Shown: positions 1 through 64,000 of the stretch, in pieces | Numbering within the stretch: position 1 is the stretch's first letter | Layout of the letters: each line of letters opens with the position of its first letter | Assembly (NCBI GenBank): GCA_034002925.1 | Contig: JAVEZP010000001.1 | Location: 132,024-196,023 of the forward strand | Length of the DNA stretch: 64,000 bases | Direction: 5' to 3' | From: Patescibacteria group bacterium | Lineage (GTDB): Bacteria; Patescibacteriota; Patescibacteriia; Patescibacteriales; UBA12465 | Notes under the pieces: generated by a model | Databases searched by the model: none | Seen by the model: only the letters and a program-made list of their open reading frames with translations | What the model was told of the DNA's origin: nothing | Position numbers and translations under genes: made by a program

Positions 1-918
1 ATCTGAACGAATAATAGGTAACACTCCTAAATCAAACTTTTCTAAATCAGCAATGATAGCGCCTTCGCTTTTCTTTAAAATACCTTTTTGCAAGAAATCA
101 TTAACAATTTTTAATCCTTCTTCAATTAATTTATTTTCATAGAAAATATGATCAAACTGGATACCTAATTCTTTATAGATTTGATCAAAGTATTCAATGC
201 TCCACTCTCTTGTTTCTTGCCATAAAATATAATTCTGACCTTGACGTGTTTCTATTTCTTTCATAATAGCCGCCACTTCTATTTTTTTCTTTTCATCGGC
301 ACTAATTTCCTGACTAGCTGCTGCATAACAAGCTCCCAAAAGATAGCCTTTATGAACTCCTTGTGCTAATTCTTCTTGCCACTTGTCTCGCTGTGCCCCT
401 AATTGCCAACCCCAAAGAGTTTTAGCTACATGAATGCCAAAATCATTAATATAGGAAACTGGGATTACTTGATAATTAGAAAATGCCAATATTTTATTTA
501 CCGCATCACCAAAAAATAAATTACGTAAATGACCAACGTGATATTCTTTGTGAGTATTAGCATTAGAATACTCTATCATCACTTTATCCTGCTGACCAAG
601 CAAGTTTGATCCAAATTTTTCTCCCTCTTGCTGAATTTGCTCAATAGTAGCTTGAGCTAAAATTTCAGCTTTAATATAAATATTAAGATAGGGGCCAACT
701 GCCTGTATTTTATCAATCTGGCTCATTAATGATTTATCAAGTTCTAACTGATTCACTAATTTAACTGCCAATTCCACCGGATTAGCAGTTAATTTTTTAG
801 CTAAATTAAAAAGAGGTAAACTTAAATCACCCATATTAGCTTGGGGAGGATAAACAAAATCAGTCGCCGTCACTCCTAAACTATTAGCTAATTTTTCTTT
901 AAGCTCTTCTAAATACAT
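1..918 (-). CDS. argS: arginyl-tRNA synthetase, N-terminal part (gene continues beyond window start)
   Basis: Absent from the ORF track because it runs off the window edge. My minus-strand translation from ATG (916-918) reads MYLEELKEKLANSLG...VGPYLNIYIK, an ArgRS N-domain, and later NANTHKEYHVGHLRN, a class I HIGH-type motif. Confidence 0.85.
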   Translation of the reverse strand, partial: MYLEELKEKLANSLGVTATDFVYPPQANMGDLSLPLFNLAKKLTANPVELAVKLVNQLELDKSLMSQIDKIQAVGPYLNIYIKAEILAQATIEQIQQEGEKFGSNLLGQQDKVMIEYSNANTHKEYHVGHLRNLFFGDAVNKILAFSNYQVIPVSYINDFGIHVAKTLWGWQLGAQRDKWQEELAQGVHKGYLLGACYAAASQEISADEKKKIEVAAIMKEIETRQGQNYILWQETREWSIEYFDQIYKELGIQFDHIFYENKLIEEGLKIVNDFLQKGILKKSEGAIIADLEKFDLGVLPIIRSD

Positions 919-924
919 AAAAAC

Positions 925-2139
925 TTAAACAAGATGAATCTTAATAAACTGTCTCTTACCTCTTTGTATAATTAAATTTTCTGTTATACTTATTTCAACC
1001 TGAGGATTGTTTTGAACTTCTAATTTATCAGCCATTCCCACTTTTATACCTCCTTGAGTAATTAAGCGTCTAGCTTCTCCTTTACTTGCTACTAATTTTG
1101 TTAAGACTAATAAATCAACTAATGCATATACGCCAGTTTTAATCGTAATTTCTGGAATATCATCGGGTATTTCTTTATTTTGTACAGTCTTAATAAAATG
1201 TTCCTGTGCAGCTAAAGCTTTTTCTTGACCATGATTAATCTTGGTGATCTCAAAAGCTAAGCGCATTTTACTGTCACGAGGGTTTTTATTAATATCAATA
1301 TTTTTTATTTCTTCCCAATTTAAAAAGGTACAAAGTTCAAAGGCTGAGCTCAAAACTCCATCCGGCCAAGACATTACTTTAGCATACATATCAATTGGCT
1401 CTTCATCCAAATTAACGATATTGCCTTCACTCTTGCCCATTTTTTTACCTTCACTGTCAGTTAATAGCTTCATAGTTAAAACTCCTTTATCTTTCTTACT
1501 ACTTACTTTTAATAAATCTCGACCACACATCATATTAAACATTTGATCATTGCCACCAATTTCAAAATCAACATCTAACATCACACTATCATAAGCTTGG
1601 GCTAAGGGATATAAAAACTCATGTAAAAAAATTGGCTTTTCTTCTGTTAACCGCTTCTGAAACATATCTCGCTGAATCATTCTTTGTACTGTAAAATTCG
1701 AAGCAATAGAAATTAAATCCTTAAAACTTAGCTTGTCTTGCCACTCATGATTATAACGTAATTCAGCTGGATTATCACCAGTAAAATCAAGATAAACAGC
1801 TGCTTGTTGTTGAAAATTAAGAGCGTTTGACATTACTTCTTCGCGAGTCAATTGTTTACGAGCAGCTCCTTTGTCTGTAGGGTCACCAATCATGCCCGTA
1901 AAGCTACCAATTAAAAAAATTACCTTATGCCCAGCCAGTTGAAACTGTCTTAATTTAATTAAAGCAATAGCGTTACCAATATGTAAAGCCTTTGCACTAG
2001 GGTCAAAACCACAATACACTCTTAATTTATTTCCACTTTTTAATTTTTTTTCCAGCTCATTTCTATCTGGATAATGTTTTTCAACTCCTCGATCAAGAAT
2101 TTCATTAATTAAGGCTAATTTATTTTCTGAAATTGACAT
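925..2139 (-). CDS. tyrS: tyrosyl-tRNA synthetase with C-terminal S4 domain
   Basis: Class I motifs HIGN and KMGKS, and a C-terminal S4-like GEARRLI..GGI.V. The track ORF extends to 2202. I prefer the internal Met (MSISENKL, ATG 2137-2139) because the extra 21 aa are not TyrRS-like. Confidence 0.9.
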   Translation of the reverse strand: MSISENKLALINEILDRGVEKHYPDRNELEKKLKSGNKLRVYCGFDPSAKALHIGNAIALIKLRQFQLAGHKVIFLIGSFTGMIGDPTDKGAARKQLTREEVMSNALNFQQQAAVYLDFTGDNPAELRYNHEWQDKLSFKDLISIASNFTVQRMIQRDMFQKRLTEEKPIFLHEFLYPLAQAYDSVMLDVDFEIGGNDQMFNMMCGRDLLKVSSKKDKGVLTMKLLTDSEGKKMGKSEGNIVNLDEEPIDMYAKVMSWPDGVLSSAFELCTFLNWEEIKNIDINKNPRDSKMRLAFEITKINHGQEKALAAQEHFIKTVQNKEIPDDIPEITIKTGVYALVDLLVLTKLVASKGEARRLITQGGIKVGMADKLEVQNNPQVEISITENLIIQRGKRQFIKIHLV

Positions 2140-2255
2140 AAACGCTTGGTAATAATTTAGTAAATATGATATAATAGTAGCAAACCTAGCTGAATTTTTC
2201 AATTCAAGATAGTTTTTATTAATTATCCTTATATTATATAATTTTTTATAAATTT

Positions 2256-3227
2256 ATGTTCTCTTATCGAACTTTTATTAAACAAGCTTGGCAAATTAGC
2301 AAACGTTATCACCATTTGTGGTTTTTTGGTATTTTTGCCTCATTATTAGCTATAGGAGGAGAGTATCAGATTATCACCCAGAGCGCCACTAGTCATCCAG
2401 GCGGTAGTTTTATTAGTAGTGGTAACTTAATATTACAAAGCTTATTTAATTCTAGCTTCTACGAAGGTCTTTCTTTATTGATATCAGAAAATCCAGCTGC
2501 TTTTTGGGCTCTTATCAGCATCACCCTGTTATCACTGGCTCTGATTGTAATTATGATCTATTTAGCTATCTTGTCACAATCAGCGCTTGTATCCCAAAGT
2601 GCTCAAATCTTAATGAGTAAAAAGAAAAAAGAAAATTTATCAATTAATGACGGACTAAAAGAAGCACGCCCTCATTTTTGGAGAGTGTTAGCCTTAAATT
2701 TAAGTAGTTATATAATAGTAACTTTCAGTTTATTTCTAATCAGTCTACCTTTGGTCTTTTTATTAGTAATTGATTCTATTGCCCTAGGTTTTGCCTACAC
2801 TCTATTATTTATTATTTTTGCCCCTATCGCTTTGTCTTTAGCTTTAGTAATAAAATATGCAATTGCCGCTAGAGTATTAGAAAAACTTAGCTTCGTTTCT
2901 TCCTTACAAAAAGGTCTACACATTTTTAAAGAAAATTGGTTAGTTAGTTTAGAAATGGCTCTCATCTTATTTTTAATTAATTTTTTAACTGGTGTCGCTA
3001 CCTTATTTTTTATTGCCTTATTCTTCTTGCCAATGTTGTTTGTGGCTTTGCAATTCTATGCGCCCGTGATGGCCGCTTTCAGCCTTATCCTATCTATCAG
3101 CACTATGTTGATAATTGCTTCATGGCTCAATACTTTTCAAATTAGCGCCTGGACTAGTCTGTATCTTCATTTACAAGACAAAAAAGGCATCAGTAAACTA
3201 GAAAGATTGTTTGCTAAAAGAAAGTAA
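2256..3227 (+). CDS. polytopic membrane protein, unknown function
   Basis: 323-aa ORF with about 6-7 hydrophobic helices and no recognisable catalytic motif. Confidence 0.6.
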   Translation: MFSYRTFIKQAWQISKRYHHLWFFGIFASLLAIGGEYQIITQSATSHPGGSFISSGNLILQSLFNSSFYEGLSLLISENPAAFWALISITLLSLALIVIMIYLAILSQSALVSQSAQILMSKKKKENLSINDGLKEARPHFWRVLALNLSSYIIVTFSLFLISLPLVFLLVIDSIALGFAYTLLFIIFAPIALSLALVIKYAIAARVLEKLSFVSSLQKGLHIFKENWLVSLEMALILFLINFLTGVATLFFIALFFLPMLFVALQFYAPVMAAFSLILSISTMLIIASWLNTFQISAWTSLYLHLQDKKGISKLERLFAKRK

Positions 3228-3302
3228 TTTTTAAAAAAGAACCTAAAAAACGGCCATAACTTCTTGTTTAATAGTTTTTGGCCGTTTATTTAATAACGCC
3301 TT

Positions 3303-6300
3303 ATGAGCGATCTTGCTTCCATTGAAAACTTAATAGATCCAAATAATAGTCAAGATGAAGATAGTGTACAGGGTCAGTTTGCTAAAAAACAACAGGAGAT
3401 AAAGTTAAAAGAGATTGAAAAACAAACAGAGAAAAAAGCGGCGCTGCTAGGCTTGCCTTATGTTAACTTATTTAGCTTTCCCATTAGTCCTGAAGCTTTA
3501 GTTATTATTCCTGAAAATACCGCCCTCTCCTTGCAGGCTGTATGTTTTTTTTATGATGGTCGTCACATCAGAGTCGCTTGTTTAGAGCCAAGCCCAGAAG
3601 TAGCAGAAGAAATAGAAAGAATAAATGAACAATATCACGCTGATACTAAACTCTATCTTGTATCGCAAAATAGCTTAAACCAAGCCTTAGAAGCCTATAA
3701 ATCACTCCCAAAGACTAAAAAATATGACTCTGGTGTGGAAATAAATGAAGATAGTTTAGAAAAGTTCAAACAAGACATTGCTAGTTATAAAAACCTAGAA
3801 GATAAGATTAATACTGTTAACGTCAGTGATATTGTCACTTTAATTTTAGCCACAGCTATTAAAGTTGGAGCCAGCGATATTCATATTGAAGCTGAAGAAC
3901 ATGGCGTAGCTGTGCGTCTACGCATTGACGGTGTTCTACAAGAAGCCGCTGTAATCGACAAGGATAAGTGGAAAAAGGTAGTAACCCGCATGAAAATTTT
4001 AGCCAGAGTAAAAATAAATATCAGCAATAAGCCTCAAGATGGACGTTATACAATTTATCTTAAGGATGGCAAAATTGATGTCAGATCTTCATTTCTACCA
4101 ACAGCCTATGGTGAAAGTGTGGTAATGAGATTATTAAACTCAAAAGCTGTAGCTTTGGAATTTGAAAAATTAGGCATTAGACCAGAAATACTCAAAAAAC
4201 TAAAAAGAGAAATTGAGAAACCAAATGGTCTAATTCTCACCACTGGTCCAACCGGCTCTGGTAAGACCACTACTCTGTATGCAGTTTTAAATAAATTAAA
4301 TCAACCGGGTAGCAAGATTGTTACTCTAGAAGATCCTATTGAATACCAACTAGAAGGCATTAATCAAAGCCAGGTAGAAACTAGCCGAGGCTATAGTTTT
4401 TCCGATGGCTTAAGGTCTATTTTGAGACAAGATCCGAACATTATTATGGTAGGTGAAATCAGAGACTTAGAAACAGCGGAAATTGCTGTTCAAGCTTCTT
4501 TAACAGGCCATTTAGTACTATCAACCCTGCACACCAATGATGCGGCTGGTGTTATCCCACGACTCATTGATATTGGCGTTAAACCATATTTTTTAGTACC
4601 CTCTATTAACGCTGTTATTGGGCAAAGATTAATCAGAAAATTATGCCCCCATTGTCGTCTTGAACATCAATTAAATACAGAAGAACAAGAACAAATTCAA
4701 AAAATATTAGCTGTTATTTCACCCAAGGCAAACATTGATATTCCCGCTAAAATACCAACCGTTTATAAAGTTGGTGAAGGTTGTGAACACTGTAATTATA
4801 TTGGCTATAAAGGCCGAGTAGGTATTTATGAAATATTCACTATGGATGATAATTTGAAGCAATTAACTATTGATAAAGCTCCTTCTTTTAAGATACTGCA
4901 ACAAGCTATTGAAAACGGCATGATTACCATGCTTCAAGATGGAATTTTAAAATGTTTAGAAGGCCTTACTTCTTTAGAAGAAGTATACCGCGTAATTGGT
5001 AATTTTGATTATGTTAATGAGTTATATGATATCGTCATCTCTCAAACCATCGGACGTGGTATTAAAATTAGTTCTGAAGAATACAGTAAGGCGGAAAGTT
5101 TAACTAAAAACATAGATAAACAATTAAATTTAAGCGACATCCCTTCAAAGGAATTAATATCCTTGATTATGGGCATGGCAGTTGCTAGTGATGCTGGAGA
5201 TGTTCACATTGAACCAACAGAAACTGGCGTCAAAACTCGTTTTCGTATTGACGGCGTCATGCATGACGTTTTAGATTTACCAAAAACCAGCTATCTACCA
5301 ATCCTGTCAGAAGTAAAAATTTTAGCTGGTTTTGCTACCAATATTAAAAGAGCTACTCTAGATGGTCGTTTTAGTATTTATTTAGCAGAGAAAAAAATTG
5401 ACTGTCGTCTTTCCATTATTGCTGGTGGCTATGGAGAAACGATTGTTGTGAGATTATTGTCTAATTCAGCTGCTACCTTAGAGTTAGAAAAACTAGGAAT
5501 TACTTCTGTTGCTAAAAGCTCTTTGGAAGAAGCTATTACTAAAACTAAAGGTATTATTATAACCACCGGACCAACTGGATCTGGTAAGACCACGACTTTG
5601 TATGGCATTCTTAATAAATTAAATAAATCTGATGTTAAAATTATTACCGTTGAAGATCCAATTGAATATCAATTACCAGGAGTGATGCAGACACAAATAG
5701 ACCCAGAGAGGGGTTATACTTTTGCCGCCGCCATGCGTTCTCTCTTACGACAAAATCCCAATATTATGATGATTGGAGAAATAAGAGACACAGAAACCGC
5801 AAAAATTGCCATTGAAGCAGCTATGACCGGTCATTTAGTATTATCGACTATTCATGCCAACAGCGCTGCCGGAGCTATTTCTCGCTTTGCTGGTCTGGGA
5901 GTAGATAAGTCAGCCCTAGCTAATGCTTTAGAATTCTCAATTGGACAAAGACTGGCGCGTCGTATTTGTCCTCATTGTAAAGTGATAGATAATCCACGAC
6001 CCGACCATCTACAAAAAGCGGAAGAAATATTAAAAAGCATTACTAATAAAAATATAAAAATTCCAGATAAACTCGAGTTCTATCGTGGCGCTGGTTGTGA
6101 TCAATGTAAAAAGCTAGGCTATAAAGGACGTATTGGTCTTTACGAAACCATTAGTTCTACACCTACTATTCAAAAAATGATCAAAAGTGAAGCTTCAACC
6201 GATTATGACATTGAAGTAGAAGCTATTAAGAGCGGCACTGTGACTATGGCTCAAGATGGAATATTAAAAGCTTTAGCTGGGGAAACTAGTTTAGAAGAAG

Positions 6301-6317
6301 TTTTCCGAGTTATCTAA
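3303..6317 (+). CDS. pilB: tandem-duplicated PilB/GspE-family secretion ATPase (two complete ATPase modules in one chain)
   Basis: T2SSE_N-like N-terminus (LGLPYVNL...). Two full sets of motifs follow: Walker A GPTGSGKTTTLY (x2), Walker B IIMVGEIRD / IMMIGEIRD, His box TGHLVLSTLH / TGHLVLSTIH, and tetracysteine CPHC...C..C (x2). Confidence 0.9.
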   Translation: MSDLASIENLIDPNNSQDEDSVQGQFAKKQQEIKLKEIEKQTEKKAALLGLPYVNLFSFPISPEALVIIPENTALSLQAVCFFYDGRHIRVACLEPSPEVAEEIERINEQYHADTKLYLVSQNSLNQALEAYKSLPKTKKYDSGVEINEDSLEKFKQDIASYKNLEDKINTVNVSDIVTLILATAIKVGASDIHIEAEEHGVAVRLRIDGVLQEAAVIDKDKWKKVVTRMKILARVKINISNKPQDGRYTIYLKDGKIDVRSSFLPTAYGESVVMRLLNSKAVALEFEKLGIRPEILKKLKREIEKPNGLILTTGPTGSGKTTTLYAVLNKLNQPGSKIVTLEDPIEYQLEGINQSQVETSRGYSFSDGLRSILRQDPNIIMVGEIRDLETAEIAVQASLTGHLVLSTLHTNDAAGVIPRLIDIGVKPYFLVPSINAVIGQRLIRKLCPHCRLEHQLNTEEQEQIQKILAVISPKANIDIPAKIPTVYKVGEGCEHCNYIGYKGRVGIYEIFTMDDNLKQLTIDKAPSFKILQQAIENGMITMLQDGILKCLEGLTSLEEVYRVIGNFDYVNELYDIVISQTIGRGIKISSEEYSKAESLTKNIDKQLNLSDIPSKELISLIMGMAVASDAGDVHIEPTETGVKTRFRIDGVMHDVLDLPKTSYLPILSEVKILAGFATNIKRATLDGRFSIYLAEKKIDCRLSIIAGGYGETIVVRLLSNSAATLELEKLGITSVAKSSLEEAITKTKGIIITTGPTGSGKTTTLYGILNKLNKSDVKIITVEDPIEYQLPGVMQTQIDPERGYTFAAAMRSLLRQNPNIMMIGEIRDTETAKIAIEAAMTGHLVLSTIHANSAAGAISRFAGLGVDKSALANALEFSIGQRLARRICPHCKVIDNPRPDHLQKAEEILKSITNKNIKIPDKLEFYRGAGCDQCKKLGYKGRIGLYETISSTPTIQKMIKSEASTDYDIEVEAIKSGTVTMAQDGILKALAGETSLEEVFRVI

Positions 6318-6321
6318 AAAT

Positions 6322-6897
6322 ATGATTGATACAACATTTATTTCTCGATTAAGAAAAGATTATAAAGAAAAAGAAAAAAGTCGCCGTCAAATTATTAGCC
6401 GTTCCAACGAAGTTTTATTTCAAGCTAAAAAAAGTATTTTTGCACTACATCGTGATGATAAACAACTAGCAGCTGAAAAATTGCAAGAAATGGAAATATC
6501 GTTAAAAAAATTAGAAAAAGAATTTGGCTTTACCCGTCTCAAAGAAGAAGGTGCCTATCAAGCGGCAGTTGAAGAATATGTAGAAGCTAAAAGCTTAGCA
6601 GCCATTATTGATAATAAAAAGATCAAGGCAGTGCCAGGTATAAAAATTGCTTATGATAGTTATTTGGGTGGCCTGTGTGATCTTATTGGAGAAATGGTGC
6701 GTTTAGCGACTAATCGTGCAACCAGAGGAGACTATAAAAGCGCTGCCGTCTTAAAAGAACAAGCTGAAACAATTATGGCCGAGCTACTTGATTTTGATTT
6801 AACTGGCTATTTAAGAACTAAATACGATCAAGCCCGTGGTCACTTAAGAAAATTAGAACAAATAAGTTACGAAATTAAATTACACAAAGAAAAGTAA
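6322..6897 (+). CDS. translin-family protein (tentative)
   Basis: All-helical 191-aa protein. The YLGGLCDLIGEMVRLA segment resembles the translin YLxGlxDltGEL motif. Confidence 0.45.
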   Translation: MIDTTFISRLRKDYKEKEKSRRQIISRSNEVLFQAKKSIFALHRDDKQLAAEKLQEMEISLKKLEKEFGFTRLKEEGAYQAAVEEYVEAKSLAAIIDNKKIKAVPGIKIAYDSYLGGLCDLIGEMVRLATNRATRGDYKSAAVLKEQAETIMAELLDFDLTGYLRTKYDQARGHLRKLEQISYEIKLHKEK

Positions 6898-6899
6898 TT

Positions 6900-7403
6900 A
6901 TGCTAATCGCTATTGCCGCTGATTTGCATGACAATTTAGCTAATTGGAAAATATTTAACCACTATGCCAAAAAGCAGGATATAAAAAACCTGCTTTTCTG
7001 TGGCGACCTTGGTAATCAAGAGAGTCTCAAGGCAATAAGTAATGACTTTAATGGAAAAATTTATTTAATCTCTGGGAATGCTGATTTATACCAAGTGGAG
7101 ACTATTAAACTTTTCTCCAATATTAACTTTCTAGGACGCTGGTCAAGTATTATAATAGATAATATAAAAATGGCGCTCATACATGAACCAGAAAACCGTA
7201 AAAAACTAGAAAAAGGAATTGATATAAAACAAATAGAATATATTTTCTACGGCCACACTCACAAACCTTGGTTAGATAAAGAAAAAAATTTATTATTAAT
7301 TAATCCCGGTACTCTTGGCGGTGTATTTTATCCCGCTAGTTTTGCTATATTAGACACTAAGAGTAAAAAAGTAGAATTAAAAAGATTAGATCAATTAATA
7401 TAA
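6900..7403 (+). CDS. metallophosphoesterase, YfcE/MJ0936 family
   Basis: Motifs DLHDN, GDLG, GNAD, GHTH in canonical order. Confidence 0.8.
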   Translation: MLIAIAADLHDNLANWKIFNHYAKKQDIKNLLFCGDLGNQESLKAISNDFNGKIYLISGNADLYQVETIKLFSNINFLGRWSSIIIDNIKMALIHEPENRKKLEKGIDIKQIEYIFYGHTHKPWLDKEKNLLLINPGTLGGVFYPASFAILDTKSKKVELKRLDQLI

Positions 7404-7431
7404 ATTAACTCTGTAAAAAATTCTTTTTTAT

Positions 7432-7460
7432 AAAAACACCTCTACTGCTAGAGGTGTTTT
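7432..7460. terminator. bidirectional intrinsic terminator between convergent genes
   Basis: Stem ACACCTCTA / TAGAGGTGT with loop CTGC, flanked by an A-run and a T-run. Confidence 0.8.
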
Positions 7461-7464
7461 GTAT

Positions 7465-9936
7465 TTATTGAAAAAATTCTTTCAAATATTGTCCTGTTAA
7501 GCTATTTTTCTTTTTTGTAATTTCTGGTGGCGTACCACTAGCTACCACCAGCCCTCCCTTTTCTCCTCCTTCTGGGCCCATATCAATAATCCAATCTACT
7601 GCTTTAATTACATCTAAATTATGCTCAATAATAAGAACGGTATTACCTTGATCAACTAACATATTTAATACTTTTAATAGCTTATCAATATCAGCAAAGT
7701 GCAAACCAGTGGTAGGTTCATCAAGAATATAAAGAGTGCGACCAGTGGCCCGTCGTGACAGCTCAGTTGCTAATTTTATTCTCTGCGCTTCTCCTCCTGA
7801 AAAAGTGGTAGCGGATTGTCCTAAAGTAATATAGCCTAAACCCACTTCTTCTAAAGTAGCCAACTTCTGACAAACAGCTGAATGCCCTTTAAAGAAAACC
7901 AGAGCTTCACTCACAGTTAAATTAAGAACATCAAAAATATTTTTGTCACGATATTTAATGTCTAATATTTTTTGTTGAAAACGCTGACCATGACAAGCTT
8001 CACATTTTAAATAAACATCATTTAAAAATTGCATCTCTACTTTAATAGCACCATCTCCTGAACAACGCTCACATCTTCCTCCCTGTACATTAAAAGAAAA
8101 ATAACCAGGAGTTAACCGCTTCACTCTAGCCTCTGGTAATTCAGCAAAAATATCACGAATATAAGTATAAAGACCGGTATAAGTGGCCGGATTAGATCTT
8201 GGTGTACGCCCAATCGGTGATTGATCAATATCAATAACCTTATCAATATTTTCTAAGCCTTTTATCTCTTTATGCTTACCGACCTCAACCTTAGAACGAT
8301 AAAATTTCTTACTTAAAGCATTAGCTAAAATATCAGACATTAAAGTAGATTTACCAGAACCAGAAACTCCGGTGATAGCTACTAATTTACCTAAAGGAAT
8401 ATGTACATCAATATTTTTTAAGTTATGATGCTGTGCCCCTAATACAGAAATATGCTTTTTATTACCTTCTCTAAATTTTTCTTTTTTAGCAATAGCCAAT
8501 TTACCTGATAAATAAGCACCGGTACTAGACTGATGGCAATTATAAATATCTTGAGGCTTACCTGCAAAAATAATTTTCCCTCCATGTTCACCTGCGCCTG
8601 GACCAACGTCAACTAAATAATCCGCTGCTTGCATCATGGTCGCGTCATGCTCTACTACAATCACAGTATTACCATTATCACGCAAATTTTTTAACATCGA
8701 AATTAACTTATCATTATCTCTTTGGTGCAAACCCACCGAAGGCTCATCTAAAACATACAAAACACCACTTAAAGTAGAGCCAACTTGTGCTGCTAAACGA
8801 ATACGTTGGGCCTCGCCACCAGATAAGCTAGCGGCCGGACGACTAAGAGTCAGATAAGACAAGCCGACTTTCTCTAAAAATTCTAGATTTTTTACCATTT
8901 CTTTAATAATTGGCTGTAAAACAATTTGATTAGCAAACTTTTGATCAGTCAACAACCATTGATTGAGATTATTTTTTAAACGATCAATTGTTAACTCACT
9001 CATTTCATGAATATTTTTACCCTTAATTTTTACCGCTAAATATTCTGACTTTAAGCGAGTGCCCATACAAGCTGGACAAACCGCTAAACGCATACACTTC
9101 TCTATTTCTTGCTTAACAAAGTTAGATTTTGTCTCTTCATGTCTTTCCATTAAATCAGCACTTAAACCCTGCCAATTTTTATCACCATTTAAAATAGCCG
9201 CCCTCTGGGCAGCGCTAAAGTTAGCAACTGGCTCATTCAAACTAAAATTATACTTATCTCCCAAAGCTTTTAACTTAACAAAAAAAGAACTTTGGGCATT
9301 TAAATTAGCATGGGCTAAAGGTTTAATTGCGCCTTGCAATAAAGTTAATTTAAAATTAAATACTAACTCTGGGTCTATTTCTGTTCTGTAGCCCAAACCA
9401 TTACAATGAGGACAAGCACCATAACTAGAATTAAAAGAAAAATTACGGGGCTCAATTTCAGGTAAAACAAAACTGCAAGTAGCGCAAGCGTAAGGAAAAA
9501 AATGCTCTGTCTTTTTCTTTTTTTTGTCTGTTTTCTTCTCTGTCTTTTTCAAACGACTCTTGCAATGAGGACAATATGGCCAACCAGCCCGCGCATATAA
9601 TAATCTTAAATAATCATATATTTCCGTTACTGTCCCCACTGTAGAGCGCGGATTATTACCTACCGTTCTCTGATCAATCGCAATAGCTGGTGAAAGACCT
9701 TCAATTAAATCAAAATCTGGCTTATCCATTAAACCGACAAATTGACGAGCATAAGCTGATAAAGACTCCACATAACGCCTCTGACCTTCAGCATAAATCG
9801 TATCAAAAGCTAAAGAAGATTTACCAGAGCCAGAAAGACCCGTAATAACAATTAATTGATTACGAGGTAATTCTAAATCTATATTCTTTAAATTATGAGT
9901 ACGTGCTCCTTTTATTCTAATCTTATTCTCAGTCAT
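7465..9936 (-). CDS. uvrA: excinuclease ABC subunit A, short form lacking the UvrB-binding domain
   Basis: Two ABC ATPase modules ([23 protein letters not shown] x2) and zinc-finger CxxC pairs. Only a ~25-aa Lys-rich linker lies between CPHC and CATC, where class I UvrA carries a ~130-aa UvrB-binding domain. Confidence 0.9.
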
Positions 9937-9956
9937 TTTAGTAAAAATTAATTTTT

Positions 9957-9983
9957 AAAGCAGTGTATATTATACACTGCTTT
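9957..9983. promoter_or_regulatory. 27-bp perfect palindrome (candidate operator) over the probable uvrA -10 region
   Basis: AAAGCAGTGTATA-T-TATACACTGCTTT: 13-bp perfect arms. On the minus strand its centre reads GTGTATAATATACAC and contains TATAAT, 21-47 nt upstream of the uvrA ATG. There is no flanking U-run, so it is not a classical terminator. Confidence 0.55.
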
Positions 9984-10055
9984 AAGCGAAAAAACAACTA
10001 GCAACACATTAAGTCAAAATGAAAAGCTGGTTAACAATTAAATTTGATTAATAAT

Positions 10056-11093
10056 TTAGAAAAAATTTACAAATCTTCTTAAAACAAAAGCAAATATACG
10101 ATCAAAAAATTTCAGTTTTTTAAATCCTAAATCCATCTCCACAGCTTCTTGTTTCCAAGTCTTAAAAATATTAGCTAAGGTTTCCACTGCTTGTTTATGA
10201 GAAAAAAAGACTCCTATTTCTAAATTCATGCCAAATGATAATAAATCTAAATTTTGTGAACCAACTATTGCTTCTTTGTTATCAATAATCATGGCTTTAG
10301 CATGATTCATTTCTTTACCAAAATAAAACCTCACACCAACATCAGCTAAACGACAAGCATTAATATAATTAATTCGATTTAATACTTTTATGTCTGTGTC
10401 TTGGGGAATAATAATTGATACCGTCACCCCTCTTTTAACTGCATTATCTAGAGCGGCTAACAACCAACGTGGTGGCAAAAGATAAGGTGTTAAAATATCA
10501 ATAGTTTGCTGAGCATTAATAATTTTCTGCTGATAATAATGTTTAAAATTATAATCATTGTCAGCGCTGTTCCAAGAATCTAAAATCCAAGCCTTAATCT
10601 TTTTAACCACATTCATTTTAGCGTAAACTAAAACTGTTTCATCACGACCACCACAACGATGATAGGTTTTGGCAAAAGAACGTAACAGCGGCCTAACAAC
10701 TTTACCTTGAACTTTAACGTGCAAATCACGCCAATGACTAATTTTTTTATAAATATTCACTCCTCCTAAAAAGGCAATTTTTTCATCTATCAAAATGAGT
10801 TTTCGATGCGTTCTTTTGAGCCAACGAGAAAAAAAGATAAATTCTACACCAGCTGTCCTGAGCTCATTTACAATATTTGCTTTTAAATTAATACTGCCAT
10901 AAGCATCTACAATAACAATAACTTTTAAACCAGCTAATGCTTTTTCTTTTAACTTTCCTAAAAAGTTATGAGTTTGATTAGTGTCGTCTAAAAAAATATA
11001 CATCTCAATAAAAATAGACTGTTGAGCTTGATTAAGAGCGCTCCAAATTCCATCCCAGGCCTTGATTGAAGTTGTATAAAATTTATAGCGCAT
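10056..11093 (-). CDS. phospholipase D / cardiolipin-synthase-like protein (two HKD motifs)
   Basis: HRKLILIDEKIAFLGGVN and HAKAMIIDNKEAIVGSQN are duplicated HxK(x4)D motifs. Confidence 0.85.
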   Translation of the reverse strand: MRYKFYTTSIKAWDGIWSALNQAQQSIFIEMYIFLDDTNQTHNFLGKLKEKALAGLKVIVIVDAYGSINLKANIVNELRTAGVEFIFFSRWLKRTHRKLILIDEKIAFLGGVNIYKKISHWRDLHVKVQGKVVRPLLRSFAKTYHRCGGRDETVLVYAKMNVVKKIKAWILDSWNSADNDYNFKHYYQQKIINAQQTIDILTPYLLPPRWLLAALDNAVKRGVTVSIIIPQDTDIKVLNRINYINACRLADVGVRFYFGKEMNHAKAMIIDNKEAIVGSQNLDLLSFGMNLEIGVFFSHKQAVETLANIFKTWKQEAVEMDLGFKKLKFFDRIFAFVLRRFVNFF

Positions 11094-11111
11094 AATTTTA
11101 AAAACGAGCCT

Positions 11112-12155
11112 CTAGGTTTTAGCTTGAATTATCTGATAATAAATATCTTCATAAGAGTTAAGCATTTGCTCTAGAGAAAAATAATCTCTAACTCGCTTAG
11201 AACAATTAGGACGATATATATTTTGCACCTTAGTAATAGCTTGTACTACTTCTTTTACATTTTTAACCACATACCCAGTTTCATTATTAACAATTAATTC
11301 TGGAATAGAACCGTTGGGAAAAGCAATGACTGGGACATCTGAAGCCATAGCCTCTAAGATGCTATTACCACAAGCTTCAAATACACGATTAGGATGCAGT
11401 AAACAATAAGCCGAAGCTAATAATTTCTTTTTTTCTAAGCCTAAAACTTCCCCTTTATACTCAATCTGTTGGTTGTTAATAAAAGGATAAAAATTTTTTT
11501 GTAAAAACTTTTCATCTGTAGTAGATAATTTGCCAGCAATAATTAATTTTCTACCGCTTTGCAAAGCTGCTTTAATAGCAATATCAATTCCTTTTTGGGG
11601 GCTCACGCGCGCTAAATATAATAAATAATCACCTACTTTTTTATTTTGTTTAAAATCATTTACTTCTAGTCCATTATAAACCACTCCTCGCCAATTTAAA
11701 AAAGAGAATTTTTTCTTAATTGCTTGTGATATAGCGACAAAATTTAAATGTTTATATGCTTTTAATAAATCAAGCTCATGATCAAAAAATTCACCATAAC
11801 GAATAGAATGCAAAGAGGGGGTTTTCACTAAATCAGCAAATAAAACACTTTTTTGTTCAACTGCACAATGAATTAAATCAAATTGATGAGCGTTTTTAAA
11901 AGCAGCAGCAATATTAGCATATTCATGTACCTCAGAATAATCACCTTGATAATGTTTCTGTCTAATAGCAACTAATTTTTGAGCTTTGGTTTTAGAGTTG
12001 CCGGTAGCAAATAAAGTAACATGATGACCTCTTTCTACCAAAGCATTAACCAATAAACCAATAGAAGAACCCGTTCCTCCTCGAGAATTAGGGCTAGTTT
12101 CTTCCCATAATTTAGAGACAATAGCAATTTTCAATTTTTTACGCTTTACTTTCAT
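11112..12155 (-). CDS. glycosyltransferase, GT4-like (GT-B fold)
   Basis: N-terminal GGTGSSIGLLVNALVERGHHVTLF and a C-terminal EACGNSILEAMASDVPVIAF..GSIPE (E-x7-E region). Confidence 0.8.
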   Translation of the reverse strand: MKVKRKKLKIAIVSKLWEETSPNSRGGTGSSIGLLVNALVERGHHVTLFATGNSKTKAQKLVAIRQKHYQGDYSEVHEYANIAAAFKNAHQFDLIHCAVEQKSVLFADLVKTPSLHSIRYGEFFDHELDLLKAYKHLNFVAISQAIKKKFSFLNWRGVVYNGLEVNDFKQNKKVGDYLLYLARVSPQKGIDIAIKAALQSGRKLIIAGKLSTTDEKFLQKNFYPFINNQQIEYKGEVLGLEKKKLLASAYCLLHPNRVFEACGNSILEAMASDVPVIAFPNGSIPELIVNNETGYVVKNVKEVVQAITKVQNIYRPNCSKRVRDYFSLEQMLNSYEDIYYQIIQAKT

Positions 12156-12963
12156 GATATTTATGAATAATTTTTTTAATGTGACCTATATTTTTTTGAG
12201 TTTCTTGAGCTCCTGCGTTTACAGCTTCTAATGAATTTTCACGACTAAAAAGATATTTCATGCCAGCCGCAATTACTAAATCAGACGTATTAACATCAAT
12301 AGTAATATCTGCTAGTCGACATTTTTCTTTAGCTAAATGATACAGTAAAATTCTACTAGAACGAAATAAGGCTGAGGCAGCATTTAAATGAGTGCCATTA
12401 AACTCATCTTGATGATAAAGATTAACTGCAATAATAATATCCGCACCCATTTGCTTAAGCACGTTCACTGGCACCGGATTAGCTAAAGCTCCATCTGCTA
12501 GTTGATACTGCTTTTTAGTTACTGGCTCAAAAATAAAAGGAATTGAACAACTAGCTTGAATAGCTGACAGAATAGAGCCTTTATTAAAATGATATTCTTG
12601 ACCACTATTTAAATCCGTACTGACAATGTTTAAAGGAATAATTGTCTCTTTAAATTCCTTGTCTTCAATAATATCATTTAAAGAATTGGCAATTTTATTT
12701 TGATTAAGCAGACCTCCCCGAAAACGCAAATCTAAAAATTTCCAAAAATTCATTTGACTAACATCAATCATTTTAGCAGCTAAATCATCTACTTGACCAT
12801 AAAGAGCAAAATACGCTGCCACCAAAGAACCAATAGATGAGCCACTAATTAAATCAATTTTAATCCCAGCTTTTTGCAGTTCTTGCAAAACCCCAATATG
12901 AGCAAAGCCTCGAGAACCGCCACTCCCTAAAGCTAAACCAATTTTTATCTTATTTTTAGACAT
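12139..12963 (-). CDS. patatin-like phospholipase
   Basis: Oxyanion GSGGSRG, nucleophile elbow GSSIGS (GxSxG), and catalytic DGA (ADGALANP). Its 3' end overlaps the downstream GT4 gene by 17 nt. Confidence 0.85.
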   Translation of the reverse strand: MSKNKIKIGLALGSGGSRGFAHIGVLQELQKAGIKIDLISGSSIGSLVAAYFALYGQVDDLAAKMIDVSQMNFWKFLDLRFRGGLLNQNKIANSLNDIIEDKEFKETIIPLNIVSTDLNSGQEYHFNKGSILSAIQASCSIPFIFEPVTKKQYQLADGALANPVPVNVLKQMGADIIIAVNLYHQDEFNGTHLNAASALFRSSRILLYHLAKEKCRLADITIDVNTSDLVIAAGMKYLFSRENSLEAVNAGAQETQKNIGHIKKIIHKYHESKA

Positions 12964-13035
12964 ATTTATTATATTGCCTCTCTATTTTATCTCTTTTTAT
13001 GCTTTCAAGCAAACTATAAAATATTATCTATTACA

Positions 13036-13062
13036 AAAAGACGTGTTATAAACACGTCTTTT
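13036..13062. terminator. terminator-like hairpin in a divergent intergenic region
   Basis: AAAAGACGTGTT-ATA-AACACGTCTTTT: 12-bp arms flanked by A and T runs. No annotated gene ends here. Confidence 0.4.
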
Positions 13063-13286
13063 ATTGCTGTAATCTTTACAAACGAGATTGACTGAAATTT
13101 TAAAAATATTATTTGATAAATTGAAAACTAAATAAAAATTTTAAAACAAGAGATTATAAAAAATTTTTGACTATTTTTAATTGACAAAGATGATTATGAG
13201 GGTATAATTATTTTTATAATAAAACTTATCAGATTACGCTAATTAGAAATAAAATTTAACAAAGTCAATACTTAAAGTTTAAATAT

Positions 13287-14090
13287 ATGGATTTACAAAT
13301 ATTAGGTTCTGGCGGAACAATGACTGTGCCTCGTCCTTTATGCAGTTGCGCTGTCTGTTCAAAAGCTAGAAGAAAAGGGGGTAAATATAAACGCAATAAT
13401 GCTTCATTTTTTATTAAAGATAAGAATATTTTGATTGATTGCGGAGAAGATATTGCTGATTCTTTAAATAGACATAATATTAGCAAAGTGGATAATTTAT
13501 TTATCACCCATTGGCACCCTGATCACACATTTGGTTTGCGTGTTTTGCTTGAATCGGGATATAATTTTCGCACCCCTGGGGCAGACAAGATAATTGAAGT
13601 CTATATTCCTAAGAAAGTTTTTGAAGATTTAAAAGCTAAATTTCCAGTAATAGACTACCTACTTAATTTTCAAAAAACAGGAAATTTACACTTAATAGAG
13701 GATGGCGATGAAATAGAGTTTGGTAATTTAGTTATTGAAGCAGTGGGTTATAATGGCGTAGGTTCCGATCACTACGCATATCTTATTAAAGAAAATAATA
13801 AGCGTGTTTTATATGCACCTTGTGACACAATTGATTTTAACACTTATGAAAAAGTATTAAATTTAGATTTATTAATTCATGAATGTGGTATGTTTTTTGA
13901 TCATAAAACTGAAATTAAATTCCCAAATTTAATTAACAGACTACGCACCAATAAACCGGCAAAAACAATTTTTACTCATATTGAAGAGGTTGAACTAAGA
14001 CTCTATGGTGAAAGTTTTAAAAAAGCAAAAAAAGATTATTCTGATGTAAAATTTGATTTTGCCTTTGACGGCATGAAAATTAAAATTTAA
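13287..14090 (+). CDS. MBL-fold metallo-hydrolase
   Basis: HWHPDH (HxHxDH) motif. A TTGACA-N16-TATAAT promoter lies about 100 nt upstream (13181-13208). Confidence 0.8.
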   Translation: MDLQILGSGGTMTVPRPLCSCAVCSKARRKGGKYKRNNASFFIKDKNILIDCGEDIADSLNRHNISKVDNLFITHWHPDHTFGLRVLLESGYNFRTPGADKIIEVYIPKKVFEDLKAKFPVIDYLLNFQKTGNLHLIEDGDEIEFGNLVIEAVGYNGVGSDHYAYLIKENNKRVLYAPCDTIDFNTYEKVLNLDLLIHECGMFFDHKTEIKFPNLINRLRTNKPAKTIFTHIEEVELRLYGESFKKAKKDYSDVKFDFAFDGMKIKI

Positions 14091-14113
14091 ATCTAATCTA
14101 TAATCTATAAATG

Positions 14114-14146
14114 AAAAAGGAGAATCACTAAGGATCCTCCTTTTTT
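14114..14146. terminator. bidirectional intrinsic terminator
   Basis: AAAAAGGAG ... CTCCTTTTTT hairpin between convergent genes. Confidence 0.7.
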
Positions 14147-14178
14147 AAAAAATTTAAGTAAAACGAGTTTAAATTTAC

Positions 14179-16182
14179 TTAAGGAATTAATTTTTCAAAT
14201 GTCCTAGGAAATGGCACACAGTTATCTATTACTGCAATGTCTAAGAATTTGGCAATTAAACGGTCTAAACCAAGACCAAATCCACCATGCCCCACAGAAT
14301 TGTCAACAATAGAGAGATAAAACGCGTAATCAGCAACATTAATGTTTGCGAGCTTCATTGAATACTCTATTTTTTTACGGTTATTTTCTCTTATTGCGCC
14401 ACTTACCAATTCCCAACCACACAGTATGATATCAAAAGTTTCTGTCAAAAAAGAAGTTCCTTGTTTGGTATAAAACTTTTTGATATTAGAGGGATAATGA
14501 CTAATAACAAAGATATCGCTATCTTTTTTCTTTTTGATAACTTCACCAAGCTTAGCCTCACCGATAACCCCCAAATCAGATCCATATGAGCAGGAAAACC
14601 CATTAGAGTTTAATAAGTCAACCGCCTCCTTGTAAGAAATAATTGGTGGTTTGTTTTTTGGCAAATTAAGCTCAGCTAACGGCAGGGACATTTCTTTCAT
14701 TTGATAATAGCTATCGCAAATAATTGAATAGGCTAAATCGATAATCGTATTCAAATTTTTGGGATTTGATATTTCAACATCTAAGCCAATAGTTTCTTGC
14801 AGATGACGAAAACTATTTTCAGTTTCTGCTCGCCAAAAAGGTCCTATCTCAAATATTTTATCCATTCCTGAAGCAATAACCATTTGTTTATACAGCTGAT
14901 TAGACTGTCTCAAAAAAGCTCTTTCGCCTCTAGGCCAGATTACTTCAATCATGCCACCCTTATCTACTCGTGGCGGATCAGTTGACACACCAACTATGTA
15001 GGGAGTGTTAATTTCGTAGAATCCTTTTTCTAGAAGATTATTTCTTATTGAGTTAAAAACAAAACTTCTTTGTTTAATTATATCAAGCATGTCTGCAGAT
15101 AATCTTGATGAAGCACAAGTTGTTTGGATGTCAGTACTTATTTTTCCCAAAGATATTTTCATTTTATTTAAGAAAGTAATGATATTTTTATTTAATATCT
15201 GGCGCACCTGATTAACAGCACCTGCTCTCTCGTTTCGCGTTTTATGAGCTTCTTTGGAAAAAAATTGTACATCAAAAACTGTCCAAGCTAATTTTTTCTT
15301 CATCGCAGGAGTAGCTAAATCAAAAACGAAGGGCGTTGTCTTGCCAAAATAGTTTTCTAATTTAGCAAAAAGATCCGAGGTTTCACTATTATTATCAAGT
15401 GCCCAAAATATAGCTTGAATATTTTTCAAAACACTCCAATCATTAATTCTAACTATATTGATTTTCGTATTTTTTCTCATAATTTCATCCAATTTCTCTT
15501 GATTGCGATTAGTTACCCAAACCTTGTAATTATATTCTTCTGTTAATATTTTAGCAATAAGAGACCCTGATTGTCCGGCTCCAACAACAAGTATGTTAGA
15601 ATTAGTAGCAACCATTCCAACTAATTGATTAACAGCAATCCTTTCAATAGATGTATTACCTGAGAAGAGGATGGTTTTTTCTTTGACTTCTTCAATTAAC
15701 TCTTGAAGCCACCCAGAAAGAATGGAAAAAAGGGGTTCATTTTTGCTTAATCTAACTTCGGCTTTAATCGCGTTGTTAATTTGAGAAAAAACTTGTGAAT
15801 CTCCAACAGTTACACTGTACAATCCTAAGGCAGCTTCAGCAATAAATCTAATTGCCATTTCATTGTGGAAAAATTTTATTTTGTTAATAAATTCAATAAT
15901 TCCATGATTTGACAACTTGTGCCAAGCGTCTAAAACGCAATGATGCAGATATTCTTCAGAAACATTTTCTGTGTGAGTAAAAATTATCATTACGGCATTA
16001 CATTTTTGGATGATTGTTAATTGCTTTACATTAATCGCAAGTTTACGTTTAAATTTTTCAACCAAATTAATTTGGTTGGGAAAACTAGATGTTTTGAGCA
16101 TTCCTAATGCTTCTTCGTCTAATTTTGTAAAATTAAGCGCAGCACAAATAATTTCAACCGGAAAAGATGTTTTTTGTATCAT
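14179..16182 (-). CDS. fusion protein: N-terminal glutamyl-tRNA reductase (HemA)-like module plus C-terminal class IIb aaRS (Asp/Asn-type) catalytic core without anticodon-binding domain
   Basis: Single 667-aa ORF with SD AGGAGG 7 nt upstream of the ATG. N-terminal half: QKCNAVMI, ALGLYSVTVGDSQVFSQINNAI, ILVVGAGQSGSLIAKIL, VTNRNQEKL, FDLATP, in the same order as E. coli HemA [61 protein letters not shown]. C-terminal half: FYEINTPYIV (motif 1), QSNQLYKQ, FWRAETENSFRHLQE (motif 2), GHGGFGLGLDRL (motif 3). Confidence 0.75.
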   Translation of the reverse strand: MIQKTSFPVEIICAALNFTKLDEEALGMLKTSSFPNQINLVEKFKRKLAINVKQLTIIQKCNAVMIIFTHTENVSEEYLHHCVLDAWHKLSNHGIIEFINKIKFFHNEMAIRFIAEAALGLYSVTVGDSQVFSQINNAIKAEVRLSKNEPLFSILSGWLQELIEEVKEKTILFSGNTSIERIAVNQLVGMVATNSNILVVGAGQSGSLIAKILTEEYNYKVWVTNRNQEKLDEIMRKNTKINIVRINDWSVLKNIQAIFWALDNNSETSDLFAKLENYFGKTTPFVFDLATPAMKKKLAWTVFDVQFFSKEAHKTRNERAGAVNQVRQILNKNIITFLNKMKISLGKISTDIQTTCASSRLSADMLDIIKQRSFVFNSIRNNLLEKGFYEINTPYIVGVSTDPPRVDKGGMIEVIWPRGERAFLRQSNQLYKQMVIASGMDKIFEIGPFWRAETENSFRHLQETIGLDVEISNPKNLNTIIDLAYSIICDSYYQMKEMSLPLAELNLPKNKPPIISYKEAVDLLNSNGFSCSYGSDLGVIGEAKLGEVIKKKKDSDIFVISHYPSNIKKFYTKQGTSFLTETFDIILCGWELVSGAIRENNRKKIEYSMKLANINVADYAFYLSIVDNSVGHGGFGLGLDRLIAKFLDIAVIDNCVPFPRTFEKLIP

Positions 16183-16377
16183 GATGTGTCCTCCTATAGT
16201 TTGATTATGGATTATTTTAATTTTTAAATAACTATTTGTTAATTATCTTAACACTTATATTTAACATAATTAATAAAAACATACAATACTAACATATTTT
16301 TACTAGCGTGACGTCTCCCGGCTCTATTTATTATTAAACATTCTATCCACCTCTATACTTTCATGCATCTCAAATAC

Positions 16378-16410
16378 AAAAAGAGCATACTTATAGCATA
16401 CTCTTTTTAT
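16378..16410 (-). terminator. intrinsic terminator after tRNA-Glu
   Basis: The minus strand reads AAAAAGAGTATGC-TATAA-GTATGCTCTTTTT, an imperfect 9-bp stem plus U-run. Confidence 0.6.
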
Positions 16411-16414
16411 TTTG

Positions 16415-16486
16415 TAGTCCCTAGGGGAATCGAACCCCTGTTACCAGGATGAAAACCTGATGTCCTAACCACTAGACGAAGGGACC
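16415..16486 (-). tRNA. tRNA-Glu(UUC)
   Basis: Manual cloverleaf: GGTCCCT acceptor, anticodon loop TTTTCAT, T-arm AGGGG-TTCGATT-CCCCT. CCA is not encoded. Confidence 0.9.
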
Positions 16487-16612
16487 TTGATAACAAAAAA
16501 ACAAGAAATTAATTAATCATAATTTCATCAACATTGTATAAATATTTTTTTTCTTTGTCAACTTTTTTGTTTAATATTGCCTTTATTAAAAAAACCCTTA
16601 CAATAATAGTAT

Positions 16613-17650
16613 ATGTATATCCTTGGATTAGAAAGTAGCTGTGATGAGAGTGCGGCAGCTGTTTTAGAGATTAAACAGCATAAATTAAAAATTCTCAGCA
16701 ACATCATCGCTTCTCAAATTAATATTCACGCTCGTTATGGAGGCGTAATTCCAGAAATCGCTGCCCGCGAACATGTTTTGAATATTCTACCTAGCATTGA
16801 ACAGGCTCTTCAAGAAGCTAATCTTAGTCCCCAAAAACTACATGCCATCGCCGTTACTCAAGGACCTGGCTTGGTTAGCTCTTTATTAGCGGCGATTGAA
16901 AGCTCAAAAGCCTTATCAGCTGTCTGGCAAATTCCAATTATCCCTGTTAATCACATTATTGGGCATATTTATGCTGCTTTTATTGATCTTAAGCAAAGCC
17001 CTAAATTCCCTATTATTTCATTAATTGTTTCTGGTGGGCATACCAATTTAATTTTAATGAAAGAACATTATAATTTTAAGATTATTGGCGAAACCAGAGA
17101 TGATGCTGCTGGAGAAGCTTATGATAAAACTGCAAAAATGCTAGGCTTGTCCTATCCTGGTGGTCCTATTATTGCTCAATATGCCCAAAAATTTAGAGAC
17201 AGTCATAAAAAATATGATATTGAACTACCGAGACCAATGATTCACTCTAAAGATTTTGATTTTTCTTTTTCTGGACTAAAAACTGCTTTATTGTATAAAT
17301 TACAAAAAGATAAAAACTGGAAAAAAAGAATTCCTGAGTATTGTTTTGCAGTTGAAAGCGCTATTATTGAAACTTTAACGCATAAAAGCTTAAAAGCAAT
17401 AGCAAAATACCAACCTAAAAGCTTTGTTTTAGCCGGCGGAGTAGCAGCTAATAAGACTCTTAGGACAACCCTTAGCACAGAAATAAGTACAAAATTTCCT
17501 AAAACTAAGTTGTTTTTACCCAATTTGGCTTATACCACTGACAATGCCGCCATGATTGCTTCAGCTGCTTATTTTAAGTATTATAAGCAAAAAGATAAAT
17601 CTTTTCTTCCTTATCATAAATTAAAAGCTGATCCTAATCTTAGTATTTAA
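16613..17650 (+). CDS. tsaD: tRNA N6-adenosine threonylcarbamoyltransferase
   Basis: Kae1/TsaD signature: MYILGLESSCDESAAAV, VNHIIGHI, GGVAAN. Confidence 0.9.
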   Translation: MYILGLESSCDESAAAVLEIKQHKLKILSNIIASQINIHARYGGVIPEIAAREHVLNILPSIEQALQEANLSPQKLHAIAVTQGPGLVSSLLAAIESSKALSAVWQIPIIPVNHIIGHIYAAFIDLKQSPKFPIISLIVSGGHTNLILMKEHYNFKIIGETRDDAAGEAYDKTAKMLGLSYPGGPIIAQYAQKFRDSHKKYDIELPRPMIHSKDFDFSFSGLKTALLYKLQKDKNWKKRIPEYCFAVESAIIETLTHKSLKAIAKYQPKSFVLAGGVAANKTLRTTLSTEISTKFPKTKLFLPNLAYTTDNAAMIASAAYFKYYKQKDKSFLPYHKLKADPNLSI

Positions 17651-17696
17651 AAATATTTGCTTTTTTTAACATTTTCTTATAGAATATTGACATTAA

Positions 17697-17770
17697 GGCT
17701 CGATGGTGAAGTGGTCTAACACTGCAGTTTGCAAAACTGTCATTCGTGGGTTCGAATCCCACTCGAGCCT
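17697..17770 (+). tRNA. tRNA-Cys(GCA)
   Basis: Manual cloverleaf: GGCTCGA acceptor, anticodon loop TTGCAAA, T-arm GTGGG-TTCGAAT-CCCAC. Confidence 0.9.
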
Positions 17771-17779
17771 CATATTTAG

Positions 17780-17808
17780 ACCTGTTTTTTAAAAAATACA
17801 GGTTTTTT
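17780..17808 (+). terminator. intrinsic terminator after tRNA-Cys
   Basis: ACCTGT ... ACAGGT stem followed by TTTTTT. Confidence 0.7.
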
Positions 17809-17961
17809 ATTTACATAGAAAGCTGTGGATAAGTTGTGCTTTCTGTGTAAAAAATTTAAATTTGAGTCCAGAAAAACCTAGACTTAAAACTAAAAATGGC
17901 TTTATTTTTAAACTAATATTAAACAAAATATTTAATATTAGTCATAAAAAACTCTTAGGTC

Positions 17962-17990
17962 TTGCCTTATCCACAAATCTATGCTATAAT
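17962..17990 (+). promoter_or_regulatory. sigma70-type promoter TTGCCT-N17-TATAAT
   Basis: -35 at 17962-17967, -10 at 17985-17990. The spacer contains a perfect DnaA-box 9-mer, TTATCCACA (17967-17975). Confidence 0.6.
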
Positions 17991-17996
17991 ACTAAT

Positions 17997-18328
17997 AGTT
18001 AGATAAAGTTCTTTTTACTAAATCTTGAAAATGTCATCAGCGCTAGCATGATGAAAGAAGAGTATAAATACTCATAGAGTAAGATAATCACGGTTAATCA
18101 AAAACATTAGAAAATTAATGAGATTAACAAATAGAAATTACAGGAAATCTTACAAGGAATTGGTAAAAAGATAACAAAGCTTAAGCTAGCAAGCTCCAAT
18201 ATTAATCCTGGCTGAAAAAATTGGTAAAAACCAATATAACAGCATGCTAGGATTGGAGCTCAGACGCGGCCTATTATTTATAATTACTTTATTTATATAA
18301 AGAGGGGCCCGTTCTGGGCTCCTTTTTT
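17997..18328 (+). ncRNA. candidate ~330-nt structured RNA or 5' leader upstream of ychF, with terminator/antiterminator architecture
   Basis: No ORF. It is bounded by the promoter above and a long terminator (18255-18271 pairs with 18304-18322, then TTTTTT). A competing 14-bp helix pairs 18193-18212 with 18246-18259. AATTGGTAAAAA is duplicated at 18158 and 18219. Confidence 0.5.
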
Positions 18329-18395
18329 ATTAGACAAGATATTGCTTTTTTATCTAAATTCTGATAAATATTAAACATCAATTAAACTATAATTT

Positions 18396-19460
18396 ATGTC
18401 TCTTTCAATAGGAATAGTGGGCTTGCCCAACGTTGGCAAATCAAGTCTATTTAATATCTTAACCAAAAAAAGCGTTGAAGCAGCTAATTATCCTTTTTGT
18501 ACTATTGATCCGAATGTAGGTGTTGTAAAGGTCCCAGATGAACGTTTAGATAAATTAGCAGCCGTTTCTAAACCACTTAAAATCATTCCAACTAGTATTG
18601 AATTTGTTGATATTGCCGGTCTAGTAGCTGGTGCTAGTAAAGGAGAGGGCTTAGGTAATCAATTTTTAGCTCATATTAGAGAATGTGATGCTATTTGTGA
18701 GGTAATTCGCGCTTTTAAAGATGATAATATTATCCATGTCAATGGGAAAATTGATCCTGAAAACGACAAAGAGACTATAAATTTAGAATTAATATTAGCC
18801 GATTTGGCTAGTGTTAGTAAAAGATTAGAAAAAAGTCGTAAAGAAAGCAAGAGTGGCAATAAAGAATTAATTTGGCAAAGCGCTATTTTAGAAAAAATAT
18901 ATTTACACCTTGAAAAAGGCTTAGCGGCACGCTCCTTAGAATTTACCGAGGAAGAGCTAGTTTTTGTTAAAACTTTGAATTTATTAAGCATAAAACCAAT
19001 TATCTATCTTCTTAACGCTGATGATTTAGAAAATATTCCCTCATTCTCTTCTTTAGATGGAGAAATTATTGCTGTTAACGTTAAAATGGAAGCAGAAATT
19101 GCTAGTTTAGCTGATGACGAACAAGCTGAATTTATTAAAGAGCTCGGCTTAAAGCAAAGTGGTTTAGATAAATTAATAGGCGCTTCCTATAAGCTCTTAG
19201 GCTTAGACACCTTCTTCACCACAGGTCCAGATGAAAGTCGAGCCTGGACTATTAAAAAAGGAGCAAAAGCTCCAGAGGCCGCCGGTGTAATTCACACGGA
19301 TTTTATTAAATCTTTTGTTAGGGCTGAAGTTATTCAATGGGATAAATTAGTAGAAATAGGCAGCGAAAGCAAAGCAAAAGAGTTAGGTATGATTAGAATT
19401 GAAGGCAAAGAATATATAGTACAAGACGGCGATGTTTGTCATTTCTTAATTAATAAATAA
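18396..19460 (+). CDS. ychF: redox-regulated ATPase YchF (Obg-family GTPase-like)
   Basis: GIVGLPNVGKSSLFN, DIAGLV, and a C-terminal TGS/YchF domain ending GDVCHF. Confidence 0.9.
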   Translation: MSLSIGIVGLPNVGKSSLFNILTKKSVEAANYPFCTIDPNVGVVKVPDERLDKLAAVSKPLKIIPTSIEFVDIAGLVAGASKGEGLGNQFLAHIRECDAICEVIRAFKDDNIIHVNGKIDPENDKETINLELILADLASVSKRLEKSRKESKSGNKELIWQSAILEKIYLHLEKGLAARSLEFTEEELVFVKTLNLLSIKPIIYLLNADDLENIPSFSSLDGEIIAVNVKMEAEIASLADDEQAEFIKELGLKQSGLDKLIGASYKLLGLDTFFTTGPDESRAWTIKKGAKAPEAAGVIHTDFIKSFVRAEVIQWDKLVEIGSESKAKELGMIRIEGKEYIVQDGDVCHFLINK

Positions 19461-19488
19461 TAAAAACCCTTCAATTTTGAAGGGATTT

Positions 19489-20022
19489 TTATTTAACTAG
19501 GGAAATATTAGACCTAGATGGTGGTATTCTAGATGATCCAGCATCCGGCTTTAATCCATCACGTTGCCTAATTGATACTAATGGACGATTATTTTCCAAA
19601 CGATCAGCACGTGGAGAGGAAACATCGCTTAAACCCGATTGTAAAGCAGAACGCCGACCTAATGCCAAATTTGCTTGGTGACTTTCAGTATCATCAGCAC
19701 GATTAATACGTGCGTAAGATTTTTTAAGCTCCATCTTAGGCGCTTCTCCCAACTTGCCAACAATTTTTTTTACCATGCTTAATTGAGATGAATTTAAATC
19801 TCCTTCGTGTTTAATGTGATTTATCATTCTTGATTGTTGAGACTTACCAAGGGAACCGCTGCGAATCATCGTTCGATATTTAGCCACTGCTTTTGCAATC
19901 GCTGTTTGATTATCAGACAATGAGCTTAAACTGCCATTTTTACTTAAATAACTTAATTTACTCTTAAATTTATTTACACTAAAGTCTTTTCCGCCCCCCG
20001 GCAAACTATTGATTCCACTCAT
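19489..20022 (-). CDS. hypothetical Ser/Arg-rich protein, probably disordered
   Basis: ORF only. I prefer Met16 (MSGINSLPGG) because the longer start overlaps the upstream gene. No motif recognised. Confidence 0.4.
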   Translation of the reverse strand: MSGINSLPGGGKDFSVNKFKSKLSYLSKNGSLSSLSDNQTAIAKAVAKYRTMIRSGSLGKSQQSRMINHIKHEGDLNSSQLSMVKKIVGKLGEAPKMELKKSYARINRADDTESHQANLALGRRSALQSGLSDVSSPRADRLENNRPLVSIRQRDGLKPDAGSSRIPPSRSNISLVK

Positions 20023-20033
20023 AAAATATAATA

Positions 20034-21215
20034 TTATTTTTTTTCTAAAACAATAAGCTCTCGCCAAACTTTTTGTCCCGGACGATGATATAATAAAGTA
20101 TCTCGATGACTTAATTTAACCCATTCCAGTTCTAAAAATTTATCTGGTATTAATTTTACTAGTCGCCAATCACCTAAATTTAAATCTAAAAACTCTTGAC
20201 CAAAAAATACTGGCCAAACCATCACTATTCGTCCTTGCTTCTTTAAAATTTGAGAAAAACTAGACAAAGCTTGTTGATAGAGGGTCTGTAATTCATCTTT
20301 AATTAAAGCAATGTCCTTTAAACCACGTTGAGGACCAAGATATGGTTCAGTTACAATACTCGTCACGCTATCTTTTTTTAAAAACTGATGTAAACGAGTA
20401 GCGTTTTTGATATGAAAATGAGGAAAAACATCTAAAGAATACAAATCTTTCATCCAAGAGGTGTTTGTCCGGCTGTCTTGAATGGCTTTTGCTGATAAAT
20501 CAGTTCCTAGTAAATTACTATAACCCAGCAACATGGCTTCATGAATAATAGTACCAGAACCACAAAAAGGATCTAACAATAAAGAATTCAGTTCGTTTTG
20601 TTGAGTAATATTTATCATCATCTGTGCTAATTTTGGTGGCAACATTCCAGAATGATCGTCTCGAGCTGGGCGACCATAATCACGTCTTGATAGATCTTTA
20701 TAATCTTGGATAGCCAGTGTTCGAGCAATAACTATTTTATTATTATCACTGTAAAAAATAAGTTCAGCACCTTTTGTTAGCAATTTATTTTGACCAACCA
20801 CCACACTGGAAAGTTCTTTTTCTCTGCTTGTAACCAAGCGAGAAGAAATATTCTGCTGTTTGAATTCTTTTTTAATTTGTAAACCTAATTTTTCTGCCGA
20901 AAAACGTCCACTGACACCATAATCTGACAAACCAAAGATTAATTTTCCCTCGCCTCTTTTGGCTTTAGCGCTAATAATCTTTGCGCTATTTTTAGCTAAT
21001 TGCAGAAAAGAAGTGTTTATATCCAATACAAGCTCAACCTGAGCAATCTTTAAAGTGCCACCCAAGCGCCTTATTAAAGTTTCTGCATTTAAATCAAATT
21101 GATCCTTAATTAAAATATGCTCCTTAGACCAAGTTAAATCATCAAAGCCAAACATTGCTCCTATTTCCGCTACTGACCAAGTCGGATGAGATCCGAGAAT
21201 AAAAATATGATTCAT
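20034..21215 (-). CDS. putative RNA (guanine-N2) methyltransferase, UPF0020/Trm11-like
   Basis: SAM motif I DPFCGSGTIIHEA and a later EPYLGP (the NPPY-like position). Confidence 0.55.
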   Translation of the reverse strand: MNHIFILGSHPTWSVAEIGAMFGFDDLTWSKEHILIKDQFDLNAETLIRRLGGTLKIAQVELVLDINTSFLQLAKNSAKIISAKAKRGEGKLIFGLSDYGVSGRFSAEKLGLQIKKEFKQQNISSRLVTSREKELSSVVVGQNKLLTKGAELIFYSDNNKIVIARTLAIQDYKDLSRRDYGRPARDDHSGMLPPKLAQMMINITQQNELNSLLLDPFCGSGTIIHEAMLLGYSNLLGTDLSAKAIQDSRTNTSWMKDLYSLDVFPHFHIKNATRLHQFLKKDSVTSIVTEPYLGPQRGLKDIALIKDELQTLYQQALSSFSQILKKQGRIVMVWPVFFGQEFLDLNLGDWRLVKLIPDKFLELEWVKLSHRDTLLYHRPGQKVWRELIVLEKK

Positions 21216-21467
21216 ATATCAATACTATGCCCTAAGTCTTGCTTTTTTTCAAGTATTATGATAAATTAATATTCTAAAAGAATATTTTATATATCTTTCC
21301 CACATTCTGATTTATTTCAGAATAGTTCCGTTCTTTTTATAAGCGGAATTAAAGGTATTCTTAGAAACCCTAATTCTACAGAATACTTGGGTTTTTATTT
21401 AATCTAAATGATGTTAAAAGAATGTTAAATTTTAATTAGCTTCTTTTTGCAGCCATTATGTTAAACT

Positions 21468-21998
21468 ATGTCTAAGACAAAAAAGTCCGGACCTGGACGT
21501 TATGAATTGCTTTTCATCGTCCCAAATAATTACACCGAAGATGAAGCTAAGCAGATTGTCAGTAAAACTGAAAATATGCTGATTGAAAATCAAGCTACAA
21601 TCGTCTATCGTGAATATTGGGGCAAGAAAAAATTAGCCTATCCGATTAGTCATAATCATTACGGCTATTACAACTTATTTGAATTTGAAGCTGAAAAAAA
21701 TCATGTGCTTGAACTCAGTCGTTTACTCAAATTATCTAAAGAAATCTTACGCTATCAAATCATTAGCGTTGCCGCTTTAAGTGATGAACAAAGAGAACTT
21801 ATTAAGACAAAGCAAGCAGCGGCAGTGGTAAAAGATAAAGATAGAAAAGATGAAAAAAAGACTAAAGAAAAAAACACCGATGACACAGAAGAAAAAAGCA
21901 AAGAAGTAAAAAAAGAAAAGAAAGAAACCACTAAAGCAGAACTAAAAGATTTGGATGAAAAATTAGAAGGCATTATTAGTGCTAAAGATCTTGTATAA
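21468..21998 (+). CDS. rpsF: 30S ribosomal protein S6 with Lys/Glu-rich C-terminal extension
   Basis: YELLFIV...WGKKKLAYPI is an S6 signature, and the gene order is rpsF-ssb-rpsR. Confidence 0.9.
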   Translation: MSKTKKSGPGRYELLFIVPNNYTEDEAKQIVSKTENMLIENQATIVYREYWGKKKLAYPISHNHYGYYNLFEFEAEKNHVLELSRLLKLSKEILRYQIISVAALSDEQRELIKTKQAAAVVKDKDRKDEKKTKEKNTDDTEEKSKEVKKEKKETTKAELKDLDEKLEGIISAKDLV

Positions 21999-22050
21999 TT
22001 AATCTGCTTAATTTTATAAGTGCGTTTATAAAGTTAAGTTCTAAAAATAT

Positions 22051-22509
22051 ATGAACTTAAACAAAGCCATGATCATCGGTAATCTAACCCGAGATCCTGA
22101 AACAAGAACCACTCCTTCTGGCCAAAACGTTGCTTCTTTTAGCGTTGCCACCAGTCTAACTTGGACAGACAATACTGGGCAACAACAAAAGAAAACTGAA
22201 TTTCATAACATTGTCGCTTGGCGTAAATTAGCTGACATTTGTGCTCAATATTTACGTAAAGGCTCTAAAGTTTACATCGAAGGACGTCTTCAAACTAATG
22301 AATGGACTGGCCAAGACGGAGTTAAAAAATATCGCACCGAAATAGTTGCAGACAATATGATTATGCTAGATAGAGCCAATACTAATAACGATAGTTACGG
22401 CAACTTTAATAATAATCAAACTGCTCCTAAAAATAATAACCAAGAAGAAGAATTGCCCACTATTAATGCTGATGAAGAAGAGATTAGAGTGGAAAATATT
22501 CCTTTCTAA
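22051..22509 (+). CDS. ssb: single-stranded DNA-binding protein
   Basis: OB-fold N-terminus MNLNKAMIIGNLTRDPE and an acidic C-terminal tip ending IPF. Confidence 0.9.
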   Translation: MNLNKAMIIGNLTRDPETRTTPSGQNVASFSVATSLTWTDNTGQQQKKTEFHNIVAWRKLADICAQYLRKGSKVYIEGRLQTNEWTGQDGVKKYRTEIVADNMIMLDRANTNNDSYGNFNNNQTAPKNNNQEEELPTINADEEEIRVENIPF

Positions 22510-22527
22510 ATAATAAGTTTAATCAAT

Positions 22528-22737
22528 ATGAATAAAAATTCTAAAGAATGTTTTTTCTGTGTTAATCAAATTGATGCAGATTACAAGGATGTTCGCACCT
22601 TACGTCGTTTCATCAACTTTTACATGAAAATTTTACCTGGTAGCCGTACTGGTGTTTGTGCTTGGCATCAACGCAAATTAACTCAGGCTATTAAAAGAGC
22701 CCGGGTAATGGCTTTATTGTCTCCTACTCACAAATAA
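22528..22737 (+). CDS. rpsR: 30S ribosomal protein S18
   Basis: CFFC...IDYKDV..LRRFI.. and RTG.CA.HQR.L..AIKRAR are S18 signatures. Confidence 0.9.
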   Translation: MNKNSKECFFCVNQIDADYKDVRTLRRFINFYMKILPGSRTGVCAWHQRKLTQAIKRARVMALLSPTHK

Positions 22738-22749
22738 ACAATAATCCCT

Positions 22750-23310
22750 ATGCTTAATTTTAACGAAATTAAAACAGGGCGCGTTATTTTATTAAATGAC
22801 GAGCCGTATGTCATTGTTAAAACTGACCATCACACAATGGGTAGAGGCGGAGCTGTCTTGAAAGTTAAATGTCGTAATTTAATTAATGGCAATGTCTTAG
22901 AAAGAACTTATCAAGGTTCTGAAAAAGCAGAAGAAGCAGAAACCGAAAGAAAGAAAGCTAACTTTATGTATAAAGACCAGAATGAAGCCTTCTTTATGGA
23001 AAATGAATCATACGAACAATTTAGTTTACCCTTAGAAGAACTAGCTGAAAAAACTCAGTTTTTAAAAGAAGGGACCGATGTTAATGTTTTATACTTTAAA
23101 TCTAGACCAGTGGCTTTAGATCTGCCAATCAAGATGGATTTCCAAGTAACTTCCGCTCCTCCAGGCGTGAAAGGTAATTCTGCTGGCAACGTCAATAAAC
23201 AAGTAGAAATTGAAACTGGAGCTAAAATTAATGTACCAATGTTTATTGAGGAAGGTGATATGATTAGGATCAACACTGAAACAGGGGAATACGTTGAAAG
23301 AGCTAACTAA
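22750..23310 (+). CDS. efp: elongation factor P (Arg at the loop tip, residue 32)
   Basis: Full-length EF-P architecture ending GEYVERA. The loop reads HHTMGRGGAV where E. coli has VKPGKGQAF. Confidence 0.9.
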   Translation: MLNFNEIKTGRVILLNDEPYVIVKTDHHTMGRGGAVLKVKCRNLINGNVLERTYQGSEKAEEAETERKKANFMYKDQNEAFFMENESYEQFSLPLEELAEKTQFLKEGTDVNVLYFKSRPVALDLPIKMDFQVTSAPPGVKGNSAGNVNKQVEIETGAKINVPMFIEEGDMIRINTETGEYVERAN

Positions 23311-23339
23311 AAAAGAGCCGCTTCAGTAGCGGCTCTTTT
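23311..23339 (+). terminator. intrinsic terminator after efp
   Basis: AAAAGAGCCGC-TTCAGTA-GCGGCTCTTTT. Confidence 0.85.
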
Positions 23340-23385
23340 GAGATTAGCAAATCGACAAGAAAAATATGAATGCTATAATTGTTGT

Positions 23386-24759
23386 ATGACTTATTTAATA
23401 TTATTAGCCTTAGCTTTCTTCAGCTTACTAGCGATTATCCGCTTAGACTGGGCTCTTTTTATTATTCTATTAAGTCTTCCTAGTTATTTAATTCGCTTTC
23501 AACTTGGCCCCATCCCTAGCACCATGCTAGAAATGATGATTTTAATTGTTTTTTTTGTTTGGTTTGTAAAAAATAAAACTTGGCAAAGATGGAATAAAAA
23601 ATCTTGGAAAATAAGGACTAAAAAATATCCTTATCATTTAGAAATCATTGGCATTCTAATTGCCGCTTGGATTGCTTTAGCAGTTAGCGGTTTTAGCAAT
23701 AGCGGCTTAGGTGTTTTTAAAGCCTATTTCTTAGAACCAATCATGCTCTATATTGTAATTATCAATAACAGCCAAGGTAATTATCGAAAATATATTTGGC
23801 CCCTTAGTCTTTCTGCTTTATTTATCAGCAGTATTGCGATCTTTCAACAACTAACTGGCGCCTTCATCTTTAACGAGTTTTGGGCAAATCTCGCTACCAG
23901 ACGCGTCACCTCGGTTTTCTCTTATCCTAATGCCGTTGGTCTGTATCTTGCTCCTATTATTTTTTTAAGCATTAGTCTTTTTTGGGGTTATCCAAAAAAA
24001 AGCAGTCTAGTGGTAGCTCTTAAAAAGATGCTAATTTTATTAAGCATCATTAGCTCTATTGCTGCTATTATATTTGCCCGCTCTGAAGGAGCTCTAATTG
24101 CTATCTTGGGAGCTTCCTTTGTTTTTGCTTTATTGCTCAATAAACGCAGTCGCATAATAGCAATTACCGTGAGCATACTAGCTATTTTTTTGATTAGTCT
24201 TTCGCCCAATAATTGGCAATATCTGAAGGATAAAGCAACATTAATGGATTTAAGTGGACAAATTAGAAGACAACAATGGAAAGAAACAATGTTAATGTTG
24301 CAAGATGGTAAATTAATCACAGGTGCCGGTTTAAATAATTATCAAACAGCCATTGAGCCTTTTCATCAAGAAGGAATATTTGTTAAAAACCATGACCCAG
24401 AATGGCATCGTCATGTTGTCTGGAATGAAGAATATCGCAAAAAAATGTGGCAACCAGTAGAAATATATCTCTATCCTCATAATATTTTTCTCAATTTTTG
24501 GACGGAATTAGGTCTGCTCGGCCTTTGCTTATTCTTTTTCTTAATTAGCCGTTATTTATATGATGCTCTTAAAATATTAAAAAAAGATAAACAAAAAGAG
24601 CGCGTATTTAGCCTAGGCCTGATAGCTGCAATGAGCACCGTACTCATTCATGGTTTAGTGGATGTCCCCTATTTTAAAAATGATCTTGCCATTATTTTTT
24701 GGCTACTAATTGCTTTTTTGGGAATAATGAAATTAAAACTACAAACTAAAAAAATATGA
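23386..24759 (+). CDS. O-antigen ligase / Wzy-like polytopic membrane protein
   Basis: More than 10 TM helices with a large periplasmic loop (Wzy_C-like, ...RSEGALIA...). I prefer the Met at 23386 (MTYLILLAL); the track start at 23338 is TTG. Confidence 0.6.
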   Translation: MTYLILLALAFFSLLAIIRLDWALFIILLSLPSYLIRFQLGPIPSTMLEMMILIVFFVWFVKNKTWQRWNKKSWKIRTKKYPYHLEIIGILIAAWIALAVSGFSNSGLGVFKAYFLEPIMLYIVIINNSQGNYRKYIWPLSLSALFISSIAIFQQLTGAFIFNEFWANLATRRVTSVFSYPNAVGLYLAPIIFLSISLFWGYPKKSSLVVALKKMLILLSIISSIAAIIFARSEGALIAILGASFVFALLLNKRSRIIAITVSILAIFLISLSPNNWQYLKDKATLMDLSGQIRRQQWKETMLMLQDGKLITGAGLNNYQTAIEPFHQEGIFVKNHDPEWHRHVVWNEEYRKKMWQPVEIYLYPHNIFLNFWTELGLLGLCLFFFLISRYLYDALKILKKDKQKERVFSLGLIAAMSTVLIHGLVDVPYFKNDLAIIFWLLIAFLGIMKLKLQTKKI

Positions 24760-25466
24760 TTTATCTAACAAAATATTTAGCTCAAGCAGGTATTGCTAGT
24801 AGGCGCCAAGCCGAAGAGTTAATTAAAAAAAATCGAGTCAAGGTAAATGGCGAAGCAGCCTATTTAGGCATGATGGTATCAGGAGAGGAAGAAATAAAAG
24901 TTAATAACAAAAAAGTAGAATATAGTTTAAATGAAAAACCTTTAGTTATCGCTCTCCATAAACCATTAGGCTATACCTGTACTAATCGTCAATTTAAAAA
25001 TGAAGACAATATTTTTTCTTTACTACCAGAAAAATATCGCAATTTAATCATTGCTGGCCGCTTAGACAAAGAGAGTCGTGGTTTAGTGATACTAACCAAT
25101 GATGGTAACTTAGCTAATCAAATCACGCATCCTCGTTATGAACATGATAAAAAATATTTAGTTCGTTTTTTTCGTGAAGATGAAATGAAATTATCAGCAA
25201 AAGATTTATACATGAGAGCTAAAGATGGTATTAAAACTAAAGAAGGTGACATCTTAACCGCCAAAGCTATCCGCCAAGAAGGTGATCGCTGGGCGGTAAC
25301 ACTGGGAGAAGGTAAAAAAAGACATATTCGTCGCTTATTTGCCGGCATGGGATTAAAAGTCTCTGATTTGCAACGTGTTAATATTGGCAAACTTGGCTTA
25401 GGTGGTCTTGGAATTGGTGAGTTTAGGATTTTATCAGATAAAGACATTAAAAAAATCAGTCAATAA
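24756..25466 (+). CDS. pseudouridine synthase, RsuA/RluB family
   Basis: S4 domain (LTKYLAQAGIASRRQAE) and the catalytic motif GRLDKESRGLVILTNDG. Confidence 0.85.
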   Translation: MIYLTKYLAQAGIASRRQAEELIKKNRVKVNGEAAYLGMMVSGEEEIKVNNKKVEYSLNEKPLVIALHKPLGYTCTNRQFKNEDNIFSLLPEKYRNLIIAGRLDKESRGLVILTNDGNLANQITHPRYEHDKKYLVRFFREDEMKLSAKDLYMRAKDGIKTKEGDILTAKAIRQEGDRWAVTLGEGKKRHIRRLFAGMGLKVSDLQRVNIGKLGLGGLGIGEFRILSDKDIKKISQ

Positions 25467-25470
25467 TCTT

Positions 25471-25557
25471 GGAGAGGTGGCTGAGTGGTTGAAAGCACCG
25501 CTCTCGAAAAGCGGCAAGGACGCAAGTCCTTCGGGAGTTCGAATCTCCCCCTCTCCG
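25471..25557 (+). tRNA. tRNA-Ser(CGA)
   Basis: Manual cloverleaf with long variable arm: GGAGAGG acceptor, anticodon loop CTCGAAA, T-arm GGGAG-TTCGAAT-CTCCC. Confidence 0.9.
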
Positions 25558-25582
25558 CAGATTTAAAACATTATTAAAGAAC

Positions 25583-26254
25583 ATGAAAAAAGAAATTAAT
25601 ATAGAGCCTGAATGGAAAACAGTTCTCAAAGATATTTTCCAAAATGAAGATTTTATAAAATTATCTGATTTTGTTCGTTTTGAATATCTTAATAAAAAAG
25701 TATATCCTGCTCCTGAAAATTTATTTAAAGCTTTTTGGTTGACACCTTTTTCTAAGGTCAAGGTGGTTATTTTAGGCCAAGATCCTTATCATAACCCTGG
25801 ACAAGCTCATGGTTTGTGTTTTTCTGTGCCAGATAATATTACTCTACCGCCTTCTTTACAAAATATCTATAAAGAAATTGAAAAAGATTTAGGAATAAAA
25901 AAAGATTTTCATTCTGGCAATTTAGAAAATTGGGCACAACAAGGAGTGTTTCTTTTAAACGCTATTCTTACAGTTGTTGCTCATCAACCAACTTCTCACC
26001 GTAATCATGGCTGGGAAGAATTTACAGATGCAATCATGAAAAAATTATCAGAAGAAAAAGAAAACTTAGTCTTTATGCTTTGGGGAAATTACGCACGTAG
26101 CAAAAAGACATTAATTGACAATACTAAACATCTAATTCTTGAAGCACCCCACCCCTCACCTTTATCCGCTTATGCTGGCTTCTTTGGTTGTCGTCATTTC
26201 TCACAATGTAATCACTATTTAAAAACAAAAAAAATAAAACCGATCGCGTGGTAA
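25583..26254 (+). CDS. ung: uracil-DNA glycosylase (family 1)
   Basis: GQDPYH water-activating motif and HPSPLS near the C-terminus. Confidence 0.9.
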   Translation: MKKEINIEPEWKTVLKDIFQNEDFIKLSDFVRFEYLNKKVYPAPENLFKAFWLTPFSKVKVVILGQDPYHNPGQAHGLCFSVPDNITLPPSLQNIYKEIEKDLGIKKDFHSGNLENWAQQGVFLLNAILTVVAHQPTSHRNHGWEEFTDAIMKKLSEEKENLVFMLWGNYARSKKTLIDNTKHLILEAPHPSPLSAYAGFFGCRHFSQCNHYLKTKKIKPIAW

Positions 26255-26268
26255 ATTAATAACCTCCT

Positions 26269-26412
26269 CCCCGCACTCAAAAATCCGTCCCTTCAGGAAC
26301 GGATTTTTTCATACGGGGTTTCCTTTCGGGTTTCGCTAAGACGTTCAAGCCTCCGCTTCGCTCCGGGTGTAATTCATCCCCGCACTCGCTGGGTGCTCGT
26401 GCGGGGTTTCCT
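26269..26412. repeat. GC-rich non-coding island with a duplicated hairpin motif CCCCGCACTC...(A/G)CGGGGTTTCCT
   Basis: Copy A spans 26269-26324 and encloses the ung terminator hairpin (26279-26309). Copy B spans 26378-26412: stem CCCCGCAC/GTGCGGGG with a 13-nt loop. Local GC is far above the surrounding sequence. Confidence 0.5.
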
Positions 26413-26563
26413 GACCTTATAAAAATTAATATTTACATCATAATTATACTTAATTATCTATCTTTTAGCAAATAGGGAATTTATTTTATGGTTTTTTGTC
26501 AATAAATTTCTTGACAAATTATTTAGATATAATATAATTTAATCTGTAATAAAAAAACAATTT

Positions 26564-27304
26564 ATGAACACAAACATCTTAAAAAAAATTGGCTTGTCTG
26601 AAAAAGAGCTGACAATTTATCTAAAGCTTTTAGAGACTGGGCCTAGTTCCGTAAGAAGTTTAGCGGAAATTTGCAAAATTAATCGTGGTAGCACCTATGA
26701 AAGCTTAAAAGAACTACAAAACAAAGGTTTGATTAGCTACTATAATGACGCTACCAAACAAAAATTTATAGCCGATAATCCTAAACAATTACAAATTATC
26801 CTAACAGAAGAAAGAGAGCGGATAAAAGCTGTAGAAGAAGAACTTTCCCCTTTAATTTCTGAGTTAAAAGCCCTACGTCACAACACTGACAATCAACCTA
26901 TTTCTCGTCTTTACGAAGGCGAACAAGGTATTAAAGCTATTCTTAATGATCTTTTACATACCTTGGAGAACTCTGCTGAAAAAGAATACTACGTCTATTC
27001 CGCTAAAGATGCTAGTAGTGATATTAAAAAAGCTTTTCCTAACTTCAATGATGAACGCAAAAAAAGAAACATCTACGTAAAAGCAATCTCTTTGGCTAAA
27101 GGGGGTAAAACCAATGGTCTAGACGAAAGACGTTGGCTTGGAACAAATGATCGTTCTGCGACTTTTATTATCATTTACCAAGATAAATGCGCTTTTATTT
27201 CTCGTGACAAAAACCAAAAATCAGTTGGCATTTTAGTAGAAAATAGAATGATCTATCATACTCAAAAAATAATTTTTCAAAAACTTTGGCAAAGTTTAAA
27301 ATAA
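26564..27304 (+). CDS. TrmB-family transcriptional regulator
   Basis: N-terminal winged HTH LGLSEKELTIYLKLLETGPSSVRSLAE, typical of TrmB. Confidence 0.75.
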   Translation: MNTNILKKIGLSEKELTIYLKLLETGPSSVRSLAEICKINRGSTYESLKELQNKGLISYYNDATKQKFIADNPKQLQIILTEERERIKAVEEELSPLISELKALRHNTDNQPISRLYEGEQGIKAILNDLLHTLENSAEKEYYVYSAKDASSDIKKAFPNFNDERKKRNIYVKAISLAKGGKTNGLDERRWLGTNDRSATFIIIYQDKCAFISRDKNQKSVGILVENRMIYHTQKIIFQKLWQSLK

Positions 27305-27308
27305 TTTT

Positions 27309-29138
27309 ATGTGTGGAATTATCGGCTATTTAGGTAAAAAACAAGCATATCCCATTGTTTTAGACATTTTAAAAAGACTAGAATATCGAGGCTATGATAG
27401 CGCTGGTATCGCTTTGTGGCAAAATAATCAACTGATCACTCATAAAGAATCTGGAGCTATAGAAATTTTAGAAAAATCATTATTCAAAAAAGACACAAAT
27501 AGTGATATTGGTTTTGCTCATACCCGTTGGGCTACGCATGGCCCAGCCACCAAAGACAATGCCCATCCTCATCATTCTCAATCTAAAAAAATTAATTTAG
27601 TTCACAATGGCACAGTTTTAAACTATTATCATTTAAAAGAAGAATTAAAACAAAAAAATTATCAGTTCTATGGTGATACTGATAGTGAAGTACTAGTTAA
27701 TTTAATTGAAAGTAAACAAAAAGAGAAAAACATCAATCTTAAAGAAGCTGTCATAGAAACAACTAAATTAATTGAAGGACGCTCTGCTTTTTTAGTTCAT
27801 GATAAAAACAATTTTAATACTTTTATCGCTGTAAACTGCGGTGGAGATTTGTTTATTGGTAAAAATAAAGAAGAAATGTTTGTGTGTTCAGATAAAAATG
27901 CTTTAGCTGGATATGCTTCTTATGTGTTGAGCTTGAGTCCCGGACAGATTGCAGAAATCACTAAAGAGAAAATAATGATAAGCGATTTAACTAACAACAA
28001 AGACATTGAAGCTGACTGGCAAAGCCTTGATCTAAGCCCAGAAGCTATGGAAAAAGGAACTTTTCCTCATTACATGTTAAAAGAAATATTTGAACAAGCA
28101 GAAAAAATAAAAACAAGTATTGATTACCTGCAAGACGAAAATACAGGTATTAAAAATAAATTATTGCCTTGGCGACATGACATTAGTCGTTTACAAAAAA
28201 TAATTATTATTGCCTGTGGCACTTCCTGGCACGCTGCTTTAGTGTCTAAATATTTTTTTAATAAATTAGCCAACGTTCCTGTGTATTGTGAATATGCCTC
28301 TGAATCAATTGTAGAAAATATTAATCGTGGTGATTTAGTGATTGCTATTTCTCAATCAGGAAGCACAGCTGATACTCTACAAGCTATACAAGCCGCTAAA
28401 AATAATGGAGCTATCATTTTAAGTATTTGTAATGTTGAAGGTTCTAGCTTAGAGCAAATGTCTGACATTATTCTTCTCACCAAGGCTGGCCCAGAAATAG
28501 GTGTAGCTAGTACTAAAGCATTTACAACACAATTAACTGCGCTATTTTTACTCGCCGGACAAATTGGCCAATGGCGAGGAAGGATTACCGAAACTCAAAA
28601 AGAAGAATATTTTAAAAAGCTAAAGCTTATTCCTAATAAAATTAAAGAGGTTTTAAGGTTAAATCCATTAATTGAAATCTTAGCTAAAAAATATCAAGCA
28701 GCTAGCAATTTTCTTTATCTGGGCAGAGGTACTCATTTTCCAATTGCCATGGAAGGGGCTCTTAAACTTAAAGAGGTCTCTTATATTCATGCTGAAGGTC
28801 TTAGTGCTGGCGAAATGAAACATGGGTCTATTGCCTTAATAGATGAAAAAATGCCATCTTTTTTTGTAGCAGTCAAAGATGAACAATATGATAAGGTGGT
28901 AAATAATATTTTAGAAATAAGAGCAAGAAATGGCAAAATAATTGCCCTAACTAGTGGCTATGATAAAGTTGTCTCAGAAAGAGTGGACGATATTATTCCT
29001 TTGCCAGATTGCGACCACTTGCTATATCCTTTTATTAGCGTAGTGCCAATGCAACTCTTTGCCTATCACGTCGCCAAATTAAGAGGAGTAAATATTGATA
29101 AACCAAGAAATTTAGCTAAATCAGTTACGGTAGAATAA
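27309..29138 (+). CDS. glmS: glutamine--fructose-6-phosphate aminotransferase
   Basis: MCGIIGY N-terminal nucleophile, two SIS domains, and a C-terminal ...KSVTVE. Confidence 0.95.
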   Translation: MCGIIGYLGKKQAYPIVLDILKRLEYRGYDSAGIALWQNNQLITHKESGAIEILEKSLFKKDTNSDIGFAHTRWATHGPATKDNAHPHHSQSKKINLVHNGTVLNYYHLKEELKQKNYQFYGDTDSEVLVNLIESKQKEKNINLKEAVIETTKLIEGRSAFLVHDKNNFNTFIAVNCGGDLFIGKNKEEMFVCSDKNALAGYASYVLSLSPGQIAEITKEKIMISDLTNNKDIEADWQSLDLSPEAMEKGTFPHYMLKEIFEQAEKIKTSIDYLQDENTGIKNKLLPWRHDISRLQKIIIIACGTSWHAALVSKYFFNKLANVPVYCEYASESIVENINRGDLVIAISQSGSTADTLQAIQAAKNNGAIILSICNVEGSSLEQMSDIILLTKAGPEIGVASTKAFTTQLTALFLLAGQIGQWRGRITETQKEEYFKKLKLIPNKIKEVLRLNPLIEILAKKYQAASNFLYLGRGTHFPIAMEGALKLKEVSYIHAEGLSAGEMKHGSIALIDEKMPSFFVAVKDEQYDKVVNNILEIRARNGKIIALTSGYDKVVSERVDDIIPLPDCDHLLYPFISVVPMQLFAYHVAKLRGVNIDKPRNLAKSVTVE

Positions 29139-29177
29139 ATTAAAAAAAATAAATCTTAAAATTAATTCACTAAACAT

Positions 29178-29621
29178 ATGATAAAACAAGGAGATCAAGC
29201 CATTGATTTTTTAGCTATTGATCAGAACAATCAAGAACATAAACTAACAGATTATAGAGGTAATTGGGTATTATTATATTTCTACCCAAAAGACAATACA
29301 CCTGGCTGCACTAAAGAAGCTTGCGCCATTAGAGATGTATTCTCAGAATTTAAAAAGGCGAATGTAATAGTTTTAGGAGTGAGCAAAGATTCCGTTAATA
29401 GTCACCAAAAATTTGCTCAAAAATATCAATTACCCTTTATTCTTTTAGTTGATAAGGACAAAGAAATTAGCAAACAATATCAAGCTGACGGTCTTTTTAA
29501 AAGAATTTCCTATTTAATTAACCCCCAAGGATATATCGCAAAAATTTATCCTAAAGTAAAACCCGAAGAACATGCTCAGGAAGTTTTAAGCGATTTAGCT
29601 ATAATGGCTAAAAAGAGCTAA
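29178..29621 (+). CDS. bcp: thiol peroxidase / peroxiredoxin Bcp
   Basis: FYPKDNTPGCTKEAC peroxidatic Cys motif. Confidence 0.85.
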   Translation: MIKQGDQAIDFLAIDQNNQEHKLTDYRGNWVLLYFYPKDNTPGCTKEACAIRDVFSEFKKANVIVLGVSKDSVNSHQKFAQKYQLPFILLVDKDKEISKQYQADGLFKRISYLINPQGYIAKIYPKVKPEEHAQEVLSDLAIMAKKS

Positions 29622-29707
29622 TGATATTGCCAAAAACTAAAATTATGCTAGAATATAAGCAAAGACCTATTGGGTTTTTTCTTTTGCTTAGAATAAATAA
29701 TAAAGTT

Positions 29708-30091
29708 ATGGAAAATGTATTAGATAAAAAAATAATTGCTGAAATAAAAGCTGACTTATTAGCCAGAAAAGAGCAAATATTAGACAATTTAAAAGATATC
29801 TCTCAACCAGATAGTCACGAATCTGATCATCTAGGAGCTAAATTTCCTGAATATGGTGACAAGGCTGACGAGAATGCTCAAGAAATTAATGATTACAGCA
29901 CTAATTCTGCTACTGAAAAAGTATTAGAAAAAACCTTAGCTGATATAGAGGGAGCGCTAAAGAGAATCGAAAACGGTACCTATGGTATTTGTAAATATTG
30001 TCATCAACCAATTGCCGCTAAACGCTTACAAGCTAGACCAGTAGCTAGTGCTTGTATTAGTTGTAAAACGGAATTACAGGAAAATGAATAA
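29708..30091 (+). CDS. DksA/TraR-family C4 zinc-finger protein
   Basis: CKYC...(x)...CISC four-Cys finger after a coiled coil. I prefer Met30 of the track ORF (MENVLDKK); a TTGCCA-N16-TAGAAT promoter at 29627-29654 lies inside the longer ORF. Confidence 0.7.
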   Translation: MENVLDKKIIAEIKADLLARKEQILDNLKDISQPDSHESDHLGAKFPEYGDKADENAQEINDYSTNSATEKVLEKTLADIEGALKRIENGTYGICKYCHQPIAAKRLQARPVASACISCKTELQENE

Positions 30092-30596
30092 TTTAGCTAA
30101 AAATAAAACATTTATTAACATAGCGGGGCCTTTAGTCATCGCTATGTTTTTTATTGCCGATAGATATTTAAAAAATTTAGCCTTAAATTTAAATAATCTA
30201 GAAAAATATCAAATATTAGGTAGTATTTTAGAGTTTAGATTAGTTTTTAATCCTTATATTGCTTTCTCCTTACCGTTATCAGGTATAATTTTAAATATTC
30301 TAATTTTTTCTTTAATATTAGCTCTGCTATACCTAATTATTTACTCTATTATTAAGCAAAAATTAAACTTAATAAACATCTACCTATTGACATTTATTTT
30401 ATTTGGTGCTATAAGTAATCTACTAGATCGCTTTCTTTACGGAGCTGTAATTGACTATTTTGATTTAAAATACTTCACAATTTTCAACTTAGCTGACCTA
30501 ATGATTAGTCTAGGAATTTTATTGTTTTTTATCAACCAAAAAAAGGCTCATGGAAGCTCTGATAAAATGTTTGTCCCGAGAAACGGCAACAATTAA
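30084..30596 (+). CDS. lspA: lipoprotein signal peptidase II
   Basis: Four TM helices with the conserved NLLDR and FNLAD aspartate motifs. The start MNNLAKNK overlaps the upstream stop by 8 nt. Confidence 0.8.
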   Translation: MNNLAKNKTFINIAGPLVIAMFFIADRYLKNLALNLNNLEKYQILGSILEFRLVFNPYIAFSLPLSGIILNILIFSLILALLYLIIYSIIKQKLNLINIYLLTFILFGAISNLLDRFLYGAVIDYFDLKYFTIFNLADLMISLGILLFFINQKKAHGSSDKMFVPRNGNN

Positions 30597-30849
30597 AGAA
30601 ATAATTGTTGCCGCCCGAACAATAACCAACAGTCTTTTTCAAATATCCTCTAATAAAATACTTGAAAAAGAAAAACCTTCAAGCCTAAATGATGATATTA
30701 AAAGTTTACGCACAGAAATAGCTAAAAGCTCCTTGTCTGCGCCTTGCAGACATGAGCTACTATTACTTAACAACACAGACCTCTGTGTTCTGGCGCAAAA
30801 ATTAATAACTTCTATTTTGGCACAAGAAATAAAAAACCCCCTTAATTAA
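30550..30849 (+). CDS. hypothetical protein (weak call)
   Basis: ORF only. It overlaps the lspA 3' end by 47 nt. A terminator at 30831-30868 shows that plus-strand transcription reaches this point. Confidence 0.25.
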   Translation: MEALIKCLSRETATIKEIIVAARTITNSLFQISSNKILEKEKPSSLNDDIKSLRTEIAKSSLSAPCRHELLLLNNTDLCVLAQKLITSILAQEIKNPLN

Positions 30850-30868
30850 ATTATGGGGGTATTTTTTT
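30831..30868. terminator. bidirectional intrinsic terminator
   Basis: AAAAAACCCCC ... GGGGGTATTTTTTT. Confidence 0.7.
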
Positions 30869-30875
30869 ATAAGAC

Positions 30876-31652
30876 TTATTTCTTTTCTAGAATCTGACGC
30901 ATTTCTTCATTTAAAGTAGTTAAATCATGATATAGTTTTAAAGCCCAATAGGCAATATATTCTCGTTCTCCCTGTGGATCTTTAGGACATTGCTGCATAT
31001 TAATAAAAGCACCGCCAGGCAAAGTAAAATTAAAATACTTTCTTTGTTCCATTAACTTCTTTAATTCTTCTAAACTCAAATGCCTTCTATCCGCCACTTT
31101 ATGTTCTTCTTGTAAGCGCAAAGGCTCTGGATAATCTGCATTAAAGTTAATATTAATTAAACGTACAGCGATCTTTAAATCGCTAATTAATTTATTGTGA
31201 TATGAACGGCGCAGAGCATCGGAAGATTGCACTATGCTTTGATATTTAGAAATATCATCATAACTATCTAATTTATACATTTGTAAAACATTTACCTGAT
31301 TTAAATAATTTTGCACATCCTCTAAAACTTTAGCGAGATAAGACATGGTTAATTGTTTACGCTGCTCTAAAATACTTTCTTCGCTGGGATTATCAATTCC
31401 AGACAACAAAGAAGCTGAGCGAATATTATCCACTGTTGATTTAAAAGCTCTTCCTTCAGAAGTAATAATCTTTTCTTTTTGTTCTGTTTTATTCTCTTTT
31501 TCTTTATTTATTTGAGTTATTTCATCATTGTTTTCTTTTGCATCCTTTACTAATTCCTCTTTAATCACTTGTTTTTCTTCATAATCATAAGGATATTTAT
31601 CGGGATTTTTATGCATATCACGAAATAAAGATCGGGGTGAGTTATAATTCAT
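30876..31652 (-). CDS. hypothetical protein
   Basis: 258-aa ORF starting 4 nt downstream of the tsaE stop, which suggests an operon. No motif recognised. Confidence 0.5.
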   Translation of the reverse strand: MNYNSPRSLFRDMHKNPDKYPYDYEEKQVIKEELVKDAKENNDEITQINKEKENKTEQKEKIITSEGRAFKSTVDNIRSASLLSGIDNPSEESILEQRKQLTMSYLAKVLEDVQNYLNQVNVLQMYKLDSYDDISKYQSIVQSSDALRRSYHNKLISDLKIAVRLININFNADYPEPLRLQEEHKVADRRHLSLEELKKLMEQRKYFNFTLPGGAFINMQQCPKDPQGEREYIAYWALKLYHDLTTLNEEMRQILEKK

Positions 31653-31656
31653 ATAT

Positions 31657-32094
31657 TTATAAACTTATATTTATCGTTCTAACAAATTCATTCACACTTT
31701 TAATAGATACTTTAATTACATTTTTAGGTAAAATTTCTTTTATTTTATCTGCCCATTCAATCACTACTACCACATTTTCATCTTCTAAATAATCTTGTAC
31801 TCCTATATCTAATAAATCCTGAAAGCCGCTAAGACGATAGGCATCAATGTGACATAACTGTTTAATTTTTTGATGCTTAGTTTTATATACTTTCATGATA
31901 TTAAAAGTAGGGCTGTTAACTTTGTGTTTTACTCCTAAAGCAAAAGCTAAGCCTTGAACAAAAGCTGTTTTACCTGCTCCTAAATTACCATACAAAGCCA
32001 CAACTTCTCCGCCATTTAAAGAAGTCGCTAGTTTTTCTCCTAACACAAATGTATCTTCTGGTTTTTGACTAAGATATTTTTGTTCTGATTTCAT
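31657..32094 (-). CDS. tsaE: tRNA threonylcarbamoyladenosine biosynthesis ATPase TsaE
   Basis: YGNLGAGKTAFVQG P-loop and SPTFNI motif. Confidence 0.85.
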   Translation of the reverse strand: MKSEQKYLSQKPEDTFVLGEKLATSLNGGEVVALYGNLGAGKTAFVQGLAFALGVKHKVNSPTFNIMKVYKTKHQKIKQLCHIDAYRLSGFQDLLDIGVQDYLEDENVVVVIEWADKIKEILPKNVIKVSIKSVNEFVRTINISL

Positions 32095-32133
32095 ATTTAT
32101 ATTCTAATTGATATATTCGAGAAAATAAAGGCT

Positions 32134-32162
32134 TTGACAAAATAAATGAGTTGTAATATAAT
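32134..32162 (+). promoter_or_regulatory. sigma70-type promoter TTGACA-N17-TATAAT
   Basis: -35 at 32134-32139, -10 at 32157-32162. Confidence 0.65.
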
Positions 32163-32177
32163 TAGATATATATCTAA
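32162..32177. promoter_or_regulatory. 16-bp perfect palindrome TTAGATATATATCTAA (candidate ArsR/SdpR operator)
   Basis: It abuts the -10 and covers the predicted TSS of the ArsR-family gene. Confidence 0.5.
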
Positions 32178-32193
32178 ATATCAAAATAACTTT

Positions 32194-32457
32194 ATGTTTT
32201 TTAGCCGTACTTTTGCTGCTCTCTCAGATCCCAATCGACAAAAAATCTTAGAAATATTAAGAAATGGGGAAAAACCAGTAAACGAAATTGCTGAACAATT
32301 AAATATTAGCTTAGCCACTCTGTCTCATCACTTAGATATTTTAAAAAGAGCGGATCTATTAAGCTCTCGCCGTGCTGGTCGACAAATTTTCTATAATCTT
32401 AATATGAGTGTTTTGGAAGAAATAAGTGAAGCTTTAATAAAATTTATAAAAAAATAA
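32194..32457 (+). CDS. ArsR/SmtB-family transcriptional regulator (SdpR-like)
   Basis: FAALSDPNRQKILEIL...ATLSHHLDILKRADL wHTH. I prefer Met17 because the promoter lies inside the longer track ORF. Confidence 0.8.
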   Translation: MFFSRTFAALSDPNRQKILEILRNGEKPVNEIAEQLNISLATLSHHLDILKRADLLSSRRAGRQIFYNLNMSVLEEISEALIKFIKK

Positions 32458-32472
32458 AAGAAAAGAAAAAGT

Positions 32473-33126
32473 ATGAAAAAAATTAATTTCAAAAGTGAAT
32501 TATTTAGTTGGATAATTCTCTTTGCAGTAATTATTTTAAGTGTTTGGGCCTATCCTCAACTCCCAGAAAGAGTCTCTTCTCATTGGAATTTACAAGGAGA
32601 AGTAGACGGCTGGTCTAGTCGTAAATTTCATTCTCTGTTTTTTCCTATACTAACTATTGTGATGTATTTTGGTCTGCTGTTTATGCCTTTATTGGATCCT
32701 AAAAAAGAACGCTACCAAGAATTTATTAAAACTTACAATCTCATTAGACACGCTCTGCTCTTTGTAATGGGTGCTATTTTTTTCGCTGCTACTTTTTTTA
32801 ATTTAGGCTATAACATTAATATTGGCGCTATTGTTGGAGCTTTAGTAGGGGCATTGATGATTTTTCTAGGCAATTATTTCGGTAAAATAAAAAGAAATTG
32901 GTTTATAGGCATAAGAACACCTTGGACGCTGTCCTCAGAAAACGTTTGGAACAAAACCCATCGTTTTGGTGGACGTTTATTTATGTTGTGGGGACTAGGC
33001 ATGATGTTCGCCCCTTGGCTGAAAGGCAACTTAGTTTTGATTATTATTTTTAGCGGCTTGATTTTTATTATTCTCTTTATTTATATCTACTCCTATCTGT
33101 TATTTAAACAAGAAAAAAGAAAATAA
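32473..33126 (+). CDS. SdpI/YhfL-family membrane protein (DUF1648 plus SdpI)
   Basis: HWNLQGEVDGWSS (DUF1648-like) and NWFIGIRTPWTLSSENVWNKTHR (SdpI-like). Confidence 0.75.
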   Translation: MKKINFKSELFSWIILFAVIILSVWAYPQLPERVSSHWNLQGEVDGWSSRKFHSLFFPILTIVMYFGLLFMPLLDPKKERYQEFIKTYNLIRHALLFVMGAIFFAATFFNLGYNINIGAIVGALVGALMIFLGNYFGKIKRNWFIGIRTPWTLSSENVWNKTHRFGGRLFMLWGLGMMFAPWLKGNLVLIIIFSGLIFIILFIYIYSYLLFKQEKRK

Positions 33127-33153
33127 ATAGATAACAAGTCTCACTCATTTTCT

Positions 33154-33181
33154 AAAAAACCTCTTTTTTAAGAGGTTTTTT
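33154..33181. terminator. bidirectional intrinsic terminator
   Basis: AAAAAACCTCTT-TTTT-AAGAGGTTTTTT. Confidence 0.8.
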
Positions 33182-33187
33182 AAGAAT

Positions 33188-34495
33188 TTAACTATTTTTT
33201 TTATTTCTTCTATTTTTAAAATATAACCAACGTAAAAGGTTAAAAACGAACAAGAAAAAACTTAAAAACAGAATAATTAATATAATGACTAACCAAGGAG
33301 GACTATATTGAAAGATATTTTCTAAATAGACAAGCGAAGAACTGGAAGGAGAAATGGTTTTTAAAATATTAAAAGAAGTCTCTTGCTTTAAACTTTTATC
33401 TTCTTTATTAAACAAATTAAAATTATTTTTTTCTAAGATTACTTCTTCACTTATTGTGGCGTCTTGATAACTTTGACGTGTCTCTGCGGCAGAACCGATT
33501 AAGACACTATCAGCTCCACCACTATCACTATTTGTATAATTAATGATCTTATCATTTTCAATGTCCATCTCTTCTAAATATTCCTGTGGATGATTTTCAA
33601 CTAATTGGCCTGCCATCTTATTTTCCTCTAGTGCGCCTCCTGCTTGATCAACGCTCTTCTGGATGGGAGCGGTAGTATTAGAGTAGGTTTCTTCGAAATT
33701 ATAAGAAGACTCCATATTCTCTTTTTTCTCAACTATTTCATCACTGCGCCATTTGTTTGCATCTTGAGGAAAAACATCTTCTTTATCACTCACGCCATCA
33801 CCATCACTATCTCTTTTTAATGAATCAGTGCCTAAAGCTTCTTCTTCCCAATTATATAAACCATCATTATCAATATCTGTATCTACCAAATCTGAAATAC
33901 CATCGCTATCAGTGTCTAATCCAAAAAAAGAAGTTGAGTCTAAAGGATTGGTGCCAGCGTCTACCTCCTCTTTATCACCATGACCATCACCATCGCTATC
34001 CGCTTTATTAATATCGCTACCTATTTCTTCTTCTTTCTTATTACCTAAACCATCACCATCATTATCTTGATCAACTAATAACACCTCATTATCACGTAAT
34101 AAAGCATTGGGTAAACTAGTTTCTACTTCTTCGCCAGATTCAGTGCATACAAAACAAACATTTTCAATTTGGGCTATGACTTCATACTCTCCCGCTTGAG
34201 CAATCCAATTAAGACTAAATATTTTGCTTTCTTCTTTAGCTAAAGAAAAAGGAATAACTTCGCCAATGTGCTGATCATTAACATGAAAAATTAAATCACC
34301 TTTAAATACTTCGTATTCACCATTAATAATATTAGCGAAGAAACGCACTGACTCTCCCTCTAAAACATAGTGATCTGGTTGCAACCATAAACCAGTATTA
34401 GCAAAACCAACCATACTAGCTGCTGCTGGGCGAAAAGGCAATATAAGAAATAAGCCAAACAACAAAAAGCTAAAATAATTCTTCATATCTATCAT
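33188..34495 (-). CDS. secreted, C-terminally anchored protein with thrombospondin type-3-like Ca-binding repeats
   Basis: Signal peptide; repeated DxDxDGxxD motifs (DQDNDGDGLGN, DSDGDGHGD, DTDSDGISD, DTDIDNDGL, DSDGDGVSD); C-terminal TM helix followed by a basic tail. Confidence 0.7.
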   Translation of the reverse strand: MIDMKNYFSFLLFGLFLILPFRPAAASMVGFANTGLWLQPDHYVLEGESVRFFANIINGEYEVFKGDLIFHVNDQHIGEVIPFSLAKEESKIFSLNWIAQAGEYEVIAQIENVCFVCTESGEEVETSLPNALLRDNEVLLVDQDNDGDGLGNKKEEEIGSDINKADSDGDGHGDKEEVDAGTNPLDSTSFFGLDTDSDGISDLVDTDIDNDGLYNWEEEALGTDSLKRDSDGDGVSDKEDVFPQDANKWRSDEIVEKKENMESSYNFEETYSNTTAPIQKSVDQAGGALEENKMAGQLVENHPQEYLEEMDIENDKIINYTNSDSGGADSVLIGSAAETRQSYQDATISEEVILEKNNFNLFNKEDKSLKQETSFNILKTISPSSSSLVYLENIFQYSPPWLVIILIILFLSFFLFVFNLLRWLYFKNRRNKKNS

Positions 34496-34608
34496 ATTTA
34501 ATTTCTAGTAGCTAATATTATAAAGGTTTTTATTGATACTAACAAGATAGCTAATTTACAAAACCAACAAAACTAAAAAAACACCCTCTCGAGTGTTTCT
34601 TGTAACAG

Positions 34609-34682
34609 TGGGCGCACAAGGATTCGAACCCTGGACCCCTTCGGTGTAAACGAAGTGCTCTAACCAGCTGAGCTATGCGCCC
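34609..34682 (-). tRNA. tRNA-Val(UAC)
   Basis: Manual cloverleaf: GGGCGCA acceptor, anticodon loop TTTACAC. A terminator (AAACAC...GTGTTTTTTT on the minus strand) lies at about 34578-34600. Confidence 0.9.
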
Positions 34683-34697
34683 TATTTAGCGGGAAGG

Positions 34698-34781
<84 letters not shown>

Positions 34782-34806
34782 TAAAAAGATTGAAAACAAT
34801 CCTTTA

Positions 34807-35175
34807 TTAAGCTTTATTACGAACAATCTTTTCTTTTAATTTTTTCTTATATCCTCTCTTTAAGAAATATAATTTTGCTCTTTTAACAGCTGTAATCTTT
34901 TTAACTTCAATCTTGGTGATAGTAGGCAAGTGAATAGGAAAGATTTTTTCAACCCCCACTCCATCAGAAACCTTGCGAACAGTGATAGTCGCTCCTTTTT
35001 CTTTATTATGTTTACGAGCAATAATCATGCCTTCAAAATATTGAATACGCTCTTTCTCTTCACCTTTAGAATTGAGCTCTTTAATCTTTTGATAAACACG
35101 AACAGTCATGCCTGGCTTTAATTCCAGTTCTTTAGACTCTTTTTCTTCTTGAGTAGCAGTTTTTTTATCTGACAT
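34807..35175 (-). CDS. rplS: 50S ribosomal protein L19
   Basis: [11 protein letters not shown]....RIQ.FEG..IARK... is an L19 signature. The start is ATG at 35175 or TTG at 35187 (the track start). Confidence 0.9.
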
Positions 35176-35260
35176 ATAAATTGACAAAAACCAGAAACGA
35201 GATGTCTTTCACCTCGCTCTATTTAAATTACTTAAATCTTGTCTAATATTATAATCAAAA

Positions 35261-35824
35261 TTAATCCTTGTCAAGATGTTGTTTCACAAAAGCATAAACT
35301 TGGTCAAAAGATTCCTCTGGGCTGAGCTTAGTAGTATCTAAATAAAAGTCATAATTGTCAAAATCATGAACATTTATGCCATAATATTGCCTATAGCGCA
35401 AATTATCACTGTCTAAACGTCTTTTTATACTATTTTCTACTGCTTCTACCGTGTTAAGTTTATTGTCTTCATTTCTATTATTTTTTTGCTGAAGATGGCT
35501 AAAAACTCTCATTGCCCCTTCTTTAGTGGAAACATTTAAATAAATTTTTAAGGAATGAGGAATAAAATACCAGGAAGTGCGACCCTCAATAATAAAATTA
35601 TCTTTTGTTTTTCCTAGCTCTTGTTGATATAAATCAACTTCCTGATCAGTTTTTATATCTTTTTCACCTAAACTATTATATTCCGCCAAGGTTAAGCCTC
35701 TTTTAGCAGCCGCCTCTCGACGCAAACCACCCATATAATAACGAGGCCAATTCAATTTAGCTGCTAATTTTTCAGCAATGGTAGATTTGCCTGATCCGCC
35801 CGCACCACTAAGAGAGATAATCAT
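35261..35824 (-). CDS. cytidylate kinase-like P-loop kinase (archaeal-type CMP kinase family)
   Basis: MIISLSGAGGSGKSTIAEKLA P-loop at the extreme N-terminus and an NMP-kinase-size protein. Confidence 0.6.
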   Translation of the reverse strand: MIISLSGAGGSGKSTIAEKLAAKLNWPRYYMGGLRREAAAKRGLTLAEYNSLGEKDIKTDQEVDLYQQELGKTKDNFIIEGRTSWYFIPHSLKIYLNVSTKEGAMRVFSHLQQKNNRNEDNKLNTVEAVENSIKRRLDSDNLRYRQYYGINVHDFDNYDFYLDTTKLSPEESFDQVYAFVKQHLDKD

Positions 35825-35967
35825 AAACTTAAATTAATAAAAGAATACAAATAATTTGTATTCAAATTTTACTTTTCTTCTTAACTTATACTATAATAAT
35901 ATCATATTAATATAAAGGGGCAAATAAAAACAAATTTACTTTTAACTATGCGCCCAAGCGCTTTTTT

Positions 35968-38900
35968 ATGTATTTAGAAAAACTGGAAATTCAAGGTTTT
36001 AAATCTTTTGCTAATAAAAATAAATTAATTTTTCCCGGAGATATCAAAAGCAATGGGAAACATGGCCTAACCGCTATTGTTGGACCTAATGGCTCAGGCA
36101 AATCTAATATTGCTGACGCTATTCGTTGGGTTTTAGGAGAGCAAAGTTTAAAAACTTTAAGAGGTAAAAAAAGCGAAGATGTTATTTTTTCTGGCTCAGA
36201 CAAAAAAAGTCAGTTAGGTATGGCCGAAGTGTCTCTATTTCTCAATAATAGTGGCCGCCAAAACAAAAAAAGCGAATCAGAAGAAATACTTGATAATAAT
36301 AAAGATGCCAATGGCAACTCATTATCGCCATTAGACTATGATGAAATTGTCATTACGCGTCGCCTTTTTAGAAGTGGCGAAAGCGAATATCTCATTAACG
36401 GCAATCGTGTGCGTTTAGCAGATATCCAAATTATGCTAGCTAAATCTAATGTTGGCCAGAAAACCTATAGCGTGATTGGGCAAGGCATGGTGGAAAATTT
36501 CTTAAACACTGGAGCTGCTGAAAGAAAAGATTTTTTTGATGAAGCGACTGGTGTTAAACAGTTTCAAATTAAAAGAGATCAATCTTTAAATAAACTAGAA
36601 AGCAGTTATTCCAATCTTCAACAAGTCGAAATGCTGCTTGCTGAAATTAAGCCGCGCTTAAAAATGCTCAATCGACAAGTAGAAAAATTAAAGAAACGTA
36701 GCCAATTAGAAAGTGAATTAAAAACAAAACAGCTCAGCTATTATTCACAAATCTGGCAAGAAATTGTTGTAAAAATAGAAAACTATAATACTAAATTAAA
36801 GGAACTACAGAAAAATAAAAAGATTGAAGAAGAAAAACTCGTCTTAGCTCAATCTGAATTAACAAAAATAAAAGACAACAATAATGACCAAAATGATAAT
36901 CTTTCTGAAATAATTAGAGAACAACAAAACAAAAAAAATGCGATTGTTAAAAACATTGCTCGTTTAAATGCAGAGATTGAATTACAACTTGAAGCTCAAG
37001 GTCAATTTGATGCTGCTTGGCTTAATAAACGTCTAGAAGAGTTAAAGAGTGAACAACAAACATTAGAAAAAGAGCTACACATCTTAGAGCAGCAAAAACC
37101 AAATAATGAATTAACTAGCGTTAAAGAAAAGTTGGAAAAAATTCAATCAGAGCTTGAAGAAAAAGCAAAAATTAAAAACAAAAGCGAACAAAAATTAATA
37201 GAAAAAGATCGTCTAATTAAACAAATAGATAGACTGGATGCTTTTTTAGAAGTTAATTTAGAAGCAAAAGGGCACTACGATGTTGCTTGGCTAAATAATA
37301 AAAGAACTGAACTTGAAAAAGCCCTTACTAAATTAAAAACTGAATTAGACCTTATTAATGTTTTAGACTTGCAAAACGAAATCATTAATTTAAACACTCA
37401 AAAACAAAAATTAGATAGTTTGATTAATAGTGCCAACATAGAACTATCAAAATTAAATCAAGAATTAAAAAATAGTGGTCGTCCAGCAGCTGGCAGAGAG
37501 GAAATTAATCGTAGCATTGAAAGTTTTCTACAAAAATTAGAAGATATTAAAAAAGAAAATGATTTAAATAAAATCAAGCAATTAATTGCTGAAGCAAAAT
37601 CCGCTTTTAAACAACAAATTAGCACATTAATTGATGGCGAAATTTCAGATAAATTAGAGCAAGCTAAAAATTTACAAGCTAGCATAATAGCTAATAGCGA
37701 AGCTAGGCAGGAATTAATTAATACTATTAATGCCCAACAGTTAGCCCTGTCTACCAAGCAAGAGCAAAAGCGCCTTTTACAAATACGCCAACAAGAAATA
37801 CTCACAGAGCAAAAAGAAATTGAAGAAAAAATTACAAAGAGCAAAAATATTATAGATGCTAATATTATTAAATCTGAAAAAGAAGAATTATATAAAAAAT
37901 TACACTCTTTAGAAGCAGAAATCATAGACTTGCAAAATAACTCTGATAATAAAAAACTATTAGAACAACAAGCTCAAGTGAGAGTAGAGCAAGCAGATTA
38001 TTTTTTGAAAGCCTCTGCCTTAAATGACAAAATTAAATTATATCAAGAACAAATTTTAAAAAATAAAAAAGAAGAGCTAGAAATTCAAGGCAAAATTGAA
38101 AAAGGGAAAAATGCTCCTGATGTTGAAAAGATTAAAGCCGAAAAAAATATTCAAGAACAAGAATTAAATGAACTTGATAAAACATTAAATCACTTAGAAG
38201 AAGAATTGAGACAAAATGAATTGCTTCGTCAAAAAGAAAAGCAAAAATTCTTTGCTTATCAAGAAAATATTCAATCTTTGCAGAATAAAATCAATCAGCT
38301 ATCAGAAGAAATTGGTAATTTTCAAATAAAATTAACTCGAGAAGAAACTAGACAAGAAGATTTATTGCGCGATATTGAAGAAGAAAAATTAGCAATTACT
38401 GATATTAAAAATTATCCACTAGACAATACTAATATTGATGAACAATTAAGACAAAAAATTAATAATCTCAAAAATCAATTAGAAATGATTGGTGGTATTG
38501 ATCCGGAAACTGAAAAAGAATTTTTAGAAACTAATGACCGACATGAATTTCTATCAAAACAAACCAATGATCTTAATACTGCCATTGACTCCTTAGAAAA
38601 GGTTATCGCTGAATTAGATGAAAATATTAAAGAGCGCTTTGAAAAAGAATTTAAAGTTATCTCTGAAAAATTTGGAGAATACTTTAAAATTTTATTTAAT
38701 GGCGGACAGGCTAAAATATTTAAATTAGAAAATATTGATGACGAAGAGAGCCAAAATAATAAAGAAGAAAAAGAAGAAAGGAGTATTAGATTACGTAAAT
38801 TAAGAAAATATAATAGTCTTGGCATTGCTGGAATCGAAATACAGGCTACTCCTCCAGGTAAAAAAATTCAAAGCATATCTATGCTGTCTGGCGGCGAAAG

Positions 38901-39183
38901 AGCCTTAACCGCTATTGCTCTTATTTGTGCCATTATTAGCGCTAACCCTTCTCCTTTTGTTGTTCTAGATGAGGTGGATGCAGCCCTTGATGAAGCTAAC
39001 TCAGAAAGATTAGCACAAATACTTGAAGATTTATCTAGCAAAACCCAGTTTATTTCAATTACTCATAATCGCGCGTCCATGAGAAAAGCGAGTGTTATAT
39101 ATGGTGTTACCATGAAATCAGACGGTGTTAGCCAACTATTAAGCATCCGCTTAGACCAAGTAGCCGCTTTCAAAGATCAATAA
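35968..39183 (+). CDS. smc: chromosome segregation protein SMC
   Basis: N-terminal MYLEKLEIQGFKSF...GPNGSGKSN, long coiled coils with a hinge, and C-terminal LSGGERALTAIAL...LDEVDAALD. Confidence 0.95.
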   Translation: MYLEKLEIQGFKSFANKNKLIFPGDIKSNGKHGLTAIVGPNGSGKSNIADAIRWVLGEQSLKTLRGKKSEDVIFSGSDKKSQLGMAEVSLFLNNSGRQNKKSESEEILDNNKDANGNSLSPLDYDEIVITRRLFRSGESEYLINGNRVRLADIQIMLAKSNVGQKTYSVIGQGMVENFLNTGAAERKDFFDEATGVKQFQIKRDQSLNKLESSYSNLQQVEMLLAEIKPRLKMLNRQVEKLKKRSQLESELKTKQLSYYSQIWQEIVVKIENYNTKLKELQKNKKIEEEKLVLAQSELTKIKDNNNDQNDNLSEIIREQQNKKNAIVKNIARLNAEIELQLEAQGQFDAAWLNKRLEELKSEQQTLEKELHILEQQKPNNELTSVKEKLEKIQSELEEKAKIKNKSEQKLIEKDRLIKQIDRLDAFLEVNLEAKGHYDVAWLNNKRTELEKALTKLKTELDLINVLDLQNEIINLNTQKQKLDSLINSANIELSKLNQELKNSGRPAAGREEINRSIESFLQKLEDIKKENDLNKIKQLIAEAKSAFKQQISTLIDGEISDKLEQAKNLQASIIANSEARQELINTINAQQLALSTKQEQKRLLQIRQQEILTEQKEIEEKITKSKNIIDANIIKSEKEELYKKLHSLEAEIIDLQNNSDNKKLLEQQAQVRVEQADYFLKASALNDKIKLYQEQILKNKKEELEIQGKIEKGKNAPDVEKIKAEKNIQEQELNELDKTLNHLEEELRQNELLRQKEKQKFFAYQENIQSLQNKINQLSEEIGNFQIKLTREETRQEDLLRDIEEEKLAITDIKNYPLDNTNIDEQLRQKINNLKNQLEMIGGIDPETEKEFLETNDRHEFLSKQTNDLNTAIDSLEKVIAELDENIKERFEKEFKVISEKFGEYFKILFNGGQAKIFKLENIDDEESQNNKEEKEERSIRLRKLRKYNSLGIAGIEIQATPPGKKIQSISMLSGGERALTAIALICAIISANPSPFVVLDEVDAALDEANSERLAQILEDLSSKTQFISITHNRASMRKASVIYGVTMKSDGVSQLLSIRLDQVAAFKDQ

Positions 39184-39196
39184 TAAAAAATCCAAC

Positions 39197-39227
39197 AAAA
39201 AAACTACTCTATATGGAGTAGTTTTTT
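39197..39227 (+). terminator. intrinsic terminator after smc
   Basis: AAACTACTC-TATATG-GAGTAGTTTTTT. Confidence 0.8.
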
Positions 39228-39299
39228 AATACTTATCCTTGTTTTATTTATCCTGTTTTTTTGTTATAATAATAGCGATGATTCTAACTTAATTATTTT

Positions 39300-40670
39300 A
39301 TGCGTAACAAAATTATCATTTTAGGTCTTTTGTTTGTTTTTATTCTCAGCACAGGTTTTGGTTGTAAAACTGTTGACAAAGAAACTCAAAAAGCAATGGA
39401 ACCTATTACTCTAACTTATTGGCGTGTCTTTGATGATTCTGATGCTTTTGAAGAAATAATTAATAATTATAAATTAATTCATCCAAATATTACTATCAAC
39501 TACCGCAAACTCCGATATGAAGAATATGAAAATGAACTACTTAATGCCTTAGCTGAGGATCGCGGCCCTGATATTATTTCTATTCATAATACTTGGATTA
39601 GAAGATACCAGAATAAAATTGTGCCAATGCCCACTGCTATTACCTTAGCCTATCCTATAGAAAAAGGTTCTATTAAAAAAGAAATTGTACCAGAACTAAG
39701 AACTAGTCGAACTCCAACCTTAAAAGAATTAAAAGATACTTTTGTAGATGCCGTGTATAGCGATGTTGTCTTGGACGATAATCAAATTTATGCTTTACCA
39801 TTATCTGTGGACACTCTCGCTTTATTTTATAATCGAGATTTACTAAATAATGCTGGTATTACCCAAGCTCCTCAATATTGGAATAAAATCTTTCAACAAG
39901 ATGTAAAGAAATTAACCAGACAAGATCCTTTACAAGGCATTGCTCAATCTGGTATAGCGATGGGGGGCAGCAATAACATTGAACGTTTTAGTGATATTCT
40001 ATCGGTGTTAATGATGCAAAATGGCGCCACTATGATGGAAGGCAAGCAAGTTTTATTTAATATTATTCCAGCAGCTACCAGAAATACAAATTATAATCCC
40101 GGTCTTGAAGCTTTACGTTTCTATATTGATTTCAGTAATCCCGGTAAAGAAGTTTATTCTTGGAACGAAGACTTATCAAATTCCATTACTTTATTTACTA
40201 GTGGCAAACTAGCCATGATGTTTGGCTATTCTTATCATTTACCCATTATTAAAGCTCAAGCACCAAAACTTAATTTCTCTGTTAGTAAACTACCCCAAAT
40301 TGAAGGCAGTCCCGTGGAGGTAAACTTTGCTAACTATTGGGTAGAGGCTGTTTCAAAAAAAAGCAAACATCAAGAAGCAGCTTGGGACTTTATCTTATTC
40401 GCTACCAAAGCAGAACAAGTTAAGTCTTATTTAGATAAAACCAATAAACCAACTGCTTTAAGAGCATTAGTACCTGAGCAAAGAAATGATAATGAAATCG
40501 GCATATTTGCTGATCAAGTTCTAACAGCTAAAAGTTGGTATAAAGGAAAAGACCCAATTGCTGCCGAAACCGCTCTAGCTGAAATGATTGAAGCAGCTAA
40601 AAAAAATCTCGATAAAATCATGGATGCTCTGAATGCTGGAGCATCTAAAGTGCAACAAACTATTAATTAA
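39300..40670 (+). CDS. ABC-type extracellular solute-binding lipoprotein (sugar-binding family 1 like), orphan
   Basis: Lipobox LSTGFGC, with a size and pattern typical of SBP_bac_1. No permease or ATPase genes are adjacent. Confidence 0.7.
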   Translation: MRNKIIILGLLFVFILSTGFGCKTVDKETQKAMEPITLTYWRVFDDSDAFEEIINNYKLIHPNITINYRKLRYEEYENELLNALAEDRGPDIISIHNTWIRRYQNKIVPMPTAITLAYPIEKGSIKKEIVPELRTSRTPTLKELKDTFVDAVYSDVVLDDNQIYALPLSVDTLALFYNRDLLNNAGITQAPQYWNKIFQQDVKKLTRQDPLQGIAQSGIAMGGSNNIERFSDILSVLMMQNGATMMEGKQVLFNIIPAATRNTNYNPGLEALRFYIDFSNPGKEVYSWNEDLSNSITLFTSGKLAMMFGYSYHLPIIKAQAPKLNFSVSKLPQIEGSPVEVNFANYWVEAVSKKSKHQEAAWDFILFATKAEQVKSYLDKTNKPTALRALVPEQRNDNEIGIFADQVLTAKSWYKGKDPIAAETALAEMIEAAKKNLDKIMDALNAGASKVQQTIN

Positions 40671-40674
40671 TTTT

Positions 40675-41097
40675 ATGTTCAAAAAAACTCTGGCAGTTAT
40701 ATTAATCACCATCTTTTCTCTGATTTTTGCTAACTTAAGTCTGGCACAAGACTCTATTATAGATCCTAGTAGTGATAGTAATTATGCCACTGGCGACTAT
40801 GAGGTCAACGACATTTTAAATATTGCTATTGGTGTTACAAAAATCATTTTAGGAGTAGTAGGGTCAATTACTTTATTAATGTTTGTTTATGGCGGCTTAA
40901 TGTTTTTAATTTCAGCCGGCAGTAGTGAAAAAGTAGCTAAAGCAAAAAGTATTTTAGTAGCTGCGGTTATTGGCTTATTAATAGTTTTTACTAGTTATCT
41001 AATTATACGATTTGTTTTAAGCGCTCTAGGTAGAGACGATTTTCAAGGTAATTTTATTAATATCACAAAAACACATCAATTAAGCTTAATCAGTTAA
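40675..41097 (+). CDS. VirB2/TrbC-like (T4SS-pilin-like) small two-TM secreted protein, paralog 0
   Basis: Signal peptide ...LSLAQD, then TM1-GGLMFLISAGSSEKVAKAKS-TM2. The architecture matches the 42810-45361 array. The start at 40675 is 4 nt after the SBP stop. Confidence 0.65.
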   Translation: MFKKTLAVILITIFSLIFANLSLAQDSIIDPSSDSNYATGDYEVNDILNIAIGVTKIILGVVGSITLLMFVYGGLMFLISAGSSEKVAKAKSILVAAVIGLLIVFTSYLIIRFVLSALGRDDFQGNFINITKTHQLSLIS

Positions 41098-41102
41098 AGT
41101 CC

Positions 41103-41768
41103 ATGCAAGAATTTTCTTTTCCCAAAGAACAAGAGGCTCCTGGTAAAATTTTAAGAGAGAGCCGTCAAGAAAAAAAAATAAGCTTGGAAGAGGCAGCCGC
41201 GCATCTTCGTATTAAAAAAGAGTATCTTCTTGCTTTGGAAAATGACGATTACAATCAATTACCTTCTGGTTTATATGGTAAACAATTTCTACAAAAATAT
41301 TGTAAACTCCTTAAATTAAATTACAATAAAATATTAGCTCAAACACCTCTTAAAGATTCTCTTTTTCAAAATGATCCCTTTTCTAAAAAAGTACTGAGAT
41401 CAAGAAATTTTCTAGTTTTTCCTAAATTAATCAGAAATATTGTATTATTAATAATTTTTTTAATTTTCTTTTTCTATTTACTATTTTATTTTAAACGCCT
41501 GTCTGCTCCGCCTAAACTAATTGTTAATCAACCAGAAAAAAATTTAGTTACTAGCGCCTATGTCATTGATGTTACCGGAATAAGTGATCCCGAAACTGAA
41601 ATTACCATTAATGGTAGCTTAGTTATGAGTGATCAAAATGGTAATTTTAGCCAAGAAATACAGTTAAAAAGCGGGCTTAATAACATTAATATCGTAGCCA
41701 AGAAAAAACATGGACGAGAAAATTTCGTTCAAAGACAAATCTTGGTAGAAAACCAATATGAACAATAA
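41103..41768 (+). CDS. RodZ-like HTH membrane protein
   Basis: N-terminal HTH GKILRESRQEKKISLEEAAAHLRIKKEYLLALENDDYNQLP (RodZ/HTH_25 pattern), one TM helix, and an extracytoplasmic beta-rich domain. Confidence 0.65.
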   Translation: MQEFSFPKEQEAPGKILRESRQEKKISLEEAAAHLRIKKEYLLALENDDYNQLPSGLYGKQFLQKYCKLLKLNYNKILAQTPLKDSLFQNDPFSKKVLRSRNFLVFPKLIRNIVLLIIFLIFFFYLLFYFKRLSAPPKLIVNQPEKNLVTSAYVIDVTGISDPETEITINGSLVMSDQNGNFSQEIQLKSGLNNINIVAKKKHGRENFVQRQILVENQYEQ

Positions 41769-42306
41769 TCAAGGCTCACTATTTGACATAAATTTTATTT
41801 TGAATAAAATAGCAATATCAGCTGGAGAACAAATTGCTGAATTGGGTTGTGGTGCTTTTGGTTACTTTGTCTTTCCAGCAGCTAAAATGATTGGAGATAG
41901 AGGTAAACTATTTGCTGTAGATATTCTAAAAAGCACTTTAGAGGATATTAAGAAAAGAGCTTTACAAGAAAATCTAAAACAAATAGAAACTGTGTGGAGT
42001 AATTTAGAAATATTTAAAGGCACTAAAATAGAAAGCTCCAGTTTAGACAAAGTATTGCTAATCAATATCTTGCATCAATCAGACAAAAGAGCCGATATTT
42101 TACGAGAAGCTACAAGAATCATGAAAACAAAAGCAAAAATGTTAATTATTGAATGGAAGCACATAGATAGTCCTCTTGGACCACCACTAAATAAAAAAGT
42201 GCAAAAAAGCGCATTAAAAGAAGCGGCTCCTAAATTAGGCTTAAGCCTAGAAGATGAATTTGAAGCCGGCCCTTATCATTACGGACTTATTTTTCATAAA
42301 TCATAA
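41758..42306 (+). CDS. class I SAM-dependent methyltransferase
   Basis: Motif I IAELGCGAFGY and motif II-like LFAVDI. Confidence 0.65.
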   Translation: MNNNQGSLFDINFILNKIAISAGEQIAELGCGAFGYFVFPAAKMIGDRGKLFAVDILKSTLEDIKKRALQENLKQIETVWSNLEIFKGTKIESSSLDKVLLINILHQSDKRADILREATRIMKTKAKMLIIEWKHIDSPLGPPLNKKVQKSALKEAAPKLGLSLEDEFEAGPYHYGLIFHKS

Positions 42307-42311
42307 ATAAT

Positions 42312-42695
42312 ATGCAAAACCTACTTACTTGGAAATTTTGGTTCAACCTGAGACCAGAGTTATTACTGCCAACTTTTCAAAAGATTTATCTAGCTATTTT
42401 ATTAATTTTACTAATACTAGCTATTTTTTCTTATTTCAAACAAACAAAGAAGAGTCTTTATAAAAGATTTTGGAAACAATCTTATGTTTTTAGTTTCAGT
42501 AATTTGGTAATTGGAGCAATTTTTTTCTTCTTTAATTATGAAAGAGCCGCCTTTCTGTCTGCTCGTTTCTGGCTTGCCCTATGGGGAATAAGCATGTTAA
42601 TTTGGTTAGTCTATTTAATAAAAATATATCGACAAGTACCACTGAATAAAAAACGCTTAGAAGAAGAACAAGAATATAAAAAATATATCCCTTAA
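42312..42695 (+). CDS. small membrane protein, unknown function
   Basis: Three predicted TM helices. ORF only. Confidence 0.5.
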   Translation: MQNLLTWKFWFNLRPELLLPTFQKIYLAILLILLILAIFSYFKQTKKSLYKRFWKQSYVFSFSNLVIGAIFFFFNYERAAFLSARFWLALWGISMLIWLVYLIKIYRQVPLNKKRLEEEQEYKKYIP

Positions 42696-42697
42696 AA

Positions 42698-42726
42698 TAA
42701 AATCCTCCATTAGGAGGATTTTTTTC
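42698..42726 (+). terminator. intrinsic terminator
   Basis: AAAATCCTCC-ATTA-GGAGGATTTTTTT. Confidence 0.85.
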
Positions 42727-42737
42727 TTATTTTAATA

Positions 42738-42766
42738 TTGTCTTTACCCCATTATTATGCTAAAAT
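42738..42766 (+). promoter_or_regulatory. candidate promoter TTGTCT-N17-TAAAAT for the pilin-like array
   Basis: The spacing is canonical. A strong SD, AAAGGTGGTGA, lies 4 nt before the ATG at 42810. Confidence 0.5.
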
Positions 42767-42809
42767 AAAATCATCATTTAATTAATCAAAACTAGAAAGG
42801 TGGTGAATT

Positions 42810-43184
42810 ATGAATAAAGTTATTAAACATGTTTTAGTGTTTGCTATGTTAGCTTTTTTGGCTATGCCTGCTCTAGTATTCGCACAAGGCGAGTTAGATT
42901 TAGGTTTACAACCAATTGAAGATAATATTGCTTTATCTGATCGTGATCCTAGAGAAACCGTTGCTCAACTTATTAACGTGGCCATGTTATTCCTTGGTAT
43001 TATTGCTGTTGGCATCGTCTTATTAGGAGGTTTCAAATGGATGACTGCTGGTGGTAATGAAGATAAAGTAGGTGAAGCTAAAAAATTAATGGGAGCAGGT
43101 GTGATTGGTTTAGTTATTGTCTTGTCAGCTTGGGGTATCGCAACCTTCATCCTCAACCAATTAGTGACCGCTACTGGTGCCTAA
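42810..43184 (+). CDS. VirB2/TrbC-like pilin-like protein, paralog 1 (likely major subunit)
   Basis: Signal peptide ...LVFAQG, a variable segment, then TM1-GGFKWMTAGGNEDKVGEAKK-TM2. Confidence 0.7.
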   Translation: MNKVIKHVLVFAMLAFLAMPALVFAQGELDLGLQPIEDNIALSDRDPRETVAQLINVAMLFLGIIAVGIVLLGGFKWMTAGGNEDKVGEAKKLMGAGVIGLVIVLSAWGIATFILNQLVTATGA

Positions 43185-43290
43185 TTATTTCTAGAATCGA
43201 TTTTGGAAAAAACGGTCCTTGTTTAAGCAGGGACCGTCGCTCTGTAAATCAGTTTACTGGTTTCTAGAGCGACGAAAATAATATTATTAT

Positions 43291-43686
43291 ATGCTTTTTT
43301 TCAAATTTAAAAAATTATTAGCTCTCATTGTGTTTGTATTTATTGGCAGCGTTATTTCTCTAGCCAACGTCCAAGCTCAAGAGGGAAATTATGGCTTAGA
43401 TGCCAGCGCTAGTAAAGTTTCCGCCTTTAGCGAACAAATGGGTAATAATTATAATACAAATTTTTTAAATACGAGGATTGGTTCAATTATAGGTATCGCC
43501 CTTTCTTTTATTGGGGTGATATTTTTAATATTAATGATTTATGCTGGTATTTCTTGGATGACAGCTTCAGGTAACCAAGAAAAAGTGACTAAGGCTAAAG
43601 ACCTGATTATCAACGCCATTATTGGTTTAATTATTGTTTTAGCTGCTTATGCTATTACCTCCTTTATTGGTAATCGTTTAATGTAA
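43291..43686 (+). CDS. VirB2/TrbC-like pilin-like protein, paralog 2
   Basis: Signal peptide ...NVQAQE; core AGISWMTASGNQEKVTKAKD flanked by two TM helices. Confidence 0.7.
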   Translation: MLFFKFKKLLALIVFVFIGSVISLANVQAQEGNYGLDASASKVSAFSEQMGNNYNTNFLNTRIGSIIGIALSFIGVIFLILMIYAGISWMTASGNQEKVTKAKDLIINAIIGLIIVLAAYAITSFIGNRLM

Positions 43687-43687
43687 T

Positions 43688-44134
43688 ATGAAACTAATAA
43701 AGTTTTTCTTCACTATTATTTTTTTCTCTCTTGTTTTTCAAATAAATACAAGCCCTGTTTTAGCTGATGAGCCCAACCAGGGATCATACAACTTCAAAGA
43801 ACAAAGTGGTTTATCAGCGGCAGCCACAGGAGCAGGATATGAAATAAATGACGAAAAAACAATTGAATCCTATATTGGACAAATTATCAATATTGTCTTA
43901 TCTGTCTTAGGGGTGGTCTTTTTAATTCTGATTATTTACGGTGGTATTTTATGGATGACGGCTGCTGGTAACGAAGAAAAAGTTAAAAAAGCGAAAGAAT
44001 TAATTACTGAAGCTTTAATTGGTTTAGTAATTGTATTAGCTGCCTATGCTATTAGTTATTTTGTCCTCAATCAATTGGTAAATGCTAGTTTAACCTCCAA
44101 TACGGCCCCCAAAAGCTTTGACCCCAATCCTTAA
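43688..44134 (+). CDS. VirB2/TrbC-like pilin-like protein, paralog 3
   Basis: Core GGILWMTAAGNEEKVKKAKE flanked by two TM helices. Starts 1 nt after the previous stop. Confidence 0.7.
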   Translation: MKLIKFFFTIIFFSLVFQINTSPVLADEPNQGSYNFKEQSGLSAAATGAGYEINDEKTIESYIGQIINIVLSVLGVVFLILIIYGGILWMTAAGNEEKVKKAKELITEALIGLVIVLAAYAISYFVLNQLVNASLTSNTAPKSFDPNP

Positions 44135-44149
44135 TTCAAGAATGATATT

Positions 44150-44518
44150 ATGAAAATAAAAATTGTCTTATTAAATATTTTTCTTTTTCTATTTCTAGTA
44201 AATATTGCTTCCGCCCAAGGACTAAAAGAAGCTTTTAATAATGCAAGGGGCACGGCTCATCAAGCGTCATACGCTACTTATGGTACAGACGACTTACTTA
44301 TCAGTTCAATTAATAATGTAATTAACATTGTCTTATCTTTGTTAGGTGTTATCTTTGTCATTTTAACAGTTTACGGCGGCTTTCTTTATATGACTGCACG
44401 TGGCAATGAAGAACAAACAAAAAAAGCTTTATCAATTATTACTCAGTCTTTAATTGGATTAATAATCGTCTTATCAGCTTACGCTATTAGTTATTTTGTC
44501 TTTAAATTTTTCATTTAA
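44150..44518 (+). CDS. VirB2/TrbC-like pilin-like protein, paralog 4
   Basis: Core GGFLYMTARGNEEQTKKALS flanked by two TM helices. Confidence 0.7.
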   Translation: MKIKIVLLNIFLFLFLVNIASAQGLKEAFNNARGTAHQASYATYGTDDLLISSINNVINIVLSLLGVIFVILTVYGGFLYMTARGNEEQTKKALSIITQSLIGLIIVLSAYAISYFVFKFFI

Positions 44519-44524
44519 TTTTAT

Positions 44525-44929
44525 ATGACTCTAAAAGGCTTAAAACAAACTCTCTTATTATTAGCCATGATTGCTATCATGATTGCCCCTTATTTCGTAT
44601 TTGCTCAAGGAACCTTAAATGAAACAGCCAGTTCTAATCCAATCTCCATGCTAGAAAAAGTAGCCGGTGATTCTTTTGCTGAAACAGACGAAAATTCTTT
44701 ATCCGCTATCATTGGTATGGTGGTGGGTGCCGCCTTAAGTCTTTTAGGTGTTATTTTTGTAGTATTAATGGTTTTAGCTGGTTATAATTGGATGACAGCC
44801 TCTGGCAATGAGCAAAAAGTAGACGAAGCTAAGAGCACACTTAAAAGAGCAATTATTGGTTTAGTAATTGTTTTAGGCGCTTGGAGTATATGGCGATTTA
44901 TATTAGAAAATTTAATTGACCGTTTATAA
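44525..44929 (+). CDS. VirB2/TrbC-like pilin-like protein, paralog 5
   Basis: Core AGYNWMTASGNEQKVDEAKS flanked by two TM helices. Confidence 0.7.
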   Translation: MTLKGLKQTLLLLAMIAIMIAPYFVFAQGTLNETASSNPISMLEKVAGDSFAETDENSLSAIIGMVVGAALSLLGVIFVVLMVLAGYNWMTASGNEQKVDEAKSTLKRAIIGLVIVLGAWSIWRFILENLIDRL

Positions 44930-44932
44930 TAT

Positions 44933-45361
44933 ATGAAAAATTATCTAAAAAAAAGCAGCTTTATTATTTTAGCCGCCATCTTACTAAGCTTTCCATCTTT
45001 TGCCCTAGCTCAAACAAGCACTAGCCCCGGCCTATCTGATCGAGTCAACGCTCAAGCAGAAAATATGCAAAACACTGCTGGTTTAGGTGATGTTAGTTTA
45101 GGAGTTGTTATTTCAATGGTGATAAGAGCTGCTCTTACTTTACTTGGCATTATCTTTCTGGTTATTATTGTCTTTGCTGGCTACCGTTGGATGACTGCAT
45201 CTGGCAATGAAGAAGCTATTCAAAAAGCGCAATCTTCTATTAAGCGCGCCATTATTGGTTTAGTAATTGTAATGCTTGCTTATGCCATTACTGCTTTTGT
45301 CTTTAATCAATTACCCTTTGGAGCTGTAGGTGGTAGTTCTGGAGCGATGACAAGTGGTTAA
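44933..45361 (+). CDS. VirB2/TrbC-like pilin-like protein, paralog 6
   Basis: Core AGYRWMTASGNEEAIQKAQS flanked by two TM helices, with a Gly/Ser-rich C-terminal tail. Confidence 0.7.
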   Translation: MKNYLKKSSFIILAAILLSFPSFALAQTSTSPGLSDRVNAQAENMQNTAGLGDVSLGVVISMVIRAALTLLGIIFLVIIVFAGYRWMTASGNEEAIQKAQSSIKRAIIGLVIVMLAYAITAFVFNQLPFGAVGGSSGAMTSG

Positions 45362-45383
45362 AAGACAATAAAAATTATTGAGT

Positions 45384-45416
45384 AAAAAAAGAGGCGAACC
45401 GAGGGGTTCGCCTTTT
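45384..45416. terminator. bidirectional intrinsic terminator
   Basis: AGGCGAACC-GAGG-GGTTCGCCTTTT preceded by an A-run. Confidence 0.8.
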
Positions 45417-45423
45417 GTAATGA

Positions 45424-46188
45424 TTACCTTCTTGGCTGAATCACATAAGCATGGCAATATTCATCGCCAACTTTCTTTTTAGTGATACCAACTGTAAAGC
45501 TGTCTTTTTGATCAAATTCACCTGGCATTTCTATGATATATTCATACTTACCAGGAAGTAGATAAATTATATCTTTCTGCCCAGGAAATAAATAATGACT
45601 AGGATCATCAATGGCCAGACCACTAGCATCTGTGATTTTGATATTTACATACTTACGGACGTTCTGATTCCAAAGGATTACTTTATAACCCTTATTTCCA
45701 TCCGTCAGTACCGGCGTCTCTTGCAATTTTTGCAAAGCTAACTCCTGCTTATCTAACAAGAGCTCACCCTGTCGAACCTCTAAAGAATTTTTTCGTCTCT
45801 TTTTTTCAAGTGACCTCAATTCTTTAGGCGTTTTGTCCATAATTGCTTGATTCGCAATCAAGTTTTTGATAGCCAATTTTTGGCCTTCAAGCTCCTTAAT
45901 CCGAACTAGAATCGGCTCATTGTGAATTAAAGCTATGGCAAGAGCTTTGTTCTCTTTAGTCAACCTATCCTTTAATCCAGTCTCAACAACTGGATCAATA
46001 TATAGCTCAGACAAGCGAACATTTATCATTTTAATGCGTTCTTGTGGGCCAGAGGCATCCACAAGTTGTTTTTGCAACTGAATGATTTCGGCTTCAATGT
46101 CAGCTAAAGCGCGAACTTGTTGTCTAGTTTGACTAAAAGCAACTACAACAAACAAAGATAATAAAACGGTTAAAACATTTTTTTTCAT
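45424..46188 (-). CDS. hypothetical secreted protein (coiled coil plus beta-rich C-terminal domain)
   Basis: Signal peptide MKKNVLTVLLSLFVVVAFSQ. No motif recognised. Confidence 0.5.
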   Translation of the reverse strand: MKKNVLTVLLSLFVVVAFSQTRQQVRALADIEAEIIQLQKQLVDASGPQERIKMINVRLSELYIDPVVETGLKDRLTKENKALAIALIHNEPILVRIKELEGQKLAIKNLIANQAIMDKTPKELRSLEKKRRKNSLEVRQGELLLDKQELALQKLQETPVLTDGNKGYKVILWNQNVRKYVNIKITDASGLAIDDPSHYLFPGQKDIIYLLPGKYEYIIEMPGEFDQKDSFTVGITKKKVGDEYCHAYVIQPRR

Positions 46189-46423
46189 GATATTTGATTT
46201 TTTTAATTGTTAATGTTCAGATTTAATCTTAAAATTGGTTTAAAAAACGTCAACCTTAAGATATATTATCTTATCATATTTTGTAATAACTGTCAATAGT
46301 TTATCCACAATCTAATCTTGACTTTTTAAAGTAGATATGCTATAAAGTATAGTTGTCCAAATCCCTGCTTGTCATATTGGTTAATGTAGGGATTTTTTAT
46401 TTTGATAATTTTCAAAAAAATAT

Positions 46424-47038
46424 ATGAAAAAAATAAAGATCAGCGAAGATCTAGTGCCTCTCAGTAGACGCCAACAAACTGTAATTAATTTAATTATTGT
46501 TTGTGTTTTTCAATTCTTACTTTTCTTTGTTCCTGTGTTAGCCGCTGAAGCAGTTACTAACGATCTTAATAACAATGAGGTGAATATTGGTTTTAATAGC
46601 AAAGGAAATCTTGATCCTAGCGTAGCCGCCTTGTTAGGTGAAGACACTTTTACCAACTCATCTTTAATTGGCCCTCAAAACAATGCTTTACCGATTAACG
46701 CTGAGCGGACTCCAGAAATAGTAGTTATCAGTACTAGCATTAGAACGGTCACTGCCTATAATTCTTTACCAGAGCAAACAGATGATACTCCCTGTATTAC
46801 TGCTAATGGTTTTAATGTTTGTGAACATGATATAGAAGATACTATTGCGGCTAATTTCTTAAAATTTGGTACTAAAGTAAGAATTCCTGAATTATTTGGT
46901 GATAGAATCTTTATTGTCAGAGATAGAATGAACCAACGTTTTAGTGATAGAGTAGATGTCTGGATGAAAGATTATGAAGAAGCAAGAAAATTAGGAAAAC
47001 GAAATGTTCAAATTGAAGTAATAGAAGTAATAGAATAA
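46424..47038 (+). CDS. 3D-domain (MltA/RlpA-like double-psi beta-barrel) cell-wall-associated protein
   Basis: TVTAYNSLPEQTDDTPCITANG...IAAN...VRDRMNQRFSDRVDVWM matches the 3D-domain pattern. N-terminal TM anchor. Confidence 0.65.
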   Translation: MKKIKISEDLVPLSRRQQTVINLIIVCVFQFLLFFVPVLAAEAVTNDLNNNEVNIGFNSKGNLDPSVAALLGEDTFTNSSLIGPQNNALPINAERTPEIVVISTSIRTVTAYNSLPEQTDDTPCITANGFNVCEHDIEDTIAANFLKFGTKVRIPELFGDRIFIVRDRMNQRFSDRVDVWMKDYEEARKLGKRNVQIEVIEVIE

Positions 47039-47056
47039 AAATTAAAATAAACTAAC

Positions 47057-47088
47057 AAAAAACACCTTTTTTAAAAAGGTGTTTTTTT
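47057..47088. terminator. bidirectional intrinsic terminator
   Basis: AAAAAACACCTTTTT-TAA-AAAAGGTGTTTTTTT. Confidence 0.85.
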
Positions 47089-47107
47089 ATTACTTCGACA
47101 ACAATTA

Positions 47108-49516
47108 TTAAAACAAGAAAGATAAAAGACTTCTTCTTTTTAGAGACTTTTCCTTTTTAGCTAAATTTAAAGTGGTAGGGACAATGGTATCAGGAATAAG
47201 AGAGATGCTATCAATACCTTCAGCCATTAAAAATTCAGCAAACTCTGGAAAATCACTAGGTCCTTGTCCACAAATACCAACTTTTCTTTTTCTTTTTTTA
47301 GCGACTTTAATTAAATTTTTTATCATTTCTTTAACTGCTTCATTTTTTTCATTAGACACGCCCTCAATCTTTAGACTACCGCCAGAGTCTCTATCAATCC
47401 CTAACACTAATTGAGTTAAATCATTAGAGCCGATAGAGAAGCCATCAAAAATATCACAAAATTTATCAGCTAAAATAATATTAGCTGGGATTTCAGCCAT
47501 CACATACATCTCTAAACCATTAACTCCTCTTTTTAAGCCATTTTGTGCCATAATTTCCTGCACCTTTTTACCTTCTTCGACTGTACGACAGAAAGGAACC
47601 ATGACTTTTAAATTATTTAAGCCATATTCATCTCTCACTCTTTTTAAAGCCTTGCACTCTAATTTAAAAGCAGCTAAAAATTGTTTAGAGTAATAGCGAC
47701 TAGCGCCACGCCAGCCAATCATCGGATTAGCTTCTATTGGTTCATAGGCTTTACCTCCAATTAAGTTAGCATATTCATTGCTTTTAAAATCAGATAACCG
47801 TACTATTACATCTTTAGGATAAAAAGCAGCGGTTAAAATAGCTAAACCCTGTGCTAAGCGATCAACAAAATATTGAGCCTTATCGGTATAACCTATGGTA
47901 AGTTCATCAATTTGTTTTTTTGCTTCTTTATCTGCTAGTTTATTATAATTTAATAATGCTAAAGGATGAATTTTAATGTAATTATTAATAATAAACTCCA
48001 AACGAGCCAAACCTACACCATCATTAGGGATAAATGACTGCGCAAAAGCTAACTCAGGATCACCTACATTCATCATTACTTTAGTTTTTGGTCTTTTAAG
48101 GTCTTTAATATCAGTTGTCAAAACTTTAAAAGGTAATTTACCCTTATACACAAAACCCTCTTCACCTTCAGCACAACTAACGGTCACACTTTGTCCTTTC
48201 TTAAGAATACTAGAACCTTTGTTGGTTCCTACTACACAAGGAATTCCCATTTCTCTAGAGATAATAGCCGCATGACAAGTTCTTCCTCCTTTATCAGTCA
48301 CAATCGCAGAAGCAATTTTCATAATTGGCTCCCAATCAGGATCAGTCATATCAGTTACTAAAACTTGTCCTTCTTTAAAACTATGAATATCTTTGACATC
48401 CATAATGCGATTAACTATTCCTTGTCCAATCTTATTGCCTACACTTTGACCTTTAACTAATACACTTGATTTTTTTTCTAACCTATATTCTTCAATCACA
48501 TTAGGGTTGCGCATACTTTGTACCGTTTCTGGTCGAGCTTGTACTATATATAATTTACCATCCTTACCATCTAAGGCCCACTCGATATCCATGGCTCTGC
48601 CATAATGCTTTTCAATTTCCATGCCCCATTTAACTAATTGTTTTACTTGCTTATCATTAATAGAGGCCTGATGTCTTTCTGTGGTGGGCACAATCACATT
48701 TTTAACCGGTGATTTACCTTTAGGGTTATAAACCATTTTCATGTTTTTCTTACCAATAGAACGCGATATAATAGCTAAGGTTGGCTTAAAAACATAAAAT
48801 TCATCAGGATTCACTTTGCCCTGAACAATATTTTCCCCTAAACCGTAAATAGAATTAATAAGCACTGTATTTTTAAAGCCCGATTCAGTATCAATGGTAA
48901 ACATCACGCCAGAAGAACCAAGGTCAGAACGAATCATCTTCTGTACGCCAACAGATAAAGCAATTGAAAAATGATCAAAGCCTTTATCAAAGCGATAAGA
49001 GATAGCGCGATTAGTAAATAAAGAGGCTATACATTGTTTAACTGATAATAACAAAGCTTTTTCACCTGAAATATTTAAAAAAGTTTCTTGCTGCCCAGCA
49101 AAAGAAGCGTCAGGTAAATCTTCAGCTGTTGCGCTAGAGCGAACCGCAACATCAATCGCTTTACTTTTATTTTCTTTAGATAATTTTTTATAAGCTAAAA
49201 TAATTTCATCTTTTAAATCTTTAGGCATTTCGGCCTCTAAGATAGCTTGACGAACTAATTTTCCACGCTTCATTAAATTACGAGTATCGTGTGTATCCAG
49301 GTCTTTTAAAATTTCTTTAATTTTTGTTTTTAAACCAGCTGTTTCTAAAAAATAGTCATAAGCTTCAGCGGTAGTAGCAAAACCATTAGGCACATGAATG
49401 CCTTTGCTTTTTAATTTTTGATACATTTCGCCCAAAGAGGCGTTTTTCCCTCCGACTGAAGGAACATCTTTAATAGATAATTCTTCAAAAAAACGAATAA
49501 AAACGGGCTTTTTCAT
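47108..49516 (-). CDS. ppsA: phosphoenolpyruvate synthase (pyruvate, water dikinase)
   Basis: N-terminal ATP-grasp VGGKNASLGEM, phosphohistidine swivel GGRTCHAAIISREMGIPCVVG, and a C-terminal PEP-utilising TIM barrel. Confidence 0.9.
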   Translation of the reverse strand: MKKPVFIRFFEELSIKDVPSVGGKNASLGEMYQKLKSKGIHVPNGFATTAEAYDYFLETAGLKTKIKEILKDLDTHDTRNLMKRGKLVRQAILEAEMPKDLKDEIILAYKKLSKENKSKAIDVAVRSSATAEDLPDASFAGQQETFLNISGEKALLLSVKQCIASLFTNRAISYRFDKGFDHFSIALSVGVQKMIRSDLGSSGVMFTIDTESGFKNTVLINSIYGLGENIVQGKVNPDEFYVFKPTLAIISRSIGKKNMKMVYNPKGKSPVKNVIVPTTERHQASINDKQVKQLVKWGMEIEKHYGRAMDIEWALDGKDGKLYIVQARPETVQSMRNPNVIEEYRLEKKSSVLVKGQSVGNKIGQGIVNRIMDVKDIHSFKEGQVLVTDMTDPDWEPIMKIASAIVTDKGGRTCHAAIISREMGIPCVVGTNKGSSILKKGQSVTVSCAEGEEGFVYKGKLPFKVLTTDIKDLKRPKTKVMMNVGDPELAFAQSFIPNDGVGLARLEFIINNYIKIHPLALLNYNKLADKEAKKQIDELTIGYTDKAQYFVDRLAQGLAILTAAFYPKDVIVRLSDFKSNEYANLIGGKAYEPIEANPMIGWRGASRYYSKQFLAAFKLECKALKRVRDEYGLNNLKVMVPFCRTVEEGKKVQEIMAQNGLKRGVNGLEMYVMAEIPANIILADKFCDIFDGFSIGSNDLTQLVLGIDRDSGGSLKIEGVSNEKNEAVKEMIKNLIKVAKKRKRKVGICGQGPSDFPEFAEFLMAEGIDSISLIPDTIVPTTLNLAKKEKSLKRRSLLSFLF

Positions 49517-49610
49517 AAATTAATTTTTTAATTTTTTATTTTAATTTTTTATGTTTTTATTATAGCACATTCTTTACTTTATTATAATAATGAATTATTA
49601 TATATTTGCG

Positions 49611-49695
49611 GCGGGCGTGGCGGAATTGGTAGACGCACTTGGCTTAGGACCAAGCGGGGCAACCCTTGAGAGTTCGAGTCTCTCCGCCCGCACCA
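49611..49695 (+). tRNA. tRNA-Leu(UAG), CCA encoded
   Basis: Manual cloverleaf: GCGGGCG acceptor, anticodon loop CTTAGGA, long variable arm, 3' ...CGCCCGCACCA. Confidence 0.9.
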
Positions 49696-49721
49696 CAATA
49701 ATCATTTTTTTTCACAAGTTC

Positions 49722-50525
49722 ATGTTTTATTTTTTGCATAACTTTATTCCTTCAAGCATCTTGTGGCAAGCTGGACCATTAACTATTCGTTATTATGGTC
49801 TAGTTTTATTATTAGCTATGATAGCTGCTATTTTATTAAGCATTAAAATAGCAAGCTGGTATCAAATTCAAAAAGAAAAAATTATTGATCTAGCTATTTA
49901 TTTAATTATTGGCGGATTAATAGGCGCTAGAATATATGAAATATTTTTAGAGTTTTCATATTATCAAAATAACCCTCTAGCTATTTTTAAAGTTTGGCAA
50001 GGAGGATTAGCTATTCATGGTGGTATTATTGGTGGCTTTATAGCTCTATATTTATTTTCTCATTATAATAAAATTTCTCTTTTAAAGTTAAGCGCCTTAG
50101 TAGTACCAGGATTAGCACTGGGTCAAGCAATTGGCCGTTGGGGAAATTGGTTTAATCAAGAATTATTTGGTTTACCATCCACACTACCCTGGTCCATTCC
50201 TATCTCTCCAGTTAACAGACCCTCTAATTATCTAGATTTTAATTTTTTTCATCCTACTTTTCTATATGAAAGTTTAGCCTGTTTAGTCTTAGCTGCTATT
50301 CTCTTTTATCTTAGTTGGCGTTGGCGCAAAAATGAAAAAAATCAAAAATCCATTATTATTATTTATTTAAGTTCTTACGCCTTTATCCGTTTTATGTTAG
50401 AATTTATAAAGGTTGATGAGACTCCTATTTGGCTTGGCTTAAGATGGCCTCAAATAGCTAGTTTATTGATGATAATACCAGTTTTTATCCTTCTAATTAA
50501 AAATTACCAGTTAACAAAAAAATAA
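49722..50525 (+). CDS. lgt: prolipoprotein diacylglyceryl transferase
   Basis: GRWGNWFNQELFG signature. The track ORF start (49590) reads through the tRNA-Leu, so I use Met45 (MFYFLHNF). Confidence 0.85.
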   Translation: MFYFLHNFIPSSILWQAGPLTIRYYGLVLLLAMIAAILLSIKIASWYQIQKEKIIDLAIYLIIGGLIGARIYEIFLEFSYYQNNPLAIFKVWQGGLAIHGGIIGGFIALYLFSHYNKISLLKLSALVVPGLALGQAIGRWGNWFNQELFGLPSTLPWSIPISPVNRPSNYLDFNFFHPTFLYESLACLVLAAILFYLSWRWRKNEKNQKSIIIIYLSSYAFIRFMLEFIKVDETPIWLGLRWPQIASLLMIIPVFILLIKNYQLTKK

Positions 50526-50527
50526 AT

Positions 50528-51721
50528 ATGTACCGTTATCATTTAACAAATTTTTCTAACTTAAAACTCAACAAACACTTAATCACCTTGTACGCCACTG
50601 GACTAATTCTGGCAATTGCAACCTATGTTACCGCCTATATAAATTCTAGCTTCATTGAAACTTTTATTGGTCTACATTACACCGGCCTCTTTTTTATTTC
50701 TGCTAACATTATTACTCTTCTGGCAATGATTTTTTTTCCTTCTATTATCAAGCATTGGGGAAATTTTAGAACTATAAAAACAATGTTGATTTTGGGTGTT
50801 ATTTCTTCTTTAGCGTTGATAGCTTTCTCATCTCCCTGGTTATTGTTTATCTTTTTTATTATTATGTGGGCGAGTTTAAATTTAGTTTGGATTAACATGG
50901 ATATTTTTGTAGAAAGTTTTACCAACAATAAAAACACAGGAAAAGTAAGGGCAATCTTTTTTACTTTCATTAATATTGGCATCATTTTATCTCCCATTAT
51001 CTCAACCCGTTTAGTGGGAAAAGATAATAACTACCCTGTAGTTTATCTGTTTTCCGCTGTAGTTATAATTATATTTTATCTTTTATTAACTTTTCTCAAA
51101 AAAAGAGTTGACAAAAAAATTGTCTTCAAACAACAAAAAATTAAACAAACAATTATTGATTTTTGGCGAGATAAAAATCTTAAAGGTTTATACGCGATTT
51201 CATTTTTCTTAAATTTATTTTTTAGTGTTGTGGTTGTTTATGTTCCTATTTATTTACATACTGTTATTGGTTTTGATTGGTCAACGCTAGGCATTCTATT
51301 CGCTATCATGCTTCTACCTTTTATACTATTTGAAATACCAGCTGGAATAATTGCTGATAAGTATTTAGGAGAAAAAGAGATTTTATTTCTTGCCTTAGGC
51401 ATACTAACACTTTGCTTATTTTTATTCTCCTACACAAATTCTACGAATCCTATAGTATGGGGGGCTTTGTTATTTGTTAGCAGGATAGGGGCCGCCTTAA
51501 TTGAAGCGATGCGTGAATCACGATTCTTTAAAATTGTTGACGCTACTGATGTTTCTTATATAAATTTTCTGCGAACTTCCTATCCTTTAGGCTATTTAGT
51601 CGGCACCAGCTTAGGTGTTATTGTCTTGTCTTGGTCTAATATTCCCAATCTTTTCTTCTATTTATCAATTCTATTCTTATTTGGTTTTTATTTTATCTAT
51701 ATTATAAAAGATAGTAAATAA
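50528..51721 (+). CDS. MFS-type transporter
   Basis: About 12 TM helices in a 6+6 arrangement with a central basic loop. Confidence 0.65.
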   Translation: MYRYHLTNFSNLKLNKHLITLYATGLILAIATYVTAYINSSFIETFIGLHYTGLFFISANIITLLAMIFFPSIIKHWGNFRTIKTMLILGVISSLALIAFSSPWLLFIFFIIMWASLNLVWINMDIFVESFTNNKNTGKVRAIFFTFINIGIILSPIISTRLVGKDNNYPVVYLFSAVVIIIFYLLLTFLKKRVDKKIVFKQQKIKQTIIDFWRDKNLKGLYAISFFLNLFFSVVVVYVPIYLHTVIGFDWSTLGILFAIMLLPFILFEIPAGIIADKYLGEKEILFLALGILTLCLFLFSYTNSTNPIVWGALLFVSRIGAALIEAMRESRFFKIVDATDVSYINFLRTSYPLGYLVGTSLGVIVLSWSNIPNLFFYLSILFLFGFYFIYIIKDSK

Positions 51722-51769
51722 GACTATCTCTTGACTATTTTGACTTAGTTTATATAATGATTCCATGTG

Positions 51770-51841
51770 GCGGGTATCGTATAATGGTTATTATGTCAGC
51801 CTTCCAAGCTGAAGATGGCGGTTCGATTCCGCTTACCCGCT
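51770..51841 (+). tRNA. tRNA-Gly(UCC)
   Basis: Manual cloverleaf: GCGGGTA acceptor, anticodon loop CTTCCAA, T-arm GGCGG-TTCGATT-CCGCT. A terminator follows at 51844-51872. Confidence 0.9.
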
Positions 51842-51877
51842 CAAAAAAATCACTCCCTTAGGAGTGATTTTTATTTT

Positions 51878-52579
51878 TTAATATTTACCAAAATTATATT
51901 CAACTATTTTTTTTCTTATAGGCCCTCTAATAATAAAATATAAACCACCTCGAAACCATTTCCATAAAACCTTAACAACCCCTTCTTTTTCCAGCCTTCT
52001 AACTGAAAAAAATAATTTTGTACTTTTTATCATTCTATATTTACCTATTTTTGATAAACGTTTAATATAATCGTAATCTTCACCAATAAAAATACTTTCA
52101 TCAAAACCATTAATCTGCTCATGCGCCTGCTTATCAACCATAATACCAACGCCAACTGAAGCGGGAAAAAAATATTGACCCGCAAAACAAACTAAACGAT
52201 AAGCTTTTTCAAATAAACGATAAATAGGGTTTGTGGAATTAAAAATTAAATAAAACCCAGCTGATTTTAATTTTCTACTAAGAAACTCACTATATGCTTT
52301 ATTTAAAAAATCAACTGGAATTTTAGTGTCAGCGTCTAAAAATAAAATCGTATCACCTTTTGCCTTGGCTGCGCCTTGATTACGCTGTCTAGCTGGTGAT
52401 CTCTTTTTGTCTTGCACCACCAAAGCCCCTAAACTTCTAGCCATCTCAATAGTATCATCTTCAGAGTAAGCATCTGAAACTATTACTTCATAATTATCAA
52501 ATTTTTGCTCTTTAATTAATTTTAATAATTCTGGCAAATATTTTTCTTCATTTAAAGTTGGAATAACAATAGAAAGCAT
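51878..52579 (-). CDS. glycosyltransferase family 2
   Basis: MLSIVIPTLNEE, VSDAYSEDDT, and a DAD (DxD) motif. Confidence 0.8.
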   Translation of the reverse strand: MLSIVIPTLNEEKYLPELLKLIKEQKFDNYEVIVSDAYSEDDTIEMARSLGALVVQDKKRSPARQRNQGAAKAKGDTILFLDADTKIPVDFLNKAYSEFLSRKLKSAGFYLIFNSTNPIYRLFEKAYRLVCFAGQYFFPASVGVGIMVDKQAHEQINGFDESIFIGEDYDYIKRLSKIGKYRMIKSTKLFFSVRRLEKEGVVKVLWKWFRGGLYFIIRGPIRKKIVEYNFGKY

Positions 52580-52585
52580 ATGGAT

Positions 52586-53587
52586 TTAAAATAAGGTACG
52601 CGCAAATTCCCAAAATATTTTATTATCATGTTTATACTGCCAATACCACCATTCAACTCCCCATAAATATGCTTTTTTAAATCTTGTTCTACGAGCATAT
52701 TCTAGATTATCTTTAAATTGATCTATATCAAAAGAATAACTAGCTTCTTGTTGAGAAAGATGAATAATTTTACCTTGAGGAACCCAGGGCTCGGCTTGTA
52801 ACTCAGCAATAATTCTTTTTTCTACCGGAATATTTACTAGCCAAGCTTTCAGGCGATAAAACCAGGGCGGAATAGGATAACGCGTATATCCTAACCAGCG
52901 ATTCCACACTACTCGATACATAGTTGTACCAAAAACATCACCATAACGTGACTCTTTAATCCAAAAATTTAATTCTCCTGGACCAGAAACCATCACCGGC
53001 CTCTTGTCTAAAGATTTTAATAATTTTAATTCTTGTTTAAAAAATTCTTCATCACTAGGAGGGCAAATACCAAAAAAATCTAAAAACGGCTCATTTTCTA
53101 ATTGCCAATAAACAATAGACGAATTATCTTTATATCTATTAACTGTTTTTTCAATCATTATAAGTGTACGCTTTTGTGTATCACTAATACTTTCTTGATT
53201 AGTCCAATTAGGAGCATGACATTCCGGCCAACGGGGTAAGCGCCAACCAACACTGATAACAAATTTAACATCTCTTTTAGCTCCTTCACTAATCATGTAA
53301 TCATAATCTTTATAATTAAAAACACCCTTTTCTTTTTCAATTTCATCCCAATATATTGGCAATCTAATTTCTTTTACTTCTAAATCATTTATAATTGCTA
53401 AATAAACTTCACGCCAATCCAAACCTAGTTCTTCTGCGTATTTCCTAGAAAAAGTAACCCCTAAAAAATCTGATTCAAATTTTGAATAATCATAATTTTT
53501 ATTGTTAGCAAATATTTTCATAAATATTATTAAATTTAAAACAATAACAATAAAAACTAAAAATAATATTTTTCCACGGTGACTCAT
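52586..53587 (-). CDS. membrane-anchored clan GH-A glycoside-hydrolase-like protein
   Basis: N-terminal TM helix. WQLENEP matches the acid/base NEP motif of (beta/alpha)8 clan A hydrolases. The family was not resolved. Confidence 0.5.
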   Translation of the reverse strand: MSHRGKILFLVFIVIVLNLIIFMKIFANNKNYDYSKFESDFLGVTFSRKYAEELGLDWREVYLAIINDLEVKEIRLPIYWDEIEKEKGVFNYKDYDYMISEGAKRDVKFVISVGWRLPRWPECHAPNWTNQESISDTQKRTLIMIEKTVNRYKDNSSIVYWQLENEPFLDFFGICPPSDEEFFKQELKLLKSLDKRPVMVSGPGELNFWIKESRYGDVFGTTMYRVVWNRWLGYTRYPIPPWFYRLKAWLVNIPVEKRIIAELQAEPWVPQGKIIHLSQQEASYSFDIDQFKDNLEYARRTRFKKAYLWGVEWWYWQYKHDNKIFWEFARTLF

Positions 53588-54525
53588 ATAATTAAAATGT
53601 ATAAACCAACGCTAATAATTATAACTGCTAATATTTTTTGTAATAAAATATTCTTTGACAAATCTTCTTTAAAAATTTTAGGCGCAAAGATAGAAATTAA
53701 AGTGCTCAAAATAATAATCCAAGCATATTGTACTCCTTGCAAGGCATTAACTAAAGCAACTGGGCCGAGAAAAATAGCATAATTTTGTAAAATAAAACCT
53801 ATAGCTCCTAAAGATTGATTGAAAACTAATAATAACTGCTTCTTTGAATTTCCTGGTTTACGACGAAATAATTTAATAATTTCTTGACGCGCCTTACGGG
53901 AAAACAAAAAGAAAGCAGCAAATAAAGCCGCCCCTAAACGAGTCCATAAAAAAGCGCTTAAAAAATCTTGTTCAATATAAGCAAACTTTGAACCAACAAA
54001 AAATAAAGCATAAGCTAAAGCAGATAAAAGCGCTAAATAAACCGCTTTTTGAGAAAAATTATTTTCTATAGACCAATGTTGCCATAATTTTTCCCAAAAA
54101 TTTTTTTTAGTTTTTGGTAAAAAGAATAAAAACAATAAACCAATAAGTAAAAAACAAATAGCCAACACCTGCTCAAAGCTTAAAGCATCTTTTAATATTA
54201 TTAGCGCTAATGGCGCTGAAAAAACTGGAGTCGAACCACCAACAATAACTAAAACCCGAGAAGCCTCTCCTTTTCTTAAAGCAGCATATAAAAAAAATAA
54301 AGCCAAACTAAATAAAAAGCCTAGAAAAATATTAAAGAAAAAATTTAACCAACCCGGCCAATTTAAAAACCAAGGAGCTATGGCAAAAATCAATAAACCC
54401 ATTACACTCGCCATAAAAGTGTAAGCCCTGGCGCTGGCTAATATTTTTTCAACTAAAAATTTATCTAATAAATTAGCTAAAGCCAAAATAAAATAAGCTA
54501 CTAACGCAACTATTAACCAATCCAT
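53584..54525 (-). CDS. EamA/DMT-family membrane transporter
   Basis: Ten TM helices arranged as a duplicated 5-TM unit. Confidence 0.6.
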   Translation of the reverse strand: MDWLIVALVAYFILALANLLDKFLVEKILASARAYTFMASVMGLLIFAIAPWFLNWPGWLNFFFNIFLGFLFSLALFFLYAALRKGEASRVLVIVGGSTPVFSAPLALIILKDALSFEQVLAICFLLIGLLFLFFLPKTKKNFWEKLWQHWSIENNFSQKAVYLALLSALAYALFFVGSKFAYIEQDFLSAFLWTRLGAALFAAFFLFSRKARQEIIKLFRRKPGNSKKQLLLVFNQSLGAIGFILQNYAIFLGPVALVNALQGVQYAWIIILSTLISIFAPKIFKEDLSKNILLQKILAVIIISVGLYILII

Positions 54526-54531
54526 AGATTA

Positions 54532-55806
54532 CTAATTATTTAATATCTCGTTTATAATATTTTCTGTACCCCGACGAGGTGCATAAAAATAACCATTAAA
54601 TGCCGCTCTAGCTAAACGTCCATTTTTTTGCCAATCAAAAAGCCATTCATTTACGTAATCAACATCTAAAGCATCAATTCCTGAGCCAATTTCCAATAAC
54701 CACTCTCTGTTAAAATGCTCTTGAGAACCAACTGGCTCTGACATAATAATAGGTAAGCCCAGGGCGGTATAAAAACTTAATTCCGAAGGCTTAGTCCATA
54801 AAACATCAGTTTCTCTAAGACATAAATTAAATAAACGAAAATATTCTACCTTTTGTGAATGATATATTATTTGTAAATTATCTAAAGCATCTAAACCTAA
54901 TTCTTTTATTTTAACTTTAAAGTATAAATAAACATCTTCGCGACTACCGGCTATTAAATTTATTTTTATTTTCTTTTCTTTTAATTCTTGCTTAAGGTTT
55001 TTAATAATATTATAAGCTAATTCTCTTTGTGCACCAGCTCCACCAACAGCAAAAGTAAGAGTAAATGTTTTATTTAAATTTTCACTTAATTGTAAATTTT
55101 CTTTTTCTAATAAATTTAAATTTTTATTAATAAAAACCCTTCTTGGATCTAAAAATTTTAATCTATTGCTTAAATCTTTTTTTAAAACTAATTCATCTTC
55201 GCCTTTGTTTTCAAGTGGCAAAGGAAAGCCGCTAATAATTATATTTTCTTCTCTTACTCCATACATCATTAATCTGTTTTTTGTTCGTAAATTACTAGCA
55301 AAATATTTGATTTTACTTTTTTCTGGATTAATAGGCGCCCAAGCACGTGAAATATCTGCATCACAAATAATACAATATATAGGGCCTTTATACTCATAAT
55401 ACTCAGCACTATAAGCTGCCACAAAAAAGCTAGTCACAAAAGGCAAAGGATTTTTATTTAATTTATTAATTAAATTTTTTCCTACTCCTTTTTTAACTGC
55501 CCTGAAGAACATTTTTTGTTGTAAACTTTGTTTTGTTAACAATCTTTTAGGATAAAAAGATTCTATTCTTTGGAAATAGTCCATTATATTAAAAATAAGA
55601 CCACCTAAAAATGGGACTTTTTTAAAATAAGAGATTCTTTCATAAGCTTTACGACTATTATTCCAGTACTTCCTTTCCCACAAACTAGCCCCATCATATT
55701 CATTCAAATTTAAATTACCCTCAAAACTCCAAGATAACAAAGGATAGGCAGCTCTTTGATGACCATAGCCCATATCCACAACCACTAAATGAATTTTTTT
55801 TGACAT
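54532..55806 (-). CDS. glycosyltransferase, GT-B fold (MGDG-synthase/UgtP-like, tentative)
   Basis: N-terminal VVVDMGYGHQRAA resembles the G-x-G-H loop of GT28 diacylglycerol glycosyltransferases. Confidence 0.45.
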   Translation of the reverse strand: MSKKIHLVVVDMGYGHQRAAYPLLSWSFEGNLNLNEYDGASLWERKYWNNSRKAYERISYFKKVPFLGGLIFNIMDYFQRIESFYPKRLLTKQSLQQKMFFRAVKKGVGKNLINKLNKNPLPFVTSFFVAAYSAEYYEYKGPIYCIICDADISRAWAPINPEKSKIKYFASNLRTKNRLMMYGVREENIIISGFPLPLENKGEDELVLKKDLSNRLKFLDPRRVFINKNLNLLEKENLQLSENLNKTFTLTFAVGGAGAQRELAYNIIKNLKQELKEKKIKINLIAGSREDVYLYFKVKIKELGLDALDNLQIIYHSQKVEYFRLFNLCLRETDVLWTKPSELSFYTALGLPIIMSEPVGSQEHFNREWLLEIGSGIDALDVDYVNEWLFDWQKNGRLARAAFNGYFYAPRRGTENIINEILNN

Positions 55807-55876
55807 AAATTTAATTTATGTTTTTATTATACAATAAAAAGAAAGGTACTAAAAGAGCTAGAATAGATAATCTTAT

Positions 55877-55894
55877 TTTTTTGTTTAATATTAG
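55877..55894. repeat. left 18-bp terminal inverted repeat TTTTTTGTTTAATATTAG
   Basis: Perfect reverse complement of 56569-56586. A third copy with 1 mismatch (CTAATATTAAATAAAAAA) lies at 55914-55931. Confidence 0.7.
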
Positions 55895-55944
55895 CTAATT
55901 ATTAATTTTTTAACTAATATTAAATAAAAAATTATAAGACCAAT

Positions 55945-56535
55945 TGTTCCACGTAGAACATTATAAAAAACTGAAATTATTTATTTTTTTTATAATATTA
56001 ACATTGTTCTTTGTAGAACAATTTTAAAAAGATAACTGTTCTGCACAGAACATTAATATTTTTTATTTTCTTTTAAGATTTTATGTTCTTCACAGAACAT
56101 TCATGTATTACATTTTTTAAAAACAAAGTAGTTCTTATTTTTAAAATGCTTATAAGCTTAATTATAGACTTTTTAATGTTCTACACAGAACATTCTGAAA
56201 TATTTTAATTTATTAATAAAAAATTTTTATAGCATGTTAAAGGTATTATTATTTGTTCTACGTAGAACATTTTTTTATAAAACAAATAAAATTCAAGATA
56301 GTGTCTGGTAAACATAAAACAATTCAGATCTATCTCTAAATACTTCCAAAAATAAATCTTTATAAAAAATTTATTTCTAAAAAAGAAAAATTTAAAACAC
56401 AAATTTTTTCTGTTATAAAATAAAAAATTGTTCTACACAGAACAATTTTATATATTTATTTTAGCTTATGTTCTATGTAGAACAAAAATATTTATATTAA
56501 ATAAATTAATATTTTTTAATGTTCTGCGCAGAACA
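55945..56535. repeat. array of nine 16-bp palindromes TGTTCT-N4-AGAACA in AT-rich non-coding DNA
   Basis: Copies at 55945-55960 (TGTTCCACGTAGAACA), 56005-56020, 56037-56052, 56084-56099, 56177-56192, 56254-56269 (TGTTCTACGTAGAACA), 56429-56444, 56469-56484 and 56520-56535. The arms are invariant apart from one T>C. The centre is N-Y-R-N. Spacing is irregular (32-175 bp). Confidence 0.85.
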
Positions 56536-56568
56536 TTAATAATAAATATTTTTTATCAATAAATTAAG

Positions 56569-56586
56569 CTAATATTAAACAAAAAA
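56569..56586. repeat. right 18-bp terminal inverted repeat CTAATATTAAACAAAAAA
   Basis: Perfect reverse complement of 55877-55894. It abuts the tRNA-Ala terminator hairpin (56581-56603). Confidence 0.7.
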
Positions 56587-56607
56587 CCGGAAAACCGGTT
56601 TTATTAG

Positions 56608-56681
56608 TGGACCATAAGGGACTTGAACCCTTGACCTCTTCCATGCCATGGAAGCGCTCTAGCCAACTGAGCTAATGGCCC
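56608..56681 (-). tRNA. tRNA-Ala(GGC)
   Basis: Manual cloverleaf: GGGCCAT acceptor, anticodon loop ATGGCAT, T-arm AAGGG-TTCAAGT-CCCTT. Confidence 0.9.
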
Positions 56682-56729
56682 TATATTTTATATTATTATA
56701 TCCAAGAGAAAATAAAAGTCAACTATTAG

Positions 56730-56801
56730 TGCTCTCGCCAGGAATCGAACCTGGATCTAGAACTTAGGAGGTTCTTGTTTTATCCATTAAACTACGAAAG
56801 C
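56730..56801 (-). tRNA. tRNA-Arg(CCU)
   Basis: Manual cloverleaf: GCTTTCG acceptor, anticodon loop CTCCTAA, T-arm CCAGG-TTCGATT-CCTGG. Confidence 0.85.
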
Positions 56802-56978
56802 CTTAACAAAAACATAATAGCTAAAAAACTTTATTTTTACAACAATAATAAATTATTTATAATAAAATTAAATAAATTTTGACAATAGCCCTAATATATA
56901 TTAATATTATATAGATAGAATATAAAAAATTAAATTTAACAACCTTTTCGCCTTGGGAGGGACGAATGGTTTAAGTTT

Positions 56979-57377
56979 ATGTTTAGCAAAGAAAACAAAA
57001 TTGAAAAATTTAAAGACGCAGAAACTATTATTGGCCCATCAATAAAAGTAAAAGGTAATTTTAATGGTAAGGGAGATATTGTAATTGAAGGAATTTTAGA
57101 AGGATCCTTAAAAACTGATGCTAATGTTTTTATTGGTGAAAAAGCGCGTGTTAACGCTAACATAGAGGCTAGCGAAGCTTTTATTAGCGGAGAAATAAGT
57201 GGTAATATTAAAATTAAAAAATACTTAGCTATCGGAAAAAGCGCTAAAATAACAGGCGATGTCCAATGTGGAGAAATATCTATAGAAAGAGGAGCTTTAA
57301 TCGGTGGTCAAATTATTGTAGCCTTTGAAAACAATAAAAAAAATGATGATAAAAAAACAGCTGAAGTTGAAGTTTAA
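56979..57377 (+). CDS. bactofilin-family cytoskeletal protein
   Basis: Repetitive beta-helix pattern IGPSIKVKGNFNGKGDIVIEGILEGSL...ISGEISGNIKI...ITGDV, typical of DUF583/bactofilin. Confidence 0.8.
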   Translation: MFSKENKIEKFKDAETIIGPSIKVKGNFNGKGDIVIEGILEGSLKTDANVFIGEKARVNANIEASEAFISGEISGNIKIKKYLAIGKSAKITGDVQCGEISIERGALIGGQIIVAFENNKKNDDKKTAEVEV

Positions 57378-57391
57378 GCCCAAAAGATTTT

Positions 57392-58132
57392 ATGAATGTC
57401 TATATTTATGACGATTTTTTAAATAAATCTCGCTATAGACGCGCCTTAGCAAAAGTTGAAATAAGACTAACAGATCTCGGTCTTAATGGCAAAATTATCC
57501 GCCTAGGAGCTATTAAAAATGTTCGCGAGGTAATTCAATCTGAAATTAAAAATGGCGCTAAAAATATTATTGCTGTTGGCAACAACGAAACTGTTAATAA
57601 AGTTGTGAGCGCGATAATGAGCAGTAAAAGTTACGATCTCTTTAAAAAAGAGTTATTGTTTTCTATTATTCCTATTGGAGATAATAATTCAATTGCAGAG
57701 TCTTTAGGAATAAAGAAAAGTGAAGATGCTTGTAATATTATTTTAGCTCGTCGTGTAGAAAATATTAACATTGCATGGGCGGGAAAAAATATTTTTATTA
57801 ATAAATTAGAACTTGTTAATAATGGCTTGAAAATAGAGATTGACAAAAAATACGAAATAGAATTAATAAATAAAAAAAACAGTGCTCAAATTATTAATAT
57901 CGCTGATAAAAAAAGCTTAAACTTTTTTGAAAAAATAAGCCCTCAAGACAATCTATTAAATATCATGATAGATAAAGGAAAAGATGAAACTTTTATAGCT
58001 AGTAAAAATATTAAAATTAAAGGCCTTGGCGAGGTAATTCTTGATTCTTGTTTATTAGAAAAAACCCCAATTGACATAGGTTTGCTTCAGGAAAATTTAA
58101 ACATTATTGTAGGAAAAGAAAGAAGCTTCTAA
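57392..58132 (+). CDS. diacylglycerol-kinase-fold (YegS/LCB5-like) protein with a degenerate catalytic loop
   Basis: IIAVGNNETVNKVVSAI aligns with the DAGK_cat IVVvGGDGTvnEVvNgL. IIPIGDNNSIAESLGI aligns with iiPlGTgNDfAraLGi. GGDGT is replaced by GNNET. Confidence 0.45.
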   Translation: MNVYIYDDFLNKSRYRRALAKVEIRLTDLGLNGKIIRLGAIKNVREVIQSEIKNGAKNIIAVGNNETVNKVVSAIMSSKSYDLFKKELLFSIIPIGDNNSIAESLGIKKSEDACNIILARRVENINIAWAGKNIFINKLELVNNGLKIEIDKKYEIELINKKNSAQIINIADKKSLNFFEKISPQDNLLNIMIDKGKDETFIASKNIKIKGLGEVILDSCLLEKTPIDIGLLQENLNIIVGKERSF

Positions 58133-58158
58133 AAAACCGCTAATAATAGCGGTTTTTT
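58131..58158. terminator. bidirectional intrinsic terminator
   Basis: AAAAAACCGCTA-ATAA-TAGCGGTTTTTT. Confidence 0.85.
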
Positions 58159-58176
58159 CTTGTATTTTAACGTTGT

Positions 58177-58926
58177 TTAAGAAACTATTTGACCTTCAAT
58201 TAAGCTTTTATTTTGATCTTTTTTATTAACCAGACTTTGTTGTAAAACAGTTAATAATGTCAAAATAAACCAATAAAGAGTTAAGCCTCCCGGCAAAGTA
58301 ACACCAATAAATATGGTTAAAGCGGGCATGAAATATAACATTTGTTTATTCATAATCGCCGTCATGCTTTCTGCTTTAGAATTAGTTACTTCTGGTGATT
58401 TAATTTGCTTTCTTTTAGCCATCATCATTTTTGCTTGCCAAAACTGAGCCGCACCAGCTAAAACAGCTAAATAAATAACTGGTTTTGACAAATCCATAAA
58501 ACCTAAAAATGTGCTATTTATAAACTCTGGCTTAGCAATAAAAGGATATACAAGATCAAGGTGTTTATCAATTCCATCTTTAAAAACTTGGAAAACTGCA
58601 ATAAAAAATGGTAACTGAATTAACAAGGGCAAACAAGAAGAAAAAGGGTTAACATTGTTTTTTTTATAAAGACTCATTAATTCTTGCCCCAACAACTGCT
58701 TATCGTCTTTATATTTTGCCTTTAATTCATCTATTTTTGGCTGTATTTCTTGTAATGCTTTCTGAGATTCTATGGATTTCCTTGAAAGAGGCCATAAAAT
58801 AGCTTTAATAATAAAAGTAAGAATAATAATAGCCAAACCAAGGTCTTGAAAAGCTAAATTATTATAAAGAAAAATAACTAAATTCAAAATAGGTTGATAA
58901 AAAATTGTCTGAAAGAGTTGATACAT
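58177..58926 (-). CDS. yidC: membrane protein insertase YidC (short, Oxa1-like form)
   Basis: Five-TM core with SCLPLLIQLPFF, in the conserved context rnpA-yidD-yidC. Confidence 0.9.
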   Translation of the reverse strand: MYQLFQTIFYQPILNLVIFLYNNLAFQDLGLAIIILTFIIKAILWPLSRKSIESQKALQEIQPKIDELKAKYKDDKQLLGQELMSLYKKNNVNPFSSCLPLLIQLPFFIAVFQVFKDGIDKHLDLVYPFIAKPEFINSTFLGFMDLSKPVIYLAVLAGAAQFWQAKMMMAKRKQIKSPEVTNSKAESMTAIMNKQMLYFMPALTIFIGVTLPGGLTLYWFILTLLTVLQQSLVNKKDQNKSLIEGQIVS

Positions 58927-58934
58927 ATATTTTT

Positions 58935-59192
58935 TTATTTAAGGGGGTCATTTCCCCCTTTATTAAAAGGGTTACATCGTAATATTCGCCAAATTGTTTT
59001 TATTCCTCCTTTTATAGGACCATATTTATCTATTGCTTGAATGCCATATTCTGAACAAGTGGGATGAAAACGACAAAAACCATGAGGATAAAATATTTTA
59101 AATGGGCTATGATCAAAAGATAATGTTTTTTGATAAAAACGAATCATCGCAATTATTAATCTAGAAAAAAATCGAAAAATAACATTAACCAT
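58935..59192 (-). CDS. yidD: membrane protein insertion efficiency factor YidD
   Basis: [15 protein letters not shown] signature. Confidence 0.9.
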
Positions 59193-59529
59193 ACTGTTTA
59201 GCTGTTTTTGCTAAAGTTTTTAATAAATCTAGCTTAATATCAACAAAATTAGCCTCTTTAATTGACGGTAGAGCAATTATAACACAATCACAAGAAAAAG
59301 ATAAATTTTGTTGAGCTTCTTTTACAATTAAAAAAATTTGTCTTTTCAATTTATGTCTTTTTGTTGCGCTTTTTTCAATTTTCAAACCTAATATAACAGC
59401 AAATCGAGATTGAGGTAATTTAGTTTTAATCATTTTAACGCCTAAAAACCGCCCATAGGTGCTACGGCCGGTTTGAAAGACTTGATCGAACTCTTTATCT
59501 AGATGTAATTTTTGAGTTTTTGGCAACAT
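59185..59529 (-). CDS. rnpA: ribonuclease P protein component
   Basis: Basic 114-aa protein with the KRHKLKRQI (RNR-like) motif. It overlaps yidD by 8 nt and follows rpmH. Confidence 0.85.
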
Positions 59530-59545
59530 GGCTCAAAAACAATTA

Positions 59546-59683
59546 TTATTTAGACAAAACCTTTCTCCCTTTGTCACGACGGCTTTTTAAAACATTTCTA
59601 CCATCTTCTGTACTCATTCTTTTTAAAAATCCATGTTTCTTTTGAGCCCTTTTCTTATTCGGCTGATAAGTTCTTTTCGGCAT
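59546..59683 (-). CDS. rpmH: 50S ribosomal protein L34
   Basis: Too short for the ORF track. My minus-strand translation is [45 protein letters not shown]. Confidence 0.9.
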
Positions 59684-59844
59684 ATTTTCAAATTTATTAA
59701 ATGAATACAAACAACATAACACTATTTTTTTAAAAGGTCAATATTGTTAATTATATTTATTAACTTTTTATTAACACCTTTTAAACAAAAATTTTTATTT
59801 TTTGCTTGTTTATAATATGTTTATCACCTATAATAATATCATAT

Positions 59845-61230
59845 ATGAACAACGAACAAATTTGGAGAGCTGTGTTAGGTGAGTTAGAAATCAGCCTTTC
59901 AAGAGCTAATTTTATTACTTGGTTTAAAGATACTTTTGTATCTTCTTTTGAAAATGAACAAGTTATAATTTGTGTTCCTAATGCTTTTGTTAAAAAATGG
60001 TTAGAAGAAAAATATCATAAAAACATTCTTCATTCCTTAGAAAATATTAGCAAACAAAAAATTAAAGAGATTATTTATAAAATTGAGCTTCAAAAAAATC
60101 ATCAAAAAATTGAAGCGACTACCTCAAACACTAAAAACAAAGAAATAATTAATGAAGAAAAGATTATTAAAAATGAAAACAGTGCTGAAAATAGCTCAAA
60201 ATTTGGCCTAAACCCTCGTTATACTTTTGAAAACTTTATAGTCGGTAAAGGAAATGAGCTGGCCCATGCTGCTTGTCGAGCTGTAGTTAATAATTTAGGC
60301 AAAGCCTATAATCCTCTTTTTATCTATGGTGGAGTTGGTTTAGGAAAAACCCACTTGCTTCAAGCTATTGGCAATGAAGCCTCTAAATTTACTAATAAAA
60401 TTTTATATACTACTAGTGAAAAATTTACCAACAACTATATTCAAGCCGTTCAAACTGGTAAAGCTAAAGAATTTAAAAATGTTTATAGAAATGTTGATTT
60501 ATTATTAATTGATGATGTTCAATTTATGGGCGGAAAAGACGGAACTCAAGAAGAATTTTTTCACACTTTCAACGAGCTTCAACAGGGAGATAAACAAATA
60601 GTAATGACTTCTGATAGGCCACCAAAATCTATACCTGCTATAGAAAAACGCTTAATTTCTCGATTTGAATCTGGTATGGTGGCTGATGTTGGAAAACCAG
60701 ATATTGAAACAAAAATTGCAATCTTAGAAAAAAAATCTTTAGAAAAAAACTTCCCCCTTGATAAAGATGTTTTAATATATGTAGCTAATAATGTACAAAA
60801 CAACATTAGAGAATTAGAAGGAGCATTAAATAAAATTATAGTTATTCATCAATTAAACAATTCTGTTCCCACTTTAAAAAGTATAAAAAATGCTCTTAGT
60901 GATTATGTTTCTGATATACAAAGCAAATCAATGAGTGCTAAAGACATAATAGAGATTGTTGCTCGTTTTTATGAACTAAACATAAAAGAAATTACCGGTA
61001 ATAGTCGTAAAAAAGAGTTAGTAAAACCCAGACAAATATCAGCTTATTTAATAAGAGAAGAGCTTGGGGCCTCTTACCCAAATATTGGACAAGAGCTAGG
61101 GGGAAGAGATCATACCACCGCCATGCACGCTTATAATAAAATAGTAAAAGAAATTAAAGAAAATGAAAACGAAAAACTAAAACAAGAAATAGAATCAATC
61201 AGGCAAAGTTTAAAAAATCAAAGCTATTAA
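59845..61230 (+). CDS. dnaA: chromosomal replication initiator protein DnaA
   Basis: MNNEQIWRAVL start, AAA+ GGVGLGKTHLL, LLIDDVQF, and C-terminal DNA-binding GGRDHTTAMHAYNKI. The track start at 59806 is TTG and less likely. Confidence 0.95.
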   Translation: MNNEQIWRAVLGELEISLSRANFITWFKDTFVSSFENEQVIICVPNAFVKKWLEEKYHKNILHSLENISKQKIKEIIYKIELQKNHQKIEATTSNTKNKEIINEEKIIKNENSAENSSKFGLNPRYTFENFIVGKGNELAHAACRAVVNNLGKAYNPLFIYGGVGLGKTHLLQAIGNEASKFTNKILYTTSEKFTNNYIQAVQTGKAKEFKNVYRNVDLLLIDDVQFMGGKDGTQEEFFHTFNELQQGDKQIVMTSDRPPKSIPAIEKRLISRFESGMVADVGKPDIETKIAILEKKSLEKNFPLDKDVLIYVANNVQNNIRELEGALNKIIVIHQLNNSVPTLKSIKNALSDYVSDIQSKSMSAKDIIEIVARFYELNIKEITGNSRKKELVKPRQISAYLIREELGASYPNIGQELGGRDHTTAMHAYNKIVKEIKENENEKLKQEIESIRQSLKNQSY

Positions 61231-61490
61231 CTGTTTATAAACTCTTAAAAACCTTAACTATTTCTGTTTATTTCTCTTGTATAAATAAACATCTAACTGT
61301 TTAAAACTAAAGATTGTTCACAAGTAAAAAAAGTATCAACAGTTAAGCAAATAAATAATAACAAGAAATTAATAAGTATATACACAAGAAAATAAAGCTA
61401 ATAATAAGAGAAAAAAGTCCAAAAAAACAATTGTGCACACCCCTTATTATTACTATTATTTAATATATATAAATATAACTATATAATAAT
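61231..61490. other. candidate oriC (dnaA-dnaN spacer)
   Basis: Three same-orientation DnaA-box-like 9-mers, each with 1 mismatch to the relaxed consensus TTATNCACA: TTGTTCACA (61314-61322), ATATACACA (61378-61386), TTGTGCACA (61431-61439). A nearly pure A/T stretch follows at 61445-61490. Confidence 0.5.
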
Positions 61491-62612
61491 ATGAAGTTGG
61501 TTTGTCTTCAGAATAATTTAAAAAAAGGTTTAGCTATAGTAAGCCATATAAACAATAAGAATATTAATTTACCAATTCTTAATAACATACTAATTAGAGC
61601 TAATGAGGCTGGAGTTGAATTAATTAGTACTAATTTAGAAATGGGAATAACTCATCAATTAAGAGGTAAGGTTGAAGATTTTGGTGAAATAACCATTGAT
61701 TCTAAATTGTTTAGTGATTATGTTAATTTGTTGCCAGAAGATAAAGTTGAGTTTTTAAGTGAAAAGTTAGATATTAATATTAAATGTGGAAACTATAAAA
61801 CAAAAATGAAAGGAGAAGACGCTAAAGAATTTCCTTTAATACCAATTATAGATAAAAATGATTGTTGTAGTTTAAATATTTTTGATTTTAAAAAAGCTGT
61901 TTCTTCTGTGGTTTTTTCGGTTGCTAGTTCTGATAATAGAATGGAACTTTCTGGTGTGTATTTTAAATTTAATGATAAAAAATTAATTTTAGCAGCTACT
62001 GATAGTTATCGTTTAGCAGAAAAAAGTGTTGATTTAAAAGATAGTAGTATTAAGGATAAAGATATAATTGTTCCCGCTAAAACAGTTAATGAAGTTTTAA
62101 GAATTATTTCTAGTGTTACTTCTGATGTTAAAAATTTAGATTCAGATCTGATAAATATTTGTATTTCTGATAATCAGATTTTGTTTTCATTTTCTTCAGT
62201 TGAGTTAATTTCTAGAACTATTAATGGTCAATATCCTGATTATAAACAAATAATTCCAGATAAATATAAAACAGAGGCTGAAATTTCAAAAGAAGACTTT
62301 TTAAGAGCGGTAAAAGCATCATCTGTTTTTTCAAAAAATGGGGTATATGATGTTTCTTTGGTTTTTCATAAAAAAAACTTAAATATATATTCTTCATCTA
62401 ATCAGAGTGGGGAGAGCTCAATTGATATTCCTTGTGATTTTTCAGGAGATGATAATGATATTGCTATTAATTATCGATATGTTTTAGATGCTTTAAATGT
62501 TATTGAAGGAGAAACTGTTTCTTTGAAGGTTATAAACAACAACACTCCTTGTCAGATATCGTCTCCAAATGATGAATCTTATTTATATATTATTATGCCT
62601 ATTAGAAATTAA
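61491..62612 (+). CDS. dnaN: DNA polymerase III beta sliding clamp
   Basis: Three-domain 373-aa protein. LAATDSYRLA motif and the position after dnaA. Confidence 0.9.
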   Translation: MKLVCLQNNLKKGLAIVSHINNKNINLPILNNILIRANEAGVELISTNLEMGITHQLRGKVEDFGEITIDSKLFSDYVNLLPEDKVEFLSEKLDINIKCGNYKTKMKGEDAKEFPLIPIIDKNDCCSLNIFDFKKAVSSVVFSVASSDNRMELSGVYFKFNDKKLILAATDSYRLAEKSVDLKDSSIKDKDIIVPAKTVNEVLRIISSVTSDVKNLDSDLINICISDNQILFSFSSVELISRTINGQYPDYKQIIPDKYKTEAEISKEDFLRAVKASSVFSKNGVYDVSLVFHKKNLNIYSSSNQSGESSIDIPCDFSGDDNDIAINYRYVLDALNVIEGETVSLKVINNNTPCQISSPNDESYLYIIMPIRN

Positions 62613-62628
62613 ATTAAGATTAATAATT

Positions 62629-62658
62629 AAAAAAACCATCTTTAAAGATGGTTTTTTT
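62629..62658. terminator. bidirectional intrinsic terminator
   Basis: AAAAAAACCATCTTT/AAAGATGGTTTTTTT. Confidence 0.85.
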
Positions 62659-62670
62659 GTTTGATTTAAA

Positions 62671-64000
62671 TTATTTAATTAAATTAAAATTTACAAGTCC
62701 TGTTTCACAATTACCAACATCATCACAAGCAATAACTCTTAATTTTTGATAGCCGTTTTCTAGTTCAAATAAAGGTATGTTAATAAATTGATCTGAACCA
62801 AAACCAGGGAGGCTATTTTCATTTATTTGATATCTAATGCTTTTAATTCCTCTTGGAGACTGAGCTTCAACTTGAACCTCTAAAATATCTTTATTTATTA
62901 ATTCACCTTCACTTGGTTTAATTATTTTTAGTGTTGGTTTGTTTTCTGGTTTTATTAATTCTAAACTTTCTAATATCTCTAAATTGCTTTTTTGTTCATT
63001 TTTTTCTGACCACTTATTAACAGCTTCTTCCCATTTTTGATACTGAGGATCGTTTTCTGGTTTTTCTGGCTCTGGTCCAAGAGGATCATTTTTGTTTATA
63101 TAATGAAGAATTGAGTGGTGGTTAAAAACCTCTATTTCCTCTTTTAATTCTTCAGGGGTTTCATTACTTGCTATTAGTCCAGTTTCTTTATCTATAGTTA
63201 TTTTTTGAGAATATTCTAGCGTTCCATCAATAGCTGCTTTTCCACTTTCTTCCTCTTCTAGTTTATTAAAAGTTTCAACTGGACTTCCGGTTAAAACTCT
63301 TTTCATAAATTCATTCCAAATAGGGGCAGCCACCACGCTACCATCAGCGCCACGACTCATTTCTGAGCTATCGGTATTGCCCACCCAGACGCCCGTAACA
63401 ATAGAGGGGGTGTAACCAACTGTCCAAGCGTCTTTAAAGTCGTTGGTGGTGCCAGTTTTAGCCGCTACAGGGCGATCGGATAGCGTTAGCCAGTTCTTTT
63501 CTCCAAAAACAAAAGCTCTGGCACTATTATCGCTTAAAATATCGTTAATCATTCTAGCTGATTGGGTTGTTAAAACTCTTCTTTCATTGTTTTTGCTTTC
63601 TTCTATGATTTTTCCATTTTTATCTTCAATTTTTAATATAAAAGTGAGGTCGTTTATTTTTCCCTCTCGAGCAAAAGCGCTAAAAGCATTAACATGCTCT
63701 AACATTTTTACTTCTCCACCACCAAGAACAAGTGATAATCCAAAACGACTTCTATCTGAGAAAGTAGTGTAACCCATGTTTTCAGCTAAATTTAAAACCT
63801 GATTAATACCTGCTAAATAAATAGCTTTAACAGCAGGAATGTTTAATGAACCAGCTAAAGCTTGTCTAATACTAACTGGACCCAATTCTTTTCCGTTGTA
63901 ATTTTGAGGGGTGTAACTTTCATTTTTATCTGTTGAGAAATTAGTGATAACATCATATAGTTTTGTGCTGGTTTTGTAACCCTGTTCAAATAGAGCAGCA
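62671..64000 (-). CDS. class A penicillin-binding protein (PBP1A-like), C-terminal part; 5' end beyond window
   Basis: The frame stays open to the window edge (..YTPQNYNGKELGPVSIRQALAGSLNIPAV). Transpeptidase KTGTT motif, followed by an extra C-terminal beta-rich domain. Confidence 0.85.
   Translation of the reverse strand, partial: AALFEQGYKTSTKLYDVITNFSTDKNESYTPQNYNGKELGPVSIRQALAGSLNIPAVKAIYLAGINQVLNLAENMGYTTFSDRSRFGLSLVLGGGEVKMLEHVNAFSAFAREGKINDLTFILKIEDKNGKIIEESKNNERRVLTTQSARMINDILSDNSARAFVFGEKNWLTLSDRPVAAKTGTTNDFKDAWTVGYTPSIVTGVWVGNTDSSEMSRGADGSVVAAPIWNEFMKRVLTGSPVETFNKLEEEESGKAAIDGTLEYSQKITIDKETGLIASNETPEELKEEIEVFNHHSILHYINKNDPLGPEPEKPENDPQYQKWEEAVNKWSEKNEQKSNLEILESLELIKPENKPTLKIIKPSEGELINKDILEVQVEAQSPRGIKSIRYQINENSLPGFGSDQFINIPLFELENGYQKLRVIACDDVGNCETGLVNFNLIK

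Follow-up and report, generated by a model that had tools for sequence, protein, structure and literature searches.

Results

The gene and its surroundings

The window, by which we mean the whole 64-kb stretch of Patescibacteria DNA that was analyzed, carries on its minus strand a single open reading frame (14179..16182) that encodes 667 amino acids plus a stop codon and that, according to Pfam, NCBIfam, its homologues and an AF2 model, joins a GluTR-like reductase to an AspRS-like class II core. As stated in an earlier reading of the DNA (the sequence-only reading), the frame is uninterrupted and preceded by a strong Shine-Dalgarno sequence, AGGAGG at 16190..16195 (minus strand), 7 nt 5' of the ATG. 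The interval 14179-16486 given in that reading takes in a tRNA as well as the ORF. This tRNA-Glu(UUC), located at 16414-16486 on the same strand as the ORF (minus), was correctly placed upstream, although the spacing is 231 nt and not 233 nt; the terminator ascribed to it can be discerned by eye as a hairpin followed by a T-run at about 16378-16408, but was not called by a consensus terminator scan. A promoter-like site between tRNA and ORF (TTAACA-17-TAAAAT; 16214..16242, minus strand) suggests transcription of the ORF independent of tRNA-Glu; the site is a consensus match only, such sites being as numerous as expected from shuffled sequence.

Pfam matches on the protein do not overlap and occur in the order GlutR_N (residues 43-142, E 1e-7), Shikimate_DH/NADP domain (193-292, E 4e-10) and tRNA-synt_2 (362-661, E 6e-50), and no match to tRNA_anti-codon (OB, PF01336) was obtained anywhere in the 667 residues. 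Pfam and NCBIfam thus bear out the architecture proposed before, a GluTR-like half followed by an AspRS-type core lacking the anticodon-binding domain (ABD), and the motifs then quoted are all present (QKCNAVMI, GLYSVTVGDSQVFSQ, VVGAGQSGS, FDLATP, QSNQLYKQ, FWRAE as motif 2 and GFGLGLDR as motif 3). The AF2 model of the fusion has a mean pLDDT of 84.8, while its pTM of 0.63 renders the relative placement of the domains uncertain. Both halves look catalytically competent.

The GluTR-like N-terminal half

Residues ~1-340 comprise a GluTR-type catalytic domain and an NADPH domain. The claimed relationship to the GluTR family was found to be significant: in addition to GlutR_N, the NCBIfam model hemA TIGR01035 spans residues 15-342 (E 1e-17), and a profile of the N-terminal-half family matched the solved GluTR structures 4n7r (E 3e-38) and 1gpj (E 8e-36). 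The catalytic domain (residues ~1-185; 15628..16182, minus strand), as delimited by GlutR_N, alignment to 4n7r and conservation, comprises K60-C61-N62, a loop with G120 and S123, the stretch G127-D128-S-Q130-V131...Q134, and G175, S178 and R181. In the profile alignment the Cys of KCNA coincides with that of the GluTR STCNR motif, and Cys61 (codon 16000..16002, minus strand) is therefore the putative thioester-forming nucleophile. The NADPH-binding Rossmann domain (residues ~186-310; 15253..15627, minus strand), assigned by Pfam Shikimate_DH, GluTR alignment and conservation, contains G201-x-G203-x-x-G206, N225-R226, which align to the NRS/NRT of the GluTR NADPH domain, and D288 of FDLATP. It is followed by a long helix resembling the GluTR 'spinal' helix and running into the AspRS hinge (residues ~311-365; 15088..15252, minus strand), as indicated by AF2, which places helices at 317-356 and 363-385, by alignment and by the start of the PRK05159 match. 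The GluTR alignment stops within this helix, the AspRS core comes next and the fusion has no Pfam match to GlutR_dimer, in agreement with the earlier statement that the dimerisation part has been replaced. Near the start of the helix, R319 aligns to Arg300 of M. kandleri GluTR, a residue that contacts a bound citrate regarded as a mimic of the acceptor stem of tRNA (PMC6399207).

Conservation was counted over 111 fusions. All 111 share K60, C61, N62, S123, G127, D128, V131, Q134, R181, G201, G203, D288 and R319, although overall identity falls to ~25%; the substrate-helix motif G127-D128-x-Q130-V131 and the Rossmann glycines as a whole are likewise invariant. N225 (98/111) and R226 (103/111) correspond to the NADPH-type NR(S/T) motif. 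By these counts the reductase site is the most strictly constrained part of the fusion, above the aaRS site. The likeness to GluTR/HemA accordingly extends over the catalytic fold, the Cys nucleophile in an xCNx motif, the GLxSxxxG(D/E)xQ(V/I)xxQ substrate helix, the Rossmann GxGxxG and the spinal-helix start with its conserved Arg, and would imply the same chemistry, from aminoacyl ester to thioester and, by hydride transfer, to an alpha-amino aldehyde. The pocket, however, differs: TCNR has become KCN(A/C/S/G), the Arg position being Ala, Cys, Ser or Gly in 111/111 fusions, GE has become GD, K60 (position -1 to the Cys) and R181 are new invariant basic residues, and no conservation is seen at the position that corresponds to His84. 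According to the 1gpj structure paper, the Arg of TCNR reportedly binds the side-chain carboxylate of glutamate.

These differences bear on the possibility that the protein is a true glutamyl-tRNA reductase that uses the neighbouring tRNA-Glu for 5-aminolevulinate and haem synthesis. Such a role would agree with the GluTR fold, the catalytic Cys and the tRNA on the same strand, but it would have to be carried out in the absence of the TCNR Arg and of a dimerisation domain by a protein that scores 64.2 bits with the hemA model, well under the curated cut-off of 209.55. In addition, tRNA-Glu adjoins the fusion only in the window and in L006, a relative with 90% identity; the other 18 loci in which tRNAs were sought lack it there, and its presence is thus taken to be a coincidence. 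Neither hemL nor other haem genes were seen in the gene lists of the loci examined, the fused core and the synthetases encoded nearby are without exception specific for Asp, and the linkage is to AspRS, not to GluRS or tRNA-Glu. We therefore consider this explanation highly improbable, and the functional tie to tRNA-Glu suggested by the sequence-only reading is not supported.

The AspRS-like C-terminal half

The catalytic core of an archaeal-type AspRS without the OB-fold occupies residues ~366-667 (14182..15087, minus strand), or from residue ~340 onwards when the hinge part is counted, as supported by Pfam, NCBIfam, the structure 3nel, Foldseek and conservation. PRK05159 (archaeal-type AspRS) aligns residues 338-667 to model positions 107-438 (E 3e-67); 3nel matches the core with an E value of 5e-44 at ~30% identity and is also the top Foldseek match of the predicted model. 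The core displays R380, E390 and P394 in the motif 1 region, a family-specific loop STDPPRVDKGG (400-410), LRQSNQLYKQ (424-433), motif 2 FWR451AE, D468/E470, R598 and motif 3 GFGLGLDR641. Hinge, motifs 1-3, QSxQLYKQ, the D/E after motif 2, the SGxxR arginine and HGGFGLGxxR are all shared with archaeal-type AspRS (3nel/1b8a, 1wyd; PRK05159). In contrast, the fusion has no OB-fold ABD, QSPQ is changed to QSNQ and RPFY to KKFYTK, and in place of the 'TEGG' flipping loop there is a longer STDPP(K/R)VDKGG, which is disordered in the model. Residues whose roles in Asp and ATP binding are transferred from established AspRS structures are retained in about 92-97% of the 111 fusions (S427 in 108, Q429 in 107, K432 in 102, R451 in 104, D468 in 103, E470 in 107, R598 in 108 and R641 in 108). 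Motif 2 is degenerate in a few distant members, some of which have lost its Arg and kept KCN, suggesting that the core is not always catalytic.

Cores of this kind operate outside translation in AS-A/AS-AR (3p8t, 1nnh) and EpmA/PoxA, and it might be argued that the fusion is likewise an aminoacyl ligase acting on a protein, lipid or metabolite (EpmA/ErdS/AS-A-like), its GluTR-like half serving to bind the substrate or to sense redox state or NADPH. The retained catalytic residues, the ligase activity of the known class IIb paralogs that lack an ABD (PMC9437257) and a GNAT or ATP-grasp ligase gene beside the fusion in some loci would be in line with this. Yet AS-A/AS-AR and EpmA/PoxA are stand-alone enzymes of amidation or protein lysylation, none of them fused to a reductase, and our protein falls far short of the cut-offs of their models (89.2 bits versus 368 for the best asparagine synthetase A model, 30.6 versus 286.9 for the genX/EpmA equivalog). 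Furthermore, the nucleophile motif of GluTR and the glycines of the NADPH site are kept in 111/111 members, more strictly than the aaRS site, KCN persists in some members from which the motif 2 Arg is gone, and aldehyde reductases from two unrelated families recur as neighbours (see below). A ligase function thus appears improbable.

Distribution of the fusion

More than 110 proteins, mostly from Patescibacteria and with identities down to ~25%, have the fusion architecture: independent assemblies account for 94 clusters, to which additional representatives at greater distance can be added. The fusion is therefore not an assembly chimera. That two separate genes had been joined by an assembly error or a frameshift was named in the sequence-only reading as a finding that would speak against it, and two relatives (L022/L023 and L044) do carry the gene as two ORFs; however, both cases are single frameshifts in the linker, after which the homologous reading resumes in a different frame, and the full-length fusions, obtained from independent samples with independent assemblers, share a length of 650-680 aa and a conserved linker. 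We regard the chance of an artefact as negligible.

At present, databases give members the names 'aspartate-tRNA ligase', 'glutamyl-tRNA reductase' or 'hypothetical'. The sequence-only reading did not recognise the architecture as described, and we likewise found no description in the literature searched; in a review of aaRS paralogs from 2022, those given for AspRS are AS-A/AS-AR and ErdS alone (PMC9437257). Related members were also observed within NRPS-type gene clusters of high-GC bacteria.

Gene neighbourhoods in relatives

A full-length AspRS scoring above the NCBIfam curated cut-offs adjoins the fusion in 20 distinct relatives or loci. These synthetases belong to three types, GAD-less bacterial, GAD-containing bacterial and archaeal, and the AspRS-fusion loci show several gene orders, often with 4-nt overlaps. 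In 11 loci the fusion is adjoined by an SDR of the YdfG/YMR226C type, whose nearest relatives of known structure are reductases of small polar aldehydes; its gene lies between aspS and the fusion in 10 of them and is convergent and just downstream in L052. An unrelated Fe-ADH takes the place of the SDR in two further loci (L047 and L019), and a gene for an amidohydrolase-fold protein adjoins the fusion in 6. An aldehyde product is implied by the neighbouring reductases. In the window clade (the window, L006-L008, L016 and L017), AspRS, SDR and amidohydrolase genes are all absent up to a distance of 10 kb, and none of the three occurs in the 64-kb window, so that the operon evidence is transferred from orthologues that are 31-48% identical. 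These informative neighbours, seen in relatives and not in the window, had been missed in the sequence-only reading.

The adjoining AspRS genes also bear on whether the fusion could be a translational AspRS, discriminating or non-discriminating, whose OB-fold has been swapped for a GluTR-derived tRNA-binding module, which was one of the options put forward earlier. GluTR domains bind tRNA, the fusion retains the hinge together with an intact AspRS active site of class II, and some databases assign members as 'aspartate-tRNA ligase'. However, since a canonical AspRS coexists in the 20 relatives, the fusion is unlikely to be the housekeeping or translational enzyme of the cell. The family is also rare (94 clusters versus more than 8000 for Patescibacteria AspRS), an invariant Cys and NADPH site would not be needed for mere tRNA binding, and the scores remain below the curated AspRS cut-offs (227.3 bits versus 353 and 177.7 versus 368.4; PRK05159 / TIGR00458). 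We thus judge this option very improbable, and as a proposal for the cell's own AspRS it is not supported.

Discussion

Most likely, the fusion would convert activated aspartate into an amino-aldehyde. Of the three options in the sequence-only reading, a tRNA-dependent enzyme of amino-acid transformation fits best, and the reading that we prefer, with about even confidence, is that of an accessory, non-housekeeping and Asp-specific counterpart of GluTR with a built-in AspRS core, which would form aspartate 1-semialdehyde for conversion to an amino alcohol. Asp as the substrate, tRNA as the carrier, the carboxyl that is reduced and the identity and use of the product are what we infer from the residues and neighbours described above. 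According to this model, the C-terminal core would bind Asp and ATP in an AspRS-like manner and would form alpha-aspartyl-adenylate and/or hold the acceptor arm of tRNA(Asp). Charging of this tRNA would be the task either of the core itself or of the canonical AspRS whose gene adjoins the fusion in most relatives. The aspartylated CCA end would then move to the N-terminal GluTR-like domain, where Cys61 would attack the ester to give an enzyme thioester, to be reduced with NADPH to L-aspartate 1-semialdehyde (3-amino-4-oxobutanoate). In relatives, the adjacent SDR or Fe-ADH would yield 3-amino-4-hydroxybutanoate, and an amidohydrolase-fold enzyme might carry out further processing. There are objections to this reading: if canonical AspRS supplies the Asp-tRNA, the full adenylation site of the fused core lacks an explanation; if the core charges the tRNA by itself, the tight linkage to AspRS does; and the core has no anticodon-binding domain at all. 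We know of no metabolic role for 3-amino-4-oxobutanoate or 3-amino-4-hydroxybutanoate, and neither was found by name in the literature searched.

A more specific and rather more tentative proposal is that of a 'self-loading' aminoacyl-tRNA reductase in an aspartol pathway, in which tRNA(Asp) would act as a swinging arm whose CCA end is charged at the core and reduced at the GluTR-like site; the analogous arm in NRPS and CAR enzymes is phosphopantetheine. Aspartol is 3-amino-4-hydroxybutanoate, the proposed end of the pathway with the neighbouring reductase. Aspartol adenylate is a synthetic inhibitor of AspRS, and it might therefore be speculated that the AspRS-like cores and linked AspRS genes serve in the synthesis of, and protection from, an aspartyl-adenylate mimic, which we consider highly improbable.

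Carboxylic acid reductases (CAR) and NRPS A-T-R modules likewise combine ATP-dependent adenylation, a thioester and NADPH reduction to an aldehyde, but by unrelated folds (an ANL adenylation domain, a phosphopantetheinyl carrier and an SDR-type R domain); in the fusion, these roles would fall to a class II aaRS core, probably a tRNA carrier, and a GluTR-type reductase. Alternatively, the fusion might dispense with tRNA, the core adenylating Asp and Cys61 attacking the acyl-adenylate directly. In a variant acting on the beta-carboxyl, as in the AspRS-derived asparagine synthetases, aspartate beta-semialdehyde would be produced and would be taken on to homoserine by the neighbouring reductase, resulting in a non-orthologous replacement of aspartokinase, ASA dehydrogenase and homoserine dehydrogenase. 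This explanation would agree with the missing ABD, as the ABD-less cores of AS-A/AS-AR work without tRNA (PMC9437257), with the adjoining aldehyde reductase, and with the replaced flipping loop and the change from QSPQ to QSNQ near the amino-group-binding site of AspRS; ATP activation, Cys-thioester/NADPH reduction and conversion of aldehyde to alcohol match the canonical homoserine route, and the products would have an obvious use. It leaves, however, the complete AspRS of three types beside the fusion in 20 loci without a reason, and the core scores 227 bits with AspRS but only 89 with AS-A models and retains the AspRS set of Asp-binding residues. S123, D/E128 and Q130 around the Cys are common to GluTR and fit an alpha-aminoacyl ester, and the invariant R319 aligns to the Arg of GluTR for which a role in acceptor-stem binding has been proposed. 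We consider a tRNA-independent reductase unlikely, but the least so of the alternatives outside tRNA-dependent reduction.

With respect to the preferred reading, ErdS (AspRS-DUF2156) and LysX (LysRS-MprF) offer a parallel, by analogy only, as aaRSs of the Asp/Lys class II type that are fused to a domain consuming the aa-tRNA they make (PMC9437257). They differ in that they keep the ABD and transfer the aminoacyl group to lipid, whereas the fusion lacks the ABD and has as its second module a reductase, by which the carboxyl function would be lost.

The use of tRNA by GluTR is one of few outside translation, and GluTR is, to our knowledge, the only characterized enzyme that reduces an aminoacyl-tRNA. 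If our preferred reading is true, the fusion would be a second known kind of aminoacyl-tRNA reductase, tRNA-dependent reduction of amino acids would be a more general chemistry, a new class of AspRS paralogs would join AS-A/AS-AR and ErdS, and AspRS, aldehyde reductase, fusion and amidohydrolase-fold protein would form a conserved four-gene module. The members in NRPS-type clusters suggest that amino-aldehyde building blocks could also arise in this way. For genome annotation, the current names of members can lead to overcounting of aaRSs or to a mistaken prediction of haem synthesis in CPR (Patescibacteria) genomes. As Patescibacteria are known for their minimal metabolism, an accessory pathway that has been retained is likely to matter for their lifestyle.

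Domain architecture of the fusion protein

The fusion is encoded, as read directly from the sequence, by a single uninterrupted open reading frame of 667 amino acids (14179..16182, minus strand), preceded by the Shine-Dalgarno sequence AGGAGG 7 nt 5' of the ATG, as the sequence-only reading had described. The three modules which that reading had predicted were recovered by Pfam in the same order and without overlap, i.e. GlutR_N at residues 43-142, the Shikimate_DH/GluTR NADP domain at 193-292 and tRNA-synt_2 at 362-661, and no Pfam match was obtained for an OB-fold (tRNA_anti-codon) or for the GluTR dimerisation domain. Among the NCBIfam models, residues 15-342 match hemA (TIGR01035; E 1e-17), and residues 338-667 match the archaeal-type AspRS model PRK05159 from model position 107 on (E 3e-67), the matched part being the hinge and the catalytic core without the anticodon-binding domain. 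As all NCBIfam scores lie below the curated cut-offs, the fusion belongs to neither equivalog. The proposed relationship of the N-terminal half to the GluTR family is further borne out by profile matches to the GluTR structures 4n7r (E 3e-38) and 1gpj (E 8e-36), while the nearest solved structures to the C-terminal half are the archaeal AspRS 3nel/1b8a (E about 5e-44, ~30% identity). The AlphaFold2 model, for which 38 sequences were aligned, has high confidence (mean pLDDT 84.8; pTM 0.63), with disorder restricted to the loop 403-422, and its top Foldseek matches are archaeal and eukaryotic AspRS, in agreement with the synthetase core that had been recognized.

A search of 5.8 billion clusters yielded 94 proteins of 650-680 amino acids with the same three-domain architecture, down to 31% identity, from NCBI, JGI, ENA and Logan assemblies. 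Still more distant members emerged when the N-terminal half was searched exhaustively, several of which carry the tRNA-synt_2 core according to Pfam. With more than 110 full-length fusions from independent sources, the fusion is a real family and no artefact, and the concern that it might be an assembly or frameshift chimera is thereby dispelled. Among the loci of fusion relatives (numbered L001-L052), candidates for naturally split genes were rejected: in two assemblies one frameshift, located in the linker between the domains (L022:8640-8900, also in L023; L044:8340-8620), breaks the gene, and it could be a sequencing indel or mark a pseudogene. Within the GTDB species representatives, 22 loci with the fusion were found, all from Patescibacteria (CPR) or mis-binned CPR contigs, with Falkowbacteria, Kaiserbacteria, Azambacteria, Moraniibacteriota and the Parcubacteria group represented; at 32% GC, the window too is CPR-like. 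The window protein recurs in identical form (P0002 at locus L005, JAQVGD010000259.1) in a deposited MAG labelled 'Lutibacter sp.', and the labels of further family loci read Gammaproteobacteria, Fervidobacterium, Flavobacteriaceae or Bdellovibrionales; all these oddly labelled loci look like mis-binned CPR contigs.

Conservation of active-site residues

In an alignment of 111 fusions of 600-720 amino acids, K60, C61, N62, S123, G127, D128, V131, Q134, R181, G201, G203, D288 and R319 are identical in all sequences. C61 aligns with the catalytic cysteine of GluTR (KCNA vs STCNR), and the NADPH site of GluTR is matched by the GxGxxG of the Rossmann domain and by the NR motif, N225 and R226. In contrast to GluTR, the arginine of TCNR, which we take to be the residue that forms a salt bridge with the glutamate side chain, occurs in none of the 111 fusions, GE is replaced by GD, and K60 and R181, both basic and specific to the family, never vary. 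R319 aligns with Arg300 of Methanopyrus kandleri GluTR, to which a citrate is bound that is believed to imitate the acceptor stem of the tRNA (PMC6399207). The roles of the GluTR pocket residues follow background on this enzyme family together with published work (PMC7242693, PMC6399207). Together, the conserved residues and the systematic differences indicate that the reductase machinery has been kept and the side-chain pocket re-tooled.

The residues of the synthetase half to which Asp/ATP-binding roles were assigned by homology to solved AspRS structures, namely S427, Q429 and K432 of QSNQLYKQ, R451 of motif 2, D468, E470, R598 and R641 of motif 3, are kept in about 92-97% of the 111 fusions. 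In a small number of distant members of high GC, the motif 2 arginine has been lost while the KCN motif (K60-C61-N62) is retained. Compared with ordinary archaeal AspRS, the core has QSNQ in place of QSPQ, the longer loop STDPP(K/R)VDKGG in place of the flipping loop, and KKFYTK in place of RPFY.

Genomic context

The decisive evidence comes from the genomic context. A complete AspRS, scoring above the NCBIfam curated cut-offs, is encoded within about 2 kb of the fusion in 20 distinct loci (L001, L003, L010, L012-L015, L018, L020-L022, L024, L025, L044, L047-L052), which suggests that the fusion is probably not the AspRS of the cell and works alongside one; the earlier suggestion of an aaRS with a swapped tRNA-recognition module, if meant as the cellular AspRS, is thus not supported. 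These neighbours comprise a GAD-less enzyme of ~470 amino acids, which has more than 8000 homologues and is the usual AspRS of Patescibacteria, a full-length, GAD-containing bacterial enzyme (L048, L049) and an archaeal type (L047, L051). Gene order varies as well, i.e. aspS-SDR-fusion, aspS-GNAT-fusion, aspS-fusion, fusion-aspS, and divergent or convergent pairs, and the occurrence of three AspRS types in such different arrangements points to selection and not just to synteny by descent. The enzyme at L013:7825-9243 exemplifies, with its homologues, the ordinary bacterial-type form, in which the GAD insertion domain is lacking: E <= 1e-50 was reached by every one of the 8000 candidates scored, and the lengths among the 120 matches listed were 438-501 amino acids, nearly all 460-490. 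Several fusion-carrying genomes harbor two or three class IIb synthetases in one neighbourhood (L024:11854-13263 and 18100-19425; L050:8100-9476 and 9728-11035; L047:878-2173, 4154-5467 and 5548-6897), comprising bacterial- and archaeal-type AspRS, or two archaeal-type AspRS and an AsnRS-like protein.

A short-chain dehydrogenase (SDR) of ~250 amino acids adjoins the fusion in 11 loci; it lies between aspS and the fusion in ten of these, often with 4-nt overlaps, and is convergent and just downstream of the fusion at L052. Its closest solved relatives, YMR226C, YdfG, sulfoacetaldehyde reductase and clavaldehyde dehydrogenase, reduce small polar aldehydes. At L047 and L019 an Fe-dependent alcohol dehydrogenase, unrelated to the SDR and of the lactaldehyde/sulfoacetaldehyde-reductase type, takes its place. 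This displacement by a non-orthologous enzyme of the same chemistry provides good evidence for an aldehyde as the product predicted for the fusion from its neighbour genes. A further neighbour, found in six loci (L001, L010, L012, L025, L047, L050), is a protein of the amidohydrolase fold, matching PF04909 or, weakly, TatD/PF04909; the Amidohydro_2 neighbour gave no NCBIfam match and, in the PDB, a single weak match to an uncharacterised hydrolase. Within a few kb of the fusion, L001 (4527-5501, minus strand), L048 (4562-5533) and L049 (12237-13034) also encode a stand-alone AspRS-like core of 323-324 amino acids without anticodon-binding domain; it is rare, with about a dozen clusters in the database, and carries the motifs of the fusion (TDP loop, QSxQLHKQ, FWR, KKFYTK, GWE), not those of ordinary archaeal AspRS. 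Distant homologues of the fusion reside in NRPS-type clusters on two contigs of 67-75% GC (L045:1-18001; L046:1-17941), together with genes for an Aminotran_4 aminotransferase, LigAB, GFO_IDH, an SDR, an ATP-grasp ligase, a GNAT, a C-A-T-C NRPS and a class I LysRS paralog. The cluster member P0113 has a degenerate synthetase site lacking the class II motif 2 arginine, which P0110 retains.

Neither AspRS nor SDR/Fe-ADH or amidohydrolase-fold partners were found within 10 kb of the fusion in the clade of the window (window, L006-L008, L016, L017), and tblastn detected no second AspRS, SDR, Fe-ADH or amidohydrolase in the 64-kb window, whose ten largest proteins include TyrRS, a PilB-like ATPase, UvrA, GlmS, SMC, PEP synthase and DnaA. 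The only conserved neighbour in this clade is an MBL-fold metallo-hydrolase of 267 amino acids (window 13287-14090, plus strand; convergent, 89 nt downstream), with weak family matches to RNase Z, PhnP and the GPMC-system hydrolase; it is paired with the fusion in all six loci, which may be functional or just synteny. Elsewhere in the window, the GspE/PilB-type secretion ATPase of 1004 amino acids (3303-6317, plus strand) has two matched stretches, apparently a tandem duplication of the ATPase module, and dnaA (59806-61230, plus strand) is located near the window end, the chromosomal origin region probably being close by.

The tRNA-Glu(UUC) gene (16414-16486) lies on the same strand, 231 nt upstream of the fusion, and had been seen as a possible functional partner. 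This candidate was rejected, since, of the loci scanned, the window and the relative L006 (90% identical) have the tRNA gene next to the fusion and none of the 18 others does; the adjacency is regarded as a coincidence. At L006 the tRNA-Glu in the same position (9709-9781) has the anticodon CUC instead of UUC. An Rfam search of the 231-nt leader at E <= 1 revealed no riboswitch or T-box, the tRNA being the sole match.

Proposed function

In GluTR, a cysteine attacks the aminoacyl ester of Glu-tRNA, and the resulting thioester is reduced by NADPH to the 1-semialdehyde (PMC7242693). Based on GluTR machinery with a changed pocket, an Asp-activating core and the genomic tie to AspRS and aldehyde reductases, the most economical reading is that the fusion is an aspartyl-tRNA(Asp) reductase, its product and tRNA dependence both being predictions. 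The GluTR-like half would yield aspartate 1-semialdehyde, which the neighbouring aldehyde reductase would convert into 3-amino-4-hydroxybutanoate, and the core might either charge the tRNA itself or only dock Asp-tRNA made by AspRS. A tRNA-independent carboxylate reductase, possibly activating the beta-carboxyl group and leading to aspartate beta-semialdehyde and homoserine, is a less probable alternative; it would poorly explain the linkage to AspRS.

The literature searched holds no description of the architecture, which the sequence-only reading had likewise not recognised, of an aspartyl-tRNA reductase or the predicted products, or of the Asp specificity of a GluTR-type reductase as deduced here or an AspRS-reductase-fusion-amidohydrolase module. 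Both modules are of known kinds; it is their fusion that was not found described there. The fusion of a synthetase to a consumer of its aminoacyl-tRNA has precedents in ErdS (AspRS-DUF2156) and LysX (PMC9437257), and it might be hypothesized by analogy that the aspartyl-tRNA reductase predicted here would likewise unite a synthetase and an aminoacyl-tRNA-consuming enzyme in one protein.

What the first reader, a model, noticed from the sequence alone, without database searches (positions are those of the whole stretch)
55945..56535. Nine-copy array of a parS-like palindrome TGTTCT-N4-AGAACA in a 0.7-kb non-coding island near the origin
Seen in sequence:
- Nine 16-bp palindromes with essentially invariant 6-bp arms and a variable N-Y-R-N centre.
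- Spacing is irregular (32-175 bp).
- They lie in a roughly 80+% AT region with no credible ORF, between a glycosyltransferase promoter and two tRNA genes, about 3.3 kb from the dnaA start.
- Copy 1 (TGTTCCACGTAGAACA) shares its first 10 nt with the B. subtilis spo0J parS (TGTTCCACGTGAAACA). The perfect copy TGTTCTACGTAGAACA differs from the symmetric parS TGTTTCACGTGAAACA only by a TC>CT swap in each half-site.

Established knowledge:
- Chromosomal parS sites are origin-proximal but usually dispersed and often intragenic.
- Dense arrays of short inverted repeats are typical of plasmid centromeres (for example sopC, parC) or of iteron/operator arrays.

Inference:
- This may be a clustered centromere-like or SMC-loading site for a ParB variant with altered specificity (smc is in this window).
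- Alternatively it is a high-occupancy sink or operator array for an unknown dimeric HTH protein.

The motif is not the Gram-positive LexA box (GAAC-N4-GTTC), whose half-site polarity is the opposite.
Basis: partly seen in the sequence, partly recalled or inferred. Interest (0 to 1): 0.8.

Follow-up and report, generated by a model that had tools for sequence, protein, structure and literature searches.

The report
Diverged parS centromere array near origin
Nine copies of a slightly altered bacterial chromosome "centromere" sequence (parS) sit in one gene-free stretch 3.3 kb from the replication-initiator gene of an uncultured Patescibacteria genome. Relatives keep the same array, so it is most likely the loading site for the partition protein ParB, but no ParB gene was found in the roughly 95 kb that could be read.

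Summary
There are nine exact TGTTCY-N4-RGAACA sites at 55945-56535, none elsewhere in the window, and none expected by chance.

The motif is a derivative of parS. It differs from the Pseudomonas-type parS TGTTCCACGTGGAACA by one transition per half-site (C6>T, G11>A), and its centre is relaxed to N-Y-R-N.

Evidence for a parS-type site:
- A pair-pattern scan of 185,579 genomes returned 120+ loci. In 86 of the 120 the main site is the canonical parS, and 52 carry a parB gene within 8 kb.
- The exact variant TGTTCTACGTAGAACA lies within a few kb of parB genes in other phyla.
- The extended flank preference (A at -2, A/T at -1) is shared with canonical parS.
- At least 15 Falkowbacteria-like relatives keep arrays of 2-12 sites. 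The arms are conserved, while centres and spacers drift.
- The arrays sit at gene 3' ends, not at promoters, which argues against an operator.

Caveats:
- No ParB gene was found from -24 to +71 kb around the window.
- Four relatives have no sites within 10 kb of dnaA.
- The array's constant neighbour is a bactofilin/lipid-kinase-like gene pair, not dnaA.

Verdict: a new sequence variant of a known kind of element (a clustered chromosomal centromere). The cognate protein is unverified. Interest is moderate.

The parts
55807..56606 (.). Non-coding A+T-rich island that holds the array. It lies between the start of the DUF6938 gene and the tRNA-Ala terminator.
   Evidence: 82.4% A+T. Only short low-complexity ORFs. 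No Rfam family. No DnaA-box-like TTATWAACA.
55945..55960 (.). Site 1, TGTTCCACGTAGAACA. A hybrid: the left half is the canonical parS half-site TGTTCCAC.
   Evidence: It is 1 mismatch from TGTTNCACGTGNAACA.
56005..56020 (.). Site 2, TGTTCTTTGTAGAACA.
56037..56052 (.). Site 3, TGTTCTGCACAGAACA.
   Evidence: The centre differs in L174 while the arms are kept. One strain (L124) has A>G at the last base.
56084..56099 (.). Site 4, TGTTCTTCACAGAACA.
   Evidence: Lost in relative L174, where the left arm is TGCCCT.
56177..56192 (.). Site 5, TGTTCTACACAGAACA.
   Evidence: Changes are confined to the centre in L174 and in L205.
56254..56269 (.). Site 6, TGTTCTACGTAGAACA. A perfect palindrome, and the form that dominates in relatives and in other phyla.
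   Evidence: It is 2 mismatches from the canonical parS.
56429..56444 (.). Site 7, TGTTCTACACAGAACA.
   Evidence: Identical in L174.
56469..56484 (.). Site 8, TGTTCTATGTAGAACA.
   Evidence: Only the centre differs in L174.
56520..56535 (.). Site 9, TGTTCTGCGCAGAACA.
   Evidence: Only the centre differs in L174 and L205.
56583..56602 (-). Boundary feature. An intrinsic-terminator-like hairpin directly after tRNA-Ala, which separates the tRNA transcript from the array.
   Evidence: 8-pair stem with 4 G-C pairs, followed by a T run.
56607..56801 (-). Context. tRNA-Ala(ggc) and tRNA-Arg(cct), neighbours of the array in most relatives.
56979..58132 (+). Context. The bactofilin gene (56979-57377) and the DAGK/lipid-kinase-like gene (57392-58132). 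This pair is the most constant neighbour of the array across relatives.
   Evidence: Pfam. NCBIfam. Synteny.

Best explanation
The array is a cluster of diverged parS sites, that is, a chromosomal centromere in a Falkowbacteria-like Patescibacteria genome.

Proposed mechanism (inferred by analogy with ParABS, not shown here):
- A dimeric ParB-family protein encoded elsewhere in the genome binds each 16-bp palindrome. Each helix-turn-helix reads the invariant outer bases (A-W-)TGTTCT plus a purine-pyrimidine step.
- The central 4 bp are only loosely read.
- Nine closely spaced nucleation sites load ParB clamps that spread over the origin-proximal region. The resulting partition complex is used for segregation and probably for loading SMC, which is encoded in the window.

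Evolution (inferred): the sequence descends from the TGTTCCACGTGGAACA type of parS by a symmetric C6>T/G11>A change. The requirement for the central ACGT was later relaxed in this sub-lineage.
For: 1. Sequence.
- Site 1 is 1 mismatch and site 6 is 2 mismatches from the canonical parS.
- TGTTCCACGTGGAACA is the experimentally studied Pseudomonas parS (PMC4368675 and PMC5450999).

2. The same pattern elsewhere marks parS.
- The pair pattern found 120+ loci in many phyla.
- In 86 of the 120 the main site is TGTTCCACGTGGAACA.
- 52 of the 120 have a ParB ORF in the same 8 kb or less.

3. The exact variant TGTTCTACGTAGAACA forms arrays in the same few-kb loci as ParB ORFs in unrelated lineages.
- In the Firmicutes locus L165 the ParB ORF starts directly after the sites.
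- In L189 the sites lie about 60 nt from the ParB ORF.
- In the Acidobacteria-like loci L145 and L171 the ParB ORF is 1-5 kb from the array.

4. Flank signature. A at -2 and A/T at -1 is seen in this clade (63/84 A at -2). It is also seen at canonical parS (111/170 and 171/312) and in the high-GC variant (50/74).

5. Conservation.
- Arrays of 2-12 sites occur in at least 15 syntenic relatives whose DnaA is about 60-100% identical where dnaA is visible.
- Spacers cannot be aligned at about 80% DnaA identity, yet the sites persist.
- Window versus L174: arms show 2 real differences in 84 positions, both in one site that L174 has lost. Centres show 9/28, spacers 49/473, and spacer G/C positions 19/63.
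- The 28 G/C positions in the arms show 0 changes.

6. Position.
- Sites lie downstream of tRNA-Ala, beyond its terminator.
- In other relatives they lie between the convergent 3' ends of yidC and the DAGK-like gene, and once inside a CDS. These are not promoter positions.

7. Origin proximity.
- The array is 3.3 kb from dnaA.
- The cumulative GC-skew minimum of the window falls at about 56 kb.
- DnaA-box-like TTATWAACA sites cluster just upstream of dnaA in six genomes and are absent from the islands.

8. No canonical parS (2 mismatches or fewer) exists elsewhere in the window or in the reachable flanks.

9. Centre variants.
- Position 7 is never C, the base that defines the Noc site (PMC7383237).
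- CG>TG/CA centre variants also occur in canonical arrays (25/328).
Against: - No ParB-family ORF in the window. A ParB HMM run with filters off gave a best E-value of 0.5, and Pfam scans of all larger ORFs found none.
- No ParB Pfam domain from about -24 to +71 kb in near-identical assemblies. There is also none within 10 kb of dnaA in five relatives.
- Whether the genome encodes ParB is unknown.
- A well-studied canonical ParB (B. cenocepacia ParBc1) loses binding with symmetric changes at positions 6-11 and at every other pair except 1-16 and 5-12 (PMC5450999). An adapted or more tolerant ParB would therefore be needed.
- A third of the centres in this sub-lineage lack the central CG.
- Four relatives have no site within 10 kb of dnaA. 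Linkage to the origin is therefore not universal, or the array has moved with the bactofilin block.
- No binding data exist.
Confidence: 0.6

Rival explanations
1. The sites are bound by a dimeric DNA-binding protein that is not ParB. It would be a lineage-specific origin-region organiser or anchor, analogous to RacA/ram sites, possibly working with the bactofilin encoded next to the array. The resemblance to parS would then be ancestral or convergent.
For: - No ParB gene in about 95 kb around the array.
- The centre is unconstrained, unlike classical parS.
- The array's constant neighbour in 16 of 17 loci is the bactofilin/DAGK-like pair, on either side of it. It is not dnaA.
- Bactofilin scaffolds position centromere complexes in Myxococcus (PMC5703909).
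Against: - The motif, including its flanks, matches parS arrays that lie within a few kb of parB genes elsewhere.
- Other Patescibacteria carry dense canonical parS arrays (L019, L022), so ParB/parS is used in the superphylum.
- No candidate alternative binder is conserved next to the array.
Confidence: 0.2
2. The array is an operator or sink for a transcription factor that regulates the flanking genes: the DUF6938/EamA/GT2 operon, the tRNA genes, or bactofilin.
For: - The island contains the promoter region of the DUF6938 operon, and promoter-like hexamers are present.
- A single site lies 5-6 nt upstream of tRNA-Ala in L139, L157 and L207.
Against: - Promoter-like matches are no more frequent than in shuffles (9 found versus 11.2 expected).
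- In L150, L162 and L147 the sites lie between the 3' ends of convergent genes, and one lies inside a CDS.
- Copy number varies from 2 to 12.
- The flanking gene on the far side changes between relatives (DUF6938, a Pyr_redox gene, PPDK, yidC).
- The motif occurs nowhere else in 64 kb.
Confidence: 0.07
3. The island is part of the replication origin, and the palindromes are bound by an initiator or an origin regulator.
For: - The island is A+T-rich.
- It lies at the window's cumulative GC-skew minimum.
- It is 3.3 kb from dnaA.
Against: - There are no DnaA-box-like sequences in the island in six genomes. They cluster next to dnaA instead.
- A conserved A+T-rich element lies at the end of the dnaA-dnaN spacer.
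- In some relatives the sites occupy an intergenic stretch of only about 200 nt.
- Four relatives have no sites near dnaA.
Confidence: 0.05
4. The palindromes act as RNA hairpins, for example terminators or processing signals downstream of the tRNA operon or between convergent genes.
For: - In L150 and L162 the sites are embedded in long A-tract/T-tract palindromes between convergent genes.
- The hairpins fold better than shuffled sequences.
Against: - The stems are weak, -3.5 to -8 kcal/mol with 2 G-C pairs.
- A proper terminator already precedes the array.
- The arms are invariant in sequence rather than covarying.
- The same flank bias is a property of canonical parS.
- Nine to eleven tandem terminators make no sense.
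- L173 sites have no T runs.
Confidence: 0.03
5. The array is a relic centromere of a plasmid or other element that integrated next to tRNA-Ala.
For: - tRNA 3' ends are common integration sites (established knowledge).
- Dense palindrome arrays resemble plasmid centromeres.
Against: - There are no integrase, rep or par genes nearby.
- The array is kept, with selection on the arms, across relatives whose DnaA is down to about 60% identical.
Confidence: 0.03

Closest known systems
Chromosomal parS of the ParABS system, Pseudomonas-type variant TGTTCCACGTGGAACA
   Same: - A 16-bp palindrome with the same outer bases, TGTTC...GAACA.
- The same A(-2)/W(-1) flank preference.
- Origin-proximal clustering.
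- Site 1 is 15/16 identical and site 6 is 14/16 identical.
   Different: - Positions 6/11 are T/A instead of C/G in 81 of 84 half-sites.
- The central ACGT is relaxed to N-Y-R-N.
- Nine sites are packed in 0.6 kb of non-coding DNA, rather than a few sites spread over kilobases and often inside genes.
- No parAB nearby.
Bsr family of parS/ParB specificities on Burkholderia chromosomes and plasmids (PMC5450999)
   Same: - Related 16-bp palindromes, mostly with a central CG, that have diverged at inner positions together with their ParBs.
- Several copies are clustered in non-coding DNA.
   Different: - Those clusters lie next to their own parAB operon and serve to keep replicons apart.
- Here there is a single small chromosome with no adjacent par genes.
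Myxococcus xanthus parS cluster with the BacNOP/PadC bactofilin scaffold (PMC5703909; bioRxiv 10.1101/2020.06.17.156356)
   Same: - A cluster of many parS sites near the origin.
- A functional link between the centromere complex and bactofilins. Here a bactofilin gene is the array's constant neighbour.
   Different: - In Myxococcus the link is shown by cell biology, and parAB and padC are present.
- Here the link is only gene adjacency, and no ParB or PadC was seen.
Plasmid centromere arrays (F sopC, R1 parC)
   Same: Many copies of a short inverted repeat in a compact non-coding stretch.
   Different: - Plasmid arrays are regular tandem repeats next to the par operon.
- Here the spacing is irregular (32-175 nt), the spacers are unrelated, and there is no par operon.
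Verrucomicrobia LexA box TGTTC-N4-GAACA (PMC4951493)
   Same: Identical 5-bp arms.
   Different: - 14 bp versus 16 bp: the spacer is N4 versus N6.
- LexA boxes sit in the promoters of lexA, recA and imuA.
- Here the sites are not at promoters, and no SOS genes are adjacent.

Membership tests
Chromosomal parS (ParABS centromere) | A 16-bp palindrome matching TGTTNCACGTGNAACA with at most 1-2 mismatches. | tested here: inconclusive
   - Two of nine sites qualify: site 1 with 1 mismatch and site 6 with 2.
- The other seven differ further, but only in the central 4 bp.
Chromosomal parS (ParABS centromere) | Located in the origin-proximal part of the chromosome. | tested here: met
   - The array is 3.3 kb from dnaA.
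- The GC-skew minimum falls at about 56 kb.
- The same holds in seven distinct genomes.
- Caveat: four relatives lack sites within 10 kb of dnaA.
Chromosomal parS (ParABS centromere) | A cognate ParB (PF02195 + HTH_ParB) encoded in the genome. | not testable with these tools
   - None in the window.
- None from -24 to +71 kb.
- The rest of the 318-kb contig and of the MAG could not be fetched.
Chromosomal parS (ParABS centromere) | Specific binding by ParB, followed by CTP-dependent spreading. | not testable with these tools
   This needs an experiment.
Chromosomal parS (ParABS centromere) | The same sequence type is found associated with parB genes in other genomes. | tested here: met
   - TGTTCTACGTAGAACA arrays share a few-kb locus with ParB ORFs in L145, L171, L165 and L189.
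- 52 of 120 TGTTCY..RGAACA pair loci carry ParB.
Chromosomal parS (ParABS centromere) | Purifying selection on the protein-contacted bases, independent of the neighbouring genes. | tested here: met
   - Arms are conserved while centres and spacers drift.
- The position shifts between the tRNA side and the yidC side of the bactofilin pair.
Plasmid-type centromere repeat array (sopC/parC-like) | Regular tandem repeat units adjacent to a parAB or parMR operon. | tested here: not met
   - Spacing is irregular, 32-175 nt.
- Spacers cannot be aligned between relatives.
- No par genes are nearby.
LexA/SOS operator | The lineage's LexA box geometry, placed in the promoters of lexA/recA-type genes. | tested here: not met
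   - The arms are spaced N6, versus N4 in the Verrucomicrobia box.
- The half-site polarity is opposite to GAAC-N4-GTTC.
- The sites lie at gene 3' ends.
Intrinsic terminator | A G+C-rich stem followed by a T run at a gene's 3' end. | tested here: not met
   - The scan finds only the tRNA-Ala terminator.
- The site hairpins have 2 G-C pairs and fold at -3.5 to -8 kcal/mol.
oriC DnaA-box cluster | Several DnaA boxes plus an unwinding element. | tested here: not met
   - There are no TTATCCACA-like boxes (1 mismatch or fewer) and no TTATWAACA boxes in the island.
- Such boxes lie next to dnaA instead.

The most novel reading that the evidence does not exclude
This Falkowbacteria-like lineage has no canonical ParB. 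The palindrome array is instead the cis-acting part of a different chromosome-anchoring module. An unidentified dimeric protein would tether the array to a bactofilin polymer encoded by the gene pair that always accompanies it, in effect a bactofilin-based centromere system in ultra-small bacteria. A milder form is also possible: ParB exists, but the centromere and the bactofilin gene are kept together because the two interact directly.
Probability: 0.15. Interest if true: 0.8.

Novelty: new variant of a known kind. Interest (0 to 1): 0.5.

Why it matters
- Almost nothing is known about how Candidate Phyla Radiation bacteria organise and segregate their chromosomes. The paper library holds no paper that combines Patescibacteria with parS and ParB, and none that contains the sequence TGTTCTACGTAGAACA.
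- A conserved, compact and easily recognised centromere-like array gives a concrete handle. It marks the origin region in fragmented MAGs and predicts a ParB with shifted, relaxed specificity.
- That prediction can be tested in vitro without cultivating the organism.
- The same C6>T/G11>A variant also occurs in Acidobacteria-like and Firmicutes genomes, within a few kb of parB genes. It therefore offers natural material for studying how ParB-parS specificity drifts at positions that model ParBs do not tolerate.
- The constant pairing with a bactofilin gene is a lead for a segregation role of bactofilins outside Myxococcus.

Tried and rejected
Searching for ParB:
- I built a ParB HMM from 41 ParB ORFs lying next to canonical parS and ran it with all filters off on every window ORF of 50 aa or more. 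There were no hits.
- I ran Pfam on about 60 window ORFs. None is ParA or ParB.
- A homologue search with the ParB of L165 returned only Clostridia proteins.
- Walking outwards by exact-protein look-ups reached -24 kb and +71 kb and found none.
- The source contig itself (318,427 nt) is never returned.
- A walk that relied on a self-hit failed, because the homologue search returns cluster representatives.

Hypotheses considered and rejected:
- LexA box: rejected on geometry and position.
- DnaA boxes/oriC in the island: rejected.
- tRNA-linked RNA element or terminator: rejected.
- Small protein gene in the island: rejected. The 75-codon frame is less conserved than the DNA.
- Mobile repeat (REP/MITE/uptake sequence): rejected. 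There is no copy outside the array in about 95 kb, nor elsewhere in relatives' loci.

Analysis that led nowhere:
- I looked for a ParB recognition-helix change that correlates with the T-variant. None is evident. One Acidobacteria ParB class with nearly the same helix occurs in loci whose arrays have different inner bases.

Full report
**Observation.** The pattern TGTTCYNNNNRGAACA occurs exactly nine times in the window, all between 55945 and 56535. No shuffle of the window produced a single match. Allowing two mismatches adds only one hit, inside dnaN.
- The sites lie in an 800-nt island (55807-56606) that is 82.4% A+T.
- The island has no credible ORF and no Rfam family.
- To the left is a DUF6938 gene, which heads an operon with EamA, a hypothetical gene and a GT2 glycosyltransferase.
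- To the right are tRNA-Ala(ggc) and tRNA-Arg(cct), then bactofilin, a DAGK/lipid-kinase-like gene, yidC, yidD, rnpA, rpmH, dnaA and dnaN.

- By my own rough estimate, about two pairs would be expected by chance.
- In 86 of the 120 loci the main site is TGTTCCACGTGGAACA, which accounts for 241 of 328 sites.
- That sequence is the parS of Pseudomonas (PMC4368675 and PMC5450999).
- A ParB HMM finds a ParB ORF inside the same 8 kb or less in 52 of the 120 loci. The pattern therefore picks out parS clusters.
- The window's perfect copy, TGTTCTACGTAGAACA, differs from that parS by one transition per half-site.
- Copy 1 (TGTTCCACGTAGAACA) is a hybrid with one canonical half-site.

**The variant elsewhere.** A metagenome scan restricted to the T/A variant gave 68 loci.
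- High-GC, Acidobacteria-like contigs carry arrays of TGTTCTACGTAGAACA. Two of them hold a ParB ORF 1-5 kb from the array (L145, L171).
- A Firmicutes contig (L165) has two such sites plus one canonical site directly upstream of its ParB ORF. In L189 the sites lie about 60 nt from a ParB ORF.
- The variant therefore accompanies parB genes in other lineages.
- The bases flanking the 16-mer also agree. In this clade, position -2 is A in 63 of 84 half-sites and position -1 is A or T.
- Canonical parS shows the same bias in low-GC genomes (111/170) and in high-GC genomes (171/312). So does the high-GC T-variant (50/74).
- Canonical arrays also contain CG>TG/CA centre variants (25 of 328).

**Conservation.** The source is a MAG labelled "Patescibacteria group bacterium" (contig 318,427 nt). 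Its DnaA is 72-78% identical to proteins named Candidatus Falkowbacteria.
- At least fifteen related contigs carry arrays of 2-12 sites in the same gene neighbourhood.
- The window and L174 are about 90% identical across the island. There, the arms of the seven comparable sites show two real differences, both in site 4, which L174 has thereby lost.
- In the same comparison the centres differ at 9 of 28 positions, spacers at 49 of 473, and spacer G/C positions at 19 of 63.
- The 28 G/C positions in the arms show no change. At the neutral rate for G/C of about 30%, that has a probability of about 5e-5 (my calculation).
- A near-identical strain (L205) differs in two centres and in no arm.
- At about 80% DnaA identity the spacers no longer align, but the sites remain.
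- The arms are therefore under selection, while the central four bases evolve about neutrally apart from keeping pyrimidine-purine in the middle.
- More distant relatives (L150, L162, L167, L173) have a uniform ACGT centre. This suggests the relaxed centre is derived.

**Position argues against an operator.**
- In the window, a proper terminator hairpin follows tRNA-Ala before the array begins.
- In L150, L162 and L147 the sites lie between the 3' ends of the convergent yidC and DAGK-like genes, and one lies inside the coding sequence.
- Promoter-like matches in the island are no more frequent than in shuffles.
- As RNA the sites would be weak hairpins of -3.5 to -8 kcal/mol. Their arms are invariant rather than covarying.

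**Relation to the origin.**
- The cumulative GC skew of the window reaches its minimum at about 56 kb.
- The island lacks DnaA boxes.
- The variant box TTATWAACA is over-represented in the window (14 found versus 5.9 expected).
- That box lies just upstream of dnaA in six genomes and never in the islands.
- The array is therefore origin-proximal but is not the DnaA-box region.

**What weakens the parS reading.**
- No ParB or ParA gene is present in the window.
- None is present in the 24 kb to its left or the 7 kb to its right in near-identical assemblies.
- None is present within 10 kb of dnaA in five relatives.
- The rest of the genome could not be reached.
- A model canonical ParB does not tolerate symmetric changes at positions 6/11 or in the centre, so a co-adapted protein is required.
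- Four relatives with 71-75% identical DnaA have the order VanW | yidC-yidD-rnpA-rpmH | dnaA-dnaN and no site, variant or canonical, within 10 kb of dnaA.
- In those genomes the bactofilin/DAGK-like/tRNA block lies elsewhere. Across all loci this block, not dnaA, is the array's constant companion.
- The array lies on one side of the pair in some relatives and on the other side in others.

**Verdict.** The most likely explanation (about 0.6) is a clustered, diverged parS centromere for a ParB encoded elsewhere.
- It would act in segregation and probably in SMC loading.
- Binding, spreading and the identity of the protein are inferred, not shown.
- The main rival (about 0.2) is a non-ParB protein that organises or anchors this region, perhaps through the neighbouring bactofilin. 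Bactofilin scaffolds do position centromere complexes in Myxococcus (PMC5703909).
- Operator, origin element, RNA hairpin and relic-plasmid readings are each unlikely.
- This is a new sequence variant and an unusually dense arrangement of a known kind of element, in a group whose chromosome biology is unexplored. Interest is moderate.

Noticed in passing
L019:6414-7911 and L022:7008-7813 (genome contigs DQBY01000015.1, JBAYWF010000010.1): In two other Patescibacteria (Moraniibacteriota and Parcubacteria), 10-11 canonical parS sites are packed into 0.8-1.5 kb inside a long ORF with a Wzy_C (O-antigen-ligase-like) Pfam hit. In L022 this ORF lies next to gyrA. Dense parS arrays, here intragenic, may be a general trait of the superphylum.
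   Followed up: partly
Window 56979-58132 and the relatives: The bactofilin gene and the overlapping-adjacent DAGK/lipid-kinase-like gene accompany the array in 16 of 17 loci. The array lies on either side of the pair. Where this pair is not next to yidC (L208-L211), there are no sites near dnaA.
   Followed up: partly
L015, L101, L011, L034, L145, L171 (Acidobacteriota loci): One ParB class with the helix VG[VI]SRESV[SA]NYMRLL occurs in loci whose arrays share the arms TGTTCY/RGAACA but differ in the inner bases (ACGT, ACGG, AATC, TGCA, and the T-variant). This is natural variation of parS positions 6-11 with no obvious change in the recognition helix.
   Followed up: partly
Window 61231-61490 and the dnaA-dnaN spacers of L157, L167, L162, L185: A conserved element, CACCCCTTATTATTACTATTATT followed by an AT-only stretch, ends the dnaA-dnaN spacer in all relatives. 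TTATWAACA-type boxes flank dnaA. This is the probable origin/unwinding region.
   Followed up: partly
Window 17772-18395: A 624-nt stretch between tRNA-Cys and ychF has no ORF. It holds the only closely spaced pair of perfect DnaA boxes in the window (17824 on the minus strand, 17967 on the plus strand) and two terminator-like hairpins. There is no Rfam match even at a permissive threshold. It may be an undescribed RNA gene.
   Followed up: partly
Window 62069-62084 (inside dnaN); same codon position in L157, L205, L207: A parS-like 16-mer, TGTTCCCGCTAAAACA, sits at the same position of dnaN in relatives. It is probably a consequence of conserved coding sequence, not a site.
   Followed up: no
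Window 40633-45361: Seven tandem paralogous genes of small proteins have a T4SS_pilin Pfam domain. One of the seven lies on the far side of two unrelated genes. They sit downstream of SMC and a solute-binding protein gene.
   Followed up: no
Window 14179-16182 (-) and 3303-6317 (+): Two unusual fusions. A 667-aa protein combines GlutR_N and Shikimate_DH domains with a class II (Asp/Lys/Asn-type) tRNA synthetase core. A 1004-aa protein carries two T2SSE (PilB-like) ATPase modules.
   Followed up: no
L143, L134, L152, L176, L187, L133/L156 (metagenome contigs): Other TGTTCT-N4-AGAACA arrays have different, uniform centres and regular periods of 21-75 nt, for example 12 copies of TGTTCTAACAAGAACA in L143. 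They are unrelated to this clade and look like iteron or centromere repeats of unknown elements.
   Followed up: no
L124, L125, L126, L121-L123, L174: Short-read assemblies of this species repeatedly break in or next to the array island and around dnaA/dnaN. The region is therefore often missing or split in MAGs.
   Followed up: no
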